From the IMG/VR virus record IMGVR_UViG_3300027816_000052, positions 1 through 64,000 of that record: a stretch of DNA of 64,000 nt, one strand, 5' to 3'. The first letter of the stretch is position 1. Every line of letters starts with the position of its first letter. This document shows, one piece after another, positions 1-64,000 of the stretch. The notes under the pieces were generated by a model, which had not been told where the DNA came from, made no database searches, and saw nothing but the letters and a program-made list of their open reading frames with translations. The position numbers were made by a program, and so were the translations under genes.

Positions 1-1
1 A

Positions 2-622
2 AAGAGAAGTTTTACATTTTCTCCGGGAGCATTTGCATCTTTTATAACATCATCATCAGGTGAAAGATTTGTTAAACATCTTAATAACAAATATGATGAG
101 ATTGTTGTTAATGGGGGTTTGGATTTAGAAAAAACACAAATTCAATCCTTACCGGATAATCTTCATGTTGAAGGGAGTATGTATTTAAATAGATGCAAAA
201 ATCTTCAATCCTTACCGGATAATCTTTATGTTGGGGGAAGTTTGGATTTAGGTTATACACCAATTCAATCCTTACCGGATAATCTTTATTTTGAAAAAGA
301 TTTGGATTTAGGAGGAACACCAATTCAATCCTTACCTGATAATCTTTATGTTGAAGGGAGTATGTATTTAAATAGATGCAAAAATCTTCAATCCTTACCG
401 GATAATCTTTATGTTGGGGGATATTTGAATTTACATGAAACACAAATTCAATCCTTACCGGATAATCTTTATGTTGGGGGATATCTAAATTTAGATAAAA
501 CACCAATTCAATCCTTGCCGGATAATCTTGATGTTAAAGGGGTAATTTATATTCGTGGAACACCATTAAAAGATAATGATGAATTGGTTGCGAAATATAG
601 GAAAAAATATAGGATTTTATAG
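2..622 (+). CDS. LRR-like repeat protein, 5'-truncated by the window edge
   Basis: 20/21-aa repeats IQSLPDNLxVxGxLxLxxT. The frame is open back to position 2, and nt 1-118 closely match the 5' part of paralog 42879..43697. Confidence 0.85.
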   Translation, partial: KRSFTFSPGAFASFITSSSGERFVKHLNNKYDEIVVNGGLDLEKTQIQSLPDNLHVEGSMYLNRCKNLQSLPDNLYVGGSLDLGYTPIQSLPDNLYFEKDLDLGGTPIQSLPDNLYVEGSMYLNRCKNLQSLPDNLYVGGYLNLHETQIQSLPDNLYVGGYLNLDKTPIQSLPDNLDVKGVIYIRGTPLKDNDELVAKYRKKYRIL

Positions 623-634
623 AACTTTTTAATT

Positions 635-1114
635 ATGAAAAAGATTAAATTAACAGAATCCGACCTTTATAATATTATAGAGCGAGTTCTTCTTGAGCAA
701 GAGGAAAATAATAAACGTGTTTGGAATACAACTCCAGAACGTTTTATTATGGTTCTTAATAATGTTTTTAATGGAAATTCTGAAATGTTCAGAAAAATTC
801 TTAATAAAAAATATGATAACATTATTATTAATGAAGATTTGGATTTGAGTGAATCACGAATTAAAACCTTACCTGATAATCTTAAAGTTAAAGGTTATCT
901 TAATTTAAATTATACAAAAATAGAATCCTTACCGGATAATCTTCATGTTGAGGGGAATTTGTATTTAGCTTTTACACGAATTTATTCTTTACCGGATAAT
1001 CTTCGTGTTGGAGGTAAAATCTATATTCATGGAACACTATTAGTTAGAAATAGTGATTTAGTTGCGGAATATAGAAACAAACATAAAATTGAAGGATATT
1101 TTTGGTCATCATGA
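635..1114 (+). CDS. LRR-like repeat protein with MKKIKLTESDL leader
   Basis: Three LPDNLxVxGxLxL repeats; N-terminus shared with 26441..27148 and 42879..43697. Confidence 0.85.
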   Translation: MKKIKLTESDLYNIIERVLLEQEENNKRVWNTTPERFIMVLNNVFNGNSEMFRKILNKKYDNIIINEDLDLSESRIKTLPDNLKVKGYLNLNYTKIESLPDNLHVEGNLYLAFTRIYSLPDNLRVGGKIYIHGTLLVRNSDLVAEYRNKHKIEGYFWSS

Positions 1115-1506
1115 TATCAATAATAATTTTCATATTAATCGCATTATTTGCAAATAGAGAATCTTCTTTTGATTTTACCAAAATAAAAAATCATGAGAAA
1201 ATTAATCACATTCAATCATGGATATATCGAGCAACTTTTGTTATATTTATAATACTGCTTACGAACCTTTCAATCTTCAATAAAATAATTTTATCGATAG
1301 GTTCAGCATTTTTATTTTCATCAATATTCAGAGCAAGATTAAATCACAGAAGAAAAAAAGATTTAACATATATAAGCAATAGTAATTATTATGATTCATT
1401 TTTTATAAAACTTTTCCCAAAAAAACATGGTATGATGATATATGTTGTTGAAATCATTATCTTTGTAACCCCAACAATAATCTATATAGTAACAAACAAT
1501 GGATAA
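1102..1506 (+). CDS. Membrane protein, hypothetical
   Basis: Several hydrophobic segments; overlaps neighbours in operon fashion. Confidence 0.65.
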   Translation: MVIMISIIIFILIALFANRESSFDFTKIKNHEKINHIQSWIYRATFVIFIILLTNLSIFNKIILSIGSAFLFSSIFRARLNHRRKKDLTYISNSNYYDSFFIKLFPKKHGMMIYVVEIIIFVTPTIIYIVTNNG

Positions 1507-1750
1507 AAAAATATTATACTTTACAGCAGCATGGTGTGGACCATGTAGAGCAATGGCTCCAGCAATTGAAGAACTTTCATCGACTCTGAATATTGAAAAA
1601 ATTGATGTTGACTCAAAGGATGGTAGAATCTTTGATTATAAAATCAAAGCGGTCCCCTCTTTTGTGTTAGTTGACCAACAAAATAATGAATTAAAAAGAG
1701 TTGTCGGACTTCAATCAAAAGATACATTAAGAAATTTGTTTAACGATTAA
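1499..1750 (+). CDS. trxA: Thioredoxin
   Basis: YFTAAWCGPC active site and cis-Pro motif AVPSF. Confidence 0.92.
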   Translation: MDKKILYFTAAWCGPCRAMAPAIEELSSTLNIEKIDVDSKDGRIFDYKIKAVPSFVLVDQQNNELKRVVGLQSKDTLRNLFND

Positions 1751-1753
1751 AAA

Positions 1754-1930
1754 ATGTGGGTTATAGTTAAATTTATTAAAAATAAAGATGGAAAAGAACT
1801 TCCAGTAATTATTTTGGACTCTCAAGAAGAAATATTAGAATTTGAGAATGATGAGGACGCACAAAAACAAAAAAATTTGTTTTTGATTAATTCGGATTCT
1901 GGATATAGATATGAAGTAAAGAAAATTTAA
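1754..1930 (+). CDS. Small hypothetical protein (58 aa, not in ORF track)
   Basis: My translation MWVIVKFIKNKDGKELPVIILDSQEEILEF...YEVKKI; fills the gap between two co-oriented genes. Confidence 0.6.
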   Translation: MWVIVKFIKNKDGKELPVIILDSQEEILEFENDEDAQKQKNLFLINSDSGYRYEVKKI

Positions 1931-1936
1931 CTTCAT

Positions 1937-2131
1937 ATGGATGAATTAAAGAAAAAAATTAAAGAAAGTCACTATAGAAAATTTTTGGGTGTTGCACCTG
2001 AAGGTTTTATTATCATTCCTGAAGTGACATTTGAAAAATTAAAAGATTTTGATTTTTGGAAGGAATGGAAAAATAATCCTGAATATTTGAGGGAAGAAGC
2101 AATTAAAGACACTAAAGAAAATTTTTTTTAG
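1937..2131 (+). CDS. Hypothetical protein
   Basis: 64-aa ORF in operon context. Confidence 0.6.
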   Translation: MDELKKKIKESHYRKFLGVAPEGFIIIPEVTFEKLKDFDFWKEWKNNPEYLREEAIKDTKENFF

Positions 2132-2138
2132 AAAACAT

Positions 2139-2169
2139 TTGGAAGTTTGAAAAGAAGTATCTATCTTTG
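2139..2169 (+). promoter_or_regulatory. Bacteroidota sigma-70-type promoter for tRNA-Ile/Met
   Basis: TTG-N20-TATCTTTG matches the -33/-7 consensus (TTTG / TAnnTTTG). Confidence 0.8.
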
Positions 2170-2181
2170 TGTTGTTAAAAT

Positions 2182-2257
2182 GCTCCTATAGCTCAGTTGG
2201 TCAGAGCGCCAAGCTTATACCTTGGGTCTGTCACAGGTTCAAGTCCTGTTAGGAGTA
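2182..2257 (+). tRNA. tRNA-Ile(UAU)
   Basis: Cloverleaf: GCTCCTA/TAGGAGT; anticodon arm CCAAG-CTTATAC-CTTGG; T-arm ACAGG-TTCAAGT-CCTGT. Confidence 0.88.
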
Positions 2258-2265
2258 CGAAATAT

Positions 2266-2339
2266 TGTGGGGTGGAGCAGATGGTTAGCTCGGAGGTCTC
2301 ATAAATCTCAGGTCGCTGGTTCAAGTCCAGCCCCCGCAA
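2266..2339 (+). tRNA. tRNA-Met(CAU), fMet-like body
   Basis: TGTGGGG/CCCCGCA acceptor; GAGGT-CTCATAA-ATCTC anticodon arm; GCTGG-TTCAAGT-CCAGC T-arm. Confidence 0.9.
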
Positions 2340-2340
2340 C

Positions 2341-2438
2341 AAAATGTTGATTAGTAGTTTAGTGGTTGAACTAAAAAGAAAATCTGACGCTCAGTAGCAA
2401 TAAATACCACCAGTCAGCTTCGTTCTAATTAACATTTT
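2341..2438 (+). ncRNA. Candidate structured RNA with kissing-loop pseudoknot
   Basis: 14-bp closing helix, two internal hairpins, loop GTGGT complementary to ACCAC. Confidence 0.55.
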
Positions 2439-2480
2439 ATTTTTATTGTTCTTTGACATATTTATCTTAAAAAAATTAAT

Positions 2481-2684
2481 ATGCAAAAAATATCTTTTAT
2501 TAAATTTAATTTTAAAAATGGATTAATTCATTTATTGACATTATTTTTTGGTAGTTTAATATTATTACCAATAACAGGTAATGAGATTTTTGAATTTAAA
2601 ATTTGGTTCATTATTTTATTGTTTCTTAGTATCTTTATGACGTACTTCAATTATCGTGTTTGGAAAAAATTAAAAATTAAATAA
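2481..2684 (+). CDS. Small two-TM membrane protein
   Basis: Two hydrophobic helices; preceded by the ATATTTAT motif. Confidence 0.6.
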   Translation: MQKISFIKFNFKNGLIHLLTLFFGSLILLPITGNEIFEFKIWFIILLFLSIFMTYFNYRVWKKLKIK

Positions 2685-3348
2685 TAATTCTTTGATTTAT
2701 TATGTTTGTGATAATATCAAGATATTTTTGAGAGGTAATCTCTTTAAAATATTTTTGTGCTGATGTATCAATAACACAAAAATCAATTTTTGCGTCATGA
2801 CATGCTTTTGACTTTGATTTATCATTTTCTTGAATTTGATTTAATTTTTTAATGCCATAAATTGGTTCATAGTGAAAAATTCCATTAAGTTCAAATGCAA
2901 TATTTAATGATGGAATATAAATATCTAATTCTGAGTTAATAGCTAATTTATCATTAAATTTGATATCTAGGTTTGGGTATAAAAATTCTAACTGCGATTG
3001 AATCCAAATTTCAAGTTTTGATTTTCTGTTGCCGTGTTTTTTATTTTTATTGTTATATGTTGCGGCACAAGATTTCGAACAAAAATGATTTATAGATCTA
3101 GAAATTTGATTATTTGCTTTGATAAATTTTTTATCACAATTAGTACATGTAACCTCTTTTCTTTTTTTTGCTGACAAACCATTACATTGTATTGAACAAA
3201 AACGTAATTGATTTTTTTGTTTTTCAATATTATATTTAATATGTCTTTTTTCAATATAGAAAAAATTATCACAATATTCACATATTAATCTTAACTTATC
3301 AAAATGTTTTGCATTATAATAATCAAATTCTGAATACGCTTTTTTCAT
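2677..3348 (-). CDS. Putative homing endonuclease (Zn-finger repeats plus Vsr/DUF559-like PD-(D/E)xK domain)
   Basis: CxxC...FCSxxC repeats, then ELDIYIPSLNIAFELNGIFHY and a C-terminal K..K..AC motif. Confidence 0.7.
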   Translation of the reverse strand: MKKAYSEFDYYNAKHFDKLRLICEYCDNFFYIEKRHIKYNIEKQKNQLRFCSIQCNGLSAKKRKEVTCTNCDKKFIKANNQISRSINHFCSKSCAATYNNKNKKHGNRKSKLEIWIQSQLEFLYPNLDIKFNDKLAINSELDIYIPSLNIAFELNGIFHYEPIYGIKKLNQIQENDKSKSKACHDAKIDFCVIDTSAQKYFKEITSQKYLDIITNIINQRIII

Positions 3349-3414
3349 TTATACATATATTTATATATAAATATATTAAATTTAATTTTCGAATCTGAAG
3401 TACTTTGAAATTAT

Positions 3415-3499
3415 GGAGGATCCCACTGGCGCGGTACGTAGTCTTGAAAACTATGAGGTCGGTAATACCGATGTGAAGGTTCGAGTCCATCATCCTCCG
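3415..3499 (+). tRNA. tRNA-Ser(UGA)
   Basis: GGAGGAT/ATCCTCC; GTAGT-CTTGAAA-ACTAT; long variable arm; G73. Confidence 0.9.
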
Positions 3500-3510
3500 C
3501 TAGATAAAAT

Positions 3511-3541
3511 TTGGAAGTTTGAAATTTTAGTTGTATCTTTG
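3511..3541 (+). promoter_or_regulatory. Bacteroidota-type promoter for the ncRNA/tRNA-Thr/Gly operon
   Basis: TTG-N20-TATCTTTG. Confidence 0.8.
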
Positions 3542-3543
3542 TA

Positions 3544-3668
3544 GAGCGTGTGAAGCATGTGAGCTAAGTTATCGAGGTGCTTGGTACGATTCGCGGTCGT
3601 GTTGCGCTGGAAACCATCAAAGGTTAAAAGACGTGAAACCAAGTTAAATGGTAAAATCTGACACATTC
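3544..3668 (+). ncRNA. Candidate structured RNA upstream of tRNA-Thr
   Basis: GCTTGGT/ACCAAGT, ACGAT/GTCGT, TGG-AAA-CCA; imperfect closing stem GAGCGTGT/ACACATTC. Confidence 0.4.
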
Positions 3669-3682
3669 AGCCTTAAATTTAC

Positions 3683-3758
3683 GCCACTGTAGCTCAATTG
3701 GCAGAGCACTAGTTTTGTAAACTAGCGGTTAGCGGTTCGACTCCGCTCAGTGGCTCCA
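3683..3758 (+). tRNA. tRNA-Thr(UGU), CCA encoded
   Basis: GCCACTG/CAGTGGC; CTAGT-TTTGTAA-ACTAG; ends TCCA. Confidence 0.95.
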
Positions 3759-3777
3759 AGAGTTCTTTGAAAAAGTT

Positions 3778-3907
3778 TGAGAAAAAGCGGAAGTACGAAA
3801 GTACGGGAAGATTGTGATAAAAAGAACAAGGAAATAGTCCCTCCCATTGCAGTCACAAGCATAATTGGGTAGAGTGGAAAGGTGAGTCCACGAACCGCTT
3901 TTTCTCA
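3778..3907 (+). ncRNA. Candidate structured RNA A
   Basis: Perfect 13-bp closing helix TGAGAAAAAGCGG/CCGCTTTTTCTCA; GTAC-GAAA-GTAC and GTGGA/TCCAC hairpins. Confidence 0.65.
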
Positions 3908-3918
3908 TTTTACATGAA

Positions 3919-4097
3919 AATATAAAATTAGTGAGCAAAGAGAAAGTGACTTCACCAGTCAGCGTAGTATACAACGGAAGCACGGGCAAGAAAGTAGCAT
4001 GGTAGCTACCTGAAATAAAAATCGATTGCTGGGACAAAACTGAAAACGTTTAATTGGATACCCTTAAAATGAAGATATACCTCACTAACTTTATATT
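3919..4097 (+). ncRNA. Candidate structured RNA B
   Basis: 16/17-bp closing helix; internal TGACT/AGTCA and GTAGC/GCTAC hairpins. Confidence 0.65.
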
Positions 4098-4102
4098 AAA
4101 AA

Positions 4103-4246
4103 TTTGTGGTCAGTACGGATTGACGTACCTAGTAAGCTGGTAAATTACATTACGAAGAAACGCTGAAGCGACTAAGAAATGTACTAATATGTAATTATTA
4201 GTGGGTTGTTGTTAAGTCTTAGTATGTTAGTTTTTAACACCACAAA
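4103..4246 (+). ncRNA. Candidate structured RNA C, pseudoknotted
   Basis: TTTGTGGT/ACCACAAA closing stem, AATTACAT/ATGTAATT, loop-loop ACTAAGA/TCTTAGT. Confidence 0.6.
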
Positions 4247-4250
4247 AAAA

Positions 4251-4324
4251 GCGAGTGTAGCTTAGTTGATTAAAGCGCCGTCCTTCCAAGTCGGAGATCG
4301 TCAGTTTGAGTCTGACCACTCGCT
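4251..4324 (+). tRNA. tRNA-Gly(UCC)
   Basis: GCGAGTG/CACTCGC; loop CTTCCAA; U73; T-loop TTTGAGT slightly atypical. Confidence 0.88.
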
Positions 4325-4410
4325 CACTAATCCCCTCTAACCTCTGAAGAAATTCAAGTTATTGGGTAAAACAGTTTCTTTTCATATTTATAGAATAAAC
4401 ATCTATCAAT

Positions 4411-7400
4411 ATGATTAAGAAAATATTTTTATCATTAGCAATACTTGCTTCAATTTTAAGCAATGCTGCAACATATTATGTTTCACCAAACGGAAATGAT
4501 TCAAATAATGGGACTTCAATAACCACTCCGTGGAAAACAATAAGTAAAGTTAACACCAGACAATTAGTAGCTGGGGACCAAATTTTATTTGAACGAAATG
4601 GAACATACAGAGGTAATTTAACAATTAACTATTCGGGTACCGATGTCAACCCAATTCTAATTTCCACTTATGGTAGTGGAAATAACCCCATATTACTTGG
4701 TTCACAATTAATTTCAAACTGGATATTACATCAAGGAAATATTTGGAAGACTCAAGTAAATGCAACACAAGTTGTTCATTTGTTCTTCAATGACAGTTTA
4801 ATGCCAATTGCAAGATATCCAAATAATGGTTGGTTAAGAAATATACAAGGAACAAATTCTCAAATAACAGATAATCAATTAACACAACCAGCGAATTATT
4901 GGAATGGTAGTACAATGGTTATTCGTAGTTCTTCTTGGAGTTATGATACAAGTAGAGTTTTATCATATAGTCCGGGGGTTATTAACTTTAGACCTATTAG
5001 TTATAACTTAGGAAACAGTACGTGGGGTTATTTTATCCGAAATAAATTTCAAGAATTAGATGCCCCCGGTGAATGGTTTTTTGATAAGACCATCAACACA
5101 TTATATTTTTACTCCCCAACAGGAAACCCAAATTTAAACGCGATTGAAATAATAACAGCCAATCAATCAACAAATGGTGTAGGAATAAGGGTTACTTGGC
5201 AAAGAAATAATATTATTATTGAAAATCTTACAATTAATAAGTATGGTTATGCTGGTGTTAGCACAAGCGGTACATCTAATATAACTGTAAGAAATTGTAA
5301 TATTAGTCAATGTGATCATGGTATGTGGTTATATGGTAATAATCAAATTATTAGAAATAATTTCATCACAAAATGTCCCCAAATGGGTTTAAATGCTGTT
5401 TCTGGTGGAAGCCCAATTAGTTATGGAAACAACAATACATTTGAAGATAATACCATCCAAAATTGTGCATTATATCCCGGTCTTGGAAAAAGCTCATGGG
5501 GTTATTTCGGAATGACCGTCACTGGTTCCAATAATATAATAAGAAAAAATAATATTACAAATATTGGTTATATTGCATTATCTTTCGAATCAAACCCATT
5601 AATTGAAAATAACTTTATAAGTAATGCATGTTCAATTTTAAATGATGGTTCTGGTATTGCATTTGATAGAACAAATGGTGCTGTTATTAGAAATAACATT
5701 GTTTTAAATACAATTGGTAATATTGAAAGTTGTGCAACAAATACAACCAACTGTGACCCAAAAGGTAAAGGAATATATTTTGGAAATGTTAGCAATAAAA
5801 ATAATTTAGTTGATGGTAATACTGTCGCATATTGTAACGGTGCTGGTATTTGGTTTGATCATACTATGCTATCAGAAGGTAATCAAATTATTAATAATAC
5901 CTTATTTGGGAACAATTTATATCAATTAGGTATTTCAGATTTTTCAAACTATAATAGTCCCGGAGCAATTGCTCCTTATGCAGTTCCGGTGTATAGTAAC
6001 CAACTTGTTAGAAATAATATTTTTTATTCAAATAACCAACAACAGAAAACCATGTACCACATAAATAAGTGGTATTCTGGTGTTGATTTTGCAAATTTTA
6101 ATGAAAATAAATATATTAACCCTTGGGATACTGTTAGTATTCAAGTTTTTGATATAGCAAATAATGGTAATTCTTTAAATTATTCATTAAATCAATGGAA
6201 AAATGTTAGAGGTGATGACTCTTTATCTACAAACCAACCTTATCTCCCTCAATCCGAATCATCTGATCATATTTTGGTTTATAATAATCAAATAACAGAA
6301 CAATCAATTAGTTTACCAAGTGGTACTTGGTCAGATTTAAACGGTAATTTATATAATTCTTCAATTAATATACCAGCATTTGAATCAAAACCTTTATTTA
6401 ATTCATTATTACTTCCTCCACCACCCTCAACCCCAAGCACTATTGTTTCTTTATTGGTTCAAGCTAGTGTTAATTCAACAACACCATCAATTACACTTTC
6501 ATGGATTAGTTATTCCACTGCAACAGGTTATTCTGTGTTCAGAAAATTAAAAAATGCAACATCTTGGGGAAGCGCAATAGCTACCTTAGGGGGTAGTGCA
6601 ACTCAGTATGTTGATAATAACGTTTCTTTAAATACATATTATGAATATCGTGTTGTTAGAAACGCTTCTGTTGGTACTGCATATGGTTATGTTGCAACAG
6701 GTATTAATCTCAATACAATTGATTATAGAGGTAAGCTAATATTAGTTGTTGATAATACATTTACAAGTAGTTTATCTTCACAACTAACTCAATTACAAAA
6801 TGATCTAAAATTAGATGGTTGGAATGTTATTAGAGTTGATGTTTCAAGAACAACAACACCAGCGTCAGTAAAATCTCAAATACAGACAATTTACAATACT
6901 GATCCAACTAATGTAAAATCAGTTTTATTATTTGGGCATGTTCCGGTTTATCGTTCTGGTAATATTGCACCAGATGGACATAGTTTAATTCCTTGGGCAT
7001 GTGATTCCTATTATGGTGATATGAATGGTTCTTGGACAACACCTCCCACAGCATTACCTTCAGATTTGGAGTTACAAGTGGGGAGGATTGATTTATTTAA
7101 TTTACCCGCGTTTGGACAAACAGAACAACAATTATTGTCAAATTATTTAACTAAATTACATCAATTTAAAACAAAACAATTTACTCCTCAAAACAGAATG
7201 TTAATTCAGGATAATTTAACTTGGGTTAATAATCCACTAGCTGAAACTTCTTATAGAACTGGTGGTCCTTTAGTTGGTGAAGCAAATATTACAACAATAC
7301 CAGCAAATAATCAACCAAATTTTGTATCAAGAATGTCTGATGGTTGGTTATGGGGTTATTTTTCTGGTGGTGGAACATACAATTCCGCTGCTGGGATTGG

Positions 7401-8766
7401 TAATACATCAAATTTCGCAACAACACAAAATAATGTAGTTTTCAATATGAGTTTGGGTAGTTATTTTGGTAATTGGGATTCTAGTACACCAGTTCCGGAT
7501 TGGAATAATAACAATAATAATTTATTAAGAGCGGTATTAGCTAGCGGTCAAGCACTTACAAACGTTTGGGCGGGTTTACCAAATTGGTTTTTCCACCACA
7601 TGGGAATGGGAGATCCTATTGGTTATTCAACAATGTTAACCATTAATAATAGAACATCAAACGCATTATATCAATTACAAAATGGTGGTTGGCAAGGACA
7701 AGGATTAACAACAGTACATCTTGGTTTAATGGGTGATCCGTCATTAAGAATGAATTATGTTGCACCTCCAAGTAATTTAACAATAATTAATAATGGAAAT
7801 TCGTTAACATTTAACTGGACAGCATCAGCAGAGCAGGTTGATGGGTATTATTTATATGAAATTGTTTCTGGTGTACCAACAAGAATAACACCAAATCTAA
7901 TTACAACAAATACATTAACTGGGAATTTTAACTTAACCACTGGTACAGAATATATGGTTAGAGCGGTTAAATTGGTTAATAATTTTAGTGGTAGTTATTA
8001 TAATTTATCATTAGGTTCGGCAAATACGGTACCACAATCGGTAGCACCAACATTAATAGCAAAAGTTTTTCTAGGTGGTGCGTATGATAATGGTTTAATG
8101 TATGATTCATTACGTGTTAAAAATTTAATACCACTTTCTGATCCTTATCCCGCTTTAGGTTATACACATGTAATAGGTGGTGGACAAACGACAACGCAAT
8201 CCGTTTTAACAGTTTCAGGAAATTCAGCAATTGTTGATTGGGTGGTTATTGAATTAAGGAATGCAACCACACCATCAACCAGAGTATACACAAGAAGTGC
8301 TTTAATCCAAAGAGACGGTGATATTGTTGATATGGATGGTGTATCACCGGTTAGTTTACAAATAACTAGTGGTCAGTATTATGTTGCAATTAAACATCGA
8401 AATCACTTGGGCGTTATGACAGCGCAACCTATTTCTTTGCAGAACAACACAATAATTAATTTTACAACAATTGCAACATTTGGAACCGAAGCTCAAAAAA
8501 CAATTGGTTCTGTAAAAGTAATGTGGGATGGTAATTCTAATTTTGATGACATAATCAAATATACCGGTCAAAATAATGATAGGGATTTTATCTTATCTAG
8601 AATTGGTGGTGTAATTCCAACTAATGTTGTAACAGGATATTATTCAGAAGATTTAAATATGGATGGTTTTGTTAAATACACCGGTCAAAATAATGATAGA
8701 GATATTATCTTATTTAATATTGGTGGTACAACACCTACAAATACAAAAGTTCAACAGATTCCTTGA
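4411..8766 (+). CDS. Large secreted multidomain protein: right-handed beta-helix, FN3-like, C25 (gingipain)-like domain, FN3-like, Bacteroidota-type C-terminal domain
   Basis: Signal peptide; ATYYVSPNGNDSNNG and parallel beta-helix repeats; LILVVD...VLLFGHVP...YYGD...VGRID; C-terminal duplicated DxNxDGxVKYTGxNNDRD. Confidence 0.75.
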   Translation: MIKKIFLSLAILASILSNAATYYVSPNGNDSNNGTSITTPWKTISKVNTRQLVAGDQILFERNGTYRGNLTINYSGTDVNPILISTYGSGNNPILLGSQLISNWILHQGNIWKTQVNATQVVHLFFNDSLMPIARYPNNGWLRNIQGTNSQITDNQLTQPANYWNGSTMVIRSSSWSYDTSRVLSYSPGVINFRPISYNLGNSTWGYFIRNKFQELDAPGEWFFDKTINTLYFYSPTGNPNLNAIEIITANQSTNGVGIRVTWQRNNIIIENLTINKYGYAGVSTSGTSNITVRNCNISQCDHGMWLYGNNQIIRNNFITKCPQMGLNAVSGGSPISYGNNNTFEDNTIQNCALYPGLGKSSWGYFGMTVTGSNNIIRKNNITNIGYIALSFESNPLIENNFISNACSILNDGSGIAFDRTNGAVIRNNIVLNTIGNIESCATNTTNCDPKGKGIYFGNVSNKNNLVDGNTVAYCNGAGIWFDHTMLSEGNQIINNTLFGNNLYQLGISDFSNYNSPGAIAPYAVPVYSNQLVRNNIFYSNNQQQKTMYHINKWYSGVDFANFNENKYINPWDTVSIQVFDIANNGNSLNYSLNQWKNVRGDDSLSTNQPYLPQSESSDHILVYNNQITEQSISLPSGTWSDLNGNLYNSSINIPAFESKPLFNSLLLPPPPSTPSTIVSLLVQASVNSTTPSITLSWISYSTATGYSVFRKLKNATSWGSAIATLGGSATQYVDNNVSLNTYYEYRVVRNASVGTAYGYVATGINLNTIDYRGKLILVVDNTFTSSLSSQLTQLQNDLKLDGWNVIRVDVSRTTTPASVKSQIQTIYNTDPTNVKSVLLFGHVPVYRSGNIAPDGHSLIPWACDSYYGDMNGSWTTPPTALPSDLELQVGRIDLFNLPAFGQTEQQLLSNYLTKLHQFKTKQFTPQNRMLIQDNLTWVNNPLAETSYRTGGPLVGEANITTIPANNQPNFVSRMSDGWLWGYFSGGGTYNSAAGIGNTSNFATTQNNVVFNMSLGSYFGNWDSSTPVPDWNNNNNNLLRAVLASGQALTNVWAGLPNWFFHHMGMGDPIGYSTMLTINNRTSNALYQLQNGGWQGQGLTTVHLGLMGDPSLRMNYVAPPSNLTIINNGNSLTFNWTASAEQVDGYYLYEIVSGVPTRITPNLITTNTLTGNFNLTTGTEYMVRAVKLVNNFSGSYYNLSLGSANTVPQSVAPTLIAKVFLGGAYDNGLMYDSLRVKNLIPLSDPYPALGYTHVIGGGQTTTQSVLTVSGNSAIVDWVVIELRNATTPSTRVYTRSALIQRDGDIVDMDGVSPVSLQITSGQYYVAIKHRNHLGVMTAQPISLQNNTIINFTTIATFGTEAQKTIGSVKVMWDGNSNFDDIIKYTGQNNDRDFILSRIGGVIPTNVVTGYYSEDLNMDGFVKYTGQNNDRDIILFNIGGTTPTNTKVQQIP

Positions 8767-8806
8767 CGAAATAAAGATAATATTTTAAATTTAAAAAACC
8801 TAAAAC

Positions 8807-9082
8807 ATGTCGCACATATTTTTTGATTCTCCCACATATATTAATATAACTAATTTCTTAAACAAAGAAGAAGGTACACCTATTTCTTGGAATGAAATAA
8901 TGGAAGCATATTTTAAAATTTATCAAATTGAGTTGGAAAAAGTTAAAAGTCTTAAAGAATTGGAGATTTTTCACGCTCAATTAGCGGTAAAAAAACTAAA
9001 TGGTTCCCATAATTTTGAAATTTGGGCGAACACAATCGATAAGTTTTGCGAATCTTGGTTAAAATCAGCGGTTCTTCAATAA
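8807..9082 (+). CDS. Hypothetical protein
   Basis: 91-aa ORF. Confidence 0.55.
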   Translation: MSHIFFDSPTYINITNFLNKEEGTPISWNEIMEAYFKIYQIELEKVKSLKELEIFHAQLAVKKLNGSHNFEIWANTIDKFCESWLKSAVLQ

Positions 9083-9592
9083 TTCCAAAATGTCTTTTTT
9101 ACTTAACTGAGAAAAATGTTCTTTTATTTTTTGCTCAGGACTAATTGGTTTTGGTTTTATTATTTCCTTAATTGTTGATTTTTGCTTTGGTTTAGGTACA
9201 ACAGGTTTTACCGTTTCTTTAACAACTGGTTTTTGTTCTTGTTTAGCAACCTCAACTGTAATTTTTGGTTTGTCGTCAATTTGCTCCTGAACGATAACCG
9301 CAACCTTTTTATTTGTTTCTACAATATATTCCGAACTCCAAGGTTGGAAAAATACGTCATCAGCAATAACTTCTAATTTAACAATACCTGTTGATTTTTC
9401 AGGTAAAAAGTTTTTTGTTTTCGGTATTGTAACTTCACAGTTACCTCCTTCATAAATAATACCATCAAACATATAATTAATTCCCTCAGATTCAACAACT
9501 AATCTGACTTTTGAATTAGCTAATGATGTACCATCAACTTGAACGGTACAGCTAAACTTATTGACTTTATCTGTATATAATTTATAGCTCAT
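9065..9592 (-). CDS. Hypothetical protein (beta-rich N-terminus, charged tail)
   Basis: 175-aa ORF; ATATTTAT upstream. Confidence 0.7.
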   Translation of the reverse strand: MSYKLYTDKVNKFSCTVQVDGTSLANSKVRLVVESEGINYMFDGIIYEGGNCEVTIPKTKNFLPEKSTGIVKLEVIADDVFFQPWSSEYIVETNKKVAVIVQEQIDDKPKITVEVAKQEQKPVVKETVKPVVPKPKQKSTIKEIIKPKPISPEQKIKEHFSQLSKKDILELLKNR

Positions 9593-9594
9593 TT

Positions 9595-9930
9595 TTATTT
9601 CTGTTCATTTATAAATATCCCAACTTTTATATTTTTCACTTCAGAAATAAAATTAGCCACGTCTTTTATTGTTACTTTAACGTTTTTATTCTTTTGTTTA
9701 TTTACTCTTTTTTGAAAATTAACGTCTTGAGCGTGAATTTGAACAAATAATTCAATAAGTACTTTTTTTTCCTCTTTAGATAATTTTTCTAATTTTTTTC
9801 TTATTTGAGATGGCGGACCAGAACCAACCGTCTCAACCACCTTTTTTATAATACAGAAAAACGCCCAAGTTAGCTCAACGGTATTCCATTGAACATCAGC
9901 ATCATTCCATTTATAACAAAAAACACTCAT
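9595..9930 (-). CDS. Hypothetical protein
   Basis: 111-aa ORF abutting the downstream gene. Confidence 0.65.
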   Translation of the reverse strand: MSVFCYKWNDADVQWNTVELTWAFFCIIKKVVETVGSGPPSQIRKKLEKLSKEEKKVLIELFVQIHAQDVNFQKRVNKQKNKNVKVTIKDVANFISEVKNIKVGIFINEQK

Positions 9931-10027
9931 TTATTTATTTTGTATTTAAAAAGACTAAATTTAAAACTAATAAAGTTAAACATAGGTGTATATTTATAAT
10001 AAATACACAAATATTGAATAGTAAATA

Positions 10028-10741
10028 ATGTCAGATATATCGAATCTTCTTGTTAAAGATACATATGACTATGTTCTTCAATCTGACATTGTTACAGGTG
10101 TAGTATATAGAATTGGTGGTGCGGTACCCGTAAATCCTATATTTTCATCTGGTGCTACCTTTTTACAATCTTTAAGATATTCTGACGGAACAGAACAAAG
10201 TGGTTATGTTTTAACTTCAGATGTTAATGGTAATGCGTTTTGGGGTCCGGTATCTGGGGCAAGTTCAGGTAATTTTTTAAATCTAAGTGGCGGTACTGTA
10301 AGTGGATTAACAATATTCCAAAGCGGATTAACAACAAATTCATTTACAGCAACAACATTTACTTTTAATAATGGAAATCAACAAAATGGCTATATTTTAA
10401 CATCAGATATTAATGGCAATTCTGATTGGAAACCTAGTGGTGCAATAACCGGTATTACTTTATCAGGTAATACATTATTAATATATAATAATTCAGGTCA
10501 AACTATAAGTACTAATGGGTTTATACAAAAATTTGCAATAGATATTGGTGATAGCTCCGCAAATACAATAACAATAAATCATAATTTTAATAGTCGAGAT
10601 ATACAAGTTGAGGTTTATAGAAATACTAGTCCTTGGGATACAGTATTTTGTGATATTACTCGTTTAACCGTGAATTCGGTTAATTTAACTTTTGCAAATC
10701 CTCCGGGTATAAATGAATATAGAGTTGTTATAATTAGTTAA
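10028..10741 (+). CDS. Putative tail-fibre/virion structural protein
   Basis: GYVLTSDxNGN repeats, SGGT motifs; C-terminal INHNFNSRDIQVEVYR...EYRVVIIS module. Confidence 0.65.
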   Translation: MSDISNLLVKDTYDYVLQSDIVTGVVYRIGGAVPVNPIFSSGATFLQSLRYSDGTEQSGYVLTSDVNGNAFWGPVSGASSGNFLNLSGGTVSGLTIFQSGLTTNSFTATTFTFNNGNQQNGYILTSDINGNSDWKPSGAITGITLSGNTLLIYNNSGQTISTNGFIQKFAIDIGDSSANTITINHNFNSRDIQVEVYRNTSPWDTVFCDITRLTVNSVNLTFANPPGINEYRVVIIS

Positions 10742-10752
10742 TATATATTAAT

Positions 10753-11190
10753 ATGGCAACAACAGAACTTAAAATAGGTAATCTTGGTGATATTCAAATA
10801 CAAACCGGAAAAGGTAATCCGAATCATAGTTCATACCCCGGAACGGTTTATTTAGATAAAACTACTGGATTCTTATATAAAGGAATTAGTGGTACGACTT
10901 GGCAATATATTGGTTCCACATATTCTTATTTAATTTATGATTTTTCTGGTGCAACAACAAGTGGTGGTACAGTAAATAAATATGTACAAAATATTGGTGA
11001 TAATATATCTACAACAATAAATGTAAATCACGGATTAAATTCAGAAGATGTTTTGGTTGAGGTTTATAGAAATGGAGTACCTAAGGACACAATTTTTTGT
11101 GATATAGAAAGAGTTGATGCAAACAATATTCAATTACTTTTTGCAAACCCCCCAACAACAAATGAATATCGTGTGATAATTATATCATAA
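10753..11190 (+). CDS. Putative virion structural protein
   Basis: Shares the C-terminal VNHGLNSEDVLVEVYR...FANPP..NEYRVIIIS module with the preceding gene. Confidence 0.65.
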   Translation: MATTELKIGNLGDIQIQTGKGNPNHSSYPGTVYLDKTTGFLYKGISGTTWQYIGSTYSYLIYDFSGATTSGGTVNKYVQNIGDNISTTINVNHGLNSEDVLVEVYRNGVPKDTIFCDIERVDANNIQLLFANPPTTNEYRVIIIS

Positions 11191-11200
11191 TACATAATAT

Positions 11201-13555
11201 ATGCCAAAATTTTTAAAAGAAATAACATTTAGTGGTCAATCAACACCATCAATACCAGATCCCGGTTATGGTTCATTATATATTGATGGATTAACTAATT
11301 TATTATATTATATTGATGATGCTGGTGTTACATATAACTTAACGTCAGGTGGAACAGATACTTATGCTACAGGTTTTACATACAATAATGCAAATACGTT
11401 AACAATTCAACAAAATAACGCTCAACCTGATTTAACCGCATCAATAAACGTAATGACCGGATTAACAGTTAATGGTAACTTATCAGCAACAACAATTGAC
11501 ACTGAATATATTGATTTCTTACCACTAACCGCTAGACCAGCACATTCAGAAGCAAGAATTTATTGGTATGATGATGAAAATACCCTTGAACTTCAAACAG
11601 AAAATAATGATTTTAATATTGAAGTTGGTCATCAAACCGTTGTTAGAGTTAGAAATACAACCGGTGGTCCCTTAACAAAAGGGAGACTTGTCTACATTAA
11701 TGGTGGTTCAGGAAATAATCCGACAGTAACTTTAGCAAGTTATGAAAATGATTTAAATAGTGCAAGAACATTAGGTTTTCTTGGTACAAATATAAATGAT
11801 AATCAATTTGGATACGTAATTACAAATGGTATGTTACGTAATGTGAATACCTCAGCTTATTCTACTGGTACACAGTTATATCTATGGTCTGCTGGTACAT
11901 ATTCAAATCAAATTCCCGAAGCACCATTACACGAAGTAAGAGTTGGTATCGTAATTAGACAAAGTGCAACTGTTGGTATTATTTTCGTTGCAATAATGAA
12001 TGGTTATGAGTTAGGTGAACTTCACGATGTTTTAATTTCTGGTTTAACAAATAACGATTTATTACATTATAATTCCTCATTAAGTGCTTGGACTAATACA
12101 CAAAATATACAAATAAATTCTATTTCAGCAACAACTTATCAGAATTTACCAACTGATATTAGAGTAACTGGTGGAACATATTCTGATGGTTCTGCAACAT
12201 TTACAAATAATACTGGGGGAACATTTACTGTTAGTGGATTCCAAAATTGGAAATGGTATGCTGAAAATACAACTGCACCAATTGTTCCCCCACAAGCAAA
12301 CGGAAGTGGTTCAATTGCATTAGGTGATAATGCTTGTGCTAGAGGTGATAATATGTTTGTTTATGGTAACTGTGCTGGTATTGGTTCAGTTGTTACAGAT
12401 AATTCAAATTTCTTAGGTCATAATGCAGGAACAAATTCAGCATATGGATTTAGTTCAAATTTCTTTGGTTGTAAAGCTGGTAAAGATGCTACATTAGCTA
12501 ATAATTCAAATTTCTTAGGAGAAAATGCAGGTAATTTAGCAACAAATGCTGATAATTCAAATTTCTTAGGTACAAACTCAGGTTATTTAGCTACATCAGC
12601 TTGTCATTCTAACTTTATTGGTCGTAATGCTGGTTGTAACGCAAAAGGTGCAAATAATTCTAACTTTATTGGTGAAAATGCTGGACGTGAAGCTGATTTT
12701 GCAACTTATTCAAATTTATTTGGATATAATGCTGGTGCAACATTTGGTTCTAATGTTATTAAAGAAAATAATATTATTATTGGTACAAATATTTCATTAC
12801 CAAATGGTGCAATAAATTCATTAAATATTGGTGCTACAATATTTGGTACTGATTTATATGGTAATACAATTGGAGACCCCTCTATTACAGTTCAATCTTC
12901 AGGTAGAATCGGTATTGGTGTTCTTAATCCAACAACCACATTACACATATCAGGAGCAACCAATCCTTTAAGGATTGAGGGTTTATTAACATCGGCAAAT
13001 ACTGAATATCTTACAATCAGTCCAACAGGTGTTGTAACAAAAACATCCGGTGCAACTGGGGTTGATACATTTACAACGGGATTTACTTATTCAAGTAACA
13101 CGTTCTCAATTTTTAGAAATCAGGGACTCCCAAATCTAACTGCAACAATTAATTCTGTTACCGGATTAACATCTACAGGAACAATTTCATCAAGTATTAT
13201 TTCAGCAACAACTTATCAGAATTTACCATATGGTTTAGCTGGGATTAATAATCAAACAGTTACAGCATATACGTTTACTTTATTGGATTCTGGTTATTTA
13301 GTAACATTTAGTTCATCAACCTCTGTCCTAGCAACTATACCAACAAATATATCAGCACCGTTAGCAATTGGATCTCAAATTATGCTATCCCAACTTGGCT
13401 CCGGACAATTAAGAATTACTGGTGATACGGGTGTTACTTTATATTCTTACGGAAATGCATATAATTTAGTCGGACAATATTCTACAGCATTTTTAACTAA
13501 ACAAGGAACAAATACTTGGATTTTAGATGGAAATTTAACAACTTTAAATTTATAA
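11201..13555 (+). CDS. Putative tail fibre / receptor-binding protein
   Basis: DTYxTGFTY and ISATTYQNLP repeats; 14-aa NSNFLGxNAGxxA beta-roll repeats; RIGIG..NP...LHI motif. Confidence 0.7.
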   Translation: MPKFLKEITFSGQSTPSIPDPGYGSLYIDGLTNLLYYIDDAGVTYNLTSGGTDTYATGFTYNNANTLTIQQNNAQPDLTASINVMTGLTVNGNLSATTIDTEYIDFLPLTARPAHSEARIYWYDDENTLELQTENNDFNIEVGHQTVVRVRNTTGGPLTKGRLVYINGGSGNNPTVTLASYENDLNSARTLGFLGTNINDNQFGYVITNGMLRNVNTSAYSTGTQLYLWSAGTYSNQIPEAPLHEVRVGIVIRQSATVGIIFVAIMNGYELGELHDVLISGLTNNDLLHYNSSLSAWTNTQNIQINSISATTYQNLPTDIRVTGGTYSDGSATFTNNTGGTFTVSGFQNWKWYAENTTAPIVPPQANGSGSIALGDNACARGDNMFVYGNCAGIGSVVTDNSNFLGHNAGTNSAYGFSSNFFGCKAGKDATLANNSNFLGENAGNLATNADNSNFLGTNSGYLATSACHSNFIGRNAGCNAKGANNSNFIGENAGREADFATYSNLFGYNAGATFGSNVIKENNIIIGTNISLPNGAINSLNIGATIFGTDLYGNTIGDPSITVQSSGRIGIGVLNPTTTLHISGATNPLRIEGLLTSANTEYLTISPTGVVTKTSGATGVDTFTTGFTYSSNTFSIFRNQGLPNLTATINSVTGLTSTGTISSSIISATTYQNLPYGLAGINNQTVTAYTFTLLDSGYLVTFSSSTSVLATIPTNISAPLAIGSQIMLSQLGSGQLRITGDTGVTLYSYGNAYNLVGQYSTAFLTKQGTNTWILDGNLTTLNL

Positions 13556-13558
13556 ATA

Positions 13559-14482
13559 ATGTCAATATTTAGTTACGGAAATAGATATGCAAACATACCT
13601 CTTACAATAATAAGGGAGTATACTGGAGATACTACTTGGAATAAACCAGATGGGATTAAAGAAATTTTGGTTATATGTGTTGGCGCTGGTGGTGGTGGAG
13701 GCGGAGCCGGTCAGCGGAACGGTGCTGCTACTGGAGCATCAGGTGGTGGCGGAGGAATGGTCGGATGGCTTCGCATTGACGCTACTAGCCTTGGATTAAC
13801 AGAAACCATTGTAATCGGAGCGGGTGGAAATGGCGGTAGTGGAGGCACTGGAGCAGCAAGTGCTGGTGCAAATGGTGGTGCTGGTGGTACAACGTCATTC
13901 GGGTCATTTATCAGCGCAGGTGGTGGTTCAGGAGGATTGCGTGGTGAATCAACAGGTACTATTGCTGGTGGTGCTGGTGGAACTATTGCAAGTGTTCGAT
14001 TTTTTCTTCCGGGTGCTGCTGGTGGACAAGCAATAACCAACAATATCGGCTCACCCGGATTGAGTGGTTGGGGACAATTAACATCAGGTGCTGGTGGAGG
14101 TGGTGGTGGTGCGTGTTCAAGCGTTACTCCGTTTGCTTGGGCTGCTGGTGCTGGTGGTGGAGTTTTTGATTGGAATGGGTCAGCATGGACTCTTATTTCA
14201 GGCCCTTCCGGACCTGCTGCAAGCGCAGGTGCTGGTGGCAATGGTGTGAATGACCAATGCTTGTATCTTCTCCAGTCATTCTCACAGATTCCTACCATTG
14301 GACTTGGTACGGGAGGTGCTGGTGGATCCGGTCAGAATGGCACAGGATCAGCTACTGGCAACGCTGGCGGCAATGGAGGACGTGCGGCTGGTGGAGGAGG
14401 CGGCGGCGCTGTGCGATTTGGAACAGGCGGTAATGGAGGAAACGGAGGAAATGGTCTTTGTATTGTAGTTGAATACTATTAA
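13559..14482 (+). CDS. Glycine-rich tail-fibre-associated protein
   Basis: TWNKPDGIKEILVICVGAGGGGG...GNGLCIVVEY glycine-rich domain. Confidence 0.7.
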   Translation: MSIFSYGNRYANIPLTIIREYTGDTTWNKPDGIKEILVICVGAGGGGGGAGQRNGAATGASGGGGGMVGWLRIDATSLGLTETIVIGAGGNGGSGGTGAASAGANGGAGGTTSFGSFISAGGGSGGLRGESTGTIAGGAGGTIASVRFFLPGAAGGQAITNNIGSPGLSGWGQLTSGAGGGGGGACSSVTPFAWAAGAGGGVFDWNGSAWTLISGPSGPAASAGAGGNGVNDQCLYLLQSFSQIPTIGLGTGGAGGSGQNGTGSATGNAGGNGGRAAGGGGGGAVRFGTGGNGGNGGNGLCIVVEYY

Positions 14483-14499
14483 ATAATAAAATAAAAAAA

Positions 14500-14700
14500 A
14501 TGATTTACTCACTTATTATAAGAAATAATATTGTAATAAATAAGACGATAGGAAATGAATTGTTAACAACATACCCATTTCCTTATGATTTAATAATTCA
14601 AGATGTAAATGAAAATGTTTTAATTGATTCAACATACAATCCAGTGAATGGAACATTTACATTAATTGGTGCTCCGTATAACAATGAAAATGGAAATTAA
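14500..14700 (+). CDS. Small tail-fibre-associated protein
   Basis: 66 aa, follows the glycine-rich gene; IGxTYNPxxGTF-like ending. Confidence 0.5.
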   Translation: MIYSLIIRNNIVINKTIGNELLTTYPFPYDLIIQDVNENVLIDSTYNPVNGTFTLIGAPYNNENGN

Positions 14701-14773
14701 TAATTTAATAGAAAAAAACCTTATAGATTTGTAAAACAAATAAAAAACTTATAAATTTGTAAAAAAAATAAAA

Positions 14774-14950
14774 ATGGCGTTTTATAGAGAAAATTTTTCA
14801 GATTACGAAGATTTTAATCATGATTTTTCTTCAAGAAAAGGAAAGAAAAATTTTAAAAAAAGAAAAGGAGAAGATTTTGAAAGAGGTTTTGGTAATAATA
14901 AGAAAAAAAATAAACCAAAACGAGGTAATAGAGATTATGATGATTATTAA
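14774..14950 (+). CDS. Small highly charged protein (58 aa, not in ORF track)
   Basis: My translation MAFYRENFSDYEDF...KKNKPKRGNRDYDDY; two TAnnTTTG boxes upstream. Confidence 0.5.
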   Translation: MAFYRENFSDYEDFNHDFSSRKGKKNFKKRKGEDFERGFGNNKKKNKPKRGNRDYDDY

Positions 14951-15046
14951 TACTTTATTTATATTTTATTAAAAAAATAAGACATTTTTTATTTTTCTTT
15001 TTATGAATACGTAATCATCACGATATTTATATAAAAAGAAAAATAA

Positions 15047-15793
15047 ATGATAAAAAAATACATTATACTATTTTTAAGTTTTTTTATACATTTAAAAATA
15101 AATGCACAAAATAGTAATTGTTCATTAGCAATACCATTTATTGATAATGATTGTATATTATTTTCGCCCCCAACAGCAGGACCGATAACAAGATGTTATT
15201 CTTTCTATTTAGTGGATGATTCTGTTGATTTTAATTTTGTTTCATTTGCACCACTAAATACTTGTACTGATGCTATTGCTTGGTATACGTTATATGATTC
15301 AAATTGTGATACAATTACCACAAATTTAGACGGTAATTTTCAAAATCTAATAGAAAATTCTAATTATACTATTTGCTATACAATACAATGTCCAACAAAT
15401 GGTGTAATTAATTTATTATGTACATATGAATTAATTGTTTTACCAATAGAGTTATTATATTTTAATGCTCGTATTGAATATAACAACATAAGATTAATAT
15501 GGGAAACAACTACCGAAACAAATAATTGTTGTTTTACACTATACCACTCAACTGATTTTGTAAATTGGTTGAGTATCGGTAGAGTAGACGGTGCTGGTAA
15601 TTCAATAACACCGCTATCATATAGTTTTATTTTTAATAATCCAAGTAATGGTGTAAATTATTTTAAATTAATTCAAGAAGATTTTGATGGTAAACGCACT
15701 GAGTTTAATATTTTAGCGATTCCTTTTATAAAAAAAACCAAACCAAACGATATATTTCAAAAATACAATATATTAGGTCAACAAATTAAATAA
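15047..15793 (+). CDS. Secreted protein resembling Bacteroidota T9SS cargo
   Basis: Signal peptide, Cys-rich domain, LPIELLYFNA...WETTTETNN...GAGNS Ig-like module, ends YNILGQQIK. Confidence 0.7.
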   Translation: MIKKYIILFLSFFIHLKINAQNSNCSLAIPFIDNDCILFSPPTAGPITRCYSFYLVDDSVDFNFVSFAPLNTCTDAIAWYTLYDSNCDTITTNLDGNFQNLIENSNYTICYTIQCPTNGVINLLCTYELIVLPIELLYFNARIEYNNIRLIWETTTETNNCCFTLYHSTDFVNWLSIGRVDGAGNSITPLSYSFIFNNPSNGVNYFKLIQEDFDGKRTEFNILAIPFIKKTKPNDIFQKYNILGQQIK

Positions 15794-15808
15794 TAAAAAC
15801 CACCAACC

Positions 15809-16426
15809 ATGAACAAAGTTTTATTAATATTTTTAATGTTATTATCAGTCAATGTTTTTTCACAAAATATTGTTAATGCTAAAATAACACAAATAACATC
15901 ATCATATATTGATGTTACGTTATATCCCTCAATTTATGAAACTTCTGTATTATCCAATGTTGTATTTACTCTAAAATGGGAAAATAAACAAAATATATCT
16001 TTTGGTGAGCCGCAATTAGATAATTCATTAATTGTTAAAAAATCAGGACCGGTTTTAACAAATGACACTTGGAAATATCAAATATTTTGCGGATTTAGTT
16101 TTGTTATTACAAATATTGGTCAACCAATTATAATTCGCATACCAAAATCCGGAAACGCTAATTTAATAGTAGCAACAGATGAATTTGTTAAAAATATTAT
16201 GGTAAATGGTGATTATTATGTCTCAATTGGTGGACAAGATGTTACGGGTGAAATTTTGGAAGGAAAGTCCATTGAGTTTGAAGAAACTAATCAACATAAA
16301 ATGTATTTCGACCAGAGATTTAATAGATTTTTATTTGAGGTAAATGGTGTTTTTTTAACAACTTTAGGTCAGTACATTGATGTTCAAGATAAAACAAATT
16401 TAATTTTAGTTAAAAAAGTTAACTAG
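15809..16426 (+). CDS. Secreted protein, hypothetical
   Basis: Signal peptide MNKVLLIFLMLLSVNVFSQ; C-terminal TTLGQ reminiscent of a degenerate T9SS CTD. Confidence 0.6.
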   Translation: MNKVLLIFLMLLSVNVFSQNIVNAKITQITSSYIDVTLYPSIYETSVLSNVVFTLKWENKQNISFGEPQLDNSLIVKKSGPVLTNDTWKYQIFCGFSFVITNIGQPIIIRIPKSGNANLIVATDEFVKNIMVNGDYYVSIGGQDVTGEILEGKSIEFEETNQHKMYFDQRFNRFLFEVNGVFLTTLGQYIDVQDKTNLILVKKVN

Positions 16427-16429
16427 TAT

Positions 16430-16460
16430 TTGTAGCAATCACTTTTTTGTATTATCTTCG
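16430..16460 (+). promoter_or_regulatory. Bacteroidota-type promoter (variant -7 box)
   Basis: TTG-N20-TATCTTCG upstream of the PspC-domain gene. Confidence 0.65.
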
Positions 16461-16475
16461 CACAAAATAAAAACA

Positions 16476-16658
16476 ATGAAAGATAAACTTTATAGAACAG
16501 ATAATTGTATAGTTGGTGGTGTTTGTAGTGGATTGGGTGAATACTTTAATATCGATGAAAATATTATCAGGGTTGCATTTTTCTTAGCAATCTTCACACC
16601 CTTTCCAATCATTATCACATACCTTTTTATGTGGATGCTAGTTCCAAATCAAAGATAA
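16476..16658 (+). CDS. PspC-domain protein
   Basis: KLYR...IVGGVCSGLGEYFNID...IRV...YL..W motif. Confidence 0.9.
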   Translation: MKDKLYRTDNCIVGGVCSGLGEYFNIDENIIRVAFFLAIFTPFPIIITYLFMWMLVPNQR

Positions 16659-17269
16659 GTTAATAAACTTTGAGCTTCTTTTTGTAATTTAACTTTAAAG
16701 TCTTCTTTAAAGTTATCATTTTCACTTAATTCTACCGGTACTTCGGTAAATGACCAATCTAAAGCTAGTGTTGCAACTAGATTCTTATCTTTATCAAAGA
16801 TTGGAACAACAGCATGTGAATTTGTACCATGAGAACGAATAACTGATTTGGTTGCTAAATCATTAACATCATCATAGACCGAATAAAAAAATCCATTATT
16901 CTCAAGGGCTTGGTGATAATACCAAGAAAAATTACTAACTAAAATATTCTGATATTTTTGTGCTATTGGTTCAAGACCATCGGTCATTCTTTCATATGTC
17001 ATAGATGATTTTTGCATTGAGGAGTTTGTGTAAAAATTACCACCGTTATGAAATTGCGTTATTGTAATTCTATCAGCATCATAATTTCTTTTAATTTCTT
17101 TTAAAGAGAAGTGAATAATTTCGTCTTTTGCAAATTGTTCGGTTAAATCTTTTTTAGATTTTCTTTCTTTCCGCAAATCCATAATTTTTTTAAAATAACC
17201 AGCGGTTATTAATGCAACTGATATTGAAGTAAAAGCTGTTATTAATGATGTAATTATAGTCGTTCCCAT
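16649..17269 (-). CDS. Single-TM plus GAF-like domain protein, T4 gpT-type holin candidate
   Basis: N-terminal TM helix, then ADRITITQFHNG...VPIF...VATLALDW GAF-like fold. Confidence 0.55.
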   Translation of the reverse strand: MGTTIITSLITAFTSISVALITAGYFKKIMDLRKERKSKKDLTEQFAKDEIIHFSLKEIKRNYDADRITITQFHNGGNFYTNSSMQKSSMTYERMTDGLEPIAQKYQNILVSNFSWYYHQALENNGFFYSVYDDVNDLATKSVIRSHGTNSHAVVPIFDKDKNLVATLALDWSFTEVPVELSENDNFKEDFKVKLQKEAQSLLTYL

Positions 17270-17361
17270 TCACAAATCTTTTAATATAAATATATTAAAA
17301 ATGTAAATAGAAAAAAAAAATACCATCGAATGATGGTATTTATAAAACTTTTTTATTTAAT

Positions 17362-17535
17362 TTAGTTTTTTGTTGTGTCTACCGCTGTTGTGTCAACAGA
17401 AACCATTGTGGTATCAGCAACCATAGCAGAATCAACAGAAACCGCAGTAGTGTCTACAGTAGCGGTTTCTTCTGTTGTTACAGGAGTTCCGCATGATGCT
17501 AAAACTACTAAAGAACCAAGAACAATTTTTTTCAT
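17362..17535 (-). CDS. Small lipoprotein (57 aa) rich in D-(S/T)-X sequons; not in ORF track
   Basis: My translation MKKIVLGSLVVLASC-GTPVTTEETATVDTTAVSVDSAMVADTTMVSVDTTAVDTTKN; lipobox LASC. Confidence 0.85.
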   Translation of the reverse strand: MKKIVLGSLVVLASCGTPVTTEETATVDTTAVSVDSAMVADTTMVSVDTTAVDTTKN

Positions 17536-17646
17536 TTTTTGTTTTTTTATATGTTTATTTGTACAATAATTATCAAAAAAGATGAAAAAGTCAAATATTT
17601 TAAAAATTTTATTTTATTTGTGATATTTATAGTAAAATAATTCATT

Positions 17647-17979
17647 ATGAGTAAAATTGTTAAACTTAAAGAAAGAGATTTAACTGAGATAGTTAAACGT
17701 GCTTTAATCGGTAAAATGTTTATAGAAGAACAAAAAAAGGAAAAGATTGAAATACCGCAAAATTGTTTTGGCGGTCCAAAAACAGGTTTAGGTGGTTTAA
17801 TTTTATTTACAACAATGTTGCAAAAAGAAGCGGATAATGGCGATATGAATAGTGAAAAATTAATTGCTGATATGAAAACCTTTTTAAAAGGTATGAATAG
17901 AGCAAACCCCGAAATGATTGCAACGTTATTAAAAAAATATAATAAAGAAAAGTACCTGCCTTGGGTGGGTTGTTTTTAA
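17647..17979 (+). CDS. Hypothetical protein with KIVKLKERDL leader
   Basis: 110 aa; ATATTTAT upstream. Confidence 0.7.
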   Translation: MSKIVKLKERDLTEIVKRALIGKMFIEEQKKEKIEIPQNCFGGPKTGLGGLILFTTMLQKEADNGDMNSEKLIADMKTFLKGMNRANPEMIATLLKKYNKEKYLPWVGCF

Positions 17980-18015
17980 TATTCTAATCCCGTCGAATTC
18001 GAGGGGTTTAAAAGC

Positions 18016-18043
18016 AAAAAGGGTTCACAAAGGAACCCTTTTT
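18016..18043. terminator. Bidirectional intrinsic terminator
   Basis: AAAAA-GGGTTC-N6-GAACCC-TTTTT between a convergent gene and the tmRNA. Confidence 0.8.
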
Positions 18044-18046
18044 AAT

Positions 18047-18421
18047 TGGTGGAGATGGAGGGTTTCGAAACCCTCGTCTTCCGCTGTCAACCTAAAGAGA
18101 CTACACGCTTAGAACAACATTAGTTCTTAATGTTTCGAAATATCAAGTTTCACTATATACCAACTTGCAAAGGTTTTCTTTGGTTAATTTTAAGTATCAA
18201 CCACACTTTTTTTGGAATTTCTGTTGCTAGGTAAATTCCCAAATTACCCCTTGTAGGTGTTAGCCTTAGGCTACAGCTACTTCTTCAGTCTTGATGAGAC
18301 CCAAAACTGACATCTTGTCTAAAACGTTGCCGTTTACTTGTTTGAACCATTTTAACAAGGTTGATTCACCCTTGACGTGCCTATTTAACCTAATCATCGG
18401 AATCAAATCCAACTCATCCCC
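18047..18421 (-). ncRNA. ssrA: tmRNA, tag (A)GNVLDKMSVLGLIKTEEVAVA
   Basis: 5' GGGGATGAGTTGGATTTGATTCCG; 3' CGGAAGACGAGGG-TTTCGAAA-CCCTCCATCTCCACCA; G3:U70; tag frame 18331..18269 ending TAA. Confidence 0.93.
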
Positions 18422-18442
18422 ATATATTTTCAAAGAACAATG

Positions 18443-18472
18443 CAAAGATAAGAACAAATTTTAAACTGACAA
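18443..18472 (-). promoter_or_regulatory. Bacteroidota-type promoter for tmRNA
   Basis: TTG-N19-TATCTTTG on the minus strand. Confidence 0.75.
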
Positions 18473-18494
18473 GTACCAACCTAAAAATAAATAT

Positions 18495-18525
18495 TTGCAT
18501 AATAACAAAAGACTTTGTATATTTG
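18495..18525 (+). promoter_or_regulatory. Bacteroidota-type promoter for the peptidase
   Basis: TTG-N20-TATATTTG. Confidence 0.75.
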
Positions 18526-18546
18526 TGGTATAAAATATAAAAAAAA

Positions 18547-19368
18547 ATGAATAATTTTGAATTTTTAAAGGAAGTACTATCGGTACCAAGTTCTTCATAT
18601 AAAGAACATTTAATGATTGAGTTTTTGGAAAAATGGTTGACTGAAAATAATATCCCCCATTATACGGATGATTTTGGAAATGTATATGCAACAAAAAAAA
18701 CGAACTTAAAGGAAGGTGAGTTTTTTCCTTGCGTAGTGTCACACACCGATACCGTACATGATATTAGTAATATTAATATTTTAGAAAAGCAACTTCCGGA
18801 TTCAGATAATATTATTAAATTAGCTCTAACGTCTGTAAATGATGATGGAATACCTAACGGTATTGGTGGTGATGATAAATGTGGTGTTTATATTTGTCTT
18901 AGACTTTTAAAAGATTTACCGAATGTAAAAGCGGCGTTTTTTGTTAGTGAAGAAATTGGTTGTAGGGGTTCATTAAATGCTGACCCAAATTTCTTTAAAG
19001 ATGTTGGTTATGCGATTCAGTTTGATGCACCAGAAAACTGGATGGTTACATATACGTGTATGGGCGTGGAATTATTTGATATGAAATCAGAATTTTTTGA
19101 TAAATGTCATAATGTTCTTACCGAAAACTTTAACCATAAAAAAGATTATCTTAAACATCCATATACAGATGTTTACGCATTAAGAAAGAAATTTGACTTT
19201 GCTTGCATTAATATTTCATGTGGATATTACAATTATCACAGACCAAATGAATATGTTGTAGTTGATGATGTTGAGAACGCATATGATGTTGGAGTAAAGA
19301 TGATTAGTGATTTGGGATGTTGTAGTTATATTTTTAATAAATCAAAAAAAACAAAATTTATGTTATAA
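18547..19368 (+). CDS. Zinc metallopeptidase (M28/M20/M42 clan)
   Basis: SHTDTV, GIGGDDKCG, SEEIGCRGS, QFD and YH metal-ligand motifs. Confidence 0.85.
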   Translation: MNNFEFLKEVLSVPSSSYKEHLMIEFLEKWLTENNIPHYTDDFGNVYATKKTNLKEGEFFPCVVSHTDTVHDISNINILEKQLPDSDNIIKLALTSVNDDGIPNGIGGDDKCGVYICLRLLKDLPNVKAAFFVSEEIGCRGSLNADPNFFKDVGYAIQFDAPENWMVTYTCMGVELFDMKSEFFDKCHNVLTENFNHKKDYLKHPYTDVYALRKKFDFACINISCGYYNYHRPNEYVVVDDVENAYDVGVKMISDLGCCSYIFNKSKKTKFML

Positions 19369-19369
19369 A

Positions 19370-19398
19370 GAAAAGGGGGAAACTTATTTCCCCTTTTC
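19370..19398. terminator. Bidirectional intrinsic terminator
   Basis: GAAAAGGGG(G)A...TCCCCTTTTC between convergent genes. Confidence 0.75.
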
Positions 19399-21570
19399 AA
19401 TTTTAACCTTATCTTTTACGAATTTTAATTTATACTTTTTCATCTCAATCATCTCACCCTTTAGAATTTCCTCGGATATAAAATCTTCCACATATTCTTG
19501 TATTGCTCGTTTTAATGGTCTTGCACCAAACTGAGGGTCAAATCCAACTTTAGCGATGTGCTCGACCAATGAATTATCATATTTGATAAAATATTTTAAT
19601 TTATTTAATCTTTCTACCAATCTATCCAATTCAATCTTAACAATTTCCTTGACATCATCTTCTTTTAATGTATTAAAGACAACAACCTCATCAATTCTAT
19701 TTAAGAATTCTGGAGCAAAGAAATTCTTCATTTCTTTTTGAATTATATCTCGTTTAGCTTCTTCATTAGCAAATGAGTTTTTACCGAAGCCAATTCCAGA
19801 ACCAAAATCTTGTATTTTTTTAACACCAAGATTTGATGTTAAAATAATTAATGAGTTTCTAAAGTTTATTTTTCTACCTAAACTATCAGTTATAAAACCT
19901 TCGTCTAAAACCCTCAATAAGATTGAGAATATTTCTTTATTTGCTTTTTCAACCTCATCAAATAAAATAACCGAATATGGTTTGTTTTTTACTTGTTCGG
20001 TTAATTGACCACCTTTATCATAACCAACATAACCGGGGGGAGCACCAACCAATCTAGATACGCTATGTTTTTCTTGATATTCTGACATATCAATTCTAAT
20101 TAAGTTATCTTCGCTACCAAAGATTTCTTTCGCCATCTGTTTAGCTAAATGAGTTTTACCAACACCACTATTACCAAGCAATATGAACGCACCAATCGGT
20201 CTATTTGGGTCTCTAATACCTAATCTATTTCTGCGAATAGCTTTCGCCATTTTTGTAATTGCTTCTTGTTGACCAACAACTTTTTCACCCACATTCTTTT
20301 CCAAATTCAATAAATTCTTTGTATCGTCAGTGTTTAATTTGTTAATTGGTATTTTTGTCATTGTTGATACAACATCATAAACCAATTCAGTTGTAACTTC
20401 TTTTCTTTTGGTTAAAAGAGTTTCTTCAAATTTCTTTTTTTCTTCATTAAGTTTATCGACAATCTTTTTTTCTTTATCCCTTAATTCCGCAGCTTTCTCA
20501 TAATCCTGTTGTTTTACAACGATTAATTTTTCTTCCTTAATTTTATGTGCTTCATCTTTAAGGTGGTTAATAATTTCCGGTAATTCAATATCTACTTGAC
20601 TTCTAGCACCAACTTCATCAATAATGTCAAATGCTTTATCGGGAAATTCTCTGTCAGTTATATATCTATCAGCAAGGTTTACACATAAATCTAAAACCTC
20701 ATCATTGTAACTTACTCGATGATAAAATTCATATTTATCTTTAACGTTTTTTAAAATTTCTAATGTTTCTTCTTTTGAGGGTGAATCAACAACAACTTTT
20801 TGAAATCTTCGTTCTAATGCACCATCTTTTTCAAAATTTTCACGATATTCATCTAGCGTTGTTGCACCGATACATTGAATTTCTCCTCTTGCTAATGCTG
20901 GTTTAAAGATGTTTGACGCATCTAATGACCCAGATGAATTACCAGCACCAACTAATGTATGAATTTCATCAATAAAGACAATTATATCGGGGTTATTTTG
21001 TAATTCTTCAAGAATAACTTTAAGACGTTCTTCAAATTGACCTCTATATTTTGTCCCAGCAACAATAGATGTTAAATCAAGTAGTACAATTCTTTTATTT
21101 TCAAGGTTTCTTGGACATTCACCTAGATAAATTTTCATAGCAAGACCTTCAACTATGGCAGTTTTACCACAATTATGTGAAGATATGCCATTTGTTAAAT
21201 ATTTTCTTTCCTCATCTAATACTTCTAAATCAAAAGTATCGTGAACCCCAATATATTCTTTTTCAATAACATCATGTAATTGATTATCGTCATACCAAAC
21301 TAAATCTCCAATATTAATATTCTTTAATGATAACCAATATGTGTTATTCTGTTCTTCAACTAAATTATTTGCACAATCAAAAGATGTCTCAACTAAATGG
21401 GATTCTGAACCAGAAAGCTCAACGTTATTTGATAATGTTATTTTATAACACTCTTTTTTTGTTTTTTTAAACAAATTACCAATTAATTTGTAACCAGATG
21501 GGGTCTTTACTTTATAAGTTCCCCCGTTTTTTTCAACATCGTTAAAAAAATCTTCAATTTTTATTTTCAT
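19384..21570 (-). CDS. clpC: IntC (133 aa) fused to the C-extein of a ClpC-like AAA+ unfoldase
   Basis: ...SESHLV...TFDLEV...YLTNGISSHN|CGKTAIVEGLA; IVFIDEIH, ALERRF, UVR coil, GNSGVGKT, ILFDEVEKA, FGARPLKR. Confidence 0.92.
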   Translation of the reverse strand: MKIKIEDFFNDVEKNGGTYKVKTPSGYKLIGNLFKKTKKECYKITLSNNVELSGSESHLVETSFDCANNLVEEQNNTYWLSLKNINIGDLVWYDDNQLHDVIEKEYIGVHDTFDLEVLDEERKYLTNGISSHNCGKTAIVEGLAMKIYLGECPRNLENKRIVLLDLTSIVAGTKYRGQFEERLKVILEELQNNPDIIVFIDEIHTLVGAGNSSGSLDASNIFKPALARGEIQCIGATTLDEYRENFEKDGALERRFQKVVVDSPSKEETLEILKNVKDKYEFYHRVSYNDEVLDLCVNLADRYITDREFPDKAFDIIDEVGARSQVDIELPEIINHLKDEAHKIKEEKLIVVKQQDYEKAAELRDKEKKIVDKLNEEKKKFEETLLTKRKEVTTELVYDVVSTMTKIPINKLNTDDTKNLLNLEKNVGEKVVGQQEAITKMAKAIRRNRLGIRDPNRPIGAFILLGNSGVGKTHLAKQMAKEIFGSEDNLIRIDMSEYQEKHSVSRLVGAPPGYVGYDKGGQLTEQVKNKPYSVILFDEVEKANKEIFSILLRVLDEGFITDSLGRKINFRNSLIILTSNLGVKKIQDFGSGIGFGKNSFANEEAKRDIIQKEMKNFFAPEFLNRIDEVVVFNTLKEDDVKEIVKIELDRLVERLNKLKYFIKYDNSLVEHIAKVGFDPQFGARPLKRAIQEYVEDFISEEILKGEMIEMKKYKLKFVKDKVKIEKGK

Positions 21571-21576
21571 TTTAAA

Positions 21577-21870
21577 TTATAATATTTCAATATTATGCGT
21601 ATTAACATCAGAAATTTTTTCAACCTCTATGTACGTATCACCAAGTACACACCCCGGTTCACCAATTATAATTGGATTATTTTTCTTTCTTCTAGATAAG
21701 ATTTGAGCAATTCTGTTAATTTCATTTTCTCTACCAATAACAGGGTCAAGTTTTCCTTGTTCTGCCATTTTTATCAAATCTTTACTAAAATTATCTAAAA
21801 CCGGTGTTGAACCATCTTTTGTTTTTTCGGAACCAGATTTTTGGTTGCTATTTTCTTCAAATTCTATCAT
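21577..21870 (-). CDS. clpC: N-extein (73 aa) of the ClpC-like ATPase fused to IntN (24 aa)
   Basis: [33 protein letters not shown]|[10 protein letters not shown]...EIL-stop. Confidence 0.9.
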
Positions 21871-21986
21871 GATTTTATTTTAAAAATAAAATGTGGTTAT
21901 TTAAAATAAATAGTTCAGAAAAAACTAAAAAGTTTTCATCTCTATTGAAAAAATTTGTTATATTTGCAGAATAAAACAAAACAACC

Positions 21987-22547
21987 ATGAAAAAGTTAAT
22001 CATTATTCTAAGTTTATTTCCGAGTATTGTTTGTTCTCAAACAAGATTGGATACGCTCATTTTAAATGAGGTGAATAAATATCGAGCGGAAAATGGTTTA
22101 AATCTTTTAACGTTCACTGCGCAAGGTCAATGTGTTGCTGAAAACCAAAAAGACTATATGTTGCTAACTGGTTGTGTTAATCATGAACAAATTGAGGATG
22201 TTGATGATTTTGATGTTGAACCAGATTTTGCAAAAAGAAATTTTAAGTGTGGAATTGATACATTGGATACCAAAACAGTTTACATGGAAGTTCTTGTTGC
22301 TGTGTTGGACACAACAAATGCTTCATTAGAGGATATTGCAATTAAAGCTGTAAATGGTTGGAAAAGTTCAGAGGGACATAACTTCGCAATCTTATTACCA
22401 ATGATTAACTATGTTGGTGTTTCTAGCGGTACTAACCATAAACTAGTTGAATACTACGAAGACCTTTACACGGGTGAACTTACTATGGTTGTTACAGAAC
22501 AAAAATATTGGTTTGTATCTTTAAATGCTTATAATATTTATTATTAA
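21987..22547 (+). CDS. Secreted CAP (SCP/Tpx-1) domain protein
   Basis: Signal peptide; LNEVNKYRAENGL...H...AVNGWKSSEGHNFAIL...VGV. Confidence 0.8.
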   Translation: MKKLIIILSLFPSIVCSQTRLDTLILNEVNKYRAENGLNLLTFTAQGQCVAENQKDYMLLTGCVNHEQIEDVDDFDVEPDFAKRNFKCGIDTLDTKTVYMEVLVAVLDTTNASLEDIAIKAVNGWKSSEGHNFAILLPMINYVGVSSGTNHKLVEYYEDLYTGELTMVVTEQKYWFVSLNAYNIYY

Positions 22548-22564
22548 GAAAATATCATAAAAAC

Positions 22565-22595
22565 TTGCACAAGGATTTTTTTATATGTATCTTTG
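22565..22595 (+). promoter_or_regulatory. Bacteroidota-type promoter
   Basis: TTG-N20-TATCTTTG. Confidence 0.75.
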
Positions 22596-22631
22596 TGATG
22601 TTCTTAAATTAATAATTAAAAACAAAACAAA

Positions 22632-22907
22632 ATGAAAAAAACATTTTTTTCCGTGTCAGTAATTATTGGTCTTATGACATCGTGTAATAATCAGAATAAT
22701 CGGCAAGAAATCCAACAAACTGAACCGATTGTTGGGGTAAAGGAAATTAGAGCCGATACTTCATTTACTATTAATGAAGAAACTGGTGAACCAATGATGG
22801 TAATTGAGGAAAAAGTCGTAATTGTAAAGCGAGATACTTTCCATAGTATGGACGAAAAAACCGGATTTTTTAATATGGTTGTTGTTGAAACAATAATTTC
22901 TGAATAA
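22632..22907 (+). CDS. Lipoprotein, hypothetical
   Basis: MKK plus hydrophobic stretch plus MTSC lipobox. Confidence 0.75.
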   Translation: MKKTFFSVSVIIGLMTSCNNQNNRQEIQQTEPIVGVKEIRADTSFTINEETGEPMMVIEEKVVIVKRDTFHSMDEKTGFFNMVVVETIISE

Positions 22908-23468
22908 TTACTTTCTCTGATAAATGGGTTTTATGGTACCCGGTGTAGGTTCTATTGGTTTAGTATGTGTGGCTTTAACTTTTGATTCCTTAAAACTAAA
23001 AACTTTTAACATGTAATCTAAATACGCATCAACCGTATTTGTACCTAAGTTACCATCAACAAAATCTCTTTCTTGACCAGAACTATCTTTAAATTTTAAA
23101 GGTAAACCAGCAAGTTTCACTAAATCAGACTGAAGCGATTTAATTGCTTCTACGGAAACTCCCGATTTTTTTGCCATTTCAGTTAATTGATTCATATTAT
23201 ATTTCCTCAATTCAACTTTTGCTTTTTTTATTTCATTTTCTCTTTCCAATCGTCTTTCATCTGGCGATAAAGATGAAAATGGTACAGAAGAATATTTTCC
23301 TATTTTAAATAATTTATTAATAAACTCAATAGCAGGTGAACTTTCCTGACTCATAGATAGGGATATACTTTTCTGTTGTTCATCCAAATATTGTTGGTAA
23401 ATAGCTGTTTTGTGCATTTCCAATATTCTGGATTTTTCATTTTGGTCTATTGTGAATATTTTTTTCAT
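22908..23468 (-). CDS. Putative virion protein with PG-binding-like motif
   Basis: IKSLQSDL...DGNLGTNTVDA; leader KSRILEMHK; ATATTTAT upstream. Confidence 0.55.
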   Translation of the reverse strand: MKKIFTIDQNEKSRILEMHKTAIYQQYLDEQQKSISLSMSQESSPAIEFINKLFKIGKYSSVPFSSLSPDERRLERENEIKKAKVELRKYNMNQLTEMAKKSGVSVEAIKSLQSDLVKLAGLPLKFKDSSGQERDFVDGNLGTNTVDAYLDYMLKVFSFKESKVKATHTKPIEPTPGTIKPIYQRK

Positions 23469-23565
23469 TTTCCCTTTTTATATAAATATTTGTATTATAC
23501 AAAAACAACAATCCCCCACCATTTAATTTTGATAGGGGATTATTTATGTTGTGTATGTCGGAATT

Positions 23566-25728
23566 TTAAGAACCCATTAAGTTTTGTTTCAATTGTCCTG
23601 TTACGTCAGAGAACTTAGAACTAACTTTTGATAATTGGGGACAAACAAAACTCAATAATTTATCTTCAACTACCTTAACTAATTCAGATTTATCTCTAAA
23701 TAAGAGGTCAGAAATTGAGTTTCTAATGAGATCTTCAATGTAGTTTGTTTCACCAGTTTTACTCATTTTCTTTCTAAAAACTGTGTTTACAATTGTTTCA
23801 GCAATCCATTTAACTAATGTATTACAATCACCAGATAGTATTTTACCAATATTATCTAAATCGAAGCTAGCAAATCCGGTAATTAATAGATTTGATAAAT
23901 AACTATCTTTTGGTACATTTAATTTCTCTAATATCCAAGCCATTAATCTTTCTTGTAAAGTATCCGCAAAACCACCAAAACCTAATTTACCTAAGAAATT
24001 AAACCAGTTTTCTTGAATTAAATTTTCATTAAATCCTTGTTCCTTTAAGAAATTAGCTTCACTAATTAAAGATTCAAATAATTGATTGTAATCTGATTGA
24101 GTTTTTAAACCATTAGATGCTTCAACCAAAACGTATAATCTGTTTTTGATTATTTTGTTTTCTTTAATAAGTCTTTGTTTCTTCGTTTTTTCAACTATTA
24201 AGTTTTCTTTAATCATATTTTTTAAATTTTTCGTTGATTCCATTTTTAATTTTCTACCTTCTTTTCCGAGTTTTTTACATGATTCGGTTACATCGGCAAA
24301 AGGTATTCTATATTCACCAGCACTTGCTGATCTTAGGTCAACAATTATTCTATCAGCACTTTTTTCTTGTGGTGTTCTAAACATTCTCTTGAAACGTGTC
24401 TCATCTTTATTAATCAACTTACATTGATTATTGCAAGCCATAAGAAACTTTTTAGTTCGTTCTGTTGAACTTTGGTCGATTGGTTTTTTACCTAAGAAAT
24501 TTTTATACCATTGAAATAATGCTGTTAAACATTTTTCATCATTAATGTCTTCTATTTTTGTACTTATAGTAGAAGTGTCTATACCAGATTTAACGCTGGG
24601 CCAAATATACACAAGAATGCTTTCAGAAGTATTCCCTTGGGGGAATGATTGTATTAATTCTTTTAATGGAATTTGTTTGAAGCTACTTCTTTGTGATGTG
24701 GGATCATTTAATTGGTCTATTGAATTATCCTTACCTATTTCATCAATTGGATAGTTAATGAAATTATCAGATTTGACCATAGATGTTATTGTATTTGGGT
24801 CAAGATCGGTATACTTATCTGGATAAGTTTGTTTTAAAAGTTTAAGACCTTCTTTAAAGGTATAAAAAGCGTTTGATTGATAACCATTTTTAAGGGCGCT
24901 TAAAATTCCTTTATAAATAGAATTTATTCTATTTTCATCGGGCGGATTATCAAGAATTCCGAGATTCCTAAGAAATTGATTGTTAGTCTGTGTACCAGCT
25001 TGTTGTTGTGTGGTTGTTGTTTGTGTACCTGCTTGTTGTGTACCTGTTGGTGTGGCGGCTTGTTGTTGTGTGGTTACCGCTTGTTTTTTTCTTGATGTAA
25101 TAATTTGTTCCACCATTTCTTTTTTTTCTGGTTGAGTGTTTGTTTCATCAGGTATAAAATCTGCAAGTTCATATGTTCCGCGATCAGTTTCCGCATTATT
25201 AACATATTTTCTCCAAGTATTATTTTTAAAGAAATAATAAAATCCTTGCCCAATCGGTTCGGAATCACCATCAATTAAATTCGCAGCTTTTTTATAAGCA
25301 AGTTGACCAGTTTTAGCTTTTATTAATGAACCACCACTAAATGTACCATTTTTTATATTTTCTTCAAACCATTTTTGTTCTTCGGATTTTTCTTCCGTTT
25401 TTGTTTTTTCGGGTTCGGGGGTACTAAGTTTAGTTCCAGATTTTTTATATTCTTCACCATAAGAATTCCAAGCTGCGGTTGTTTTTGGACCAAATCTTCC
25501 ATAACCACCGGCTTTGTTTAAAACACCGTTTGGATAACCTGTTGCCCAACCCGGATGAGTTTTATCCAACCAATCTTGGAATTTTTTAACACCATCAACA
25601 TTACCTAAAAATTCAGGAATTGATGACGGTCTTGGTGTTTGAGTTGTTCCAGTTCCGGTTCCACTTGCGCGAGGTGGTTTGCCACTAGGTGTTGGCGGTT
25701 TACCTTCTTTAATTATTATAGGTTTCAT
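23566..25728 (-). CDS. Large putative virion protein (PG-binding-like N-terminus, TQQ repeats)
   Basis: VKKFQDWLD...GRFGPKTTAAW; TTTQQQAGTQ repeats; many LxE motifs. Confidence 0.65.
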   Translation of the reverse strand: MKPIIIKEGKPPTPSGKPPRASGTGTGTTQTPRPSSIPEFLGNVDGVKKFQDWLDKTHPGWATGYPNGVLNKAGGYGRFGPKTTAAWNSYGEEYKKSGTKLSTPEPEKTKTEEKSEEQKWFEENIKNGTFSGGSLIKAKTGQLAYKKAANLIDGDSEPIGQGFYYFFKNNTWRKYVNNAETDRGTYELADFIPDETNTQPEKKEMVEQIITSRKKQAVTTQQQAATPTGTQQAGTQTTTTQQQAGTQTNNQFLRNLGILDNPPDENRINSIYKGILSALKNGYQSNAFYTFKEGLKLLKQTYPDKYTDLDPNTITSMVKSDNFINYPIDEIGKDNSIDQLNDPTSQRSSFKQIPLKELIQSFPQGNTSESILVYIWPSVKSGIDTSTISTKIEDINDEKCLTALFQWYKNFLGKKPIDQSSTERTKKFLMACNNQCKLINKDETRFKRMFRTPQEKSADRIIVDLRSASAGEYRIPFADVTESCKKLGKEGRKLKMESTKNLKNMIKENLIVEKTKKQRLIKENKIIKNRLYVLVEASNGLKTQSDYNQLFESLISEANFLKEQGFNENLIQENWFNFLGKLGFGGFADTLQERLMAWILEKLNVPKDSYLSNLLITGFASFDLDNIGKILSGDCNTLVKWIAETIVNTVFRKKMSKTGETNYIEDLIRNSISDLLFRDKSELVKVVEDKLLSFVCPQLSKVSSKFSDVTGQLKQNLMGS

Positions 25729-26408
25729 TATTGTACGAATATAAATTTATTTCCTTCAAGTTTATAATTAAATCTAGCTTTATTCTCATCAATTACATAA
25801 TATAAGTCACCTTCAATACCAAAGACTTCATTACCTTTAAAATCATTTGCCCAATCATTTTTAACAAATGTTTTAAATAATTCAAAGTTGTTATTATTTG
25901 TTTGTTGTGGTGGATTATTTGTTTGTTGTGGCGAATTATCATATTTGTCTTTAAGATTTGAAAAGACATCAACAAAATTAATCCATTCATCGTCATAATC
26001 AATATCATCATCAATCCACGTAAAAAAATTATCGCCTTGACCATATCGTGTTTCAAAAAATGCATTAACCGCACATAAATCACCAAAAGTCCCTACTGAT
26101 AATTTATCTAACCCCTCTTTTACTTTATCTAAATCTGTTCCAGTTGGAATTCCAAGAGTAGCCCTTGAAAATGCATCATAAAAAGTACGTGCAATAATTT
26201 TAATCTCTTCATCAGTAAATGTTTTAGTTTTTAATACTTCTGTTGTGCAAGCATCTAAAATTTTTTCAACATCTTCGGGATGACCTTCATTTAAAAGACC
26301 TTTTATTTTTTCCTCATTTTCAGTTAACGTCATATCATTTTTATATGACATAAGGAGTTTAACTCTATTAAGAGATTCCAAACCCTCATCTAATTTATAT
26401 TTTTCCAT
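25728..26408 (-). CDS. Hypothetical virion-type protein (start re-called at MEKYKL)
   Basis: ATATTTAT lies just upstream of the ATG at 26408; the longer ORF call overlaps the previous gene. Confidence 0.65.
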   Translation of the reverse strand: MEKYKLDEGLESLNRVKLLMSYKNDMTLTENEEKIKGLLNEGHPEDVEKILDACTTEVLKTKTFTDEEIKIIARTFYDAFSRATLGIPTGTDLDKVKEGLDKLSVGTFGDLCAVNAFFETRYGQGDNFFTWIDDDIDYDDEWINFVDVFSNLKDKYDNSPQQTNNPPQQTNNNNFELFKTFVKNDWANDFKGNEVFGIEGDLYYVIDENKARFNYKLEGNKFIFVQ

Positions 26409-26440
26409 AATTAAAAAGTTTTTTATATAAATATATCGAC

Positions 26441-27148
26441 TTATAATAAAGTATTTGCTTTTCCGCGAGTTAAATCTGTTGACCATTTATTTTTTTGGTC
26501 AATTGTATTTGCTTTACCTCTTTTTATTGGATAAGTTTCAGACCATTTTTGTTTTGGATTAGTCGGATTTGCCGGTCCTCTTTTTACACCGCTATCCCAT
26601 TTTGTTACCGCAGGATATGCTGGGTTTTCACCACTTGTTGGTTCTTGTTCTTTTAATTCACTGCTTTTTTTTAAAATTTTTCCTATTATACTACCGCCAA
26701 TTTTAATCCCATCTGGTAAATTTTTTATTTTTGTCCCACCAATTCTCAAATCACCACTAACATTAAGATCGTTAGGTAAAAATTTAATTCCAGTACCAGA
26801 TAAATCTAAATTACCTATAACATTAAGATTTTTTGGTAAAGCAATTAATTGTTCACAACCATATAAAATAAAAGACCCATTTATGGTAAGATTATCTGGT
26901 AAAAATTCAATATCCCCAAAGATGAATTGAATTCCTCCATTAATAATAACCTTATCATATTGTTGATTAAAAACCCTTGTTAATTTCTCAGAATCATTTC
27001 TAAATACATTTTTAAGAATCATTTTAAAATATTCTGGATTCTTATTAAAAATTCTTCTGTTATTTTTTTCTTCTTCTTGCTCAAGAAGGACCTTTCTAAC
27101 AATCCTATATAAATCTGATTCTGTTAATTTTATCTTTTTCATAACCAT
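26441..27148 (-). CDS. LRR-like protein with MKKIKLTESDL leader and C-terminal KW..RG.AN repeats
   Basis: LPDNL/LPKNL/LPNDL repeats; three KW-x5-7-RG-x-AN units. Confidence 0.8.
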   Translation of the reverse strand: MVMKKIKLTESDLYRIVRKVLLEQEEEKNNRRIFNKNPEYFKMILKNVFRNDSEKLTRVFNQQYDKVIINGGIQFIFGDIEFLPDNLTINGSFILYGCEQLIALPKNLNVIGNLDLSGTGIKFLPNDLNVSGDLRIGGTKIKNLPDGIKIGGSIIGKILKKSSELKEQEPTSGENPAYPAVTKWDSGVKRGPANPTNPKQKWSETYPIKRGKANTIDQKNKWSTDLTRGKANTLL

Positions 27149-27178
27149 AAATAGTTTGGTTTATGAAAAATATGAATT

Positions 27179-27508
27179 TTAAAATATAACAGCGGTAGGA
27201 ATCTTATCCGGATTATCCAAATAAAATTCATTTATAAATGTCTTTAAATCTTCTTCTTGAATATCGTATATGTTTGTATCATTATCATAATGTGAGTCGT
27301 CCATATCCTCATCACTATATTCGTTGTTTACTTCCTCAAAAATATCATAATCATCAGAAAAAACGTTAAACCCATATTCTTCAATTAATGAAATATCAAA
27401 AGTGTCTTCTCTTATTTCAGAATCAGAATCTGTAGCAAATCTAAATTGCACTTCAATTGTTTTCGAAGATTCAATTATGTACTGCGAAACAATTTCTTTA
27501 ACTTCCAT
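27179..27508 (-). CDS. Acidic hypothetical protein
   Basis: Start re-called at MEVKEIV, directly after the stop of the upstream gene. Confidence 0.65.
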   Translation of the reverse strand: MEVKEIVSQYIIESSKTIEVQFRFATDSDSEIREDTFDISLIEEYGFNVFSDDYDIFEEVNNEYSDEDMDDSHYDNDTNIYDIQEEDLKTFINEFYLDNPDKIPTAVIF

Positions 27509-27509
27509 A

Positions 27510-27941
27510 TCAATACTTCTTAATTCGATTGAACATTTCAATGATTAAATTTCTTTGAGTGTTGAAACTTTCTTTAAGGTCTTCATCAATCTCTTCAAAG
27601 GTTTCAGCTTCACACTGCTCACAAACCTCATCTTCCTCAACATAATCAAATTTATCACCAAGTTCCGCTGTTTTATAGTTACATTCACAAACTTCTTCAT
27701 TTAACCCGCATTGTTCACAAACCTTAACCTTTTCTTCATTTATTCCGAAGTTTTTGTATGTACTAACATTACCTTTATTACTTAAAGTAATACCTCCCTT
27801 ATCTTTTGCTAAATCTTCAATTGTTAAAGGTTGTGAGTTTGATGTTTTGCTTAAAGTGACATAACCATCATAAAGAGTCTTATGTTGATTTTTAATTGCG
27901 TCTCTTTCTTCGTTTGAGATGTTAAAAAAGTATGCGTTCAT
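27510..27941 (-). CDS. Hypothetical protein with CEQC motifs
   Basis: 143 aa; two CEQC motifs; ATATTTAT upstream. Confidence 0.7.
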   Translation of the reverse strand: MNAYFFNISNEERDAIKNQHKTLYDGYVTLSKTSNSQPLTIEDLAKDKGGITLSNKGNVSTYKNFGINEEKVKVCEQCGLNEEVCECNYKTAELGDKFDYVEEDEVCEQCEAETFEEIDEDLKESFNTQRNLIIEMFNRIKKY

Positions 27942-27983
27942 GGTAATAAATTTAATAATAAATATGCGTTAATTAGAAAAAAA

Positions 27984-28253
27984 TTATTCCAAAATTTTAA
28001 TAATAAGTTCGGACGTTCCTTTTATTACTCGATGAAACATTTCTTTAGGAATAAAGATTTTTTCATTTTTAGCCAAACATTTTGGTAATTCATTATCCAA
28101 TTGGAGTTTCCAATCGTTTTCATTTAATGCAATTACAGTCCTATCCTTTTTATCACGATGCCATTTTAACTCAATAGGGTCAATATCATCGGAAAATTTC
28201 CGAATCATAACATCATTTTCTATTATTTGTGAATAAGGTCTTTCCATTACCAA
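27984..28253 (-). CDS. Small cupin-like protein
   Basis: ELKWHRD...WKLQLD...IFIPKEMFHRVIKG. Confidence 0.6.
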   Translation of the reverse strand: MVMERPYSQIIENDVMIRKFSDDIDPIELKWHRDKKDRTVIALNENDWKLQLDNELPKCLAKNEKIFIPKEMFHRVIKGTSELIIKILE

Positions 28254-28804
28254 TAACCCGGATATGTTTTACCTCCCCACAAGTGACCATAACGATTTAC
28301 TCTGCAAGCCCAATATCCTGCGGTCATTCTATCTTTTTTATCTTTGCATCGATGTCTTGATGCGAATCTTTTTCTAGCTTCAGGATTTGAAACTTTCGCA
28401 CTTAATCCTGTTGTATCACCAAAACTAATTTTTTTAACTTTTCCAGTTTTTGGGTTTTTAACGTATACATAATATTTTTTTGAACCCCCACGCATAGGAT
28501 ATCCAATCCTAACGTCTTTTCCTTGGTACTCAGCTTCGATTAAAAATTCAATTTCCTCTATTGGAAGATCCAAAGGAACAATGTTTCCTTCATATTCATC
28601 CCACATACCGATATCGGTACTTTCATATAGCTCTCTGTCAACACCATTTAATTCAATTTCTTCAGAATCATAAAGATTTCTTACTTCGGTTATTAAATTA
28701 AAATATGATTCAGAACCATGTCTGAAAACATTCTCGGTTATTTGAATATCATTTTCTAAATGATAATTTAAGTTTTCGGAAATTATTGTTTTTTTCATTT
28801 TCAT
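28247..28804 (-). CDS. Hypothetical protein with basic C-terminal domain
   Basis: EAEYQGK...KKYYVYVKNPKTGKVKKISFG...RHRC...AGYWAC. Confidence 0.75.
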   Translation of the reverse strand: MKMKKTIISENLNYHLENDIQITENVFRHGSESYFNLITEVRNLYDSEEIELNGVDRELYESTDIGMWDEYEGNIVPLDLPIEEIEFLIEAEYQGKDVRIGYPMRGGSKKYYVYVKNPKTGKVKKISFGDTTGLSAKVSNPEARKRFASRHRCKDKKDRMTAGYWACRVNRYGHLWGGKTYPGYW

Positions 28805-29286
28805 TCTATATTTGTTGATTCGATATCTGAACTATCAGAATCTTCTTGAATAAGGTCGCCATCCCAAGCATCGGTAGTACCCTGATTAATATCAAAGATT
28901 AGTGCCTCTCTAGCATGATTATAATCATACGCTTGAAATGTGTGTCTATATGTTCTAGTCCAGACTTCGGTTGTTGTTTGTGTGACATCAAAACTAAAAT
29001 CTTTTAATTCAGGAATAAAAATCGTTTCTTCGTTAAGTTTATTTTCTTTTATTAAATCAATGTTTTCTAGCACCAATAATGTATAAAATGATAATTCATC
29101 CAAATCATAATGGTCAATGCTTAACGCACTTGATGCTTTTTCTAATAAATCAAGCCATTCACCGGGAACATTAAAATCAAGATTTTCCAATTCATCCATT
29201 GGTATATTTCTTTTTAGGCTTACATTATAGAGTGCTTTAGCTATCTTTACTAAGGTTTGTTTGTCGCGTTCTCTTCCTTTCTTCAT
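28801..29286 (-). CDS. Hypothetical protein
   Basis: 161-aa ORF. Confidence 0.65.
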   Translation of the reverse strand: MKKGRERDKQTLVKIAKALYNVSLKRNIPMDELENLDFNVPGEWLDLLEKASSALSIDHYDLDELSFYTLLVLENIDLIKENKLNEETIFIPELKDFSFDVTQTTTEVWTRTYRHTFQAYDYNHAREALIFDINQGTTDAWDGDLIQEDSDSSDIESTNIE

Positions 29287-29318
29287 TTGTTTTTTTACAT
29301 ATAAATATATTTATAAAT

Positions 29319-29729
29319 ATGAATCTATCAAAAATTTTAAATAAAGAAACATTATCTGAAATTGTTAACTTTCTAAAAGAAAGAGGTTTAGATAATGATG
29401 AAATACGTTTTGGTATTAATAATGCAACAAATCTTCTTAAAGACGTACCAAAAAAATTTAAAATATATCGAATTATTTATTTAAATAATCCATCTGAATT
29501 AGATAAAGAAAAATTAGGCGCTCATTGGACCTTAAATAAGGAAAACCTACTTGAGTCGTACCGTATAATGGATGAAAAAAATTATTGCTTAGTCACAGCA
29601 AATGTAAGTGAAGAAAGAGTTATTCTTAGAAGAACATTTGAATTAAATGCTGAATATCCAAATGAGATGGAAATATTAATTGATAATGATGGGAAAAATT
29701 TAGATGTTGTTAGTATTGAATGTTTTTAA
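29319..29729 (+). CDS. Hypothetical protein (weak ADP-ribosyltransferase-like YR / HWT / ExE pattern)
   Basis: KIYRII...LGAHWTL...NEMEILI; the family assignment is only a pattern guess. Confidence 0.5.
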   Translation: MNLSKILNKETLSEIVNFLKERGLDNDEIRFGINNATNLLKDVPKKFKIYRIIYLNNPSELDKEKLGAHWTLNKENLLESYRIMDEKNYCLVTANVSEERVILRRTFELNAEYPNEMEILIDNDGKNLDVVSIECF

Positions 29730-29962
29730 TCGGGTTTAATCGTTTTCCAATTTGTTATTTTACCAGAAGGTAATTTTTCTGCTAACCAAATACAAATTTC
29801 TTGTTTTTTACCAGTCAATTTACAAATACGATATAGATATGGTATTTTATATCGTTCACCCTTTTTTTGAGGTAATTCAAAAGTAATTTTATGACGAATA
29901 TAATATTCCCAAATGTGAATGTTCAATTTGTCCATAAGAATGGCAAAAAGGGAACGTTTCAT
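29726..29962 (-). CDS. Hypothetical protein
   Basis: 78-aa ORF with HxW...RxCxxxG motif. Confidence 0.55.
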   Translation of the reverse strand: MKRSLFAILMDKLNIHIWEYYIRHKITFELPQKKGERYKIPYLYRICKLTGKKQEICIWLAEKLPSGKITNWKTIKPD

Positions 29963-30012
29963 GACAACTGGGAATCATTTTATTATTGGTTTAGTTTTTT
30001 TTAATAAATATA

Positions 30013-30696
30013 CTAATCTCTATTAAAATCATTCGTCTCAATATCAAAATCTTTTTCAAGAACACAATGTTGTATTGTCTTTACAGTAAAATGCATCATA
30101 CCGTCAGTTGGGTCATAATCACAGTTAATAGCATCTTTTAATTCCATATCACTTGGAAGTTCGGTATAACCACCAAAAGGGTTAAATCTTTTAATGATTC
30201 CCTTATGTGCTTTGCGAATATCAAATGCTTGAATACCATACGACGAATCGGCACCCCAAACACAACCAGCAACAAAAATGATTGGTAGATATTTTGTTTT
30301 TTCAATATCTTCTTTTTTTATTCCTTTTACTTCTTGATCACCAAGATAAACTTCATACCTAGAATCTTCAGCACGTTTAATCTTATGAACTTTTGGTTGG
30401 TAATAATGAACAGGACAAAACCCATATTCATTATATTCTTCACCACCGATATCCTCACATGAAGGAAGTTTCATAATACGAGTCATAACATATTTTGGTG
30501 AAAATAAAGCGTACCAATTACCATCTTCACCAACAAAAGGAATAAATGTTGTATTACCTCCGGTTGGATAATTTCTGGTATATTCACCAATTTTTTTCTT
30601 TTTATCAAAAACTTCAACTAACTGATGATTCCAATAACCGGTTTCTTCTCGATTAATGACTTTAGCTTCGACCCTGTATTCGTGTTTTGTTGCCAT
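30013..30696 (-). CDS. Hypothetical protein
   Basis: 227-aa ORF. Confidence 0.7.
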   Translation of the reverse strand: MATKHEYRVEAKVINREETGYWNHQLVEVFDKKKKIGEYTRNYPTGGNTTFIPFVGEDGNWYALFSPKYVMTRIMKLPSCEDIGGEEYNEYGFCPVHYYQPKVHKIKRAEDSRYEVYLGDQEVKGIKKEDIEKTKYLPIIFVAGCVWGADSSYGIQAFDIRKAHKGIIKRFNPFGGYTELPSDMELKDAINCDYDPTDGMMHFTVKTIQHCVLEKDFDIETNDFNRD

Positions 30697-30701
30697 ATTA
30701 A

Positions 30702-31016
30702 TTAATAATTTATTTCTTTTTCAATTGACGTTTCAATAAAAACATCATAACGACTGCAAATATACATAAAAAAACCATGCTTATCCACTGAAACTTTTCT
30801 AATGAAAGAATTTTTAAATTCCAAACCATTAACTTTAAAATTATAATCACCATCATCAATATGTTTTTCGGAATAAAAAACAAATTCTGGTAAGTCATCA
30901 CCATAATCATTATTGAGTTTTAAAAACTTATTTATTTTTCTTTTTTTTGAAAGTAATACGTTTTTAACTTCTTCAGCGTTATGATTTGTTGTTACAATTT
31001 TAAGATTTTTTGTCAT
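30702..31016 (-). CDS. Hypothetical protein (start re-called at MTKNLK)
   Basis: The longer ORF call runs through tRNA-Val(GAC). Confidence 0.6.
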   Translation of the reverse strand: MTKNLKIVTTNHNAEEVKNVLLSKKRKINKFLKLNNDYGDDLPEFVFYSEKHIDDGDYNFKVNGLEFKNSFIRKVSVDKHGFFMYICSRYDVFIETSIEKEINY

Positions 31017-31031
31017 GTTTATTATTTCTTG

Positions 31032-31106
31032 TAGTTCCTTTCGGACTCGAACCGAAAACCTTTTCCACGTCAAGGAAACGCTCTGAACCAATTGAGCTAA
31101 GGAACT
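31032..31106 (-). tRNA. tRNA-Val(GAC)
   Basis: AGTTCCT/AGGAACT; TTTCC-TTGACGT-GGAAA; TTCGG-TTCGAGT-CCGAA. Confidence 0.9.
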
Positions 31107-31208
31107 GTTAACAAAGGGGGTTAATGATAACCCCATTTGTTTTCTACCAACCTAAATCTTTCGAAACTTTGCCATGTCACCTGTAAATAGTGACACTTAT
31201 TCAGAAGT

Positions 31209-31225
31209 TGGTGGACCCGGTGAGG
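31209..31225 (-). pseudogene. 3' remnant of an Ala-type tRNA
   Basis: Minus strand CCTCACCGGGTCCACCA resembles the 3' end of tRNA-Ala at 35879; no 5' half. Confidence 0.45.
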
Positions 31226-31235
31226 CTCTTTTTTG

Positions 31236-31305
31236 TACTCCGTGAGAGATTCGAACTCTCAGCCTTCTCGTTAGGAGTGAGATGCTCATCCAGTTGAGAC
31301 GGGGC
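31236..31305 (-). tRNA. Degenerate tRNA-Arg(CCU)
   Basis: T-arm GAGAG-TTCGAAT-CTCTC and loop CTCCTAA present; nt 8-10 missing; C3xA70 mismatch. Confidence 0.6.
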
Positions 31306-31310
31306 ATGAA

Positions 31311-31814
31311 CTATCTATATCTGTTCTCCACGTACCAATATATGGCTTTATTTTTCACCTCAACACGTTCCTTGACTATACCACGAACTCCAGATGAAGT
31401 AGCATATTTTCTTGATAGAGACTTGTCAGACAATATAAGTTGTATTACATATCCACTCCACACACTATCATAGAGTCCGTCCGACTCCACAACTTCTTCC
31501 TCTTGTGTTGTTATTGGAGAGAATTCTGGAAGTCTACGAAACTCTTTCTCTGTTCCATCTTCCGCGTAGAAGCGGAAACCATCACTCTCGGCAATAATGG
31601 TCAAATCACCTTCCATAAGATCTATCAGACAAGATTGTATACCAACCCTGACCTTGTATAATCCAGATTCAAAATGCTTAGTGATTTCTCCTTTTCCATA
31701 TTCAACTTCTTTCAATTGATGATCTATTACAACAATTCTTAGATCTTCACTAGGAGCTTTCACGCGCAACTCATACTCGACAATGGTTTTAGTTGGTATT
31801 GTGGTCACTCTCAT
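31311..31814 (-). CDS. Hypothetical protein
   Basis: 167-aa ORF. Confidence 0.65.
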   Translation of the reverse strand: MRVTTIPTKTIVEYELRVKAPSEDLRIVVIDHQLKEVEYGKGEITKHFESGLYKVRVGIQSCLIDLMEGDLTIIAESDGFRFYAEDGTEKEFRRLPEFSPITTQEEEVVESDGLYDSVWSGYVIQLILSDKSLSRKYATSSGVRGIVKERVEVKNKAIYWYVENRYR

Positions 31815-31878
31815 TTGGCAGCGTCTTTTATGATGTGCTTGACCTCTTCGCTGGAGAAGCCCATTATGTGCTTGAGTA

Positions 31879-33072
31879 TCATTTTTGTTTCAAATCTAAG
31901 TTAAGATCTTTAGCCGATTTCATCATCATAATTTCCATGAAATTTGCCGCCGCATTGCTAGAACCACTTGAGTTACCACTCATATATTGAGGAACAACAT
32001 TTCCTTGATATTTCGAGAAGGCGTTTGCCCAATATTCTTGTGATTTAAGCCAAGCATCCAACTTTTGCTCAAGAGCGCCATTAGCAGACATTACAAGACG
32101 TTTCTTTTCAGCTTCACCTTGACCTTCAAGAATTTGTTTTTCTTTATTAAGTCTAGCAGTTTCAACATCAAGTTCAGCAACTCGTTTACGCGATTCAGCC
32201 TCAGTCACTTGTTTTGCTTTAATAACCTCTTGATCCCACTTAGCTTTAGCTGCTTCAGCTTCACCTTGTTTTGCGATGGTAATAGCATCTTGTTCGGCTT
32301 TTTTAGAATTTGCAATTGCCAATTGTACACTCATTAATGCTTGTTGTTGATTTTGAATTTGCTTTTCAACGGTCGCATCATATGTAATACCATTAATTGA
32401 AATATTATAGAGTCTAATTCCATATCCAGCAATTGGTGATTCTTCTTGTCGAATTGGTTGACCGGGAGTCTTTTCAACAATCTCAACTTTGGTTACTAAT
32501 TTTTCCTCACCAGTCAATGGATCAGCTTCTTTAACCTCAACTTGTTTAGTTTTATATACACCTCTAGAAGCTTGATCTTCAATATAGAAAATCAAATCAT
32601 TTCTTTTTTCCGCATACGACTCTTTAGATGTCATAAGCGGTCCAGTCATGTAAACTGATTTTTCAATGTTAGTTTTAATTAACTGATTCTCCAACGCTTC
32701 TTGCGAACCAAATGTTGAGTGTAATTTAATAATTTGTTCAGAAGATAAGGGAAGATCATAACGAACCGATCCTGAAATTGTTGCATGTCCACCATCATTC
32801 CATTTTACGGCAATTGATTTATCTGTTTCACCCTCCTCTTTTGGAGAAGAAAACCAAAATTGATTTGATTTACGATAATGTGTTGCCCTACCAAATAATT
32901 GCCAAACCCAACCCGGTTCAGTATATGTATGAAGATTACCATCAAATGGGTCTTGAATAACAACAACTTCTCCAGCATCAACATCTTCCCAAATAAGGGG
33001 AACAAAGATTAGACCAAGAACAATAAATACGCCAATAACAATTGCACTAATAGATTTTTTAAAGTTTTCCAT
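31879..33072 (-). CDS. SPFH/Band 7/prohibitin family membrane protein
   Basis: N-terminal TM, V.AGEVVV...G...EPGW, SPFH core, AE-rich coiled coil. Confidence 0.85.
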   Translation of the reverse strand: MENFKKSISAIVIGVFIVLGLIFVPLIWEDVDAGEVVVIQDPFDGNLHTYTEPGWVWQLFGRATHYRKSNQFWFSSPKEEGETDKSIAVKWNDGGHATISGSVRYDLPLSSEQIIKLHSTFGSQEALENQLIKTNIEKSVYMTGPLMTSKESYAEKRNDLIFYIEDQASRGVYKTKQVEVKEADPLTGEEKLVTKVEIVEKTPGQPIRQEESPIAGYGIRLYNISINGITYDATVEKQIQNQQQALMSVQLAIANSKKAEQDAITIAKQGEAEAAKAKWDQEVIKAKQVTEAESRKRVAELDVETARLNKEKQILEGQGEAEKKRLVMSANGALEQKLDAWLKSQEYWANAFSKYQGNVVPQYMSGNSSGSSNAAANFMEIMMMKSAKDLNLDLKQK

Positions 33073-33078
33073 GTTTTT

Positions 33079-33345
33079 TTAAATTTTTGTTTTGTTTTTA
33101 ATTTTATTAATTTTATTTACAGTTTGATTAACTTCATCATTCACCACATTATACTTCTCAACCGCCTTATCAACTTTTTCTTCCAGTTCATCTATCGTTG
33201 ATGAGTGTTGGATTTTTTCTTTATTTTTCTTTTTAAGAAACCAAAAAAATTCTAATTTGGGAATAAAAAGAGGTAGAATTATTTGTGTTATAATTGTTAG
33301 TATGCTTATAACTGTTAATAAAAATATTATAATTATTTTAGCCAT
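33079..33345 (-). CDS. Membrane-anchored coiled-coil protein
   Basis: N-terminal TM; adjacent to the SPFH gene. Confidence 0.6.
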   Translation of the reverse strand: MAKIIIIFLLTVISILTIITQIILPLFIPKLEFFWFLKKKNKEKIQHSSTIDELEEKVDKAVEKYNVVNDEVNQTVNKINKIKNKTKI

Positions 33346-33550
33346 TTTGGTTTTTAAATTTAAAAATTATATCATTTATATCATTTCTTATTGATTCCAT
33401 ATCATCTATGTCAAGATAAAATGAAAATGAATCATCACCTTGACTACAGGTTAACCATATTTCATCATCACCACCTTGAATAAAAAATTCCAAGTCTTTA
33501 TCTCCTTGTGAAAATTTATATGTTTTTATTGTTTTCATTTTATAGTACAA
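33338..33550 (-). CDS. Hypothetical protein
   Basis: 70-aa ORF; the start may be MKTIKT. Confidence 0.55.
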   Translation of the reverse strand: MYYKMKTIKTYKFSQGDKDLEFFIQGGDDEIWLTCSQGDDSFSFYLDIDDMESIRNDINDIIFKFKNQNG

Positions 33551-33578
33551 ATATAGTATATGTTTTTAACATAAACAA
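33548..33578 (-). promoter_or_regulatory. Bacteroidota-type promoter
   Basis: TTG-N20-TATATTTG. Confidence 0.7.
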
Positions 33579-33579
33579 A

Positions 33580-33765
33580 TCAAATGAAAATTTCACCAAA
33601 TAAGGAAATATATTCATTTTTTGGTATTTTACAATAAACATCACCAACCCAAAAAAATACATCGTCACCAATTTCATTCGGTTCGGTGATATTCCATTTT
33701 TTAACAATATTGACAGGTATTTTGTCGTAATCTAAATTAGGGAAAGCAACATGTACGTAGTCCAT
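33580..33765 (-). CDS. Hypothetical protein
   Basis: 61-aa ORF downstream of a promoter. Confidence 0.55.
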   Translation of the reverse strand: MDYVHVAFPNLDYDKIPVNIVKKWNITEPNEIGDDVFFWVGDVYCKIPKNEYISLFGEIFI

Positions 33766-33781
33766 TTTTTTTTAGTTTACA

Positions 33782-33812
33782 CAAAGATAATAACAAATAT
33801 TTAAATTTCCAA
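33782..33812 (-). promoter_or_regulatory. Bacteroidota-type promoter
   Basis: TTG-N20-TATCTTTG. Confidence 0.75.
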
Positions 33813-33844
33813 TAACTGATAATATTTATTTTAAAAGTTGGTAT

Positions 33845-34630
33845 ATGAGAAATCTAATCAAAAAAGTTTTGCGTGAATTTGTATTAAAAGAAGCGGAAGA
33901 GACAGACCACGCAAAATGTCGTTATGTTAATAGAGTTGCGAATGAAAGAAATCATAAAACAACAAATGTTAAGGACAAAATTGGTAAAGAAGGAATTGAA
34001 AACATTAAATTTATCATCGAACTTGTTAAAAAAATAGATTTTCCAAAAAATATCGATATTGCAATTAATTTAGCTTATTCACCATCAAGAGATGTTAACA
34101 ATCCAGAAGGTTTTGAAAACGCAAAAGGATTTTATTTTAATGACCCTAATGATAATTGTACTAAAAAAGAAAATATTGAACCTAGCTGGGGACATTATTT
34201 GTGGTTAATAATAAGAGATAATTCTATCACAACAATAATGATTCATAGAACCAAACCAAAAGATTTAAGAGAGGTTAATATAGATAGATTAATAAATAAT
34301 TTAAATAACTATTTTGGACTTAATATTAAAGAAAAAGAACTTTCGTCGGCTGAAAATTTAAAACAAATAGATTTAACAAATGAGAGACTTTTCTTTAAGA
34401 TGATTAGTAAACCAGAAAAAAAATCTGAGGAATCTCCTTTAAAAAATGAAGAAATACTTCTTGTTAAACAAAAAAAATATGTTATTGATAAAATTAAAAA
34501 AACAATTCATCCAAAAAATAAACCAAAAGAAATACAGAAAATAGAAGAATTTATCAATTTAATTTTAAATTTAGAACCTTTTACCCCTGAAGATGAGAAA
34601 GCTATTGAATACTTAATTTCTTTGATTTGA
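33845..34630 (+). CDS. Hypothetical protein with LIKKVLRE...LKE leader
   Basis: 261 aa; ATATTTAT upstream. Confidence 0.7.
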   Translation: MRNLIKKVLREFVLKEAEETDHAKCRYVNRVANERNHKTTNVKDKIGKEGIENIKFIIELVKKIDFPKNIDIAINLAYSPSRDVNNPEGFENAKGFYFNDPNDNCTKKENIEPSWGHYLWLIIRDNSITTIMIHRTKPKDLREVNIDRLINNLNNYFGLNIKEKELSSAENLKQIDLTNERLFFKMISKPEKKSEESPLKNEEILLVKQKKYVIDKIKKTIHPKNKPKEIQKIEEFINLILNLEPFTPEDEKAIEYLISLI

Positions 34631-34918
34631 TTTTATAATTAATCTGTCATAATGCGTGAAATAACCCCGTTTATTAGCCTCATCTAATATTTCATCAGTT
34701 GTTGGTCTTGGTTGTTTTTCCAAATAATATTTGATATTTTTTTCATCCATATATTCTCTAATGGTTTCTTCAACATTACTAAATAAGCGATAAATATTAT
34801 CAGCTAAAATATCAGCATCAACCAATCCGGTTACATTTTCCATCATATCATCAAAAACAAAATTTGATGATTCATCCTTTTTAATAATCAAGATATAATA
34901 GTCGTATTTCATCTGCAA
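34613..34918 (-). CDS. Hypothetical protein
   Basis: 101-aa ORF. Confidence 0.6.
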   Translation of the reverse strand: MQMKYDYYILIIKKDESSNFVFDDMMENVTGLVDADILADNIYRLFSNVEETIREYMDEKNIKYYLEKQPRPTTDEILDEANKRGYFTHYDRLIIKSNQRN

Positions 34919-35364
34919 TGATAATCCGCCGCTTTAGTTGCGATTTGAATATTTGGTTTTACATTAACTTGATACCCCAATGAATTCGCCCACCCCTTTG
35001 TTGCACTGATTAATTGATTACTTTTATAAAATTCATCCTCATTATAATCCATATCTAATTCAAGTTTTAGACTGACATTAACTTTGTTTTTAAACCATTC
35101 CGCAATTTCAATCGTGCTTTCAGCTTCCTTCCAAAGTCTAGTCCATAAATCATTAATTCTATTGATTCTTTCTTTTGTGAAAATATAATGGACACCCCTA
35201 GTACCATAACGATAGGCGATAACGGAAACATAAACGGTTTCATTTGACACGTTTTGTGAATCAGTACCGATATGGATTTTTACATCAGGATTTTCCCTGA
35301 TAACCTCAAGAGTATGTTTTACAACATCTACTGGAGTTCCATCTAATTTTCTAAACACTTTCAT
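34909..35364 (-). CDS. RNase H-like YkuK (DUF458) family protein
   Basis: IHIGTDSQ...YVSVIA...L..EAESTIEIA...D.N...A..AD pattern. Confidence 0.8.
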   Translation of the reverse strand: MKVFRKLDGTPVDVVKHTLEVIRENPDVKIHIGTDSQNVSNETVYVSVIAYRYGTRGVHYIFTKERINRINDLWTRLWKEAESTIEIAEWFKNKVNVSLKLELDMDYNEDEFYKSNQLISATKGWANSLGYQVNVKPNIQIATKAADYHCR

Positions 35365-35376
35365 TTTATAGTTATT

Positions 35377-35733
35377 TTATTCGTCTACACTGATGAGGGG
35401 GAATTCAATTTTAAGTCTATAATGAATAAAATCATTCATATCTTCCACTAAATCAAAATATTTTCTATAAGACTCACCATTTGACATTTTTATTTTTAAA
35501 AATGGTTTGTAATAAACAACATAATCCTCAATATATAAGTTTTTGTTTTTAAGAATCTCTTCTTCTGTTATAAAAAAAGTTCCATTGTAATACCAATCAG
35601 CGTAATAAAATCCTTCTTTTCTTTCTTTACAAAATAAACTTTTTTTTCTGCGATTTTGCCAAACAAATTTATCATTTTCTATTTTTTCAAATTTTCTAAT
35701 ACTACAAATTTGTTTGATATTAATTTCTTCCAT
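35377..35733 (-). CDS. Hypothetical protein
   Basis: 118-aa ORF; TATCTTTG box at 35750-35757. Confidence 0.6.
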   Translation of the reverse strand: MEEINIKQICSIRKFEKIENDKFVWQNRRKKSLFCKERKEGFYYADWYYNGTFFITEEEILKNKNLYIEDYVVYYKPFLKIKMSNGESYRKYFDLVEDMNDFIHYRLKIEFPLISVDE

Positions 35734-35878
35734 TTTTAAAAGTTTGGTACAAAGATATGAAAAGTTTTATGAAAAAAAAAATTGCAACGATTTTAGCCTA
35801 CGTTAATATTTTGTGGGAAGAGCTTATCGTTATTAAGTTTCGCTTATTATACCAACACAATTTTTAATTCATAATACA

Positions 35879-35954
35879 TGGTGGACCGGAAGGGATTCGA
35901 ACCCTCATCCTCCTGAGTGCAAATCAGGTGCTCATCCAGTTGAGCTACCAGCCC
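35879..35954 (-). tRNA. tRNA-Ala(UGC), CCA encoded
   Basis: GGGCTGG/CCGGTCC with G3:U70; CCTGA-TTTGCAC-TCAGG. Confidence 0.95.
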
Positions 35955-36063
35955 ATGTTCCCGTTTTTCTTCATCATTTAGTTCACCACCCAGATGAACA
36001 AGTGGTGGATTTTGCTTTTGGAAGTCTGCATTACAGACCGTCACCACGGGAAAACCAACGCAG

Positions 36064-36138
36064 TAGTTCCTGTGTGACTTGAACACACGCCCTTTCGAAT
36101 GTAAATCGAACGCTCTAAACCAACTGAGCTAAGGAACT
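36064..36138 (-). tRNA. tRNA-Val(UAC)
   Basis: AGTTCCT/AGGAACT; TTCGA-TTTACAT-TCGAA. Confidence 0.9.
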
Positions 36139-36146
36139 ATATTTCG

Positions 36147-36218
36147 CACCCCCTGAAGAATTCGAATCCTCACCAACGATGTTGGAGATCGTTACTCTAC
36201 CAATTGAGCTAAAGGGGT
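36147..36218 (-). tRNA. tRNA-Trp(CCA)
   Basis: ACCCCTT/AGGGGGT; ACGAT-CTCCAAC-ATCGT; G73. Confidence 0.9.
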
Positions 36219-36228
36219 ATGTATTTTG

Positions 36229-36304
36229 GGTGAATAACGAGACTCGAACTCGCAAAAATCCGGGACCACAATCCGGAGTGTATACCAATTCCACCATATT
36301 CACC
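36229..36304 (-). tRNA. tRNA-His(GUG) with encoded G-1
   Basis: G-GTGAATA/TATTCAC-C; loop TTGTGGT. Confidence 0.9.
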
Positions 36305-36312
36305 ATAATTCG

Positions 36313-36391
36313 TACTCCCGGTGAGAATCGAACTCACACCCTTTCGGATCTGTTCCTAAAACAGACGCGGCTACCGTTACGCCACAGGAGT
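36313..36391 (-). tRNA. tRNA-Leu(UAG)
   Basis: ACTCCTG/CGGGAGT; TCTGT-TTTAGGA-ACAGA; variable arm. Confidence 0.9.
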
Positions 36392-36402
36392 GTTTAACAT
36401 CA

Positions 36403-36433
36403 CAAAGATATAACTTTATTTTCTTATCTCCAA
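36403..36433 (-). promoter_or_regulatory. Bacteroidota-type promoter for the Leu-His-Trp-Val-Ala tRNA run
   Basis: TTG-N20-TATCTTTG. Confidence 0.8.
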
Positions 36434-36442
36434 ATTAAACTG

Positions 36443-36514
36443 AGGTCGAAGTGAGAATCGAACTCACGTAAGAAGTTTTGCAGACTTCCGCCTAAACCAC
36501 TCGACCATTCGACC
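36443..36514 (-). tRNA. tRNA-Cys(GCA)
   Basis: GGTCGAA/TTCGACC; GAAGT-CTGCAAA-ACTTC; U73. Confidence 0.92.
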
Positions 36515-36700
36515 TTACTTTTCACCTAATTTTCTAATAATACCTCCCTTAGCTTCATACCAAGTACCCTGATAATTAAATTCAAATCCGGTATCTCTCA
36601 TACAAATACCCATAAATTCACCGTCTCTTGTTTTTAAACCAACCCCTGAAAAAACATCTTCAAGAATTATTTCACCGTTTTCATCTGTTGTTAATTTCAT
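36515..36700 (-). CDS. Small hypothetical protein (start re-called at MKLTTD)
   Basis: The longer call overlaps tRNA-Arg. Confidence 0.6.
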   Translation of the reverse strand: MKLTTDENGEIILEDVFSGVGLKTRDGEFMGICMRDTGFEFNYQGTWYEAKGGIIRKLGEK

Positions 36701-36717
36701 AATTTTAATTTTTTTTG

Positions 36718-36789
36718 TATCCCCCGAAGGATTCGAACCCTCACCAACTGAGTCGAAATCAGGTATGCTATCCATTACACTAGAGGGAC
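36718..36789 (-). tRNA. tRNA-Arg(UCG)
   Basis: GTCCCTC/GGGGGAT; CCTGA-TTTCGAC-TCAG; GAGGG-TTCGAAT-CCTTC. Confidence 0.85.
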
Positions 36790-37049
36790 TTTTTCTCTTT
36801 TCTTTTTTTCCATTCTACAGCAAGTGCTGCTCCAATAAAAGCGCCTAACATTGCAGCACCAAATAAACGTGTATCATTTACATAATTTACAGTGGTGAAA
36901 GCACCAAATAAAACAATTAATGCTGACCATATTCCGGATGCGATAGTTTTTCTTTCCTCCACTTTAATAAAATATAAAGTCCATGCAATATCAGCTAAAA
37001 TCATGGAAAACATAACCAGCAAAAATTTTAATTCAAAGGGTATATTCAT
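36780..37049 (-). CDS. Small three-TM membrane protein
   Basis: Three hydrophobic helices. Confidence 0.65.
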   Translation of the reverse strand: MNIPFELKFLLVMFSMILADIAWTLYFIKVEERKTIASGIWSALIVLFGAFTTVNYVNDTRLFGAAMLGAFIGAALAVEWKKRKEKKSL

Positions 37050-37492
37050 CTTTTTAATAATTTATCACATTTATTTTTCCAATTTGATGAGAGACATGAA
37101 ATTGGTGTTACTTTTGTAAGTTGATTAATTAATCTAATTTCTTGTGGATTATCATCCAAATGAAATACAAAATCATTTCCATTCTTTTTAAACCACCAAG
37201 CCTTTGGGTCGTGGTTTGTAAAAATCACTCGTTCCCTTGGGATTCCTAAATCTTTCGCCACCAAAAACAAATCTTCTTCATTTGACCACCAAAGAACATC
37301 ATCGTCTCTTTTAAAAGTTTCATCATCAGGATATTTCTTTCTGAAAAATTCTTTTGGATTTTCCGGTCTTGAGGTAACAATCCATACCTCAATGTTGGAA
37401 TCTTCAATTAATTCCTTACAATAATTTTGTATGAACAGCGAATGACCAAGACAATCATCAAAATCAAAACTTACTTTTTTCATGCTAACCAA
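37046..37492 (-). CDS. HAD-superfamily phosphatase/nucleotidase-like protein
   Basis: VSFDFDDCL, VWIVTSR and HLDDN motifs. Confidence 0.75.
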   Translation of the reverse strand: MVSMKKVSFDFDDCLGHSLFIQNYCKELIEDSNIEVWIVTSRPENPKEFFRKKYPDDETFKRDDDVLWWSNEEDLFLVAKDLGIPRERVIFTNHDPKAWWFKKNGNDFVFHLDDNPQEIRLINQLTKVTPISCLSSNWKNKCDKLLKR

Positions 37493-37782
37493 CGAATTAA
37501 ATATTTTGCTTGCATTTGAGATGTAAAATCAGCCTCACCCATATCTGTAACAGGAATTTCAAAACTTATCACTTCAGTATCCTCACCACCATCTCCCAAA
37601 AATAATGAATAATAAGCAACACCGAGTCTGATTTTATCAAAAAACGCTATTGGATTGTTTTTATATAGCATTTTTTTAATTTCGTTTTTTCTTATTGTAT
37701 TTAATTTTTTATCCATTTTATCTAAAGTTATTTTATCAACGCTATCCATTGCTTCTTTATATAATTCTTCGTCTGTCTTCAT
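37480..37782 (-). CDS. Hypothetical protein
   Basis: 100-aa ORF. Confidence 0.6.
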   Translation of the reverse strand: MKTDEELYKEAMDSVDKITLDKMDKKLNTIRKNEIKKMLYKNNPIAFFDKIRLGVAYYSLFLGDGGEDTEVISFEIPVTDMGEADFTSQMQAKYLIRWLA

Positions 37783-39296
37783 CGTATTAAATTAATATTA
37801 CCAATTTTATTAATTAAGTTATTAGCTATAATTCCGCTAAATTTATAAACATAAACACCATTCTGACAATTAAGCCCATCCCATGATTCGTTTTGATTGG
37901 TAAATTCATAAATTTTCTCACCCCAACTATTATAAATTTGCATTTTAAAATTTTCAATTTTTGAAATTGTTGTTACTTTAAATGAATCATTTATATTATC
38001 ATAATCGGGTGAAAATGTGTTAGGAATATAAATATCTCCACAAATTTCTGAATAAATTTCTAATGTTGTTAAATCGCCAAAACAACCAAATTCATTTATC
38101 TCATAAACACTTAATATGTTTTCAAAATTAGAAATGTTTGGTAAATTTATTGTTATAGTATTTTGTGTCAAATTTAATGTATCTTGATTTAAAATCCAAA
38201 TATATGAAGAATTTATATTACCAGTTGTTAAAAATTGTAAAGTTCTATCGAATTCTGAGCAATTTACAAAACTATTTTCACCGATAATAATAACATCTTC
38301 AGGATTTGGATTCACAACAACTAATATCGAATCGTTGTTTCTACAACCAAAAGAATCAATAAATGTATATTCAACCCAATTTGTTCCAAATTGTGGTAAA
38401 TAATTAGGACCAATATTCCAAGTACCACCAATAGGGAATGCTTGCATTTGAACCGGTGAATCATTAAAACATAGTGTGTCAACAGGATTAATTAATACTA
38501 CAGGTAATTGATTTACGTTTACAGTAAAAATAGTTGTATCTATACAATTATTAATTGTTTCTTCAATAATACTAATTTGTTGAGTCCCTATATTATTCCA
38601 AATATTTATTTGGGGATTACCTGTATAAAAAATTGAGTTATTTGTTGGATTTGCTAATTCATGAATTGTCGTATCCCCAAGACATACGGTTTGGACCAAT
38701 GGGGTTATTGGATTACTTTCAAAGTCTAAAGGAATATTGGTACCATTAAATAAATTAAATGGTGATAGATTACAGTTATTATTTCCCCAAGATCCCCAAG
38801 TACCGTCAGCACCAGCGGTTATTTGAATTATAATGTCCTCAGAGGAACATGTCTCAACAACTGTGGTTGTAAAACAAAAATTCCATGTACAATTTCCAAA
38901 ATCACCCCAATCATTACCGGGATTTCCATCAATAACACCACCTTGATTTGTTTCAAAAAACCAACCCGGTCCAGCAGAAATACCCGTTGATGATGATGTT
39001 ACCGTACCAGAAATCCAAACCCAATTACCAGAACCACCATTACAATTGGTAGGTGATGCTTGCGGAATAGGGGGTGTTAAAGAAGGACTTAGATTAATTT
39101 CAAATCCCTCAACCCAATTTGAACTAACGTTCAAACCGTTCCAACCATTCATTGTATAACACACATTTAAAACAGTTCCACTAGCGTATTGACCATTAAT
39201 TGGGGTTGGGTTTATTGAAAAACTTTCAATCCCATTACATTGATTAAACGCTAAATTACTAATTAAAGTAAAAATTATTAATAATACTTTTTTCAT
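37779..39296 (-). CDS. Secreted protein with gliding-motility-associated (T9SS type B) C-terminal domain
   Basis: Signal peptide; Ig/PKD-like repeats; C-terminal IYIPNTFSPDYDNINDSF...IYNSWGEKIY...WDG...GVYVY...GNINLIR. Confidence 0.85.
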   Translation of the reverse strand: MKKVLLIIFTLISNLAFNQCNGIESFSINPTPINGQYASGTVLNVCYTMNGWNGLNVSSNWVEGFEINLSPSLTPPIPQASPTNCNGGSGNWVWISGTVTSSSTGISAGPGWFFETNQGGVIDGNPGNDWGDFGNCTWNFCFTTTVVETCSSEDIIIQITAGADGTWGSWGNNNCNLSPFNLFNGTNIPLDFESNPITPLVQTVCLGDTTIHELANPTNNSIFYTGNPQINIWNNIGTQQISIIEETINNCIDTTIFTVNVNQLPVVLINPVDTLCFNDSPVQMQAFPIGGTWNIGPNYLPQFGTNWVEYTFIDSFGCRNNDSILVVVNPNPEDVIIIGENSFVNCSEFDRTLQFLTTGNINSSYIWILNQDTLNLTQNTITINLPNISNFENILSVYEINEFGCFGDLTTLEIYSEICGDIYIPNTFSPDYDNINDSFKVTTISKIENFKMQIYNSWGEKIYEFTNQNESWDGLNCQNGVYVYKFSGIIANNLINKIGNINLIR

Positions 39297-39462
39297 TTTT
39301 TATAAAAAATTAAGAGTTTAAACCACCACTTCCACCACATGAATTTTAATGTTAAAAGACCTTCTGGGTCATGGTAGTATATGATTGTTGGAATTAAAGG
39401 TTTATGGTCCTCGATAATAAATCGCTTTGACCTATCTGTTCTAATTTTCATGTTTGTTAATT

Positions 39463-39735
39463 TTATCGTTTACAATAATTCCATATTTCTTCCGCTGTAT
39501 TCCATTCCGAACCAACGTTTAACATACCGATTGGGTCTTCTTTAAACCACATTCGTTCTTTCCATTCACCAGTACCATTTAATCTAAAATAACTTATAAT
39601 TGAGAGTGAGATATTACTTGGTTCTAGTTCATTTGGGTCATTTGCGGAATTACCAATCCAATGGTCGATAAATCCATCTTTACAATAAATTCGTCGAAAT
39701 TTAACCCACCCTTCTTGTAGTTTTTCGGTTTTCAT
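39463..39735 (-). CDS. Hypothetical protein
   Basis: 90-aa ORF. Confidence 0.55.
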   Translation of the reverse strand: MKTEKLQEGWVKFRRIYCKDGFIDHWIGNSANDPNELEPSNISLSIISYFRLNGTGEWKERMWFKEDPIGMLNVGSEWNTAEEIWNYCKR

Positions 39736-39989
39736 ATAATTTCTAATGATATTAAACTCATAAATCTATCATGTGAGTCTAAAGAATAATAAATTCTAAC
39801 TTTTTGACCTTGTTCACTTATTAATTCTTTAAAATGTTTATGAATTAAAATTTTAACATCTTTATTTATCACCATAAATAAATGATTTTCTTTAAAATCA
39901 AGTTCAGATGGAATTTCTGTGTAATAAACATTTTTAATAATCAACTCAATAAAAGGGAATTTGTTTGTGTATGATGTTTCAATATTCAT
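39732..39989 (-). CDS. Hypothetical protein
   Basis: 85-aa ORF. Confidence 0.55.
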   Translation of the reverse strand: MNIETSYTNKFPFIELIIKNVYYTEIPSELDFKENHLFMVINKDVKILIHKHFKELISEQGQKVRIYYSLDSHDRFMSLISLEII

Positions 39990-40005
39990 TATTATTAATT
40001 TTTAG

Positions 40006-40079
40006 TTGTCCCACTCTGACTCGAACAGAGAACCTCCACATTATCAGTGTGACGATCTAACCAATTGATCTATGAGACA
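40006..40079 (-). tRNA. tRNA-Ile(GAU)
   Basis: TGTCTCA/TGGGACA; TCACA-CTGATAA-TGTGG. Confidence 0.92.
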
Positions 40080-40321
40080 ATAAGTGGTTATTTTATCGCT
40101 TTTATCCCTTGATCAGAGGGGAAGTGCTCGTAAAATAACCAAAACCAAACTTCAAATATCATTATATGTTCTATATAAAATTCGACAAAAGATAAACCCT
40201 AAAAAGCAACAAATCAAATTTATAATGGTAACATCATAAGATTGGGGATATAATATTTGTGTATATACACCAGCTAGGAATAAGGTAATGTAAGATAATA
40301 CTTTAAGTACGTGTTTCATTT

Positions 40322-40570
40322 TTATATAAAATAAGGTCCGTAGATAACACCCCCTGACTCAACAACACCCTTTTCCATTTCCCAAGCTTTTTTTAATGCT
40401 TCTTTAAGGGTATATACAGGACTAGCACCATTACCCCTAATTAACATGTGTGCGTGTTTGAAAACTCTTTTCTTTGAGATTTCTTTGGGAAAAATGATTA
40501 AGCTATTATCGCTATTTTTTTGATTTAAATAACGAGTTAACATTCCTTTTTTTGGTTCCATATCATTCAT
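40322..40570 (-). CDS. Hypothetical protein
   Basis: 82 aa; VFKHAH...EALKKAWEMEK motif. Confidence 0.6.
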   Translation of the reverse strand: MNDMEPKKGMLTRYLNQKNSDNSLIIFPKEISKKRVFKHAHMLIRGNGASPVYTLKEALKKAWEMEKGVVESGGVIYGPYFI

Positions 40571-40717
40571 TGTTTTTTTCTTTATCTTTAATTTCTTCTA
40601 TACGTCTGATGGTTGAGGGTTTAGTACATCTTCCACCGTAACCACAAAGATACGAAAGATTTCTGGTTTTTCTACGCACAATTTTACCTTGTTTACTCAT
40701 TTTGATTTTTTTATATG

Positions 40718-40789
40718 CGGTCTATGACGGGTTCGATCCGTCTACTCTACCGTGACAGGGTAGGATGATAGCCATTTCACCAATAGACC
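40718..40789 (-). tRNA. tRNA-Asp(GUC)
   Basis: GGTCTAT/ATAGACC; CTACC-CTGTCAC-GGTAG; T-loop ATCGAAC. Confidence 0.88.
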
Positions 40790-40800
40790 AAAAGAAATTG

Positions 40801-40872
40801 AGGACTCGGAGAATTACGATATCTCGACCTAAAAGTTAACAGCTTTTTGCTCTGCCCCTGAGCTACGAGTCC
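40801..40872 (-). tRNA. tRNA-Asn(GUU)
   Basis: GGACTCG/CGAGTCC; AAAAG-CTGTTAA-CTTTT; atypical T-arm. Confidence 0.82.
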
Positions 40873-40878
40873 TTATTG

Positions 40879-40951
40879 TGGTACTTCGTGGTTCCGAGCC
40901 ACGCTCCTCCCGTCTTCAGCGGGATGCTTTCACCAGATTAGCTTAAGTACC
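40879..40951 (-). tRNA. tRNA-Phe(GAA)
   Basis: GGTACTT/AAGTACC; TCCCG-CTGAAGA-CGGGA; T-loop CTCGGAA. Confidence 0.85.
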
Positions 40952-41006
40952 GTTATCAGTTACAAAACCTCTCAAATTAGGAACTTCACCGATGTAGTTT
41001 TTTTAG

Positions 41007-41090
41007 TGGAAGTAGTAAGACTCGAACTTACGAACCCCTTTCGGAGAAGTGATTTACAGTCACTTGGAATTGCCGCTATCCGATACTTCC
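41007..41090 (-). tRNA. tRNA-Tyr(GUA)
   Basis: GGAAGTA/TACTTCC; AGTGA-CTGTAAA-TCACT; long variable arm. Confidence 0.92.
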
Positions 41091-41094
41091 ATTT

Positions 41095-41158
41095 GCTGTC
41101 TCTCCATGCTGTCAATGCGGATGTTTTATCATGAATTTAGGTACCTCGCATTGCTCCC
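41095..41158 (-). ncRNA. Small RNA with TGACAG-N3-GGAGAGAC motif (copy 1)
   Basis: CAATGCG/CGCATTG stem followed by a motif shared with 42034..42103. Confidence 0.55.
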
Positions 41159-41164
41159 ATATTG

Positions 41165-41236
41165 TAGTCCCGACGAGAATCGAACTCGCATTACCGGAGT
41201 GAAAATCCGGGTTCCGAACCATTAGAAGACGGGACC
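41165..41236 (-). tRNA. tRNA-Glu(UUC)
   Basis: GGTCCCG/CGGGACT; CCGGA-TTTTCAC-TCCGG. Confidence 0.9.
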
Positions 41237-41260
41237 ATTTAAAATTTTAATGAACTAAAG

Positions 41261-41334
41261 CTGTCCCGGAAGGGGTCGAACCTTCAAACTTCCCCTTCAA
41301 AGGGGGATGACTTTGCCAATTTGTCTACAGGACA
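41261..41334 (-). tRNA. tRNA-Gln(UUG)
   Basis: TGTCCTG/CGGGACA; TCCCC-CTTTGAA-GGGGA; G73. Confidence 0.9.
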
Positions 41335-41339
41335 ATAAG

Positions 41340-41473
41340 CGGGGGAGGTTGGATTCGCACCAACAATCGTTACATTTCAGAGTAATTGCTTTACTGTTTC
41401 GAAGTATCTCATATTCTCACCACTCGGACGAGGGAAAATGAAATGAGTTTTTCTTTTTATTAGCTTCTCCCCC
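41340..41473 (-). ncRNA. tRNA-like RNA with large D-loop insertion and 8-nt anticodon loop
   Basis: GGGGGAG/CTCCCCC, GCT/AGC D-stem, TTAC/GTAA, GTTGG-TGCGAAT-CCAAC. Confidence 0.7.
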
Positions 41474-41485
41474 AAGAAATTATAG

Positions 41486-41568
41486 TGGATGTTGACGGAA
41501 TCGAACCGCGTTTCCAAACAGCACCCCCAACCTCATCATGAACGGTCGGTCAAGGTTTAGCAACACCC
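41486..41568 (-). ncRNA. tmRNA-TLD-like / Ala-acceptor tRNA-like RNA (83 nt)
   Basis: GGGTGTTG/CAACATCC with G3:U70, A73, T-loop TTCGATT, no D-stem. Confidence 0.7.
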
Positions 41569-41579
41569 AAAAAAGTTAG

Positions 41580-41653
41580 TTCTCCCAGCGAGACTCGAAC
41601 TCACAACTCCCATATTAAAAGTATGGTACTCTAACCAATTGAGTTACAGGAGA
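41580..41653 (-). tRNA. tRNA-Lys(UUU)
   Basis: TCTCCTG/TGGGAGA; CCATA-CTTTTAA-TATGG. Confidence 0.9.
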
Positions 41654-41658
41654 TTATG

Positions 41659-41792
41659 TGATGAGTGATGGATTCGAACCACCATAAGCTGCTTCGTTTA
41701 GGATATCCTCTAAGCAACAGCGGGATATGTATAGTGTTGGGTAACTATATCACTAATATCCACCGCAACCCGTTCCCTTGGGCTATCTCATC
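41659..41792 (-). ncRNA. tRNA-like RNA with extended anticodon and variable arms
   Basis: GATGAG/CTCATC, GCCC/GGGT D-stem, GGTGG-TTCGAAT-CCATC T-arm, no canonical anticodon loop. Confidence 0.7.
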
Positions 41793-41797
41793 AAATT

Positions 41798-41942
41798 GAG
41801 AGGACACCGATACCTCCTCTCTGGGTGGGTCTAATTTCGAATTCTTTTATGACTTGTTCTGAAAGTCGCCAACATACTCATCATTTCTGATTTAGTCATT
41901 GCACGTCCCACTTAACTTTAAACGCGGTCGGTTTTAAGGTAT
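41798..41942 (-). ncRNA. Candidate structured RNA downstream of tRNA-Pro
   Basis: GTGGG/CCCAC, GACTT/AAGTC, GAGAGGA/TCCTCTC, ATACCT/AGGTAT. Confidence 0.45.
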
Positions 41943-41950
41943 GTATTGTG

Positions 41951-42026
41951 TCGAGGTGAGAGGATTTGAACCTCCATGATATCTTCGCCCCAAACGAAGA
42001 GACTTAGCCAATTAGTCCACACCTCG
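41951..42026 (-). tRNA. tRNA-Pro(UGG)
   Basis: CGAGGTG/CACCTCG; CTTCG-TTTGGGG-CGAAG. Confidence 0.9.
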
Positions 42027-42033
42027 ATAATTA

Positions 42034-42103
42034 ATCGTCTCTCCGATCTGTCACACTTATTCATTGTTACGTCGATTGACACTAAGTGTTTAAATTCAAT
42101 CGA
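42034..42103 (-). ncRNA. Small pseudoknot RNA with TGACAG-N3-GGAGAGAC motif (copy 2)
   Basis: TCGATTGA/TCAATCGA stem, ACACTT/AAGTGT pseudoknot, ATCG-GAGAGA-CGAT hairpin. Confidence 0.6.
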
Positions 42104-42168
42104 ACATGATAATAATCAAATTATTATTATCTAAATTTCTTGGTATTACAATATGTCAACGAACGTCA

Positions 42169-42199
42169 CAAAGTTATGTCTTATTCTTCAAACTACCAA
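42169..42199 (-). promoter_or_regulatory. Bacteroidota-type promoter for the main tRNA/ncRNA operon
   Basis: TTG-N20-TAACTTTG. Confidence 0.75.
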
Positions 42200-42220
42200 A
42201 ACTTTTTTGGTATAAAATTT

Positions 42221-42247
42221 AAAACCCCGGATTTTTTGTCCGGGGTT
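42221..42247 (-). terminator. Intrinsic terminator
   Basis: AACCCCGGA-N7-TCCGGGGTT followed by U-rich sequence on the minus strand. Confidence 0.7.
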
Positions 42248-42414
42248 ACATTTTCTTTGTGTTAAAAATTATTTCACAAAAACCCCGGAATACATAATGG
42301 GAGCATAAAACCAATCACACTGATTTGGTTTTACTACCTCAAGATTATGTTTACGTAGATTGTTCATTTAAAATAATTTTCAATAAATATATACAAGTTT
42401 TGAAAAAAGTCAAA

Positions 42415-42819
42415 TCATTCTAATTTTTTTTCTAAATTTAAATAATCGATTGCTTTTTGTAATAATTTTACATCATCATTAAATCTACCCAAACCCAAGT
42501 TGCAGTTGTTGCATATATAACCCCTAAACGTATCAGTAAAATGACAATGATCTAAAACCCATGATGTTGTATGTTTATCACATATTGGACAATTTCCGGA
42601 TGGTGGTGGTGAATACTTAATTTTTAAATGTTTTCTTATTTCAGCTAATTTTTGATTGCAACTTTTGCATGTATTTTTTCTTCCAGCATCGATTGTTGAG
42701 AAGAATGGAAATTCGTCAATTTGTTTTTCAATATTGCAATTTCTGCATGTTTTTGTTTCTCCTGAAATAACTGGTTTTATGTTTTCTTCAGGTTCAAATA
42801 AATTTAATTGATTCATCAA
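42415..42819 (-). CDS. Endonuclease VII-like (His-Me) nuclease
   Basis: CPICD...VLDHCH...FRGYICNNCNLGLGRFNDD; N-terminal CxxC zinc motifs. Confidence 0.85.
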   Translation of the reverse strand: MMNQLNLFEPEENIKPVISGETKTCRNCNIEKQIDEFPFFSTIDAGRKNTCKSCNQKLAEIRKHLKIKYSPPPSGNCPICDKHTTSWVLDHCHFTDTFRGYICNNCNLGLGRFNDDVKLLQKAIDYLNLEKKLE

Positions 42820-42878
42820 ATTTTATTTGAACATAATGAGGTTCTGTGTTAAAGTAAACTATTCATATATTTATGGTT

Positions 42879-43697
42879 ATGAAAAAGATTAAATTAACAG
42901 AATCGGATTTATATAGAATTGTTAGAAAGGTTCTTCTTGAGCAAGATGAAAAAAAGAAAAGTTTTACATTTTCTCCGGGTTCATTTGAATCTCTTATAAC
43001 ATCATCATCAGGTGAAAGATTTGTTAAACATCTTAATAACAAATATGATAGGGTTATTGTTAATGAAGAGTTGGATTTAAGTGAAACACCAATTCAATCC
43101 TTGCCGGATAATCTTCATGTTGAGGGAAATTTGGATTTAGAAGGAACGCAAATTCAATCCTTACCGGATAATCTTCATGTTGGGGGGAATTTGTTTTTAT
43201 ATGGATGCAAAAATCTTAAATCCTTACCGGATAATCTTTATGTTGGGGGAAATTTGGAGTTAGATGGAATACCAATTCAATACTTAGGGAATAATATTCA
43301 TGTTAAGGGAAATTTGGAGTTAGATGGAATACCAATTCAATCCTTACCGGATAATCTTCATGTTGGGGGAGATTTGAGTTTAGTAGGAACACCAATTCAA
43401 TCCTTACCGGATAATCTTCATGTTGGGGGATATTTGGATTTATATGGAACACCAATTCAATCCTTACCGGATAATCTTCATGTTGGGGGAAGTTTGTATT
43501 TAAGAGGAACACCAATTCAATCCTTACCGGATAATCTTCATGTTGAGGGAGATTTGTTTTTAGGTAAAACACCAATTCAATCCTTACCGAATAATCTTGA
43601 CGTTAAGGGGACAATTTATATTAAAGGAACACCATTAAATGATAATGATGAATTGGTTAAGAAATATGAAGAAAAATATAGAATTATTAGAGTTTAA
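42879..43697 (+). CDS. LRR-like repeat protein with MKKIKLTESDL leader
   Basis: About nine tandem 20/21-aa repeats; start re-called because ATATTTAT overlaps the ATG at 42873. Confidence 0.88.
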   Translation: MKKIKLTESDLYRIVRKVLLEQDEKKKSFTFSPGSFESLITSSSGERFVKHLNNKYDRVIVNEELDLSETPIQSLPDNLHVEGNLDLEGTQIQSLPDNLHVGGNLFLYGCKNLKSLPDNLYVGGNLELDGIPIQYLGNNIHVKGNLELDGIPIQSLPDNLHVGGDLSLVGTPIQSLPDNLHVGGYLDLYGTPIQSLPDNLHVGGSLYLRGTPIQSLPDNLHVEGDLFLGKTPIQSLPNNLDVKGTIYIKGTPLNDNDELVKKYEEKYRIIRV

Positions 43698-43724
43698 TAA
43701 TAAACACATAACACACATAAAAAA

Positions 43725-44033
43725 ATGGGAATATTTGAACTAGTTAATACATTATTTGTATTATCATCGTTAGTTGTCGTTGCTTCAGAATATGCAAGCA
43801 AATATACAAAAGTTAAAGGAACGTTATCACAAATCCAATCTTGGGTAATTTCAATCCTAATTGGTATTTTTTGTGCATGGTTAAACTTTGGAGTATTCAA
43901 TGGTGTGGACACCAAAGGGGGCATTCTCTATGGAATATTAATCGGATTAATATCAAATGGAATATTTGACATGTCATTCGTTAAACAAATCTTAACAATG
44001 ATTGGTGCTAGAGCAAATACTTTAAAGGATTAA
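43725..44033 (+). CDS. Three-TM holin-like membrane protein
   Basis: Three TM helices, GLISNGIFD motif, basic tail; convergent with a lysin candidate. Confidence 0.55.
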   Translation: MGIFELVNTLFVLSSLVVVASEYASKYTKVKGTLSQIQSWVISILIGIFCAWLNFGVFNGVDTKGGILYGILIGLISNGIFDMSFVKQILTMIGARANTLKD

Positions 44034-44638
44034 ACGATATCTTTACTTTCAATTAAGGTGTAGGTAAATCTATTACCGTGGATATTTCTTGCTTTATTTA
44101 AAATTGTCATAAATTCATTAAAGTCTTTGACTCTTTTAAATACAGAACATCCTTCGCTCCAATCGTTTACAAATTGTGATTCAGTTTTTGGATTTGAACG
44201 ATGTATATTAATACCAAAAACACCCTCATGAATTGTTGCGGGGTCCATATCAAATTTCATATCTTTATTTTTATCACGATAAACTTTAACAGGTCTGTCT
44301 TGACATAAAGCATCATATTTTCCTTGGTGCTTTCTTATAATATATGCACTTCTATATTGACCCGGAACAAGAATTGCAACACCCCTTGTATTACTAAATT
44401 CTCTCACAGCTTTTGTTCCCGGATCTGTGGTAATATCCCACTCATGATATTTCCACACACCATTTTCTTTATATGTTAATGTTAATTTATCATCAAAAAC
44501 ATTTGTAACTCTTGAACCCGGTCCTGAGTTTCTAATGCTAACAACGTTAACATCAAATCCTTTATTTGAATCATCATTAAACCAAACATAACCTTTTGAT
44601 TTAAGAGCGTTTTCTATTTTTTCTTTTGAGTATAACAT
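44030..44638 (-). CDS. L,D-transpeptidase (YkuD)-like cysteine enzyme, putative lysin
   Basis: GINIHR...NDWSEGC catalytic His/Cys motif. Confidence 0.7.
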   Translation of the reverse strand: MLYSKEKIENALKSKGYVWFNDDSNKGFDVNVVSIRNSGPGSRVTNVFDDKLTLTYKENGVWKYHEWDITTDPGTKAVREFSNTRGVAILVPGQYRSAYIIRKHQGKYDALCQDRPVKVYRDKNKDMKFDMDPATIHEGVFGINIHRSNPKTESQFVNDWSEGCSVFKRVKDFNEFMTILNKARNIHGNRFTYTLIESKDIV

Positions 44639-44713
44639 GTGATATATAGTTTAACCATAAATATTATTGATTTATTTTTTATATAATTTATTTTTTCATA
44701 AAAACTTAAACAA

Positions 44714-44956
44714 ATGTCAATATTAAAAGAAGAAATCAAAGGAACGAAGATTTATAATGAAATTCAATCTTCAAATATTGTGAGAACAGAATATGATACA
44801 CAAACTGAAATTATGATAGTTGAATTTAAAAATGGTTCTAGGTTTGAGTATGAAAAAGTACCCCATAAAATATATTCTCAATTTAGATTAGCTGAATCGC
44901 AGGGAAAGTTCTTTTCATCCTCAATATCAAAAGCATATAAGTATAAAAAAATTTAA
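44714..44956 (+). CDS. KTSC-domain protein
   Basis: SSNIVRTEYD...VEFKNG..YEY..VP...AESQGKFF. Confidence 0.9.
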   Translation: MSILKEEIKGTKIYNEIQSSNIVRTEYDTQTEIMIVEFKNGSRFEYEKVPHKIYSQFRLAESQGKFFSSSISKAYKYKKI

Positions 44957-45012
44957 TAAATTTAAAAACTTATTGGTTACCATATATTTATGGTTAAAGC
45001 TTTTTTAAATAT

Positions 45013-47004
45013 ATGAGTGAAGAATCGAAAATAATTTCATCGTTTTCATTACAAGAAACATTAAATCCGAAAATTTGGGATAATTATAAAAATCCTGAAA
45101 AAGCTTCGCTTAAACCAGAAATAAGAAAGAAACTTCTTGAGATTGCTCATGAGTTTATGGATTTTATTGATATTGAGTTTTTTGTTGATGATATTATTTT
45201 TACCGGTTCTCTTTCAAATTTTAATTGGTCAGATTTTTCTGACGTTGATTTACATCTTGAAGTTGATTTTACCCAGTTTGATACTGATTCAGTTGAGTTA
45301 TATCGTGAACTGTTTAATTTAAAAAAACTCTTATTTAATACCAATCATGATATTACCATAAAGGGGTTTGAGGTTGAGCTTTATGTTCAAGATATTATTG
45401 AACCCCACACAAGTGGTGGGATTTATTCGGTTCTTTTTGATGAATGGACGGTTGTACCACAAAAAAAAGATGTTAAAATAGATAGGAATCTTTTAAAGAA
45501 AAAAATTAAAACGTGGACCAATAAAATTGATGAAATTACCGAACAAGTTAAAAATGGTGATTATGACGAATCAATTTTATTAATTAAAGAATTAAGAGAT
45601 AAGATTAAAAAATATAGAAAAGCTGGTCTTGAAAAGAATGGTGAATTTTCATATGAGAATTTGGTATTCAAATACTTAAGAAGGGGTAAATATATTGAAA
45701 GATTAATAGACTTATCCAATCAATTAAAAGATAAAAAGCTGTCTTTAGAATCGTTAAATGAAGCTAAATTAATTGGTGGTGATTTTAAATGGGGTGGTGG
45801 ACCAAAAGAACACGGTAAAAGAGCATTCGGTAATTGGCAATCTGATAACGCTTATGATTTAATGGCTCCGGTAGGTACGCCCGTTTATTCATTAACTGAT
45901 GGGACAATCACAAAAACATATTTCACTGAAGGAGGTGAAAGTGGAAAACAAACTAAAATCTATGGTTGGCAAGTAACTATAAAAGGTGATGATAATAATT
46001 TTTTTTATACCCATTTAGGTGAAATAAATCCAAACATAAAGGTTGGTAATAGAATTTCTAAAGGTGATTTAATTGGTACAATTGGCGCACCTACAAGTGG
46101 TAGAAAATGGTATCCACATTTACACATTGCGGTTCAAAATGGTGATTTAAAATCATACATAAATGATACGGCAATTATAAAAAAAGAAGAAAGTATTTTT
46201 GATAAGATTTTAAAGTTTTTAGGTCTTGAAGGATTAATAACATCAGAAGAAACAAATTTTGTTAAAGAGTTAGAAAGTTTAATACAGTCAAATACTGAGT
46301 TAAAATGGGAAAAAAATAAAAAGATAGAATATAATGATAATACTAAAACACTGCAAAGCATTCTACAATTATTAGGATATTCTTTACCCAAATGGGGTGT
46401 TGATGGAAAGTTTGGTCCTGAAACAAATACGGCTGTTATTAATTTCCAAAAAGAAAATAATTTAACACCAAATGGTGTTGTTGATAACATCACACTTAAA
46501 GTAATTCTTAAAGAATTATCAAAAATTGATTTGAATCAAGATAAAATTAGTGGAATTCAAAAAAATAAAGAAAATCTAAAAATAAACCCAACAAGTAATA
46601 AAAATAAAATTTTAAAGTTTTTAACCGATAAGGGATTAACAATAGAACAAGCATCTGGAGTAGCTGGTAATTTACAAGCAGAATCTAATTTTAATCCGAG
46701 TGCTGTTGGCGATAATGGAACATCTTTAGGTATTGCTCAATGGCATAAAAGTAGAAAAGATAATTTAATTAATTTTTGTAATTCAAAAAAACAAAATTCA
46801 GAATCACTTGATTGTCAATTAGATTTCTTGTGGAGTGAGTTAAATACAAAATATTCAAATGTTTTATCCTCTATTAAGGCAAGTAACTCTGCTGGTGATG
46901 TAGCTGAAATTTTTGCATCAAAATACGAAAAACCAAGTAGTACAGATTATAGTAAAAGAATAAATTTTGCAGAAAAAATATATAGTGATACAACAATTTC
47001 TTAA
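45013..47004 (+). CDS. Nucleotidyltransferase + M23 peptidase + PG-binding + tail-lysozyme fusion
   Basis: FTGSLSNFNWSDFSDVDLHL; YDLMAPVGTPV...YTHL...HLHI; LQLLGY...VDGKFGPET; AGNLQAESNFNP...GIAQW. Confidence 0.8.
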   Translation: MSEESKIISSFSLQETLNPKIWDNYKNPEKASLKPEIRKKLLEIAHEFMDFIDIEFFVDDIIFTGSLSNFNWSDFSDVDLHLEVDFTQFDTDSVELYRELFNLKKLLFNTNHDITIKGFEVELYVQDIIEPHTSGGIYSVLFDEWTVVPQKKDVKIDRNLLKKKIKTWTNKIDEITEQVKNGDYDESILLIKELRDKIKKYRKAGLEKNGEFSYENLVFKYLRRGKYIERLIDLSNQLKDKKLSLESLNEAKLIGGDFKWGGGPKEHGKRAFGNWQSDNAYDLMAPVGTPVYSLTDGTITKTYFTEGGESGKQTKIYGWQVTIKGDDNNFFYTHLGEINPNIKVGNRISKGDLIGTIGAPTSGRKWYPHLHIAVQNGDLKSYINDTAIIKKEESIFDKILKFLGLEGLITSEETNFVKELESLIQSNTELKWEKNKKIEYNDNTKTLQSILQLLGYSLPKWGVDGKFGPETNTAVINFQKENNLTPNGVVDNITLKVILKELSKIDLNQDKISGIQKNKENLKINPTSNKNKILKFLTDKGLTIEQASGVAGNLQAESNFNPSAVGDNGTSLGIAQWHKSRKDNLINFCNSKKQNSESLDCQLDFLWSELNTKYSNVLSSIKASNSAGDVAEIFASKYEKPSSTDYSKRINFAEKIYSDTTIS

Positions 47005-47046
47005 TTTTTTTAAAATCAACTATATTTATATATAAAAAATAATAAA

Positions 47047-47220
47047 ATGCCAGAAACAGTATCAGCGGGAACTTATAACTATGTAATACAAGATTGCGCT
47101 TGTACGGGTAATACTCAGTTTTATTCACCACATCCTGAATATGTTAACCCAAAGAATGGTGATACCGTTGTTCAAATCTCTTCCATTGAGCTTGGTGGGT
47201 TCAATGGATTAAATAATTAA
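47047..47220 (+). CDS. Small hypothetical protein (57 aa, not in ORF track)
   Basis: My translation MPETVSAGTYNY...PHPEY...IELGGFNGLNN; ATATTTAT upstream. Confidence 0.65.
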   Translation: MPETVSAGTYNYVIQDCACTGNTQFYSPHPEYVNPKNGDTVVQISSIELGGFNGLNN

Positions 47221-47232
47221 AAATATAAAAAA

Positions 47233-48420
47233 ATGGGAACATTAAAACCAGTAGGTAGTGAAAAATTACAGGGGGCGGATAAAATCGCTCGTATTATGGA
47301 AATTGCCAGATATAAAGAAGCTTTACCTAATCAAGAAAAAAATTTACAAACAGAATCATTTTCAGTTCAGTTAGCTGATGGTAATACCTATAGAATTTTA
47401 TACGAGAAGAACGGCTATATTATTCAGAAATCTGTAAATGAATCATTTGATTATATTGAACCGATGAAGAATAGAAAATATTATTCATCATATTCTGACG
47501 CATTTAAAAGAGTAAATTTGATTGCTAAGGAATTAAATACTTTGTATGAAAATAAAGACGGTGTTTCATTATTTGGTGAACAAAAAAAGTTCGTTTTAAA
47601 GGCTCCAACACCTCCCGCACCAGAAATGGCTCCCGAAATTAGTGCTCCAGCACCTAATTCCGGAATACCAGAAACACCTGCGGTTGATGATATTTCTTTA
47701 GATATTGAAACACCTTCTACTGATTTAGCGGAACCAATGACCGGTGAAGTTCCTTCAGAAACAGGTGAAGTATCGTTTAAACAAATACAAAAATTAACCG
47801 GAAAACTTGCTCAAAAATTAAGAGAATTTAAAGTTTCTGGTGAAATGTCATCAAAAGATATAAAATACGTTGTTAATTCAATATTATCTGCTTTGGATTT
47901 AACATCGCTTGAGGAGGAAGATAAAGAAGAAATTTTATCAAGATTTGATAGTGAAGATATGGATATTGACATAGAAACTGACATGAGTGCTGAAGCTGGT
48001 CTTGAAACACCGGAAGAGGAAATTCCTATGGGTGAAGGTTGGGATGTTGAGGAATCATATGAGGAGGTTGAGGAGGAAGAATCACCTGAAAATAAATTCA
48101 CAAAAGATATTATGGATTCAATTTTTTCAGAATCAAAAGTTGAATCTACATTAACAAAGTATTTTGAAAAAACAAAATCAGAAATTTTAAGTGAACAGAA
48201 AAAATATAATCAATTTAAGGAAAGTTTAAAAACTAAAATTAAACAAGAATTAAGTGAAATTAAAAAATTAGCTGAGAATACTAATCAAGAAAAAAATGCT
48301 AAAACTTTCTTACGTGAGAACCCTACTTTTAACTTTGTTGGAAAAACTAATAAGAAAAGTTTAGTGTTTGAAAATAAAGGCGAACAAATAAGAATCACAA
48401 AGGAAGGTAATGTATTATGA
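47233..48420 (+). CDS. Hypothetical acidic/Pro-rich late protein
   Basis: 395 aa in the late operon upstream of terminase. Confidence 0.7.
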   Translation: MGTLKPVGSEKLQGADKIARIMEIARYKEALPNQEKNLQTESFSVQLADGNTYRILYEKNGYIIQKSVNESFDYIEPMKNRKYYSSYSDAFKRVNLIAKELNTLYENKDGVSLFGEQKKFVLKAPTPPAPEMAPEISAPAPNSGIPETPAVDDISLDIETPSTDLAEPMTGEVPSETGEVSFKQIQKLTGKLAQKLREFKVSGEMSSKDIKYVVNSILSALDLTSLEEEDKEEILSRFDSEDMDIDIETDMSAEAGLETPEEEIPMGEGWDVEESYEEVEEEESPENKFTKDIMDSIFSESKVESTLTKYFEKTKSEILSEQKKYNQFKESLKTKIKQELSEIKKLAENTNQEKNAKTFLRENPTFNFVGKTNKKSLVFENKGEQIRITKEGNVL

Positions 48421-48818
48421 GTCATCTAGTATATGTGAACGGGTTAGGACCAAATTATAAAGGTGAACATATATATGAATTTATTTTTTCAGAATCTGAT
48501 GAAATTAGTGGTGATTATTGGGACGCAAAACCATCGCATGGTCAACCAAAACCTCCAGATTTGGAGTATGTAAAAAAAGTTGGTATACTTAGAAATAGTG
48601 GTGTTATTTTTGACTTAATACAGAACTCTGACGTTTTTGGAATGGAAGACGCTGTAGATGGTATTATAGCATTAGCTTGGGAAAACGACGAAACTAAAAC
48701 TAATTTTAAAAAATTGGTATTCTTATTTGGTGAAGAAGAAAAAATTATAAAAGATAAACTATATTCAAGAGATTTAATTCTTGAATTTGAAAAAGAAATG
48801 AGTTATGAAATCGATTAA
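48417..48818 (+). CDS. Hypothetical protein
   Basis: 133 aa, overlapping operon gene. Confidence 0.7.
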   Translation: MSHLVYVNGLGPNYKGEHIYEFIFSESDEISGDYWDAKPSHGQPKPPDLEYVKKVGILRNSGVIFDLIQNSDVFGMEDAVDGIIALAWENDETKTNFKKLVFLFGEEEKIIKDKLYSRDLILEFEKEMSYEID

Positions 48819-49503
48819 AGAAAAATACAACGAATTAATTCAAAAAGGTTTTTCCAAAAAAACCCTTTATTCTTTAAATGAGACTGAACTTTCAGATCTT
48901 CATAAGCTAATTACTGAACAAGTAAAACAAACAACTAAACAAGTTACAACCACAACAATTCCCTCGTCTGTTGCAAAATCAACCGGTGCTAATGTTGGTA
49001 ATGTCGATATAAAACAGGACGCTTCCGGAAATATTGTTGCAACAAAAATGGAGGGTGAAATGAAAGAAGGTGGAAAGAAAAAAGTAAATCCTTGGGCGGT
49101 TTGTACTTCAAATATGGGTAAAAAGTTTGGTACAACTGAAAGAAGTGAGTGGAATAAAGAACAAATGGATGAATATGAGCGTTGTATTATGGATGTTAAA
49201 AAATCCGCAAAAAAATATAAGAAAAAAATTGATGAAGAATTGGAAAAACAACTTGTAAAGTTAGTTGAAAAGCATATCTCACCAAGAATGACTAAGGGTG
49301 ATTTACTTAATTTAATTGAGCAAGGAACAAAAGAAGCGCCAACAAAACCTAAAGAAAAGGAAAAGGAGCGTACAAAACCTTGGCATCCCGGAAGAGATCC
49401 CCGTCCCGGTGTTGAACCAGCACCGAAAGCTAAAAAATCGGATGAGAAGAAAAAAGAGGATATTATGAAAATAATTGCAAAAATATTAAACAATAATGAG
49501 TAA
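48805..49503 (+). CDS. Hypothetical protein
   Basis: 232 aa; NPWAVC...YERCI motif. Confidence 0.7.
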   Translation: MKSIKEKYNELIQKGFSKKTLYSLNETELSDLHKLITEQVKQTTKQVTTTTIPSSVAKSTGANVGNVDIKQDASGNIVATKMEGEMKEGGKKKVNPWAVCTSNMGKKFGTTERSEWNKEQMDEYERCIMDVKKSAKKYKKKIDEELEKQLVKLVEKHISPRMTKGDLLNLIEQGTKEAPTKPKEKEKERTKPWHPGRDPRPGVEPAPKAKKSDEKKKEDIMKIIAKILNNNE

Positions 49504-50740
49504 AAAATTTAAATTATCTGAAGCTCCGGTTGATTATGGTGATTATCCGGAAAGAATGGACCCAGAAACTGAAAGAAAAGTTTCAAGTCCCGAAAATCCA
49601 TTTGCAAAAGCATTAAGAGGTGGTGTTTCTGATGTTGAAAAATTAATCGGTTCTCGATTTAAAAAAGTCGTTGATAAACTCAAAGCTGCGACTGGAATTG
49701 AGGATTTGAGCAATCATGAGGTTACTAGTAGCTTGGTCAAAGATTTGTTTAATAATATAAATAGCGTTGTTCAAATTGAATCGAGATATAAAGAAGAGTT
49801 AACAGAATTAGCGATTAAATTAGCGATAGACGCTGCTGATGCTGAAGAAGATTGGTATGAGATTGAGGCTCGTCTTAATCCGATTGGGATTGATACTTCA
49901 AAGTTTAGATTGAAAAAAGAAGCGCCGCCCAAATTTCAACCCTCAACTTCATTTGAAATGGATACTTTAACAGATGAGGAAAAATTTGAATTAGAAAAGG
50001 CAAAAAGAAATATAATTAATGCTATTGTACAAGGCTCATCAAAAAAAGGACATTATATTTTTCAATTACCAGAAGTTAAAGAAAAGTTAGATGAAATTAA
50101 TCCTTCGTTATATGATTTTTACTCTAAAATAATGGCGGTTAATGATATTATGTATTTTACTATGGATAAGCTTATTGAAGCTGCGAGTAAAACTGGTCGG
50201 GGTGTTGCTGGTAAAGTACAAACAATGAGTAATGATGATGAAGACGATGAAAATGCACCAGACATAAAAATTGTTGCTGAAGGATTAATGTTTCCGATAT
50301 TAGTTCATGAAATAATAAAAGGTATTGAGGAAGCAAAAGCTAAATATGGTTTACCCGAAGACCCTGAAATGGCGATGAAAGTTATGGGTCAAACAGATGT
50401 TCTTTCTCAGGAACCCATGCAATTAAGAATTGGACCTGAATTAGTGGAGAAAATAAAGTTTGCGTTACCCGCAGAAATTTTTGAACCCGAAAATAAAGGT
50501 TTAATTAGCTTTTTCCAAACTGAACTTTATTCTTTACCAGCTAAAGAATTCTTAGATGTTATTAGTGATATTGTTTCTGAAAATGATGCTGAGAATAGAA
50601 ACGGAATAAAAAAATTCAATGATTTATTGAAAATTGCAAAAAACAAAAAAAACCAATACGACAAATCAAAAAAATCAACTGATTCGGGTGATGATGAGGA
50701 TGAGGAATTTGGTTCATTTTTAAAGGACTTAGGTTTATAA
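49496..50740 (+). CDS. Hypothetical protein
   Basis: 414 aa immediately upstream of terminase. Confidence 0.7.
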   Translation: MSKKFKLSEAPVDYGDYPERMDPETERKVSSPENPFAKALRGGVSDVEKLIGSRFKKVVDKLKAATGIEDLSNHEVTSSLVKDLFNNINSVVQIESRYKEELTELAIKLAIDAADAEEDWYEIEARLNPIGIDTSKFRLKKEAPPKFQPSTSFEMDTLTDEEKFELEKAKRNIINAIVQGSSKKGHYIFQLPEVKEKLDEINPSLYDFYSKIMAVNDIMYFTMDKLIEAASKTGRGVAGKVQTMSNDDEDDENAPDIKIVAEGLMFPILVHEIIKGIEEAKAKYGLPEDPEMAMKVMGQTDVLSQEPMQLRIGPELVEKIKFALPAEIFEPENKGLISFFQTELYSLPAKEFLDVISDIVSENDAENRNGIKKFNDLLKIAKNKKNQYDKSKKSTDSGDDEDEEFGSFLKDLGL

Positions 50741-50776
50741 AATCACTCTATTAGTTATTCTAATAGATAATATATA

Positions 50777-52546
50777 ATGCAAGGATTAACAAAAGAGCAA
50801 TTAGCGTTAGAGTATGTTAGGTGTTTAAAAAGCACACCATATGCACTTAAAACGTATTTACAAACATATGATAACACGGTACAAAAATATGTCCCTCTTG
50901 AGCTATTCAAAGACCAGCAACAACTAATCAACGATTATGATACGTTTGAAGAAAACATTGCGTTAAAATATCGTCAAGCTGGCGTATCAACAGCTACAGC
51001 GGGTTGGGCTTCAAAAATACTTGCTTTTGCGAAAAAAGAAAAACCTGAAAAAATTCTAATTATTGCAAACAAATTGGATACCGCCGTTGAGATGGCGAAT
51101 AAGATTAGAAGTTTTATTGACCAGTGGCCTAAATGGGTTGGTATTGAGTTTTCAGATGAAAAGAACGCTGCTAGACATTTTAAATTAAATAATGATAGTG
51201 AGGTTAAAGCTGTTGCCACTTCTAAAGATGCTCTTAGAGGTTATACACCAACAATTCTTATTTTTGATGAGGCAGCTTATATTGAAGCTGATGATGATTT
51301 CTGGGCTGCTTGTATGGCATCTCTTTCCACCGGTGGTAAAGTCATTGTAATATCAACACCAAACGGATTTGATCCAATTTATTATGAAATTTATGACCAA
51401 TCAATTCGTAATATGAATAACTTCAAAATTACAGAAATGTATTGGTATAGAGATCCCAGATATACAAAAGATTTATATCTAGTTAAAACAAATGATATCG
51501 TGGATTATCTTTTAAATAGAGAAGAAAGAAAAGATTTAGAAATTATTGATTTTTCACATATAAGTCCACATGAAAGAGATTTTAATATAATCAAGGATTA
51601 TATTGGTCAAGGGTTCAAACCATGCTCAACATGGTTTGAAAATATGGTTAAAAAATTAAAATATGATAGAAGAAAAGTTGCACAAGAACTAGATTGTCAG
51701 TTTTTAGGTTCAGGTGACAACGTTGTAGATTCAACAATTCTTGAAGATATTAGAGAAAATCAAGTTTGTGAGCCAAAATATAAAACAATGGGAGGTTCTT
51801 TATGGGTTTGGAAAGAACCCGAACTTGGTCATAAGTACGTTTGTGGCTTGGATGTCTCAAGAGGAGACAGTGATGATTTTTCAGCTTTTCAGATAATTGA
51901 TTTTGAAACCAGAGAACAAGTTGCGGAATATCTTGGTAAAGTACCACCAGATGTGATGGCGGAAATAGCGTATAAGTGGGGAACAACATATAACGCTTAT
52001 ATTGTTATTGATATTACCGGTGGTATGGGGGTTTCTACTGCTAGAAAATTACAAGAATTAAATTATAAAAATTTATATATCGATGGGCTTGAGCTTGGTA
52101 ATAAATGGAAATATGATGCAAAAGCACTTGATAAAATTCCCGGTATTAATTTCAATAATAAAAGAGTTCAGATTATTTCTTCATTTGAGGAGGCTTTAAG
52201 ACATAAATTTAAAGTTTATAGTAGTAGATTATTAAATGAGTTAAATTCATTTGTTTATATTAATGGTAGACCTGATCACCAAAAGGGTCGTCATGATGAT
52301 TTAATCATGTCAATTGCTATGGCAATTTATGTTTCCGAATTTTCTTTCACACAATTAGAAAAAGTTACGGAACATACGAAAGTTATGATTGAATCATGGC
52401 AAGTTAATACATATGAACCAAAACAAACTTCACAATTCTTTAATCCAAGCGTATCTTTTACTGATGATAAAAGTATATATAGAAATAACCCAACAAGAAA
52501 AGACTATGAACAACATTCTTGGTTATTTGGTGGGATAAGAAGGTAA
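50777..52546 (+). CDS. gp17: Terminase large subunit (T4 gp17-like)
   Basis: LKYRQAGVST Walker A, LIFDEAA Walker B, ISTPNG, GLDVSRG and HDDLIMS nuclease motifs. Confidence 0.93.
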   Translation: MQGLTKEQLALEYVRCLKSTPYALKTYLQTYDNTVQKYVPLELFKDQQQLINDYDTFEENIALKYRQAGVSTATAGWASKILAFAKKEKPEKILIIANKLDTAVEMANKIRSFIDQWPKWVGIEFSDEKNAARHFKLNNDSEVKAVATSKDALRGYTPTILIFDEAAYIEADDDFWAACMASLSTGGKVIVISTPNGFDPIYYEIYDQSIRNMNNFKITEMYWYRDPRYTKDLYLVKTNDIVDYLLNREERKDLEIIDFSHISPHERDFNIIKDYIGQGFKPCSTWFENMVKKLKYDRRKVAQELDCQFLGSGDNVVDSTILEDIRENQVCEPKYKTMGGSLWVWKEPELGHKYVCGLDVSRGDSDDFSAFQIIDFETREQVAEYLGKVPPDVMAEIAYKWGTTYNAYIVIDITGGMGVSTARKLQELNYKNLYIDGLELGNKWKYDAKALDKIPGINFNNKRVQIISSFEEALRHKFKVYSSRLLNELNSFVYINGRPDHQKGRHDDLIMSIAMAIYVSEFSFTQLEKVTEHTKVMIESWQVNTYEPKQTSQFFNPSVSFTDDKSIYRNNPTRKDYEQHSWLFGGIRR

Positions 52547-52558
52547 AAAAGATATAAA

Positions 52559-55500
52559 ATGGAAGATGAAAAACTAACAATATGGCAACGACTTTCTAAA
52601 GGATTTGGTCCAAACTCATTACTTGGACAAGAAAGTCCAACATTTAAATTTGATAAGAAGGTTTTATTAAAAACACCGAATAAGCAAGAGTACGAAAGAG
52701 AAAAACTCCAAGCACAACAAACAGCTTATTTAACATACCAATGGAGTAAGATTGAAAATAATTTATATACACAATCAGTATATTATGAACCCACTAGATT
52801 AGCATCATATTATGATTATGAGAGTATGGAATATTTTCCGGAAATTTCAGCAGCATTAGATACATTTTCGGAAGAATCTACAACGCCAAATCAAGATGGT
52901 CAAATGTTACAGATTTATTCTGAATCAAAAAGAATTAAATCAATTTTAACAGATTTATTCTATAATCAATTAGATATTAACACAAATCTACCCATGTGGA
53001 CAAGAAATACTTGTAAGTATGGTGATAATTTTGTGTTTTTAAAACTAGACCCAGAAAAAGGTATTGTTGGTTGTTTTCAACTACCAAATATTGAAATTGA
53101 ACGTATTGAAAAGGGGATGGTTAAACGTCCGGGTGGGACACCAAATAGCGACCCAGAAAATAAACAAATGAAATTCTCTTGGAAACAAAAAGATTTAGAT
53201 TTTAATACTTGGGAGGTCGCACATTTTAGATTATTGGGTGATGATAGAAAATTACCATACGGTACTTCGATGTTAGAAAAAGCGAGAAGAATTTGGAAAC
53301 AATTAGTTCTTGCTGAAGATGCAATGTTAATTTATAGAACATCTAGAGCACCGGAAAGAAGAGTATTTAAAGTTTTTGTTGGTAATATGGATGATAAAGA
53401 TGTTGAAGCATATGTGCAAAGATTTGCAAATAAATTTAAGCGAGACCAAGTAGCGGACCCAAAAACGGGTAATGTGGATTTACGTTTTAATCAAATGGCG
53501 GTAGACCAAGATTATTTTGTACCGGTTAGGGATATTGCTGCACCTAATCCGATTGATACATTACCGGGAGCGTGTATTGATTTAAATACCAGAATTCCCC
53601 TTCTTGATGGTAGAACTTTAACTTTACAACAAATAATTAATGAGTGGGATAATGGTAATAGAAACTTATGGGTTTATTCTTGTGACCCAAATACAGGGTC
53701 CGTACATCCGGGTATGGTAACTTGGGCTGGTGTAACAAGAAAAGACGCTGAAGTTATTAAAATTACATTAGACAATGGTGAAGAGGTGATTACAACTCCA
53801 GACCATAAATTTGTTCATAGAACTAGAGAATTTGTTGAAGCGAAAGATTTAATTGTTGGGGATAGTTTAATGCCTTTTTATTCAAGAACCGAAAAAATAA
53901 AGACCAACACTAATGATTATCACCAAATTTTTGATAATGAAAAAAATCAATGGGTTTTTACGCATAGAATGGTAAAAAACAGTACTGTTGGTAGTTCTTT
54001 AGTAAAAGAATGGGTTTTTAATTCTGAATTTAAAAATAAAGATAAAAAAATAATTCACCATAAAGACCATAATCGCTTTAATAATAATCCAAATAATTTA
54101 CTAATAATGAATGGTGAAGACCATTTAAAATATCACCAACATATCATAAAAGAAACGATTTGGAAAGATATTGAACTTAATAAGAAAAAAATTTCAGAAG
54201 GTATTAAAAATTATTTAAATAATCTTTCTTCAGATGAATTACAAAAAAGACATGAAAGAATTAATAATCCAATATCAAAAGCTAAAACAACTAAAAAGTT
54301 ATTGGAATGGAATAAAAATGATGAAAATTTAAAAAATAAAGGTAAAAAAATTTCAAAAGCTTATACAGAAGAAAGAAAAAATAAGATAAAGGAATTAAAT
54401 TTAATAAGGTGGTTGAATGATGATTATCGAAATAAAGTTTTTTCTAAAAAACAAACAATAACATTTGATGATTATATATATAATTCATTTGTTAGTGAAT
54501 TTAAAAAGACTTTACGTGCTGATTTAGCGTTAAAGAACTTAAATAATTCTTTTGAATTTATTTCACATTTTAAACAAATTAATGAGGAAATTAGAAGTTC
54601 GTTAACAAACTTAAATGAATTCACGCAAAACCATGTAGATAAAATGGTTAAACAACAAGGGTTTAAAAATTTTACTGAATGGAAACATTTTGAGTGTAAA
54701 AAGAGAGGATTTAAAAATATTCGTCAATGGAAATATAATGTTGAGAAAGAAATTTATTTTAACCATAAAATAACAAAAATTGAATGGTTAACAAATAAAA
54801 TTGACACTGGTACGATTACGGTTGATGGTAATGAATTATATTCAAAATCTCACACTTTTGCTATTGAAAGTGGTATTTTTATTAAAAATTCTAACCTTTC
54901 TGAAATTGCAGATATAGAATACATCCAGAAAAAACTTTTAACAGCATTAAGGATACCAAAAGCGTTCCTTGGGTTTGAAGAAGTTGTTGCTGATGGTAAA
55001 AATCTTGCGTTACAAGATATTCGTTTTGCTAGAACAATTAACAGAATACAAAAAAGTATGTTAGCGGAATTAAATAAAATTGCTATTATACATTTATTTA
55101 TTTTAGGTTTTGAAGATGAACTTTCTAACTTTACATTAGGATTAACAAACCCATCAACACAAGCTGATTTATTAAAGGTTGAGGTTTGGAAAGAGAAAAT
55201 CTTACTTTATAAAGACGCTGTTGCAGGAATTGAGGGTATTGCACCAACTTCACATTCTTGGGCTAAAAAACATATTCTTGGTTTCTCGGATGATGAAATT
55301 AAACTTGATATTCAACAACAAAGAATTGAAAAGGCGGTCGCAAAAGAACTTGAGAACACACCAAATGTGATTGTAAAAACAGGTATTTTTGATAGTGTTG
55401 ATGCAATCTACGGTCAAAAAGGTGGTGGTACTCAAGCTGGAACTCCCCCTCAAGAACCAACATCTGATATGACAATGCCTGAAACTAGTCCAGCATCATC

Positions 55501-55699
55501 ACCATCAATAACTCCACCAGAAGCTCCTGAGAGCGCACCAACTGAAACTCCAACAACAGTACCTGAATCAAAACAGGAAAGAGTAAATATTTTACTTGAA
55601 GGTGGTCTTTTAAATGAAGATGAAGAAATCGATTTGAGTAAAGCTAGAATTCAATTAGGTGAAATGGAAGAACATTTAAATAAACTTCTAAAGTCGTGA
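52559..55699 (+). CDS. gp20: Portal protein (T4 gp20-like) containing an intein
   Basis: YPEISAALD, MLIYRTSRAPERRVF, DYFVP, IDTLPGA|...|SNLSEIADIEYIQKKL. Confidence 0.92.
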   Translation: MEDEKLTIWQRLSKGFGPNSLLGQESPTFKFDKKVLLKTPNKQEYEREKLQAQQTAYLTYQWSKIENNLYTQSVYYEPTRLASYYDYESMEYFPEISAALDTFSEESTTPNQDGQMLQIYSESKRIKSILTDLFYNQLDINTNLPMWTRNTCKYGDNFVFLKLDPEKGIVGCFQLPNIEIERIEKGMVKRPGGTPNSDPENKQMKFSWKQKDLDFNTWEVAHFRLLGDDRKLPYGTSMLEKARRIWKQLVLAEDAMLIYRTSRAPERRVFKVFVGNMDDKDVEAYVQRFANKFKRDQVADPKTGNVDLRFNQMAVDQDYFVPVRDIAAPNPIDTLPGACIDLNTRIPLLDGRTLTLQQIINEWDNGNRNLWVYSCDPNTGSVHPGMVTWAGVTRKDAEVIKITLDNGEEVITTPDHKFVHRTREFVEAKDLIVGDSLMPFYSRTEKIKTNTNDYHQIFDNEKNQWVFTHRMVKNSTVGSSLVKEWVFNSEFKNKDKKIIHHKDHNRFNNNPNNLLIMNGEDHLKYHQHIIKETIWKDIELNKKKISEGIKNYLNNLSSDELQKRHERINNPISKAKTTKKLLEWNKNDENLKNKGKKISKAYTEERKNKIKELNLIRWLNDDYRNKVFSKKQTITFDDYIYNSFVSEFKKTLRADLALKNLNNSFEFISHFKQINEEIRSSLTNLNEFTQNHVDKMVKQQGFKNFTEWKHFECKKRGFKNIRQWKYNVEKEIYFNHKITKIEWLTNKIDTGTITVDGNELYSKSHTFAIESGIFIKNSNLSEIADIEYIQKKLLTALRIPKAFLGFEEVVADGKNLALQDIRFARTINRIQKSMLAELNKIAIIHLFILGFEDELSNFTLGLTNPSTQADLLKVEVWKEKILLYKDAVAGIEGIAPTSHSWAKKHILGFSDDEIKLDIQQQRIEKAVAKELENTPNVIVKTGIFDSVDAIYGQKGGGTQAGTPPQEPTSDMTMPETSPASSPSITPPEAPESAPTETPTTVPESKQERVNILLEGGLLNEDEEIDLSKARIQLGEMEEHLNKLLKS
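53573..54889 (+). mobile_element. Intein (439 aa) with HNH homing endonuclease
   Basis: CIDLNTRIPLLDG, TTPDHKF block B, WVFTHR...IHHKDHNRFNNNPNNL, HTFAIESGIFIKN|S. Confidence 0.9.
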
Positions 55700-55726
55700 T
55701 ATTTATTTAAAAATATATTTTGAAAA

Positions 55727-56434
55727 ATGAAAACCTTTGGAACTATAAAAACAAAAATTGAGGATAAATTAACTGATTCCTACAAAAAAAATACATTTAA
55801 AAAAGAATTAAAGAAATTTAAAACACTTGTTTTAGAAGATAAAAATGTTGTGCAAATTTATCACATTTATGACAATTTATCTAAACCTCAAGGATATTCC
55901 GAAGAAACATCAAAATTATTTTTAGATGAAGCAATTAATATGGTTAAAAAATCAATCGAAAAAACTGATTTTAAAAAATTAAATGAATGGATAAGTGATG
56001 TAAAATCTGAAAACAGATATTCACATATTGATATGATTGTTGAGGGTAAAGTCCAACAAATTGAATCTATTATTAATAGTAAAAAATTAATAATTGAAAA
56101 TTTACAGAAAAAACAAGATAAGAAAGAGGTAATTAATCTACCACTAAAAACTATGTTAGGTGTAGCAAATAAAGCATTAAATTCAATTGTGTCTAATTTG
56201 AATGAGGAAGAGAAAAAAGAGTTAACTCATATTATTTCTTTATCTGAAAATGATATAAAAATTCAATTTAGTGATTTAAAGGAAAGTACAATAAAAAAAT
56301 TAGAAAGTTTATTATTAGAACAAACTGATGTCGAGTTGGTTAATAAGATTCAAGATACTATTACAAAAATAAAAGATGAGACTCCCGGAAGTTTAAGTCT
56401 ATATAAGTTACTAACGTTAAATAAAACATTTTAA
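55727..56434 (+). CDS. Hypothetical head-module protein
   Basis: 235 aa after portal; ATATTTAT upstream. Confidence 0.7.
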   Translation: MKTFGTIKTKIEDKLTDSYKKNTFKKELKKFKTLVLEDKNVVQIYHIYDNLSKPQGYSEETSKLFLDEAINMVKKSIEKTDFKKLNEWISDVKSENRYSHIDMIVEGKVQQIESIINSKKLIIENLQKKQDKKEVINLPLKTMLGVANKALNSIVSNLNEEEKKELTHIISLSENDIKIQFSDLKESTIKKLESLLLEQTDVELVNKIQDTITKIKDETPGSLSLYKLLTLNKTF

Positions 56435-56504
56435 AAAAAATTTGTTAATTCAGTATTTGTTTTCTATACTTTAAAAAATAAACTTTTATGTGAGATGAGT
56501 ATAG

Positions 56505-56975
56505 ATGAAGACAGGAAAAACATTAAAACTAACCGGTTATAATAATATAAAAGTTAGTTACGGTACGGTGGATTTTAAAAATTTTAAATCGTTATATTTA
56601 AATATTCAAAGTTGGTTGCAACCAAAGATTGATTTGGAAGATTGGGATCGAGTCGTGGGTAATTTACGAAAAGATGTAAAGCACGTAATTCATGATATAT
56701 TAAATCCAATTTTTTTTGAAAATAATTATATTGTTGATTTGGATTTAAGAACTAGCGGAATCCAATATGGAAAAAGGAGTTTTATGAATTTAGAAATAAC
56801 ACTTTACGTTAAAAACAATATAAACTTTAAATCAAGTGAACTTAGAAATGAACTTAATTACATTTCAAGAACAATAAATGATAATGTCTTTTTAAATAAT
56901 AAATATTTTACATATTCAATAACAAAAAAGATTACACAAGAAAATATATTAGAAAATACACATATTTATAGATAA
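56505..56975 (+). CDS. Hypothetical protein
   Basis: 156-aa ORF. Confidence 0.7.
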   Translation: MKTGKTLKLTGYNNIKVSYGTVDFKNFKSLYLNIQSWLQPKIDLEDWDRVVGNLRKDVKHVIHDILNPIFFENNYIVDLDLRTSGIQYGKRSFMNLEITLYVKNNINFKSSELRNELNYISRTINDNVFLNNKYFTYSITKKITQENILENTHIYR

Positions 56976-56985
56976 AAAATTATCT

Positions 56986-57708
56986 ATGAAAATCTTAGGA
57001 CCAAACGAAATAGGACAAAGAGGTATTCTTATTGAAATGGATGCTGGTTATATTTCACCAAGTGATGAACGTAATTTAGCAATCATTAAAGAATCTAAAA
57101 ACTTATTGGATTATTCAAAACCATTTGAATTTTATGCTGTATTACAAAAATACGGAGTACCAAACAGAAATGGTAGAATTTATCCTGAAAGTATATTAAA
57201 AAGAGAATCTGAAAATTATTTAAAATTAATCAAACAAGGGAAAGCTATGAGTGAATTAAATCACCCAGAATCTTCCCTTATTGATTTGGATAGAGTTTCA
57301 CATCTTATTACAGATATGTGGTGGGACGGTCATATTTTAATGGGTAAATTAAAGTTATTAACATCACCCGGATTCCATGAAAGAGGTATTGTATCAACAA
57401 AAGCGGACATTGCTGCTAATTTGTTAAGACACGGTGCAACTTTGGGTATTTCCTCAAGAGGTGTTGGTTCATTGGTTAAAAAGGGTGAACAAAATGAGGT
57501 TCAATCAGATTTTGAATTAATTTGTTTTGATTTGGTATCATCACCTTCAACACCGGGTGCGTATCTCTTTAGTGATGTTAATGATAGAAACAAATTTGAA
57601 GAGAATATTGAGGAAGAGAAAAAATTGAGACAGCAGCCTATTTCAGATAAAAAAGAAATTAAGTCACTTGACTTAATGAAAAGATTATCCGATTATTTGG
57701 GAAAATAA
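56986..57708 (+). CDS. gp21: Prohead core protease (T4 gp21-like)
   Basis: NRNGRIYP, ELNHP, GISSRGVGS, FDLVSSPSTPGA. Confidence 0.93.
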   Translation: MKILGPNEIGQRGILIEMDAGYISPSDERNLAIIKESKNLLDYSKPFEFYAVLQKYGVPNRNGRIYPESILKRESENYLKLIKQGKAMSELNHPESSLIDLDRVSHLITDMWWDGHILMGKLKLLTSPGFHERGIVSTKADIAANLLRHGATLGISSRGVGSLVKKGEQNEVQSDFELICFDLVSSPSTPGAYLFSDVNDRNKFEENIEEEKKLRQQPISDKKEIKSLDLMKRLSDYLGK

Positions 57709-57725
57709 TCTAAAACATTTTAAAA

Positions 57726-57941
57726 ATGAACGAAAATCAAAAGTATTTTGTGGCAAAAGTTTCTTTGGACATTCCAGATCTTGACAGCGGTAGAATTAAA
57801 ACAAAAAAAGAAGAGAAATTAGTTATGGGATATTCCGTAACTGATGTTGAAGCTAAAATTACAAAAAAATATGAAGGATTTCCTAGTGATTGGAGAATTA
57901 CTGCGGTAGTTGAGAGTAAAATAGATGAGGTGATAAGTTAA
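57726..57941 (+). CDS. Small hypothetical protein
   Basis: KYFVAKV...EEKLV.GYSVTDVEAK. Confidence 0.7.
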   Translation: MNENQKYFVAKVSLDIPDLDSGRIKTKKEEKLVMGYSVTDVEAKITKKYEGFPSDWRITAVVESKIDEVIS

Positions 57942-57962
57942 TAACTTTATAAATAATTTAAT

Positions 57963-57991
57963 AAAAAGAGGACATTTTGTCCTCTTTTTTT
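57963..57991 (+). terminator. Intrinsic terminator
   Basis: AAAAA-GAGGAC-N5-GTCCTC-TTTTTT. Confidence 0.8.
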
Positions 57992-58045
57992 GTTTTTTTA
58001 TGATTTTTTCAAATTAGCACATATTTATTGTTAAAAATATAATAA

Positions 58046-59593
58046 ATGTCAGAAAAAAAATCATTAGTAGAAGATACTCTAATCCAAATGAGAAATTTGG
58101 AGGAAGCTATCCAAGAAAATGCAAAAGGAATACTTGCTTCAACCATGAAGGAAGAAATCAGTGATTTAGTAAAAGAGTCTTTAAATGAGACTGAAACAGA
58201 AGAGGAAATGGATGAAATGGAAATGGAGTCCAAGACCGATGATAAAGTTGACGAGCAAGAGTCATCCGATTTAGAAATGGACATGGATATGGAAGATGAA
58301 GTTAGTGACGAATCTGAAGAAGAGTCTGATGAAGATTCAGAAGAGATGATGGGCGCTGAAATGAATCTTGACATGGACGTAGAAGATGAAGTCCCGATGG
58401 ACTTAACAAACGCATCAACAGAAGAGCTTTTAAAAGTTTTTAAAGCTATGGGTGAAGAAGATGGTATTATCGTTAAAAAAGAAGATGATAAAATCCATCT
58501 AAAAGATGATTCAGAAGGTGTTGAATATATGATTGATTTAGGAGAAAGCATTAATGAACAACCTCTTGATTTGGGCGATGAGTCTGAGGAAGAAGAATTT
58601 GACTTTAATTTAGATGATGAATCTGAAGATGAGGAATTTGAATTCGATGAGTTTGAAGAAAGAATGCCAATGCGTAAATCACATAGAATTCGCAAAATGA
58701 AAAGAGATGAAGAAATGCATGAACAATCATTTGCGGATGAGACAGAGTCTGAAAAACAAGCCGATATTGATGCGATGTTAGACGATATCTTTAATGAATC
58801 AGAAGTATCTGAGGAGGAAGAGGTTGTCTATGAAATTGAGCTAGATGAAGAGGATGATAATGAAGATATGACGGAAGAAACTGAAGAAACAGATGAGGAA
58901 ATGAATGAAACCTATGATTTAGAGGAAGCATTCAAACCAAAAATGTTCAAAGGTAAAAATCCTGAAAATAAAACAAATAAAGGTCCGAAAAAGATGTTAA
59001 TGAAAAAACCTACCGGAAAAATGTTTGGTATGACACCAAAAATCGGTAAAACAACAAAAACATCGGAATCTGATGTAAAGAAAGTTGAGACCAAAGAAGC
59101 AGCAAGAACCTTGGGTATGGGTAGTAAATTTAGAAAAGGTGGTTTACCAAAACCTAAAGCTGCCCCAAGACATCTCGGAGAAGATTTTGATTTTGAAGCG
59201 ATGAACGCTGAGTTAGTTTCTTTAAGAGAAAAAAATGAAGAATATAGAAAAGCATTAAATATCTTCAGAGAAAAACTTAATGAGGTTGCTATATTCAATT
59301 CAAATCTTGCTTATGCGACAAGACTTTTCACCGAACATTCAACTTCTAAGCAAGAAAAAATTAATATTCTTAGAAGATTTGATGGTGTTGAGACAATTAA
59401 GGAATCTAAAAATCTTTACACAACAATAAAAGAGGAATTAAGTTCCAAGGGTGTTACACCAATAACCGAATCGATTGAGTCAAAAATTGAAAAAACTCCA
59501 TCTAGCGGTTCTGCGGCTAATTTGATTGAGTCAAAAACTTATGAGAATCCGCAGTTCTTGAGAATGAAAGACCTCATGAATAAAATAAAATAA
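58046..59593 (+). CDS. Prohead scaffold/core protein (T4 gp22-like role)
   Basis: Very acidic; many LxE/IxE sites; directly upstream of the MCP; C-terminal coiled coil. Confidence 0.75.
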   Translation: MSEKKSLVEDTLIQMRNLEEAIQENAKGILASTMKEEISDLVKESLNETETEEEMDEMEMESKTDDKVDEQESSDLEMDMDMEDEVSDESEEESDEDSEEMMGAEMNLDMDVEDEVPMDLTNASTEELLKVFKAMGEEDGIIVKKEDDKIHLKDDSEGVEYMIDLGESINEQPLDLGDESEEEEFDFNLDDESEDEEFEFDEFEERMPMRKSHRIRKMKRDEEMHEQSFADETESEKQADIDAMLDDIFNESEVSEEEEVVYEIELDEEDDNEDMTEETEETDEEMNETYDLEEAFKPKMFKGKNPENKTNKGPKKMLMKKPTGKMFGMTPKIGKTTKTSESDVKKVETKEAARTLGMGSKFRKGGLPKPKAAPRHLGEDFDFEAMNAELVSLREKNEEYRKALNIFREKLNEVAIFNSNLAYATRLFTEHSTSKQEKINILRRFDGVETIKESKNLYTTIKEELSSKGVTPITESIESKIEKTPSSGSAANLIESKTYENPQFLRMKDLMNKIK

Positions 59594-59616
59594 ACCTAAA
59601 AAACAATTAAAAAACA

Positions 59617-61476
59617 ATGGGTGCATTATTAGAAAGCGGTCTTGTTGGTAACATTGGTCTTAAGCATCTTAAGGTTATCAAGGAAGACACAATTAACAAG
59701 TGGGACAAATTAGGATTCTTAGAGGGTCTTAGAGGTCACTTAAAGGAAAACATGGCTCAGTTGTATGAAAACCAAGCTTCACATCTTATTAACGAAGCTG
59801 CTTCAACAACTGATAGCGGTTCATTTGAAACCGTAGTTTTCCCGATTATCAGAAGAGTTTTCTCAAAACTCTTGGCGAACGATATCGTATCAGTTCAAGC
59901 CATGAACCTTCCTATCGGTAAGTTATTCTACTTTATTCCGAGAATTCAGGGTTATACCGGCGCTACTGCTGATGCCGCTATCCCCGGTGGTTTCTCAGAT
60001 TCAGGTCAGCACTACGCTCCGGTTGGTTCTCCCGGTAACTATCCCGGAGATCCTAACACTGGATATCCCCCTGCTTCAAATGCTTATGGAAAGAATCTTT
60101 ACGATCTCTTCTATGAGGGTAATGAGCCGGGATTAAATCCTGCCGGTCTTTTCGATTACTCAAAGGGTAGATTCCTCATCGTAACTGCTAACACACAAAC
60201 TGTTGCTTGGAGCGGTTCTGACCTTATCGCTTCTGCTTACACCGCTGGTGAATTCAGAAAGATTTTAGTCGCTCTTTCAGGTTTCTCAACTGTAGGTGCT
60301 GGTAAGCTTATTGGTCCTGATGGTCAAGAAATGGATACAGAGTCATTCTTGTCAGATCTTACTCTTTATACTTCAAACGCAACAGTTGCTTCACAATTAG
60401 GTACTTCGACAATAACTCCTCTTCTTTACAGAGTTGTAACTCAGAAGTATGGTAAGGGTATTGTTGAGTACGGTACCACAACTCAGGCTCCGTTTAACAG
60501 AACTACAACTGGTGGAAATGGTGGTTACTTTGATAACATCTGCTCACCGACCGGTATCATTTACCTCGAAGTTGACGCTCAAGTCCCTGTTTGTATTTCA
60601 TGTAATAACGCTAACACAATTGATGGTTACTCTGGTGCCACTATTACATCTGCCGCTTGGTCAGGTTCATCTGGAAGTGGTCAAATTATGGCAGCTTGGA
60701 AGCGTTACGAAGAACTCGAATTTGAAGACAAGATTGGTGAAGTTTCGTTTGACCTTCAGTCAGTAACTGTTTCAGTAACTGAAAGAAAGTTAAGAGCACA
60801 ATGGTCACCTGAACTCGCTCAAGACGTTGCGGCTTTCCACAACATTGATGCTGAGGCTGAATTAACCGCTCTCTTATCTGAACAAGTTGCTGCTGAAATC
60901 GACAGAGAAATCTTAAGAGATTTAAGAAAGGGTGCTGCTTGGACATTAAGATGGGATTACAATGGTTGGAAGAGATTAGGTACCGCTGCTGTTCCTTATA
61001 CCCAAAAGGACTGGAACCAGACCCTCATCACCGCTATCAACCAAATCTCAGCACAAATCCACAAGTCAACCTTAAGAGGTGGTGCTAACTGGATTGTTGT
61101 ATCATCTGAAATCTCAGCTATCTTCGACGATCTCGAATACTTCCACGTTTCAAACGCTGCTCCTGAACAGGATCAGTACAACATGGGTATTGAGAAAATC
61201 GGTACATTAGCTGGAAGATATCAGGTTTACAGAGATCCTTACTTCCCACCCAACACTGTGTTGCTCGGTCACAAGGGAACCTCTCTCTTAGATACTGGTT
61301 ACGTCTACGCTCCGTATGTACCTCTCCAGTTAACTCCGACAATGTACAATCCGTTCAACTTTACCCCGATTAAGGGTATCATGACCCGTTACGCCAAAAA
61401 AATGGTAAATAACCGGTTCTATGGTAGAATTACTGTTGACGGTGTTCGTTCATTTGACTTAAGAGAATTGAGATAA
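59617..61476 (+). CDS. gp23: Major capsid protein (T4 gp23-like)
   Basis: FPIIRR, VSVQAMNLPIG, RKLRAQWSPELAQD, IDAEAEL, YAPYVPL, IMTRYA motifs. Confidence 0.96.
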   Translation: MGALLESGLVGNIGLKHLKVIKEDTINKWDKLGFLEGLRGHLKENMAQLYENQASHLINEAASTTDSGSFETVVFPIIRRVFSKLLANDIVSVQAMNLPIGKLFYFIPRIQGYTGATADAAIPGGFSDSGQHYAPVGSPGNYPGDPNTGYPPASNAYGKNLYDLFYEGNEPGLNPAGLFDYSKGRFLIVTANTQTVAWSGSDLIASAYTAGEFRKILVALSGFSTVGAGKLIGPDGQEMDTESFLSDLTLYTSNATVASQLGTSTITPLLYRVVTQKYGKGIVEYGTTTQAPFNRTTTGGNGGYFDNICSPTGIIYLEVDAQVPVCISCNNANTIDGYSGATITSAAWSGSSGSGQIMAAWKRYEELEFEDKIGEVSFDLQSVTVSVTERKLRAQWSPELAQDVAAFHNIDAEAELTALLSEQVAAEIDREILRDLRKGAAWTLRWDYNGWKRLGTAAVPYTQKDWNQTLITAINQISAQIHKSTLRGGANWIVVSSEISAIFDDLEYFHVSNAAPEQDQYNMGIEKIGTLAGRYQVYRDPYFPPNTVLLGHKGTSLLDTGYVYAPYVPLQLTPTMYNPFNFTPIKGIMTRYAKKMVNNRFYGRITVDGVRSFDLRELR

Positions 61477-61502
61477 TAGACTCAAAAACAACAAAATAAA
61501 GA

Positions 61503-61529
61503 AGGCGGGAGATTTCTCCCGCTTTTTTT
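61503..61529 (+). terminator. Intrinsic terminator after MCP
   Basis: GCGGGAGA-TT-TCTCCCGC-TTTTTT. Confidence 0.85.
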
Positions 61530-61595
61530 ATTTATATTTTTCATGGTTAATTGACGATTCTATGGATTAATGTTATATTTATTAAAAAGGTAAAA

Positions 61596-63023
61596 ATGAA
61601 AAAAATAGAACCAACAAAAGAACAAGTAGAAGAAATGCTACATTTATATAATGTCGAGTTACTTGGTTCTCCGACAATAGCGGAAAAAATGGGGCTATCA
61701 AAACCAACTGTAATACGTATCCTAAAAGAAAATGGTGCTAAGTTTGGACCGTCTGGTAGAAAATTTAAAGGGGGTAAATCAGTTTCCGATAAAAAATACC
61801 GAACTAAAAAAGAAGTTGTTGATAGAATAAAAAGTTATTTTAAAAATTGGTCAAAAGAAAACAAAGAACATTTAAATGAATATTGTAAAAATTGGACTGA
61901 AAAAAACATAGAAAGGGTAAGAGCAAAAAAAGCCCAATATGAGCGAGAGAAAAAAGCAAAAGACCCCAAATACAAAATATCCAGCGTATTTAGAACCGCA
62001 CTATATACAGCGTTAAAAGAAAAGGATATTCTTAAAGATAAAAAATGTTTTGAGTTATTAGGTTACACTAAAAATGATTTAATAAAACATTTAACTAAAT
62101 TACTAGAACCCGGAATGACCTTAGAAAATTATGGTGAGTGGCATATCGATCATATAATTCCAATATCTAAATTTAATTACACCTCAACGCAAGATGATGA
62201 ATTTAAGGAATGTTGGTCATTAAGTAATTTAAAACCCATGTGGGGTCCAGAAAACATTAGTAAGAGTGATAAGATTATTGCGCATCAATATAAAATAAGA
62301 CAACAAAAAGAAATCGAACAACAAAATGCAATTGATTTTAATATTACAAAAGTAAGTTTAAAGAATTGTGAAATTAGACAGATAACTAGAAAAGAATGTG
62401 AACCAATCATAAATGAATATGAATGGTTAGGTTATCTTCCAAGATATACAAATTATTATTTTGGTATTTTCTTTAAGATTGACGATAGAGAAATTCTTGG
62501 GGGTGTTGTCGCATATCAACCCGAATATGGTGAGAATATGGGGGTATGGGATAAATATGGTTATACGGGTAAAATAATACAATTAAGCAGAGGTGTTTGT
62601 CTTTGGTGGACACCAAAAAATACAGCATCTTTCTTTATTACAAGAACAAATGAATGGTTAAAAAAGAATACACACTATAAGGTAGTTACAGCAACCGTGG
62701 ACTCTTCCGCTGGTGAAATTGGTACTATATATCAATCAATGAATTGGTATTATGTTGGTACGTTTGGTGGTAATATAACAAAAACCGGTAAAGAGAGAAT
62801 TCGTTATGGTTATATTATAAATGGTAAGACATACAATCAAAGACATATAAGAAGTATGATTGGTACAGCAAAAAAAGAAAATGTGTTAAAGCATTTTCCA
62901 GATGTTAAAATGGTTAATTTGGGTAGGAAAAAAAGATATTTTACTTTCTTAGGTAATAAGAAAGAAAACGAAGAACTATTCAAACCAATAAAAAATTTAA
63001 TTAAGGAATATCCGAAACGATAA
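61596..63023 (+). CDS. HTH + HNH endonuclease + Mom-like GNAT fusion
   Basis: SPTIAEKMGLSKPTVIRIL; WHIDHIIPIS...NLKPMW...N; IIQLSRGV...TASFFI...DSSAGEIGTIYQSMNWYYVG. Start re-called at MKKIEP. Confidence 0.7.
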   Translation: MKKIEPTKEQVEEMLHLYNVELLGSPTIAEKMGLSKPTVIRILKENGAKFGPSGRKFKGGKSVSDKKYRTKKEVVDRIKSYFKNWSKENKEHLNEYCKNWTEKNIERVRAKKAQYEREKKAKDPKYKISSVFRTALYTALKEKDILKDKKCFELLGYTKNDLIKHLTKLLEPGMTLENYGEWHIDHIIPISKFNYTSTQDDEFKECWSLSNLKPMWGPENISKSDKIIAHQYKIRQQKEIEQQNAIDFNITKVSLKNCEIRQITRKECEPIINEYEWLGYLPRYTNYYFGIFFKIDDREILGGVVAYQPEYGENMGVWDKYGYTGKIIQLSRGVCLWWTPKNTASFFITRTNEWLKKNTHYKVVTATVDSSAGEIGTIYQSMNWYYVGTFGGNITKTGKERIRYGYIINGKTYNQRHIRSMIGTAKKENVLKHFPDVKMVNLGRKKRYFTFLGNKKENEELFKPIKNLIKEYPKR

Positions 63024-63025
63024 TA

Positions 63026-63268
63026 TTACCAAATTATTTTTTTCCAATCATCAATAAGTTTTTTTCTTTTTTCTTGGTCAATTCCAAGACTTTTTAAATC
63101 GTCCTCAATTTTTTGAACTAGTGTTGTTCTTTGTTCAATGATATTATCAACACCACCACCAAATGAAATTACCTTTCCAATTTTTGTTACATTAGATAAA
63201 ACTTCATGGTATTCTTGGGATGTTAATCCGGTTAAATGAAAGTTTGCTTGATATAATTGTTCACTCAT
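63026..63268 (-). CDS. Hypothetical protein
   Basis: 80-aa ORF. Confidence 0.55.
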   Translation of the reverse strand: MSEQLYQANFHLTGLTSQEYHEVLSNVTKIGKVISFGGGVDNIIEQRTTLVQKIEDDLKSLGIDQEKRKKLIDDWKKIIW

Positions 63269-63473
63269 TGGTCATTATATATCTTAAAGCTTTGGATACA
63301 ACTTCACTCTCCTCAAGAGAAAAGACTCCTCTTGAGTGTGCTGCTTTTATTGCTTGATTTAAACAATAAATTGCTTGTTCATTTGTCATTCCATTTGAAA
63401 AAGCATCCAAATCATTATTTGAATAATAATTTATTGAATTAAATAACGTACCTATTGGTGTTTTTTCTTCCAT
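63261..63473 (-). CDS. Hypothetical protein
   Basis: 70 aa; LFNSINY...GVFSLEESEVVSKALR. Confidence 0.65.
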   Translation of the reverse strand: MEEKTPIGTLFNSINYYSNNDLDAFSNGMTNEQAIYCLNQAIKAAHSRGVFSLEESEVVSKALRYIMTNE

Positions 63474-63532
63474 TTTTATTTAAATATATAAAAATTTATC
63501 TCGCATTCAAGATATTTATTGTAAAAACTTTT

Positions 63533-64000
63533 ATGAAAGTTAAAAAAGAAATAATTTTTAGATTTTTGGATTTAAGATTTAGTCGATATACGTTGGTTAA
63601 ATCAAAATGTTCTGTTACTGGTGATTTGAGTTTTATCGTACCAGCTTGGGCAATGTATGCAATTGAATGCGGTAATTACGAGACATTAAGTGAAGAGGAA
63701 ATTGAAAGTCTTAATGATTTTTTGGATGATTTGGTTAAAACTTATGGTAATGCTGTGTTAGCTTTTGGGGATGAATCATATTTTTCAACAATCAATGATA
63801 TTGATAATTTAGGTGGTGACGTTTTTCAGGCTAGTTTAGTTCCAAGTGTAGTAAATACCTATATTGTGGATTTAAATAACGATAAATTAATAATGAAACA
63901 CGAATTTAAAAGTAATTATGTTTTTTTTAAGGATATAATATTTGAAATGAATTCTATTTTTAGTTTAAAAGAAGACGATTACAATTCACTTAGAGAAATT
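63533..64000 (+). CDS. Hypothetical protein, 3'-truncated by the window edge
   Basis: MKVKKEIIF... open to the end of the window; ATATTTAT at 63512. Confidence 0.55.
   Translation, partial: MKVKKEIIFRFLDLRFSRYTLVKSKCSVTGDLSFIVPAWAMYAIECGNYETLSEEEIESLNDFLDDLVKTYGNAVLAFGDESYFSTINDIDNLGGDVFQASLVPSVVNTYIVDLNNDKLIMKHEFKSNYVFFKDIIFEMNSIFSLKEDDYNSLREI

Follow-up and report, generated by a model that had tools for sequence, protein, structure and literature searches.

The locus examined here raises the question of whether a phage gene for a ClpC-like ATPase, interrupted within the Walker A motif of its first nucleotide-binding domain (NBD1), harbors a naturally split intein or a contiguous intein that has been broken. 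The window, meaning the whole stretch of DNA that was analysed (64,000 nt), is the first 64 kb of the IMG/VR contig 3300027816_000052, for which reason locus L004 was not counted as independent evidence. A megablast search of GenBank phages with a 15-kb part of the window gave no match. The phage has a genome of at least 256 kb and probably a member of Bacteroidota as its host; a scan of genome contigs with the DNA pattern of the family yielded 0 matches, and hence neither a prophage nor a host clue.

Two adjacent minus-strand ORFs encode the ClpC-like ATPase together with the intein halves, and the layout given in the first-pass annotation was exact to the base. The upstream ORF (21577..21870) codes for 97 aa, of which the first 73 are the N-extein (21652..21870), running from the start of NBD1 to IIIGEPG, the first half of the Walker A motif; this segment aligns with the residues preceding GEPG in two uninterrupted homologues (L001 and L002). 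The remaining 24 aa are the N-terminal intein piece, IntN (21580..21651), composed of a 15-aa block-A core that opens with Cys1 (TGT, 21651-21649), directly after GEPG, and a 9-aa tail with an invariant His at IntN position 20. The IntN gene ends in a TAA codon (21577..21579), followed by a 6-nt spacer, TTTAAA (21571..21576), at the site where related loci can carry a putative endonuclease cassette of about 1.2 kb, and by the ATG of the C-terminal piece, IntC (21570-21568). IntC (21172..21570; 133 aa) extends from its own ATG, with the opening residues MKIKIEDFF, to a terminal SHN (in GISSHN) and contains blocks B, F and G. It is followed by the Cys+1 codon (TGT, 21171-21169) and GKT, the second half of the Walker A motif, with which the C-extein begins (19384..21171; 595 aa plus the stop codon). 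Neither an evident Shine-Dalgarno sequence for the IntC start, 6 nt past the stop, nor a predicted structure of the junction RNA at the spacer was found. No terminator was predicted between the two halves, the sole terminator-like hairpin (19376..19393, minus strand) being located after the second gene, at its stop codon (19384-19386), where it overlaps the end of the coding sequence.

Joining of the exteins gives GEPGCGKT, as had been anticipated, which conforms to the Walker A consensus GxxxxGK[ST] and equals in length the GEPGVGKS of intein-free homologues; the insertion point of the intein lies between residues 4 and 5 of the motif. The C-extein comprises the rest of NBD1, an AAA lid with a weak UVR-like match, and NBD2 with an intact Walker A motif, a GIGFG loop, a candidate for the ClpP-docking IGF-type loop, and the D2-small domain; its ORF matched the Pfam families AAA, AAA_lid_9, AAA_2 and ClpB_D2-small (E 5e-19 to 4e-62). 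The joined exteins carry both Walker A and both Walker B motifs. No Pfam match to the Clp_N repeat domain was obtained in the 73-aa N-extein, nor is this domain present in the intein-free phage homologues, so that "ClpC-like" is the right term for the protein. None of the 10 mid-sized window ORFs scanned encoded a ClpP. Two ClpC-like genes from huge phages (LR756502 and LR745206) belong to the same extein family, with 67-70% nucleotide identity where they align, domains arranged in the same order and likewise no Clp_N; they differ from the window gene in being free of the intein, with GEPGVGKS as their Walker A motif.

The identity of the inserted element was established from its motifs, from a phmmer search against the PDB and from an AlphaFold2 (AF2) model compared by Foldseek, since the Pfam search of both window ORFs (E<=1) reported no intein model. 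The hallmarks of a class-1 intein were all present (Cys1, S-x-x-H, the block F Asp, the terminal His-Asn and Cys+1). Block B (S-x-x-H), block F (DTFDLEV) and block G (SHN) lie where the first-pass annotation had placed them, and S-x-x-H, D-L-E-V, S-H-N and Cys+1 were invariant columns in a family alignment of 15 sequences. The best PDB match of IntC was the gp41-1 intein (E=3.5e-5), the similarity to solved inteins being modest. The structure modelled was that of a contiguous relative (L014; 57% identical, not the window's own pair), which gave a confident intein fold (pLDDT 91.2). The top Foldseek match of this model was VidaL (6vgv; E=4e-11, TM 0.82/0.90, rmsd 2.1), followed by gp41-1 and DnaB inteins, and the top 50 PDB matches consisted of 45 intein structures and five HINT-type bacterial-intein-like (BIL) domains. 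The Met of IntC corresponds to residue 24 of the model, within a strand (residues 22-27) and ahead of a helix (residues 28-38), and the phmmer alignment of IntC to VidaL begins at the same point as the break. Mapped on the model of this relative, the break thus falls in the first beta-hairpin just before helix alpha-1, the "S1" atypical site, bearing out the VidaL-like split position that had been suggested. The charges of the two pieces are complementary (net -4 for IntN and net +6 for IntC residues 1-50).

The first-pass annotation had also cautioned that the stop, the 6 nt and the ATG lie in one frame, which is correct for the window locus. Together with the existence of one contiguous relative (L014), it would favour a contiguous mini-intein of about 160 aa whose stop codon stems from a sequencing or assembly error or from a nonsense mutation of recent date. 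Against this, an independent assembly from a different metagenome (L003) showed the same TAA and a junction identical base for base. The homologue search recovered 126 protein clusters (58-99% identity over the first 140 residues of the query), and the start residue was the same as that of IntC in 118 of the 120 clusters listed. The 49 entries for split loci represented 29 distinct sequence versions, in all of which (29/29) Cys1 directly follows GEPG; IntN measured 24 aa in every version but one (26 aa), and IntC always 133 aa. The spacers were 6, 7, 11, 18, 24, 27, 29, 71, 121, 301 or 1192-1214 nt long and covered all three frames, and in many relatives a gene of about 390 aa separates the halves. 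The contiguous relative differs by the replacement of 1242 nt with 13 nt, and not by a sense codon at the stop. With the second junction, the shared break residue and the variable spacers, the caveat can be set aside and an error or nonsense mutation retains practically no probability. The check that had been proposed on homologues therefore gave a clear answer: break and restart are conserved, while the spacer varies in length and frame and often holds an intervening gene.

The same comparison bears on a further reading, in which ribosomes pass the in-frame TAA, or are not released there, so that a contiguous precursor is made and spliced in cis. The arrangement of the window, with only 6 nt between stop and ATG and no other stop in that frame, would allow it. 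However, in most of the relatives the spacer is out of frame, contains additional in-frame stops or holds a whole gene, so the family cannot work by read-through, and throughout the window the long ORFs stay open when the standard bacterial code is applied; this reading was considered very improbable. The in-frame stop, spacer and ATG are a coincidence of the window locus, as relatives have out-of-frame spacers of 7, 11, 29, 71, 121 and 301 nt.

A conserved break could still belong to inactive relics, with two ORFs that never splice and yield separate products, or with a dead ClpC pseudogene; the failure of Pfam to recognize the intein and the indirect nature of the evidence for splicing speak for this. 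However, the catalytic positions (Cys1, S-x-x-H, the block F Asp, His-Asn and Cys+1) are invariant despite synonymous divergence near saturation (pS about 0.6). The dN/dS was 0.15 for IntC and 0.17 for IntN, short as the latter is (core 0.10, tail 0.35; 28 distinct 24-codon nucleotide versions), indicating that both intein halves are under purifying selection. The length of IntC never varies, and the extein is conserved over its full length in the family, even though NBD1 has no intact Walker A motif unless the protein is spliced. Relics were accordingly judged improbable. It is from this conservation that trans-splicing is inferred, and we regard the locus, with high confidence, as a genuine naturally split class-1 intein, predicted to splice in trans, that interrupts the NBD1 Walker A motif of a two-ring, ClpC-like AAA+ protein encoded by a phage. 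The central proposal of the first-pass annotation, a natural atypically split intein at this position, is thus supported by a conserved break, by selection on both halves and by intein-free alleles with GEPGVGKS in huge phages (L001 and L002).

In the mechanism proposed, two polypeptides would be produced, one with the 73-aa N-extein and the acidic 24-aa IntN, and the other with the 133-aa IntC, basic in its first 50 residues, and the 595-aa C-extein. The intein pieces would associate into a complete HINT fold, and trans-splicing would release a 668-aa ATPase with the P-loop GEPGCGKT restored; unspliced, NBD1 would be left with no intact Walker A motif.

The origin of the split was sought in the longer spacers. 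In about half of the related loci, spacers of about 1200 nt contain a free-standing ORF of approximately 390 aa (364-399 aa), preceded by a hairpin, whose coding sequence overlaps the IntC start codon in the relatives examined. These ORFs had no significant match in Pfam or PDB sequence searches and a weak one to the PHROG family "Holliday junction resolvase" (E=7e-4 to 2e-3). The C-terminal domain, modelled with AF2 and searched with Foldseek, gave as its best match the catalytic domain of I-Bth0305I (3r3p; Foldseek probability 0.98, TM 0.60 on the target, E=0.3), followed by Vsr, suggesting a homing-endonuclease-like gene whose predicted fold resembles the I-Bth0305I/Vsr nuclease domain. The closest relative of the window (L050, about 86% nucleotide identity) has a spacer of 1192 nt exactly at the 6-nt site, with homology resuming at the ATG, and the 71-nt and 121-nt spacers retain the 3' end of the intervening gene. 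Cassette-bearing loci are spread over the whole tree, and the short-spacer loci are scattered tips, implying at least six losses. The window, with 6 nt and no endonuclease gene between its halves, represents the end state of the "fractured gene" pathway, after a clean loss of the endonuclease-like gene; since only 6 nt separate the halves, it is a derivative of a fractured gene and not one itself.

On this comparison, a free-standing homing-endonuclease-like gene of about 390 aa inserted into the first hairpin when the intein already occupied the P-loop. In the model of Dassa et al., the inserted gene would have supplied the stop codon of the upstream half and the Met of the downstream half, an origin supported by the overlap of the intervening coding sequence with the IntC start in the relatives examined. 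The endonuclease-like gene has since been lost repeatedly, the window being the most compact product. The contiguous relative, known from one contig seen as both L014 and L053, is the only one of its kind; it was rejected as the ancestral state, given that its nearest neighbour in the tree is a split relative with the endonuclease-like gene and that both lie deep within the split clade. The family could preserve the whole life cycle of an atypically split intein, namely landing at S1, fracture, many decays and losses of the endonuclease, and re-fusion (L014), although we hold this complete reading only tentatively, at somewhat less than even chances. If it is true, the HINT fold would offer endonucleases a second natural landing site, at the atypical split sites. 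The conserved 9-aa IntN tail and its invariant His would then have arisen after fracture as a clasp specific to the split state, and the 24-aa/133-aa pair, and possibly a 15-aa core, would be a naturally optimised tool for semisynthesis.

The first-pass annotation had further suggested that trans-splicing acts as a timing or stoichiometry switch for the unfoldase, a role that is compatible with a genuine split intein. The retention of the split state in nearly all family members and the invariant tail His, which is missing from the contiguous variant, would agree with such a role. But the halves are adjacent on the same strand, 6 nt apart and with no predicted terminator between them, so that they are probably co-expressed and separate control is unlikely. 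Endonuclease invasion, decay and loss explain the split state without any benefit, and the presence of related split inteins in the P-loops of unrelated ATPases points to site-specific homing rather than to ClpC-specific regulation. A fractured gene will retain both of its halves as long as a working ATPase is selected for, and a regulatory role is not needed for their persistence. The claim of a switch was not upheld and an adaptive switch seems unlikely; the evolutionary pattern, as read from the sequences, is that of a relic of a selfish element.

As a split intein, the window pair is a further example of an already known type. Five natural split inteins whose IntN is within reach of peptide synthesis have been named, with IntN of 15-37 aa (PMC13014065), a range that includes the 24-aa IntN of the window, far shorter than its 133-aa IntC. 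The S1 site, as in VidaL, lies between the first hairpin strand and helix alpha-1 (PMC13014065). VidaL (6vgv) shares with the window the Cys1 chemistry and the S1 split, whereas the sequence identity is only about 21%; the C-extein of VidaL starts with SGK, which makes insertion into a P-loop probable for VidaL as well. The window intein differs in its host, a ClpC-like AAA+ protein, in having Cys as the +1 residue, and in an IntN of 24 aa instead of 16 aa, which is due to the conserved 9-aa tail with the invariant His. AceL-TerL (25-aa IntN) and GOS-TerL (37-aa IntN) resemble the window pair in their short IntN and long IntC, phage origin and cysteine-dependent chemistry, AceL-TerL also in the length of its IntN (25 versus 24 aa). 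However, they are hosted by the large terminase subunit and split after helix alpha-1, at the S2 site (PMC13014065), whereas in the window helix alpha-1 belongs to IntC. The PolB16 OarG intein (PMC10189870) is likewise a natural S1 split with a very short IntN (15 aa), but it has no catalytic cysteine (Ser1/Ser+1), resides in a PolB polymerase and is structurally a weaker match, ranking 39th in the Foldseek search.

The fractured genes described by Dassa et al. in 2009 (gp41-1, NrdJ-1, IMPDH-1 and others; PMC2677866) come, as here, from a phage context, and the relatives of the window share with them a free-standing gene between the halves, here a putative endonuclease gene, a preceding hairpin and a gene end overlapping the downstream start codon. 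The window corresponds to "step III" of that scheme, the state after loss of the endonuclease gene. Those inteins are split at the canonical site, except for one terminase case, their IntN measuring 88-105 aa and their IntC 33-54 aa (PMC2677866), whereas in the window family the endonuclease-like gene landed in the first hairpin and the host is a Clp ATPase, not an enzyme of DNA metabolism. The fractured-gene model thereby comes to include the S1 site and an ATPase of protein quality control. No published description of this intein was found in the part of the literature covered, which speaks only weakly for novelty.

Few split inteins have an IntN that is short enough to be made by peptide synthesis, and the family contributes a further pair (24 and 133 aa) with cysteine-dependent chemistry and more than a hundred natural variants to screen. 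In structure, its contiguous relative comes nearest to the fast VidaL, and the pair may be useful for protein engineering; the existence of a natural contiguous version suggests that the last nine IntN residues may be dispensable. More distant relatives with the same S1 split were observed in an SF1 helicase and in other AAA+ proteins, there too within the Walker A motif or P-loop; given that they occupy these other P-loops, atypically split inteins seem far more frequent in phage metagenomes than the small number of characterised cases would suggest. In some relatives, a second split intein was observed in the NBD2 Walker A motif, leaving a single ClpC-like gene in three pieces.

The ClpC-like gene is encoded on the minus strand as two consecutive ORFs, and re-examination of these ORFs confirmed exactly the coordinates that the first-pass annotation had assigned to the halves of a split intein. 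The upstream ORF (21577..21870, 97 aa) comprises the N-extein (residues 1-73, the start of a ClpC-type NBD1, terminating in ...IIIGEPG) and IntN, a 24-residue peptide whose first residue is Cys, followed by TAA. Six bases (TTTAAA) separate this stop from the downstream ORF (19384..21570, 728 aa), which opens with the 133 residues of IntC (MKIKIEDFF to GISSHN) and continues with the C-extein (CGKTAIVEGLA...), in which sequence and Pfam placed the remaining NBD1, the lid domain, an intact NBD2 and the D2-small domain. Joining the two exteins gives a valid Walker A, GEPGCGKT, and a predicted mature spliced protein of 668 aa, in which a motif check found both Walker A motifs, both Walker B motifs and the GIGFG loop. 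Uninterrupted homologues from the huge phages LR756502 and LR745206 have GEPGVGKS at the same point, with no length difference from the joined exteins there; these are the intein-free alleles. IntC would be translated by re-initiation 6 nt past the IntN stop, and the IntN- and IntC-bearing products would then assemble and, by trans-splicing, yield the 668-aa ATPase. The proposal that this acts as a timing or stoichiometry switch found no support: the halves adjoin on one strand, and the sole terminator-like hairpin there is at the end of the second gene.

The in-frame arrangement of TAA, 6 nt and ATG had raised the possibility of a read error or a recent nonsense mutation in a contiguous mini-intein, which was excluded by an independent assembly, a conserved start, variable spacers and purifying selection; the split is real. 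An identical junction was present in L003, a contig of another metagenome (L004, the window's own contig, was not counted as independent support). When the first 140 residues of the 728-aa product served as query, 126 clusters were retrieved at 58-99% identity, with lengths of ~727-750 aa or ~503 aa, and 118 of the 120 clusters listed shared the same start residue (M[KRQE]..I..FF). Scanning the metagenomes of IMG/VR and JGI/ENA with DNA patterns yielded 49 split locus entries, representing 29 distinct sequence versions, in which IntN was 24 aa long in all versions but one (26 aa), IntC was constant at 133 aa, and the gap from the IntN stop to the IntC ATG was 6, 7, 11, 18, 24, 27, 29, 71, 121, 301 or 1192-1214 nt, with each of the three frames represented. 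Comparison of homologues, which had been put forward as a check, thus showed a conserved break with spacers variable in length and frame, so that the in-frame spacing of the window is a coincidence of one locus. In the family comparison synonymous sites were near saturation (pS ~0.6), and dN/dS was 0.17 for IntN (core 0.10, tail 0.35) and 0.15 for IntC, ratios that indicate purifying selection on both halves; Cys1, block B S-x-x-H, block F D-L-E-V, S-H-N and Cys+1 were invariant in the alignment.

The sole contiguous version found (151 aa), known from the single contig of L014 (= L053, IMGVR_UViG_3300023179_007836, 2062-2544, minus strand), was modelled by AF2 using the IntC rows as alignment. 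The model is of high confidence (pLDDT 91.2) and has the HINT fold, with a predicted strand at 12-17, a turn, a strand at 22-27 and a helix at 28-38. Model residue 24 is the alignment position of the IntC Met, which places the break in the first hairpin, immediately ahead of helix alpha-1. According to a 2026 paper, natural atypical split sites are S1, after beta-2 (VidaL, 16 aa; PolB16, 15 aa), and S2, after alpha-1 (AceL-TerL, 25 aa; GOS-TerL, 37 aa) (PMC13014065), and on this model the window's intein is S1-type. The earlier likening of the split position to VidaL was borne out, since Foldseek of the L014 model against the PDB returned VidaL as top match (E=4e-11, TM 0.82/0.90, rmsd 2.1), followed by the gp41-1 and DnaB inteins; at the sequence level the best matches were gp41-1 and then VidaL. 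The 24-aa IntN consists of a 15-aa core and a conserved tail of 9 aa, in which the His at position 20 is invariant; the tail would be a split-specific addition. IntN has a net charge of -4 and IntC one of +6 over its first 50 residues, and charge complementarity of a comparable kind has been noted for other split inteins.

The ~1200-nt spacers of relatives contain an ORF of 364-399 aa, preceded by a hairpin (z about -2.5), whose stop overlaps the IntC ATG or falls a few bases beyond it. The hairpin, TGATATTTAT..GGT..GGTA..TACC, is conserved between the IntN stop and this ORF (L005:3793-3831, L031:1994-2032, also L050) and resembles translational-control hairpins described ahead of endonuclease genes in fractured genes. 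The spacer layout is that of a 'fractured gene' as described by Dassa et al. (2009); under their model a free-standing endonuclease gene invades and provides the stop of the upstream half and the Met of the downstream half (PMC2677866). The intervening ORF had no Pfam match and no PDB sequence match, and a weak PHROG nuclease match. In its AF2 model (pLDDT 82.6), the top Foldseek match of the C-terminal domain was the I-Bth0305I catalytic domain (probability 0.98, TM 0.60 to target, E=0.3), followed by Vsr, the same endonuclease family described by Dassa et al. (PMC2677866). These matches are suggestive of a putative homing endonuclease, and the ORF would act as such in the relatives.

The closest relative of the window, L050 (~86% nt identity), carries a 1192-nt spacer, the endonuclease cassette, precisely at the position of the window's 6 nt, and the 3' end of the intervening ORF is still present in the 71-nt and 121-nt spacers. 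In a tree built on IntC together with 600 nt of extein, loci with the cassette occurred in all clades and short-spacer loci were scattered tips, which implies at least six independent losses; as read from this tree, the family shows endonuclease gain and loss, with the endonuclease-like gene lost repeatedly. In the contiguous L014, a 13-nt stretch encoding KICQ takes the place of 1242 nt present in L031, its closest relative, so that this linker stands in for the tail of IntN, the stop, the endonuclease gene and the Met. Because L014 nests within the split clade, secondary re-fusion is the simplest reading, and it is probably a natural case of it.

An exhaustive phmmer search with IntC gave 78 representatives at E<=1e-3, many of them 35-50% identical and likewise opening with the intein, a few residues ahead of the I..FF strand. 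The intein end in these distant relatives, SHN/[CTS]GK[ST], marks an insertion in Walker A, and the C-extein of VidaL likewise starts with SGK. By Pfam, their exteins were single-ring AAA proteins, other ClpC-like proteins and an SF1 helicase. Dozens (P0122-P0192) also appear S1-split in Walker A motifs, and the window's intein would therefore belong, as a single branch, to a broad and for the most part undescribed group of S1-split inteins that target P-loops. In P0130, P0139 and P0158 an additional contiguous intein precedes DEIEK, a conserved Walker B-like motif.

In ~15 close relatives, those of the ~503-aa class, the Walker A of NBD2 is itself interrupted by a second split intein (GVGK/C...SHN/T), unlike in the window, whose NBD2 is uninterrupted. 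In L005 (IMGVR_UViG_3300042197_003333, 5001-9034) this second atypically split intein has an IntN of 31 aa, an IntC of ~148 aa ending SHN/T and a different 406-aa ORF (phrog_22677) between its halves, so that ClpC is encoded in three pieces.

Naturally, atypically split inteins are already known as fractured-gene relics, and the window's intein is of that kind; what is new is its host protein, its family, the tail of IntN and how complete the evolutionary series is. No ClpC intein of comparable kind was found in the part of the literature covered, which is weak evidence of novelty. The value for intein biology and protein semisynthesis is real, with no surprise in principle.

The window, whose G+C content is 31%, forms the end of a 256-kb phage contig and includes T4-like genes for portal, terminase and major head proteins. 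Its 64 kb hold 22 tRNA genes, Ile-tat, Met, Trp and His among them, in two clusters (2182-4325, plus strand; 31031-42026, minus strand); rich tRNA gene sets are typical of jumbo phages. A 505-aa protein (37779-39296, minus strand) bears at its C-terminus a CHU_C domain, a type IX secretion signal (E=3e-14), which suggests a Bacteroidota host. The T4-like portal gene (52559-55699, plus strand, 1046 aa; sequence and Pfam/PHROG) appears to contain a large contiguous intein from Cys339 (...LPGA/CIDLNT...), with a Pfam Intein_splicing match below the gathering score (E=3e-8) and an HNH endonuclease PHROG match at aa 448-535; inspection of the sequence of this candidate revealed no canonical HN[CST] junction at the C-terminal side. 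An M20-like peptidase gene (18547-19368, plus strand; phrog_4191, E=2e-38) lies convergent with the ClpC-like gene, just past its 3' end. A 273-aa gene with a faint Pfam Peptidase_M20 match is at the same position in the relatives L031 and L032, and unfoldase and peptidase may thus be functionally linked. Divergent from the IntN gene (21987-22547, plus strand) is a 186-aa protein with a CAP (cysteine-rich secretory protein) domain (E=3e-9) and a hydrophobic, signal-peptide-like N-terminal stretch. Immediately after the major head gene, a 490-aa ORF (61551-63023, plus strand) has PHROG matches of two kinds, endonuclease VII-like and Mom-like (DNA modification).

What the first reader, a model, noticed from the sequence alone, without database searches (positions are those of the whole stretch)
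37779..39296. Phage gene carrying a complete T9SS type B sorting domain
Seen: Sec signal peptide plus a C-terminal domain with the gliding-motility-associated CTD pattern (IPNxFSPxxDxxNDxF...IYNxWGxxIY...WDG...GVYVY...GxIxLIR). Known: such CTDs route proteins through the Bacteroidota type IX secretion system to the cell surface with PorP/SprF-like partners. Inference: the phage uses the host T9SS to display its own surface protein (receptor masking, superinfection exclusion, altered adhesion or gliding). It sits inside the tRNA region.
Basis: partly seen in the sequence, partly recalled or inferred. Interest (0 to 1): 0.65.

Follow-up and report, generated by a model that had tools for sequence, protein, structure and literature searches.

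The report
Phage-borne T9SS type-B adhesin-like cargo
A 256-kb freshwater jumbo phage carries a real, conserved gene for a small adhesin-like protein with the export signals (Sec signal peptide plus type-B T9SS C-terminal domain) that Bacteroidota use to put proteins on their surface. It belongs to a large, mostly viral family that has not been described, so phages probably remodel the surface of infected cells this way.

Summary
Window 37779-39296 (-) is a 505-aa ORF. It has a Bacteroidota-style signal peptide, a 170-aa Cys/Trp-rich beta-sandwich of the adhesin/pilin type, three Ig-like domains, and a complete type-B T9SS CTD (PF13585 53 bits, cut-off 27; TIGR04131 38 bits, cut-off 35).

It is phage DNA, not a chimera:
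- Its composition matches the genome.
- Independent assemblies bridge both junctions.
- A sister phage has it at the same position.
- dN/dS is 0.26.

At least 127 IMG/VR contigs encode relatives. Their N-domains sit in one mostly viral clade, next to chromosomal SprB/PKD/CHU_C adhesins of Flavobacteriales/Bacteroidia MAGs. Of the 79 viral loci kept, 49 split the same architecture into 3-4 separately exported subunits, and 14 are fused like the window gene.

No phage record encodes a PorP/SprF shuttle, so the cargo must use a host one, like the "orphan" type-B substrates of F. johnsoniae.

Export and display are well supported by inference but untested. The purpose is open: receptor or gliding-adhesin competition, superinfection exclusion, or adhesion.

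Phage T9SS cargo with type-A CTDs was reported in 2020. I found no report of a type-B adhesin-like family in phages. I rate it a new variant of a known kind, interest about 0.6.

The parts
39243..39296 (-). Signal peptide (residues 1-18: MKK, 12-residue hydrophobic core, AFN), with predicted SPI cleavage before Gln19
   Evidence: Read from the sequence. Q19-C20 is invariant in 16/16 homologues. Each subunit of the split relatives has the same SP+Q pattern. Q-rule: PMC5837995. No dedicated signal-peptide predictor was available.
38727..39242 (-). N-terminal passenger module (residues 19-190): Cys/Trp/Gly-rich beta-sandwich of the adhesin/pilin type, with no Pfam family
   Evidence: AF2 domain model has pLDDT 92.5 and pTM 0.87. 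VIA-align Z is 8-9 to Gram-positive pilin/adhesin Ig-like domains. phmmer finds 275 clusters in 1.8 billion representatives. The domain sits at the tip of SprB/PKD/CHU_C proteins. dN/dS is 0.16.
38298..38726 (-). Two Ig-like domains (residues 191-333)
   Evidence: AF2 model with pLDDT about 90. Foldseek top hits are Ig-like strings of the T9SS-related GhpA grappling hook. This part corresponds to subunit B of the split relatives.
38037..38297 (-). Third Ig-like domain (residues 334-420), directly before the CTD; the fastest-evolving part
   Evidence: AF2 model. dN/dS is 0.47 against 0.16-0.25 elsewhere in the gene. Together with the CTD it corresponds to subunit C of the split relatives.
37782..38036 (-). 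T9SS type-B C-terminal sorting domain (residues 421-505); stop codon at 37779-37781
   Evidence: PF13585 53.3 bits (cut-off 27) and TIGR04131 38.2 bits (cut-off 35). All five conserved blocks align with bacterial type-B CTDs.
35879..36789 (-). Downstream tRNA block (Ala, Val, Trp, His, Leu, Cys, Arg) on the same strand
   Evidence: ARAGORN
40005..42026 (-). Upstream tRNA block (Ile, Asp, Asn, Phe, Tyr, Glu, Gln, Lys, Pro) on the same strand. A Bacteroidota-type promoter-like site (TTTG..TAnnTTTG) lies at 42169-42200 (-), just upstream.
   Evidence: ARAGORN and pattern scan. The scan overall is barely above chance: 13 sites against 8.0 +/- 2.8 expected. The sister phage L016 lacks this block but keeps the gene.
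37480..37782 (-). Downstream 100-aa ORF overlapping the stop by 4 nt (same transcription unit); no family. A homologue lies directly upstream of the CHU_C gene in L008.
39293..39451 (-). Upstream 52-aa ORF overlapping the start codon by 4 nt (ATGA), which suggests translational coupling in a run of small minus-strand ORFs

Best explanation
The ORF is a genuine accessory (non-virion) gene of a freshwater jumbo phage that infects a Bacteroidota host, probably one related to Flavobacteriales. It encodes a shortened phage version of the host's 'gliding-motility-associated CTD' adhesins.

Proposed route:
1. The gene is transcribed with the tRNA/small-ORF block (inferred).
2. The Sec pathway exports the protein. 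Signal peptidase I cleaves before Gln19, following the Bacteroidota Q-rule. The Cys-rich N-domain folds in the periplasm.
3. The type-B CTD takes the protein through the host SprA/Sov translocon.
4. The phage has no PorP/SprF gene, so a host PorP/SprF-like shuttle collects the protein. The 'orphan' type-B substrates of F. johnsoniae, which share the shuttle Fjoh_1677, behave this way.
5. The protein stays on the surface of the infected cell, either on the gliding track or statically anchored. It projects the adhesin-type N-domain on a stalk of three Ig-like domains.

Most likely purpose (inferred, about one chance in three): it occupies the shuttle or track positions, or the ligands, of host type-B adhesins. 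Such adhesins are themselves phage receptors in Flavobacterium. This would exclude superinfecting phage and stop progeny being lost on infected cells and debris.

Shown here: the architecture, the phage origin, conservation, purifying selection, the absence of a phage shuttle, and kinship with host adhesins.

Inferred: export, display and purpose.
For: Domain tests pass curated cut-offs, and the CTD is complete with all five conserved blocks.

The signal peptide has an invariant Gln at +1 (PMC5837995). Invariant cysteines suit an extracytoplasmic fold.

Phage origin:
- The terminase and tail/lysis-like genes lie nearby.
- GC is 0.296 against 0.299 for the genome. Codon usage is at the 67th percentile and tetranucleotide distance at the 77th.
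- An 11.5-kb stretch is 100% identical on a second IMG/VR contig, and a roughly 82%-identical sister phage is syntenic.
- Contigs from independent DNA runs, and a 4,188-nt contig from an RNA library, bridge both junctions without differences.

Conservation:
- Full-length homologues at 32-67% identity all sit in phage-like contexts.
- 127 IMG/VR contigs encode relatives.
- The nearest ESM-Atlas clusters are 94-100% viral.

Selection: dN/dS is 0.26 overall, 0.16 for the N-domain and 0.22 for the CTD.

The passenger has an adhesin/pilin-type fold and no enzyme fold. The same N-domain caps 700-3,900-aa SprB/PKD/CHU_C proteins in Flavobacteriales/Bacteroidia MAGs.

No PorP/SprF gene is found in this phage or in five other records, one of them 100% complete. 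The control bacterial genome has 11 over the cut-off.

Literature:
- Type-B CTDs need SprF-like shuttles, orphans share one, and the CTD decides the destination (PMC12618676; PMC9143113).
- SprB and RemA are thought to be phage receptors, and T9SS/gliding mutations give phage resistance (PMC9804748).
Against: - No experiment or raw-read expression evidence exists. Presence in RNA libraries does not prove transcription.
- The host is unidentified.
- TIGR04131 passes only narrowly. Three features deviate from the consensus: PDYDNIND instead of PNGDGxND, SWG instead of RWG, and a shorter loop after WDG.
- Published minimal type-B secretion signals are 150-235 aa and pair specifically with a shuttle (PMC12618676). 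Capture by a host shuttle is therefore not guaranteed.
- Residue -1 of the predicted cleavage site is Asn, which is less canonical than Ala, Ser or Gly.
- Nothing distinguishes exclusion from adhesion or other purposes.
- The gene evolves faster than its neighbours (67% aa identity against 79-93%). This fits an arms race but also fits relaxed constraint.
Confidence: 0.6

Rival explanations
1. Same export route, different purpose. The displayed protein is a working adhesin. It makes infected cells stick to particles, algae or neighbouring host cells, so that the burst happens next to new hosts, or it changes gliding behaviour. It does not block receptors.
For: The N-domain has the fold of pilin/MSCRAMM-type adhesin domains. 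It sits at the distal tip of long bacterial adhesin-like proteins. It is the most conserved part of the gene (dN/dS 0.16), as expected for a ligand-binding module. Some type-B CTDs anchor static adhesins (PMC12618676).
Against: No ligand is known. A stalk of three Ig-like domains is very short beside host adhesins of 1,000-3,900 aa, so it may not protrude beyond the surface layer. There is no direct evidence.
Confidence: 0.22
2. Take-over by jamming. The protein is a pseudo-substrate. It ties up the host SprF-like shuttle or the SprA translocon and so shuts down host secretion and gliding during infection. Its passenger has no surface function of its own.
For: It is an orphan type-B CTD with no phage shuttle. 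Shuttle pairing is specific and limiting (PMC12618676). The CTD deviates from consensus.
Against: The passenger domains are under purifying selection and are conserved across more than 100 phages, including as separate exported subunits. A mere plug would not need that.
Confidence: 0.08
3. Virion protein. It is an Ig-like decoration or receptor-binding protein whose CTD-like sandwich binds T9SS outer-membrane parts, and the N-terminal hydrophobic stretch is not a cleaved signal.
For: Ig-like domains are common on virions. The structural module begins only about 6 kb away. T9SS components are candidate flavophage receptors (PMC9804748).
Against: The signal peptide with Gln +1 is conserved in all homologues, and in each of the three subunits of the split forms. 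Invariant cysteines point to a periplasmic fold. The gene is on the opposite strand among tRNAs and small accessory ORFs. In related phages it sits beside thymidylate synthase, RNA ligase and CCA-adding enzyme genes, not structural genes. It has no PHROG structural family.
Confidence: 0.05
4. Artefact. The segment is host DNA joined to a phage contig by mis-assembly or mis-binning.
For: Bacterial homologues exist. IMG/VR contigs are computational predictions.
Against: Composition is identical to the genome. The 4-nt overlaps with both flanking phage ORFs are intact. The same context appears in a second contig and in a diverged sister phage. Contigs from independent runs bridge both junctions. 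The exact protein was seen on 13 contigs.
Confidence: 0.01

Closest known systems
Bacterial 'gliding motility-associated C-terminal domain-containing proteins' of Flavobacteriales/Bacteroidia MAGs (e.g. the 1,237-aa protein at L094:5875-9588, named as such by NCBI)
   Same: The same N-terminal beta-sandwich comes directly after the signal peptide, and the same type-B CTD sits at the end. Their N-domains form the sister clade to the mostly viral one.
   Different: The bacterial proteins are 700-3,900 aa with SprB repeats and PKD domains. They sit in chromosomal tandem arrays beside housekeeping genes, and their genomes carry many PorP/SprF shuttles. The phage protein has only three Ig-like domains, no SprB-repeat hit and no shuttle.
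Orphan type-B T9SS substrates of Flavobacterium johnsoniae (Fjoh_1123, Fjoh_1720, Fjoh_4934) served by the orphan shuttle Fjoh_1677 (PMC12618676)
   Same: Type-B CTD cargo whose gene is not followed by a sprF-like gene and which depends on a shuttle encoded elsewhere. At least one of these CTDs (Fjoh_1123) loads cargo onto the gliding machinery.
   Different: Those are host genes. I could not compare the sequences directly because no F. johnsoniae sequences were at hand. Whether the phage CTD resembles the orphan class is untested.
'Cryophage' T9SS cargo genes (Bellas et al. 2020, PMC7468147) and T9SS-sorting-domain ORFs in crAss-BACON phage clusters (PMC6949934)
   Same: Phage-encoded proteins with T9SS sorting domains, proposed to hijack the host T9SS and possibly to act in superinfection exclusion.
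   Different: The Cryophage genes carry type-A CTDs (PorV route, A-LPS anchoring). Two of the three passengers are enzymes (an endoglucanase and a GH39) and the third has a PA14 domain. They are hypervariable islands in one phage. Here the CTD is type B (SprF/PorP route), the passenger is adhesin-like, and the family spans at least 127 viral contigs.
Exported phage superinfection-exclusion or receptor-blocking proteins such as T5 Llp (from my own knowledge, not tested here)
   Same: A phage-encoded, Sec-exported envelope protein made during infection that alters the receptor landscape.
   Different: Llp is a small lipoprotein that binds FhuA directly. There is no homology. This is a functional analogy only.
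GhpA grappling-hook protein of Aureispira (PDB 9flw and related entries)
   Same: Best Foldseek matches of the whole model: strings of Ig-like domains in a Bacteroidota surface filament linked to the T9SS (bioRxiv 10.1101/2024.01.29.577165).
   Different: Identity is 12-16%, and the match is generic to Ig-like strings. GhpA is over 5,000 aa. No functional inference is justified.

Membership tests
T9SS type-B CTD cargo (TIGR04131 / PF13585 CHU_C) | C-terminal domain scores above the curated HMM cut-offs | tested here: met
   PF13585 53.3 bits (cut-off 27) and TIGR04131 38.2 bits (cut-off 35). The genome search gives 57.7 and 41.2 bits. The type-A model is below its cut-off.
T9SS type-B CTD cargo (TIGR04131 / PF13585 CHU_C) | Domain lies at the extreme C-terminus and is complete, with all conserved blocks | tested here: met
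   Residues 421-505 of 505. Alignment with bacterial CTDs shows the blocks xPNxF(S/T)Px-D-ND, h-N-x-WG, WDG, GhYxY and GxhxLhR. I could not map them onto the published motifs A-E, because the paper's figure is not held.
T9SS type-B CTD cargo (TIGR04131 / PF13585 CHU_C) | N-terminal Sec signal peptide (in Bacteroidota usually with Gln at +1) | tested here: met
   n-, h- and c-regions are readable in the sequence. Q19 is invariant in 16/16 homologues. No SignalP-type predictor was available.
T9SS type-B CTD cargo (TIGR04131 / PF13585 CHU_C) | Cognate PorP/SprF-like shuttle gene directly downstream (common but not universal: 9 of 12 in F. johnsoniae) | tested here: not met
   No PF11751 match in the 256-kb genome or in five related phage records. 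The control genome has 11 over the cut-off. The gene is therefore an 'orphan' substrate.
T9SS type-B CTD cargo (TIGR04131 / PF13585 CHU_C) | Secretion depends on the T9SS and a shuttle, and the producing cell has a T9SS | not testable with these tools
   The host is unknown. A Bacteroidota host is inferred from the Q-rule, the CTD, the relatives and the closest cultured terminase relative, a Flavobacterium phage.
SprB-type gliding adhesins | SprB repeats (PF13573) and very large size | tested here: not met
   P0001 has no PF13573 hit at E<=1 and is 505 aa. Bacterial relatives with the same N-domain do have SprB repeats.
Phage-encoded T9SS cargo as described for Cryophage (type-A CTD) | Type-A CTD (TIGR04183 / PF18962) | tested here: not met
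   TIGR04183 19.4 bits against cut-off 23. PF18962 17.4 bits against cut-off 27.
Virion structural proteins | Match to a phage structural family, or location in the structural module | tested here: not met
   The only PHROG match has E=0.13 and unknown function. The gene is on the opposite strand from the terminase/structural block, among tRNAs.

The most novel reading that the evidence does not exclude
Large phages of freshwater Bacteroidota carry their own modular surface-fibre system, exported through the host T9SS. In most phages it is three separately Sec-exported subunits: a tip domain, a two-Ig stalk, and an Ig domain plus type-B CTD. The two CTD-less subunits end in a conserved Pro-Ile-x-His-Asn-COOH tail. 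That would imply periplasmic assembly and piggy-back secretion of CTD-less partners through the T9SS, a mode of T9SS export that, as far as I know, has not been described. The window gene would be the fused single-chain form. The fibre would reprogram the gliding/adhesin surface of infected cells, for exclusion or for targeted adhesion. The family would also have traded tip domains with host adhesins in both directions.
Probability: 0.15. Interest if true: 0.8.

Novelty: new variant of a known kind. Interest (0 to 1): 0.6.

Why it matters
T9SS-displayed adhesins drive gliding, attachment and virulence in Bacteroidota, and they are the suspected receptors of many flavophages. A widespread phage family built to enter the type-B (SprF/PorP) branch of that pathway would mean phages rewrite the host's motility/adhesin surface during infection. 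That bears on superinfection exclusion, phage-therapy cocktails for fish pathogens, and particle attachment of freshwater Bacteroidota.

The small phage proteins (505 aa fused, or about 190-aa subunits) would be convenient natural probes for two open questions about type-B secretion:
- How a CTD finds its shuttle.
- Whether CTD-less partners can be co-exported.

The passenger N-domain is also a common adhesin-tip module that has no Pfam family (275 clusters).

Tried and rejected
- Megablast of window 30-50 kb against GenBank phages found no match.
- tblastn of the protein against the same collection found only two partial matches, both in uncultured 630-640-kb phages, and no cultured phage.
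- PHROGs gave nothing meaningful.
- A profile search of the N-domain against PDB sequences gave nothing below E=0.07.
- The search for related loci with the N-domain alignment failed because it had no sufficiently conserved stretch. With the family alignment it found only two bacterial genomes, because the patterns were strict.
- Complex prediction on the three subunits of a split relative (L058) returned 'no answer'. The score of 0.65 was matched by a control in which subunit A was replaced by an unrelated protein (0.66). It is evidence neither for nor against assembly.
- Stop-codon read-through or another genetic code as an explanation for the split relatives is rejected. The subunit frames differ between loci, and each subunit has its own start codon and signal peptide.
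- A nucleotide-level explanation for the conserved HN-stop junction is rejected, because both codons vary synonymously.
- The chimera/host-DNA explanation is rejected.
- The Bacteroidota promoter pattern scan is barely above chance overall (13 against 8.0 +/- 2.8), so I use it only as a hint.
Full report

Window 37779..39296 (-) is an uninterrupted 505-aa ORF.

The C-terminal 85 residues match the type-B T9SS sorting domain above both curated thresholds:
- PF13585 CHU_C scores 53.3 bits against a cut-off of 27.
- TIGR04131 scores 38.2 bits against a cut-off of 35.
- The six-frame genome searches give 57.7 and 41.2 bits.
- The type-A models stay below their cut-offs.

The HMM alignments end at profile position 55-71. 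An alignment with bona fide bacterial CTDs shows all five conserved blocks, including the terminal G-x-h-x-L-h-R. Three things explain the narrow TIGR04131 pass: PDYDNIND instead of PNGDGxND, SWG instead of RWG, and a shorter loop after WDG.

The N-terminus has the n-, h- and c-regions of a Sec signal peptide. It is followed by Gln19-Cys20, which are invariant in all 16 family members aligned. Gln at +1 is the 'Q-rule' signature of signal peptidase I substrates in Bacteroidota (PMC5837995).

The gene lies between two same-strand tRNA blocks.

**2. Is it phage DNA?**

The window is the first 64 kb of a 256,029-bp IMG/VR virus record, with CheckV completeness 85%.
- A large terminase (50777-52546), a tape-measure/lysin-like protein and a tail-like protein are nearby.
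- The closest cultured terminase relatives are T4-like Flavobacterium phages, at 26.5% identity.
- GC content (0.296 against 0.299), codon usage (67th percentile) and tetranucleotide distance (77th percentile) match the rest of the genome.
- Both flanking ORFs overlap the gene by 4 nt.
- A second IMG/VR contig is 100% identical over 11.5 kb.
- A sister phage, about 82% identical in DNA, has the gene at the same position between the same neighbours, although it lacks the 40-42 kb tRNA block.
- The stretch is present in many freshwater metagenomes from different studies.
- Contigs from two independent DNA runs bridge both junctions. One 4,188-nt contig from an RNA library spans the whole region with no differences. 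That shows presence, not transcription.

The chimera hypothesis is rejected.

**3. Anatomy**

The AlphaFold2 model of the whole protein has pLDDT 83 and is all-beta. It contains an N-domain (19-190), three Ig-like domains (191-262, 265-333, 334-420) and the CTD. The whole model best matches Ig-like strings of the Aureispira grappling-hook protein GhpA and other adhesins.

The N-domain, folded alone with a 52-sequence alignment, reaches pLDDT 92.5 and pTM 0.87.
- Its best structural matches are Gram-positive pilin and MSCRAMM-type adhesin domains, at Z 8-9 and identity around 10% or less. This is an adhesin-type beta-sandwich with no enzyme fold. At these Z values it is only a fold class.
- It has no Pfam family.
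- It is common: phmmer finds 275 clusters at E<=1e-3 among 1.8 billion representatives.
- It usually sits directly after the signal peptide, or after a galactose-binding-like domain, in proteins of 200-3,400 aa that carry SprB repeats, PKD domains and CHU_C.

**4. Relatives**

Full-length homologues at 44-67% and 32-36% identity, and a 683-aa variant, all lie on contigs with phage hallmarks. These include many tiny ORFs, a CCA-adding enzyme, 2H phosphoesterase, thymidylate synthase, RNA ligase, GroEL, a GIY-YIG endonuclease and tRNA banks.

A scan of IMG/VR found 127 viral contigs encoding relatives. By shape, the nearest ESM-Atlas clusters are 94-100% viral and hold 62-177 members each. I inspected the context of only a subset of these contigs. 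IMG/VR labels are predictions.

True bacterial counterparts were found in a Flavobacteriales MAG and a Bacteroidia MAG. They are proteins of 1,158-1,237 aa with the same N-domain, SprB repeats, PKD domains and CHU_C. They sit in tandem arrays of type-B cargo genes, in one MAG beside malate dehydrogenase. Nine of the 24 genomes in that MAG's order carry the domain.

In an N-domain tree of 226 sequences, all viral copies fall in one clade (SH-aLRT 97). Its sister clade holds those MAG proteins. A few long proteins nested inside the 'viral' clade are chromosomal. Transfer between phage and host therefore happened more than once, and the direction is unresolved because the tree is unrooted.

**5. 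Selection**

Against the sister-phage orthologue, dN/dS is 0.26 overall:
- N-domain: 0.16
- Ig1-2: 0.25
- Ig3: 0.47
- CTD: 0.22

The neighbouring genes range from 0.03 to 0.28. Amino-acid identity is 67% for this gene against 79-93% for its neighbours. The gene is functional but fast-evolving. dS is near saturation in this AT-rich genome, so the ratios are rough.

**6. A variant architecture**

Of the 79 viral loci kept, 14 are fused like the window gene. Another 49 split the same architecture into three (rarely four) adjacent genes. The rest are cut short or unresolved. The three genes are:
- A: signal peptide plus N-domain.
- B: its own signal peptide plus two Ig-like domains.
- C: its own signal peptide plus an Ig-like domain and the CTD.

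Frames differ among loci, and each gene has its own start codon and signal peptide with Gln at +1. These are therefore separate genes, not read-through products.

In 85 of 92 cases the CTD-less subunits end in His-Asn, within a P-I-x-H-N tail. Both codons vary synonymously, so the motif is selected at the protein level. Its role is unexplained.

Fused and split forms interleave in the tree. A three-chain complex prediction gave no verdict.

**7. Mechanism**

Known biology:
- Type-B CTD proteins cross the SprA/Sov translocon.
- Cognate PorP/SprF-like shuttles collect them.
- The proteins stay bound to those shuttles on the surface, either on the gliding track or anchored through PorE (PMC9143113, PMC12618676).
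- Three orphan substrates in F. johnsoniae share an orphan shuttle, and the CTD dictates the destination (PMC12618676).

No PorP/SprF gene exists in this phage or in five other phage records, one of them 100% complete. The control bacterial genome has 11 over the cut-off.

I therefore conclude that the phage protein is an orphan type-B cargo that must borrow a host shuttle. This makes competition with host type-B adhesins an automatic consequence of its expression. T9SS-displayed adhesins (SprB, RemA) are thought to be flavophage receptors, and gliding/T9SS mutations give broad phage resistance (PMC9804748). Receptor displacement or masking is therefore my preferred purpose. A true adhesin role is nearly as likely. 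Shuttle jamming and a virion role are less likely, for the reasons given under the rivals.

**8. Novelty**

- Phage-encoded T9SS cargo is not new in principle. Bellas et al. (PMC7468147) described three type-A-CTD genes in a cryoconite phage as a 'unique occurrence'.
- T9SS sorting domains were noted in crAss-BACON clusters (PMC6949934).
- P. gingivalis phages encode Q-rule signal-peptide proteins (PMC10367356).
- My literature searches found no description of type-B CTD cargo in phages, of this viral family, or of its split form. Only open-access papers and preprints were searched.

I therefore class it as a new variant of a known kind.

Noticed in passing
L029:6001-7749; also L058:4158-5876 and about 47 other IMG/VR loci: Most viral relatives encode the window protein's architecture as three adjacent genes, each with its own signal peptide and Gln +1. 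Only the last carries the CTD. The two CTD-less subunits end in a conserved P-I-x-H-N-COOH tail (85 of 92), which is selected at the protein level. Its role (docking, piggy-back secretion or processing) is unexplained.
   Followed up: partly
L004:577-1647 (G000 about 233,096-234,166, outside the window): Possible second T9SS cargo in the same phage: a 356-aa ORF with an N-terminal signal-peptide-like segment ending FSQ|T and a C-terminal type-A-CTD-like tail. It scores below both cut-offs (TIGR04183 18.2 against 23; PF18962 16.7 against 27).
   Followed up: partly
window 2182-4325, 31031-31106, 35879-36789, 40005-42026: The window holds 22 tRNA genes in several blocks, including a tRNA-Ile with anticodon TAT (2182-2258). 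The sister phage L016 lacks the whole 39.3-42.4 kb block of tRNAs and small ORFs. The related contig L013 has a 24-tRNA bank 1.5 kb downstream of its CHU_C homologue.
   Followed up: partly
window 2138-2169 (+), 3510-3541 (+), 36403-36434 (-), 42169-42200 (-): Bacteroidota-type promoter-like sites (TTTG..TAnnTTTG) lie just upstream of tRNA clusters. Three of them share a longer motif, TTTGG(A/T)AGTTTGAA. The pattern as a whole is barely above chance in the window.
   Followed up: no
window 42873-43697 (+), repeats at 43071-43598: A 274-aa ORF contains 8.8 tandem copies of a 60-nt (20-aa) unit that looks leucine-rich-repeat-like (L-D-L-D-G-T-P-I-Q-S-L-P-D-N-L). It has a weak sub-threshold hit to an adhesive-domain family.
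   Followed up: partly
window 19384-21570 (-), 31879-33072 (-), 34909-35364 (-): Accessory genes: a Lon-like ATP-dependent protease (phrog_4871, E=4e-211), an SPFH/Band_7 protein and an RNaseH-like PF04308 protein.
   Followed up: no
L014:65-447: A tmRNA gene lies directly upstream of the CHU_C homologue on a related phage-like contig.
   Followed up: no
L094:5559-5846 and L095:5313-5600: In the bacterial tandem arrays, the type-B cargo gene that precedes the N-domain-bearing gene extends two residues past the CTD (…LYRHN in L094, …LYRHK in L095). This echoes the HN tail of the split phage subunits.
   Followed up: no
window 4411-8766 (+), 23566-25728 (-): Large ORFs of 1,451 aa and 720 aa have no PHROG match at E<=1e-5.
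   Followed up: no
BFVD entry A0A7S9SUG9 (Virus NIOZ-UU157); GenBank LR745206.1 and LR756502.1: The only clear BFVD structural match of the N-domain is an 800-aa 'GEVED domain-containing protein' of an uncultured virus (TM 0.74, 28% identity). Two uncultured phages of 630-640 kb hold partial matches, one to the Ig/CTD part and one to the N-domain.
   Followed up: no

What the first reader, a model, noticed from the sequence alone, without database searches (positions are those of the whole stretch)
41486..41568. 83-nt tmRNA-like alanyl-acceptor RNA with no mRNA domain
Seen on the minus strand: GGGTGTTG...CAACATCC-A acceptor with G3:U70 and A73 (AlaRS identity), a normal T-loop (GCGG-TTCGATT-CCGT) and no D-stem. 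The 5' segment ends ...CTTGA-CCGAC and the 3' junction reads ...TTTGG-AAAC-T-arm. This mirrors the tmRNA in this window (TTTGAT-TCCG...CGGA-AGAC-T-arm). The ~300 nt that would hold the pseudoknots and tag frame are replaced by ~35 nt (CCGACC/GGTTGG hairpin). Known: tmRNAs lacking a tag frame are described from jakobid mitochondria. Inference: an SmpB-binding rescue RNA that frees ribosomes without a degradation tag, an SmpB/AlaRS decoy, or a nuclease decoy. It coexists with a full tmRNA and a normal tRNA-Ala, so it is not a substitute for either.
Basis: partly seen in the sequence, partly recalled or inferred. Interest (0 to 1): 0.82.

Follow-up and report, generated by a model that had tools for sequence, protein, structure and literature searches.

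The report
Phage alanine-type tRNA top-half RNA
A large freshwater phage carries, inside a tRNA gene array, a small transcribed RNA gene that keeps only the upper half of a tRNA together with the conserved marks for charging with alanine; it resembles the anticodon-less 'tRNA-like domain only' versions of the ribosome-rescue RNA tmRNA already known from phages, but it belongs to a separate, undescribed small family.

Summary
Window 41486-41568 (-) is an 83-nt gene lying in register in a tRNA array of a 256-kb T4-like phage. It has an 8-bp acceptor with G3:U70 and A73, a 4-bp T-stem with loop UUCGAUU, and no D-arm or anticodon arm. Metatranscriptome contigs cover the array.

I found six homologues in three further lineages of phage-like metagenome contigs. 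Five of eight acceptor pairs change compensatorily, while G3:U70, A73, G1-C72 and G8-C65 never change, and the hairpin loops are not conserved. So it is a selected, non-decoding RNA with alanine identity, not a decaying tRNA.

The 'tmRNA-like' reading is only partly supported. Tag-less 'TLD-only' tmRNAs are already known in phages (mycobacteriophage DS6A; a similar molecule inhibits tmRNA), and I found dozens in IMG/VR. The candidate family lacks their single-stranded D-loop analogue. It scores 13.6 bits on Rfam tmRNA and 19.6 on a TLD-only model, below ordinary tRNAs (22-27) and far below true members (44-98).

Most likely it is an alanine-chargeable minihelix that competes for tmRNA/tRNA-Ala handling factors. 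This function is inferred, not shown. I rate it a new variant of a known kind.

The parts
41486..41568 (-). The RNA gene itself (83 nt; CCA not encoded, next bases are CUA)
   Evidence: Sequence; acceptor/T-arm scan; R2 family model 87.7 bits; six homologues
41561..41568 (-). Acceptor 5' strand GGGUGUUG (RNA positions 1-8; G3 at 41566)
   Evidence: Pairs with 41487-41494; 5 of 8 pairs covary in the family; G1, G3 and G8 invariant
41486..41494 (-). Acceptor 3' strand CAACAUCC (41487-41494; U70 equivalent at 41489) plus discriminator A (41486)
   Evidence: G3:U70 is G.U in 7 of 7 and A73 is invariant
41495..41509 (-). T-arm: 4-bp stem GCGG/CCGU with canonical loop UUCGAUU. Together with the 8-bp acceptor it gives the standard 12-bp coaxial stack
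   Evidence: the outer stem pair covaries (GU/AU/CG)
41527..41549 (-). Central hairpin CCGACC / GGUUGG with 11-nt loop GUUCAUGAUGA. It is not an anticodon arm
   Evidence: MFE fold. The stem is identical in L282 but the loop differs (CGAAGACAAUAC). RNAalifold predicts a central hairpin in all members. No 5-bp stem with a 7-nt loop can be drawn (read directly from the sequence)
41510..41519 (-). 3' junction GUUUGG-AAAC. GUUUGG can pair with CUAAAC (41555-41560). UG..UGGAAAC is the most conserved non-helical sequence of the family
   Evidence: The junction helix is weak (G.U-rich) and RNAalifold does not call it. UGGAAAC was partly imposed by the search pattern
41579..41653 (-). tRNA-Lys(UUU), immediately upstream in the same transcript
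   Evidence: ARAGORN and Rfam
40997..42365 (-). Transcribed stretch of the array seen in metatranscriptome contigs, with a promoter-like site at 42386-42413 and a hairpin at 42223-42247 at its upstream edge
   Evidence: read laying: contigs 41265-42250, 40997-42237, 41549-42365 and 41692-41923 at depth 9-45, with flanks near 0; consensus scan
18047..18421 (-). Full-length phage tmRNA with intact tag frame. This is context and not part of the element
   Evidence: Rfam 100.4 bits; tag GNVLDKMSVLGLIKTEEVAVA*
35879..35954 (-). Ordinary tRNA-Ala(UGC) with G3:U70, A73 and encoded CCA. This is context

Best explanation
The element is a functional phage gene for a small tRNA-like RNA made only of the tRNA 'top half' plus a variable hairpin body.

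Shown here:
- It lies in register in a tRNA array that is transcribed.
- It has a standard-length 12-bp acceptor/T-arm stack (8 + 4) and a canonical T-loop.
- It belongs to a family of seven sequences in four phage lineages. In that family the acceptor stem covaries, but G1-C72, G3:U70, G8-C65 and A73 never change, and no loop triplet is conserved.

Inferred from established knowledge: it is cut out by RNase P and 3' processing like its tRNA neighbours and receives CCA. Host alanyl-tRNA synthetase then charges it with alanine, because G3:U70 with A73 suffices for this even in minihelices. It cannot decode a codon.

The most likely role is further inference. It would act as a competitor or modulator for the factors that handle tmRNA and tRNA-Ala (AlaRS, EF-Tu and possibly SmpB). 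That would resemble the tag-less 'TLD-only' tmRNAs of phages, whose model molecule inhibits trans-translation. It could either dampen host tmRNA tagging or allow tag-free engagement of stalled ribosomes. Because the TLD's single-stranded D-loop analogue is missing, any SmpB contact would have to use the conserved UG..UGGAAAC junction.
For: - Architecture and position.
- Transcription: RNA-run contigs cover 40997-42365 at depth 9-45, while the flanking stretches 42323-42828 and 40707-41000 are near 0.
- Homologues: L282 comes from a related phage (48% aa identity in a neighbouring ORF, 82% identical tRNA-Ser). L291, L298 and L246 form one lineage and L222 and L219 another, all on phage-like contigs.
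- Covariation: 96.2% of cells paired against 37-55% in slid controls, with 0 of 500 shuffles reaching this. Five acceptor pairs change on both sides. G3:U70 is G.U in 7 of 7. RNAalifold independently gives the same acceptor, T-arm and central hairpin.
- Hairpin loops are not conserved, so it does not decode.
- Alanine identity rules and minihelix charging: PMC9976931.
- Precedent for phage tag-less TLD RNAs and their inhibition of tmRNA: PMC4131195 and PMC11915505.
- TLD-only RNAs also sit in phage tRNA arrays (L125, L172, L173).
- No cellular genome of 185,579 species carries this 3' junction in a tRNA or tmRNA.
Against: - No experiment shows a discrete 83-nt RNA, CCA addition, alanylation or any protein binding. 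The contigs show only a precursor-like transcript.
- The family fails both tmRNA-type models: Rfam 13.6 bits, and R1 at 19.6 bits or at most 26 for relatives, against 44-98 for true TLD-only RNAs.
- It lacks the single-stranded D-loop analogue. The D-loop/T-loop interaction is reported as required for SmpB binding (PMC3968760).
- The phage keeps its own tagging tmRNA. A pure inhibitor of trans-translation would work against that RNA.
- Minor bacterial alanine determinants are absent: G4-C69 is U-A here and there is no G20.
- Only seven sequences are known. Part of the conserved 3' junction was imposed by the search pattern.
- No SmpB gene was found among the SmpB-sized ORFs of the window.
Confidence: 0.4

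Rival explanations
1. It is an RNA-processing punctuation element (a 't-element'). The acceptor/T-arm minihelix would exist only to recruit RNase P and 3' processing enzymes, which cut the polycistronic transcript at that point. The excised RNA would have no further role.
For: - It lies in a co-transcribed array.
- In L298 and L291 the homologue stands alone between co-oriented small ORFs, with no tRNAs nearby. That is where a processing signal would be useful.
- Only the top half, which RNase P recognises, is conserved.
- Plant mitochondrial t-elements are a precedent (PMC1920247, listed).
Against: Processing needs neither G3:U70 nor A73. Both are invariant in 7 of 7 sequences while the neighbouring pairs flip freely. 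In the window it sits between tRNAs that already supply processing sites.
Confidence: 0.15
2. It is a decoy or sponge against host defence. The stable tRNA-like top half would soak up a host nuclease or toxin that attacks acceptor stems, tRNA-Ala or tmRNA, or an RNase recruited by tmRNA-SmpB. This would protect the phage's own tRNAs and tmRNA.
For: - The phage invests heavily in its own tRNAs and a tmRNA.
- Two further non-canonical acceptor/T-arm RNAs flank the element.
- An RNA-repair-type HAD domain gene lies 2.6 kb from the L298 homologue, which is weak evidence.
- tRNA and tmRNA fragments acting as phage counter-defence RNAs have a precedent in AcrIIIA1 (PMC11662646).
Against: No defence or counter-defence gene is consistently linked to the family. 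The known tRNA-targeting defence nucleases mostly cut anticodon loops, and this RNA has none (my own knowledge). Strict retention of the alanine identity set points to AlaRS more than to a nuclease.
Confidence: 0.15
3. It is a dedicated alanine donor outside translation. The charged RNA would escape decoding and supply Ala to an aminoacyl-tRNA-dependent transferase, for example one acting on cell-wall, lipid or peptide substrates.
For: The alanine identity is conserved on an RNA that cannot decode. Several such transferases recognise mainly the acceptor arm (my own knowledge, not tested).
Against: No candidate transferase gene was found next to any family member, and the neighbourhoods share no gene.
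Confidence: 0.07
4. It is a decaying tRNA-Ala (or truncated tmRNA) pseudogene that happens to keep its ends.
For: - tRNA and tmRNA detectors do not call it.
- Its folding energy is not exceptional.
- It is not related in sequence to any tRNA in the window.
Against: - The same armless architecture is kept in four lineages, with compensatory changes and invariant identity elements.
- All 12 helix pairs and the T-loop are intact while the body bears no trace of a D-arm or anticodon arm.
- It is identical in three independent assemblies and it is transcribed.
Confidence: 0.05

Closest known systems
TLD-only (CDS-less, 'standard, no CDS') tmRNA of phages, prototype mycobacteriophage DS6A (Mao et al. 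2009 RNA Biol 6:355; Hudson, Lau & Williams 2014, PMC4131195; tmRNA database 2025, PMC11915505)
   Same: - Phage-encoded and about 70-90 nt.
- G3:U70/A73 acceptor plus T-arm, with a short hairpin where the mRNA and pseudoknot domain would be, and no anticodon.
- Some members sit inside phage tRNA arrays (L125, L172, L173).
- The 3' junction NRAC before the T-arm is shared; GAAA/AAAC variants exist (L150, L178, L181).
   Different: - TLD-only RNAs keep a 9-13-nt single-stranded D-loop analogue with GG and usually UUCGAC. They also keep helix 2a opened by C:G next to GA/GA, a 7-bp acceptor and a 5-bp T-stem.
- They score 58-75 bits on Rfam tmRNA and 44-98 on R1.
- The candidate family has no such single strand (CC in place of GG, and not conserved), has an 8 + 4 stack, and scores 13.6 and at most 26 bits.
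Reduced mitochondrial tmRNA of jakobids and oomycetes (Rfam RF02544; Jacob et al. 2004; PMC3590771)
   Same: A tRNA-Ala-like domain with G3:U70 and A73 that lacks an mRNA-like domain. It is presumed to act in ribosome rescue without tagging.
   Different: Most are two-piece RNAs from permuted genes of organelles and co-occur with a dedicated SmpB. The candidate is a one-piece phage RNA. No RF02544 match outranked the weak tmRNA hit in the clan competition.
tRNA-Ala acceptor-T minihelix (synthetic substrate; Francklyn & Schimmel 1989, cited in PMC9976931)
   Same: A 12-bp acceptor/T-stem stack with G3:U70 and A73. That is all AlaRS needs for specific charging.
   Different: The minihelix is a laboratory construct. 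The candidate is a natural gene with an extra conserved junction and a hairpin body.
t-elements of plant mitochondria (PMC1920247)
   Same: tRNA-like acceptor/T-arm structures embedded in transcripts and cut by tRNA-processing enzymes.
   Different: t-elements carry no conserved aminoacylation identity, whereas here G3:U70 and A73 are invariant.
Stable RNAs C and D (species 1 and 2) of the phage T4 tRNA cluster (from my own knowledge; not retrieved here)
   Same: Non-tRNA stable RNAs encoded within a phage tRNA gene cluster and processed with the tRNAs. Their function is unknown.
   Different: The two 134-nt neighbours of the candidate (41340-41473 and 41659-41792) are closer in size to these T4 RNAs.

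Membership tests
tRNA (Rfam RF00005) | Cloverleaf with a D-arm and a 5-bp anticodon stem carrying a 7-nt loop | tested here: not met
   ARAGORN makes no call. There is no Rfam hit at gathering threshold. In the permissive scan the tRNA model is outranked by a 13.6-bit tmRNA hit. No D-stem or 5/7 anticodon arm can be drawn, and the hairpin has 6 bp with an 11-nt loop.
tRNA (Rfam RF00005) | 12-bp acceptor/T-stem stack with a canonical T-loop | tested here: met
   8 + 4 bp and loop UUCGAUU.
tmRNA, full length (Rfam RF00023) | mRNA-like domain with a tag reading frame, plus pseudoknots | tested here: not met
   Only 83 nt. The Rfam alignment deletes 286 model positions and gives 13.6 bits against a gathering score of 47.
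TLD-only tmRNA (DS6A type) | Acceptor stem with G3:U70 and discriminator A73 | tested here: met
   Present, and invariant in 7 of 7 homologues.
TLD-only tmRNA (DS6A type) | Single-stranded D-loop analogue of 10-13 nt between helix 1 and helix 2a (GG...UUCGAC), which contacts the T-loop (PMC1168896, PMC3968760) | tested here: not met
   Infernal deletes this segment when aligning the candidate. The sequence has AACCUUGA without GG. The segment is not conserved in L282, L291 or L222. In the MFE fold it is paired with GUUUGG.
TLD-only tmRNA (DS6A type) | Helix 2a opened by C:G beside tandem G.A pairs, followed by GAC and helix 12 | tested here: inconclusive
   Infernal aligns C-UAAAC/GUUUG-G to helix 2a and GAAAC to GGAC. 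However, the helix is weak, RNAalifold does not predict it, and there is no 5' GA partner.
TLD-only tmRNA (DS6A type) | Scores as a member with a covariance model of the family | tested here: not met
   On R1 the candidate scores 19.6 bits, relatives score at most 26.3 or fall below reporting, ordinary tRNAs score 22-32, and true members score 44-98. Rfam tmRNA gives 58-75 bits for true members against 13.6 for the candidate.
TLD-only tmRNA (DS6A type) | Binds SmpB and inhibits or takes part in trans-translation | not testable with these tools
   This needs binding and reporter assays. No SmpB gene was found among ten SmpB-sized ORFs of the window.
Mitochondrial reduced tmRNA (Rfam RF02544) | Match to the mt-tmRNA covariance model; usually two-piece and permuted | tested here: not met
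   No RF02544 match is listed. The best match within the clan was RF00023 at 13.6 bits. The gene is one-piece and not permuted.
Alanine-accepting RNAs (AlaRS substrates) | G3:U70 with A73 and G2-C71 on an acceptor helix (bacterial set: A73, G2-C71, G3.U70, G4-C69, G20; PMC9976931) | tested here: met
   The major determinants are present and conserved. The minor ones are absent (position 4:69 is U-A, and there is no G20). Actual charging is not testable here.

The most novel reading that the evidence does not exclude
The seven sequences define a separate class of phage-encoded, alanine-charged, anticodon-less adaptor RNAs that work without the SmpB-binding D-loop of tmRNA. They might deliver alanine to stalled ribosomes or to a non-ribosomal acceptor. 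Alternatively, they might reprogramme host ribosome rescue in a way that spares the phage's own tagging tmRNA.
Probability: 0.2. Interest if true: 0.85.

Novelty: new variant of a known kind. Interest (0 to 1): 0.6.

Why it matters
Natural RNAs that carry alanine identity but no anticodon were known only as tmRNA and its reduced forms. Only nine 'standard, no CDS' sequences are listed among 97,179 in the 2025 tmRNA database.

This element shows that phages maintain, under selection, at least one more design of such an RNA. It is invisible to ARAGORN and to Rfam's curated thresholds, and here it sits beside a complete tagging tmRNA.

The work also showed that canonical TLD-only mini-tmRNAs are common in viral contigs and often lie in tRNA arrays. 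Phage interference with, or takeover of, ribosome rescue may therefore be much more widespread than annotated.

Both groups give short, easily synthesised RNAs with clear tests: AlaRS charging, SmpB and EF-Tu binding, and non-stop reporter assays.

Tried and rejected
- **Close relatives in GenBank phages:** none by megablast. Distant blastn hits only the neighbouring tRNAs.
- **IMG/VR copies:** only 100% identical ones, so they carry no covariation information.
- **Synteny through the tail lysozyme (45013-47004) and the 274-aa ORF (42873-43697):** relatives at 47% identity or less have no tRNA array nearby, and the 274-aa gene turned out to be a multicopy gene.
- **Paralogy with a window tRNA or the tmRNA:** none. 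No paralogue in other fetched parts of the contig.
- **Decoding or suppressor tRNA:** rejected. No 5-bp/7-nt anticodon arm can be drawn, the hairpin loops are not conserved among homologues, and the long ORFs read through in code 11.
- **tRNA-Sec-like 8/5 or 9/4 architecture:** rejected. There is no D-stem or long variable arm, the discriminator is A, and the stack is 12 bp, not 13.
- **ARAGORN 'tmRNA' calls in L178/L187 and L222:** judged artefacts. One spans a tRNA-Lys and coding-like sequence, and Rfam supports none of them.
- **Origin from a cellular tmRNA or tRNA with the same 3' junction:** the GTDB scan gave two chance matches inside coding DNA.
- **MAFFT alignment of all TLD-only RNAs (A2):** discarded because the 5' ends were staggered and the subtypes paired in different registers. 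Replaced by a six-sequence seed and Infernal realignment.
- **Conserved neighbouring protein genes as a clue to function:** none found.

Full report
**What is there.** On the minus strand, window 41568 to 41486 reads GGGUGUUG-CUAAAC-CUUGA-CCGACC-GUUCAUGAUGA-GGUUGG-GGGUGCU-GUUUGG-AAAC-GCGG-UUCGAUU-CCGU-CAACAUCC-A. Positions 1-8 pair with 75-82, with G3 opposite U (the tRNA 3:70 position). The next base is A, the discriminator. GCGG/CCGU closes a canonical T-loop. The 8 acceptor pairs and 4 T-stem pairs make the same 12-bp stack as 7 + 5 in a tRNA. There is no D-stem, and the only internal hairpin has 6 bp and an 11-nt loop. No 5-bp stem with a 7-nt loop can be drawn. CCA is not encoded.

ARAGORN finds 22 tRNAs in the window but nothing here. 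Rfam at gathering thresholds finds 20 tRNAs and a tmRNA at 18047-18421 (100.4 bits) but nothing here. In a permissive scan the best match is the tmRNA model with its central 286 positions deleted, at 13.6 bits against a gathering score of 47. The minimum-energy fold gives acceptor, junction helix CUAAAC/GUUUGG, hairpin and T-arm, but its energy is not unusual (z = -0.72).

**More than chance.** A scan for a T-arm followed by a strand that pairs with a 7-mer 45-170 nt upstream gives 26 hits in the window, against 3.1 on average in shuffled sequence. All G+C-rich hits are annotated tRNAs except two on the array strand: the candidate and a 134-nt element just downstream. Only tRNA-Ala and the candidate combine G3:U70 with A73. 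The element begins 10 nt after tRNA-Lys(UUU) and ends 12 nt before the next element, which is the spacing of an array member.

**The genome.** The window is the first 64 kb of IMG/VR contig 3300027816_000052, also filed as Ga0209990_10000008 (256,029 bp). It encodes a T4-type portal with an intein/HNH insert, a gp23 capsid protein, a large terminase, a ClpB-like ATPase and a protein with a type IX secretion (CHU_C) domain. This points to a large phage of a Bacteroidota host. It has no close relative among GenBank phages.

The full tmRNA has an intact tag frame, GNVLDKMSVLGLIKTEEVAVA*. It is similar to the tag of a distant relative (L014). The tRNA-Ala(UGC) is ordinary.

**Expression.** The stretch occurs in freshwater metagenomes and in five freshwater metatranscriptome runs. 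Contigs of four RNA runs cover 41265-42250, 40997-42237, 41549-42365 and 41692-41923 at word depth 9-45. The adjacent HNH gene (42323-42828) and the stretch 40707-41000 are near zero. This unevenness argues for RNA and against contaminating DNA.

The contigs bridge both junctions of the candidate, as expected for a precursor transcript. A promoter-like site (42413-42386) and a hairpin (42247-42223) lie at the upstream limits. Contigs cannot show the ends of a mature small RNA, so a discrete 83-nt species remains untested.

**The known class it resembles.** A descriptor scan of IMG/VR looked for GGG, then a long body, then GGUUCGAUUCC, seven bases and UCCA, with lengths that exclude ordinary tRNA-Ala. 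It was row-capped at 116 loci, yet after filtering for true acceptor pairing it returned about 44 distinct elements that ARAGORN does not call.

Most of these share one plan:
- a 7-bp acceptor with G3:U70;
- a single-stranded AUGGNUUCGAC-type segment;
- helix 2a, capped by a small hairpin (UAAAGCC...GG);
- GGAC, then a 5-bp T-arm.

This is a complete tmRNA tRNA-like domain (TLD) with nothing else. Rfam's tmRNA model scores five tested examples at 58-75 bits, above its threshold, and three of them lie in phage tRNA arrays. A model seeded from six of them (R1) scores about 30 clear members at 44-98 bits. In the Infernal alignment 94.6% of cells pair, and all six helix-2a pairs show compensatory changes.

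The class is in the literature. [quoted passage not shown] 2009). Jakobid mitochondria have the other known tag-less form (PMC3590771). The 2025 database counts only nine 'standard, no CDS' sequences, so the abundance seen here is itself worth noting.

**Is the candidate a member? No, by the defining features.** On R1 the candidate scores 19.6 bits. That is below the window's tRNA-Ala (26.9), tRNA-Cys (23.0) and tRNA-Glu (22.2), so the score reflects only the generic acceptor and T-arm.

Published TLD features are 10-13 unpaired nucleotides between helix 1 and helix 2a, tandem G.A pairs (19-GA-20 with 333-GA-334), a conserved C21 and a conserved GAC before helix 12 (PMC1168896). A D-loop/T-loop interaction is needed for SmpB binding (PMC3968760). 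In the candidate, Infernal deletes the D-loop analogue altogether and aligns C-UAAAC/GUUUG-G to helix 2a and GAAAC to GGAC. The 5' segment has CC where TLDs have GG.

Variants with GAAA or AAAC in place of GGAC do exist among TLD-only RNAs (L150, L178/L187, L181, L180, L188). All of them keep a 9-13-nt single strand with GG. They fall in a grey zone on both models, which suggests but does not prove a continuum.

**Homologues of the candidate itself.** IMG/VR holds only identical copies. The single metagenome scan (UGGAAAC-NN-GGUUCGAUUCC) was swamped by an abundant unrelated tRNA, but it also returned six true homologues.

- **L282** is GAGCCAUG-CUAAUGG-CCGACC-(12-nt loop)-GGUUGG-UGCAUGCUGUUUGGAAAC-GCGG-UUCGAUU-CCGU-CAUGGUUC-A. 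Its contig is from a related phage: a neighbouring ORF is 48% identical to window ORF 2677-3348, and a tRNA-Ser is 82% identical. There the element lies between an intron-bearing tRNA and tRNA-Ser.
- **L291, L298 and L246** (74-75 nt) and **L222 and L219** (83-84 nt) are on phage-like contigs. L291, L298 and L246 have no tRNA nearby. In L291 and L298 the element sits in a gap between co-oriented small ORFs.

On the seven-sequence alignment (A4), 96.2% of cells pair, against 84.4% in shuffles (0 of 500 reach it) and 37-55% in slid controls. Five of eight acceptor pairs change on both sides. The outer T-stem pair covaries. G1-C72, G3.U70 (7 of 7), G8-C65 and A73 are invariant. RNAalifold, without my structure, returns the same 8-bp acceptor, 4-bp T-arm and a central hairpin.

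The loops of that hairpin differ completely (GUUCAUGAUGA, CGAAGACAAUAC, CGUUAAAC and others), so nothing like an anticodon is conserved. The short junction helix (Y-U-A with U-G-G) pairs in all members. However, it is G.U-rich, was partly imposed by the search pattern, and RNAalifold does not call it, so I treat it as uncertain. UG...UGGAAAC is the most conserved unpaired sequence.

A family model (R2) finds no second copy in the parts of the contig I could fetch. A scan of one genome from each of 185,579 species for the family's 3' junction gave only two chance matches inside coding DNA. No cellular tRNA or tmRNA is therefore the evident source.

**How it most likely works.**
- *Shown:* a transcribed array member; a tRNA top half of standard length; selection on pairing and on the alanine identity nucleotides; no decoding loop.
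- *From established knowledge:* RNase P, CCA-adding enzyme, T-loop modification enzymes and EF-Tu all recognise the acceptor/T-arm half. G3:U70 with A73 directs AlaRS even on minihelices (PMC9976931).
- *Inferred:* the RNA is excised, receives CCA and is charged with alanine. Because it cannot decode, its effect must come from what it binds.

The only natural precedents for such RNAs are tmRNA and its tag-less derivatives. My best guess (0.4) is therefore that it competes for, or engages, the tmRNA-handling machinery. It might dampen host tagging, or engage stalled ribosomes without a tag.

Several points weaken this. The missing D-loop analogue makes SmpB binding doubtful. The phage's own tagging tmRNA would also be inhibited by a pure sponge. 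No SmpB gene is in the window.

Rivals are a processing punctuation element (0.15), a decoy against host nucleases or toxins (0.15), a non-ribosomal alanine donor (0.07) and a pseudogene (0.05). The invariant G3:U70 and A73 argue against punctuation alone and against decay.

**Verdict.** The kind (tag-less, anticodon-less alanine acceptor in a phage) is already known. This family is a new variant that fails the defining D-loop feature and both covariance-model tests. The function rests on inference, and the decisive experiments are simple.

Noticed in passing
L062:2105-2182, L125:2458-2535, L172:13093-13170, L173:10377-10454, L093:49-127 and about 25 more (alignment A5): Canonical TLD-only 'mini-tmRNAs' (78-88 nt) are abundant in IMG/VR viral contigs, and some lie inside phage tRNA arrays. 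Rfam tmRNA scores them 58-75 bits, all helix-2a pairs covary, and ARAGORN calls none. The 2025 tmRNA database lists only 9 'standard, no CDS' sequences.
   Followed up: yes
window 41659-41792 (-): A 134-nt tRNA-like RNA between tRNA-Pro and tRNA-Lys. It has an acceptor, D-arm and T-arm, a long variable-type arm, and an extended arm of about 45 nt where the anticodon arm should be. Rfam tRNA gives 20.6 bits with a 75-nt insert, and fold z = -2.7. No homologue in 2.7 Mb fetched.
   Followed up: partly
window 41340-41473 (-): A second 134-nt acceptor/T-arm RNA lies directly downstream of the candidate. It has GGGGGAG/CUCCCCC, discriminator G, a non-canonical T-loop UGCGAAU and an A/U-rich body; fold z = -2.7. 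No homologue found.
   Followed up: partly
window 42873-43697 (+); also near window 1-1100 and 26441-27148, and L034, L036, L039, L047: The 274-aa ORF next to the array is a multicopy gene, with at least seven paralogues (42-78% identity) in the same 256-kb contig. Related contigs often end inside it. It has no Pfam or PHROG match and may be a mobile or homing element.
   Followed up: partly
window 18047-18421 (-): ARAGORN misses the phage's full tmRNA, which Rfam scores at 100.4 bits. Its tag, GNVLDKMSVLGLIKTEEVAVA*, is unusually long and resembles the tag of a distant relative (L014: GNIFNKLSAVGLIRTEENISVA*).
   Followed up: partly
window 52559-55699 (+): The T4-type portal gene is interrupted by an intein with an HNH endonuclease domain (1046 aa in total).
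   Followed up: no
L178:5416-5571 (-) and L282:2570-2850 (+): These are tRNA genes with large inserts in phage arrays. One is tRNA-Tyr-like with an insert of about 80 nt after the anticodon (Rfam tRNA 47 bits over 156 nt). The other is a tRNA interrupted by a group-I-intron-like sequence (Rfam Intron_gpI 28 bits, below threshold).
   Followed up: no
L189-L308 (for example L192, L194, L205): One tRNA-like sequence (CCUCUGGUAGUCUAUUGGUAAGGAC...UGGAAACURGGUUCGAUUCCYAG...) recurs in more than 90 mostly freshwater metagenome contigs, with variable anticodon-stem sequence. It saturated the metagenome scan.
   Followed up: no
L178:5583-5965, L187:4341-4723, L222:649-1016: ARAGORN reports 'tmRNA' genes that span a tRNA-Lys or coding-like sequence, and Rfam does not support them. 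They appear to be artefacts caused by a TLD-like 3' end.
   Followed up: yes
window 2182-2258 (+) and 31236-31305 (-): There is a tRNA-Ile with anticodon UAU, and a borderline tRNA (Rfam 29.3 bits, just at threshold) that ARAGORN does not call.
   Followed up: no
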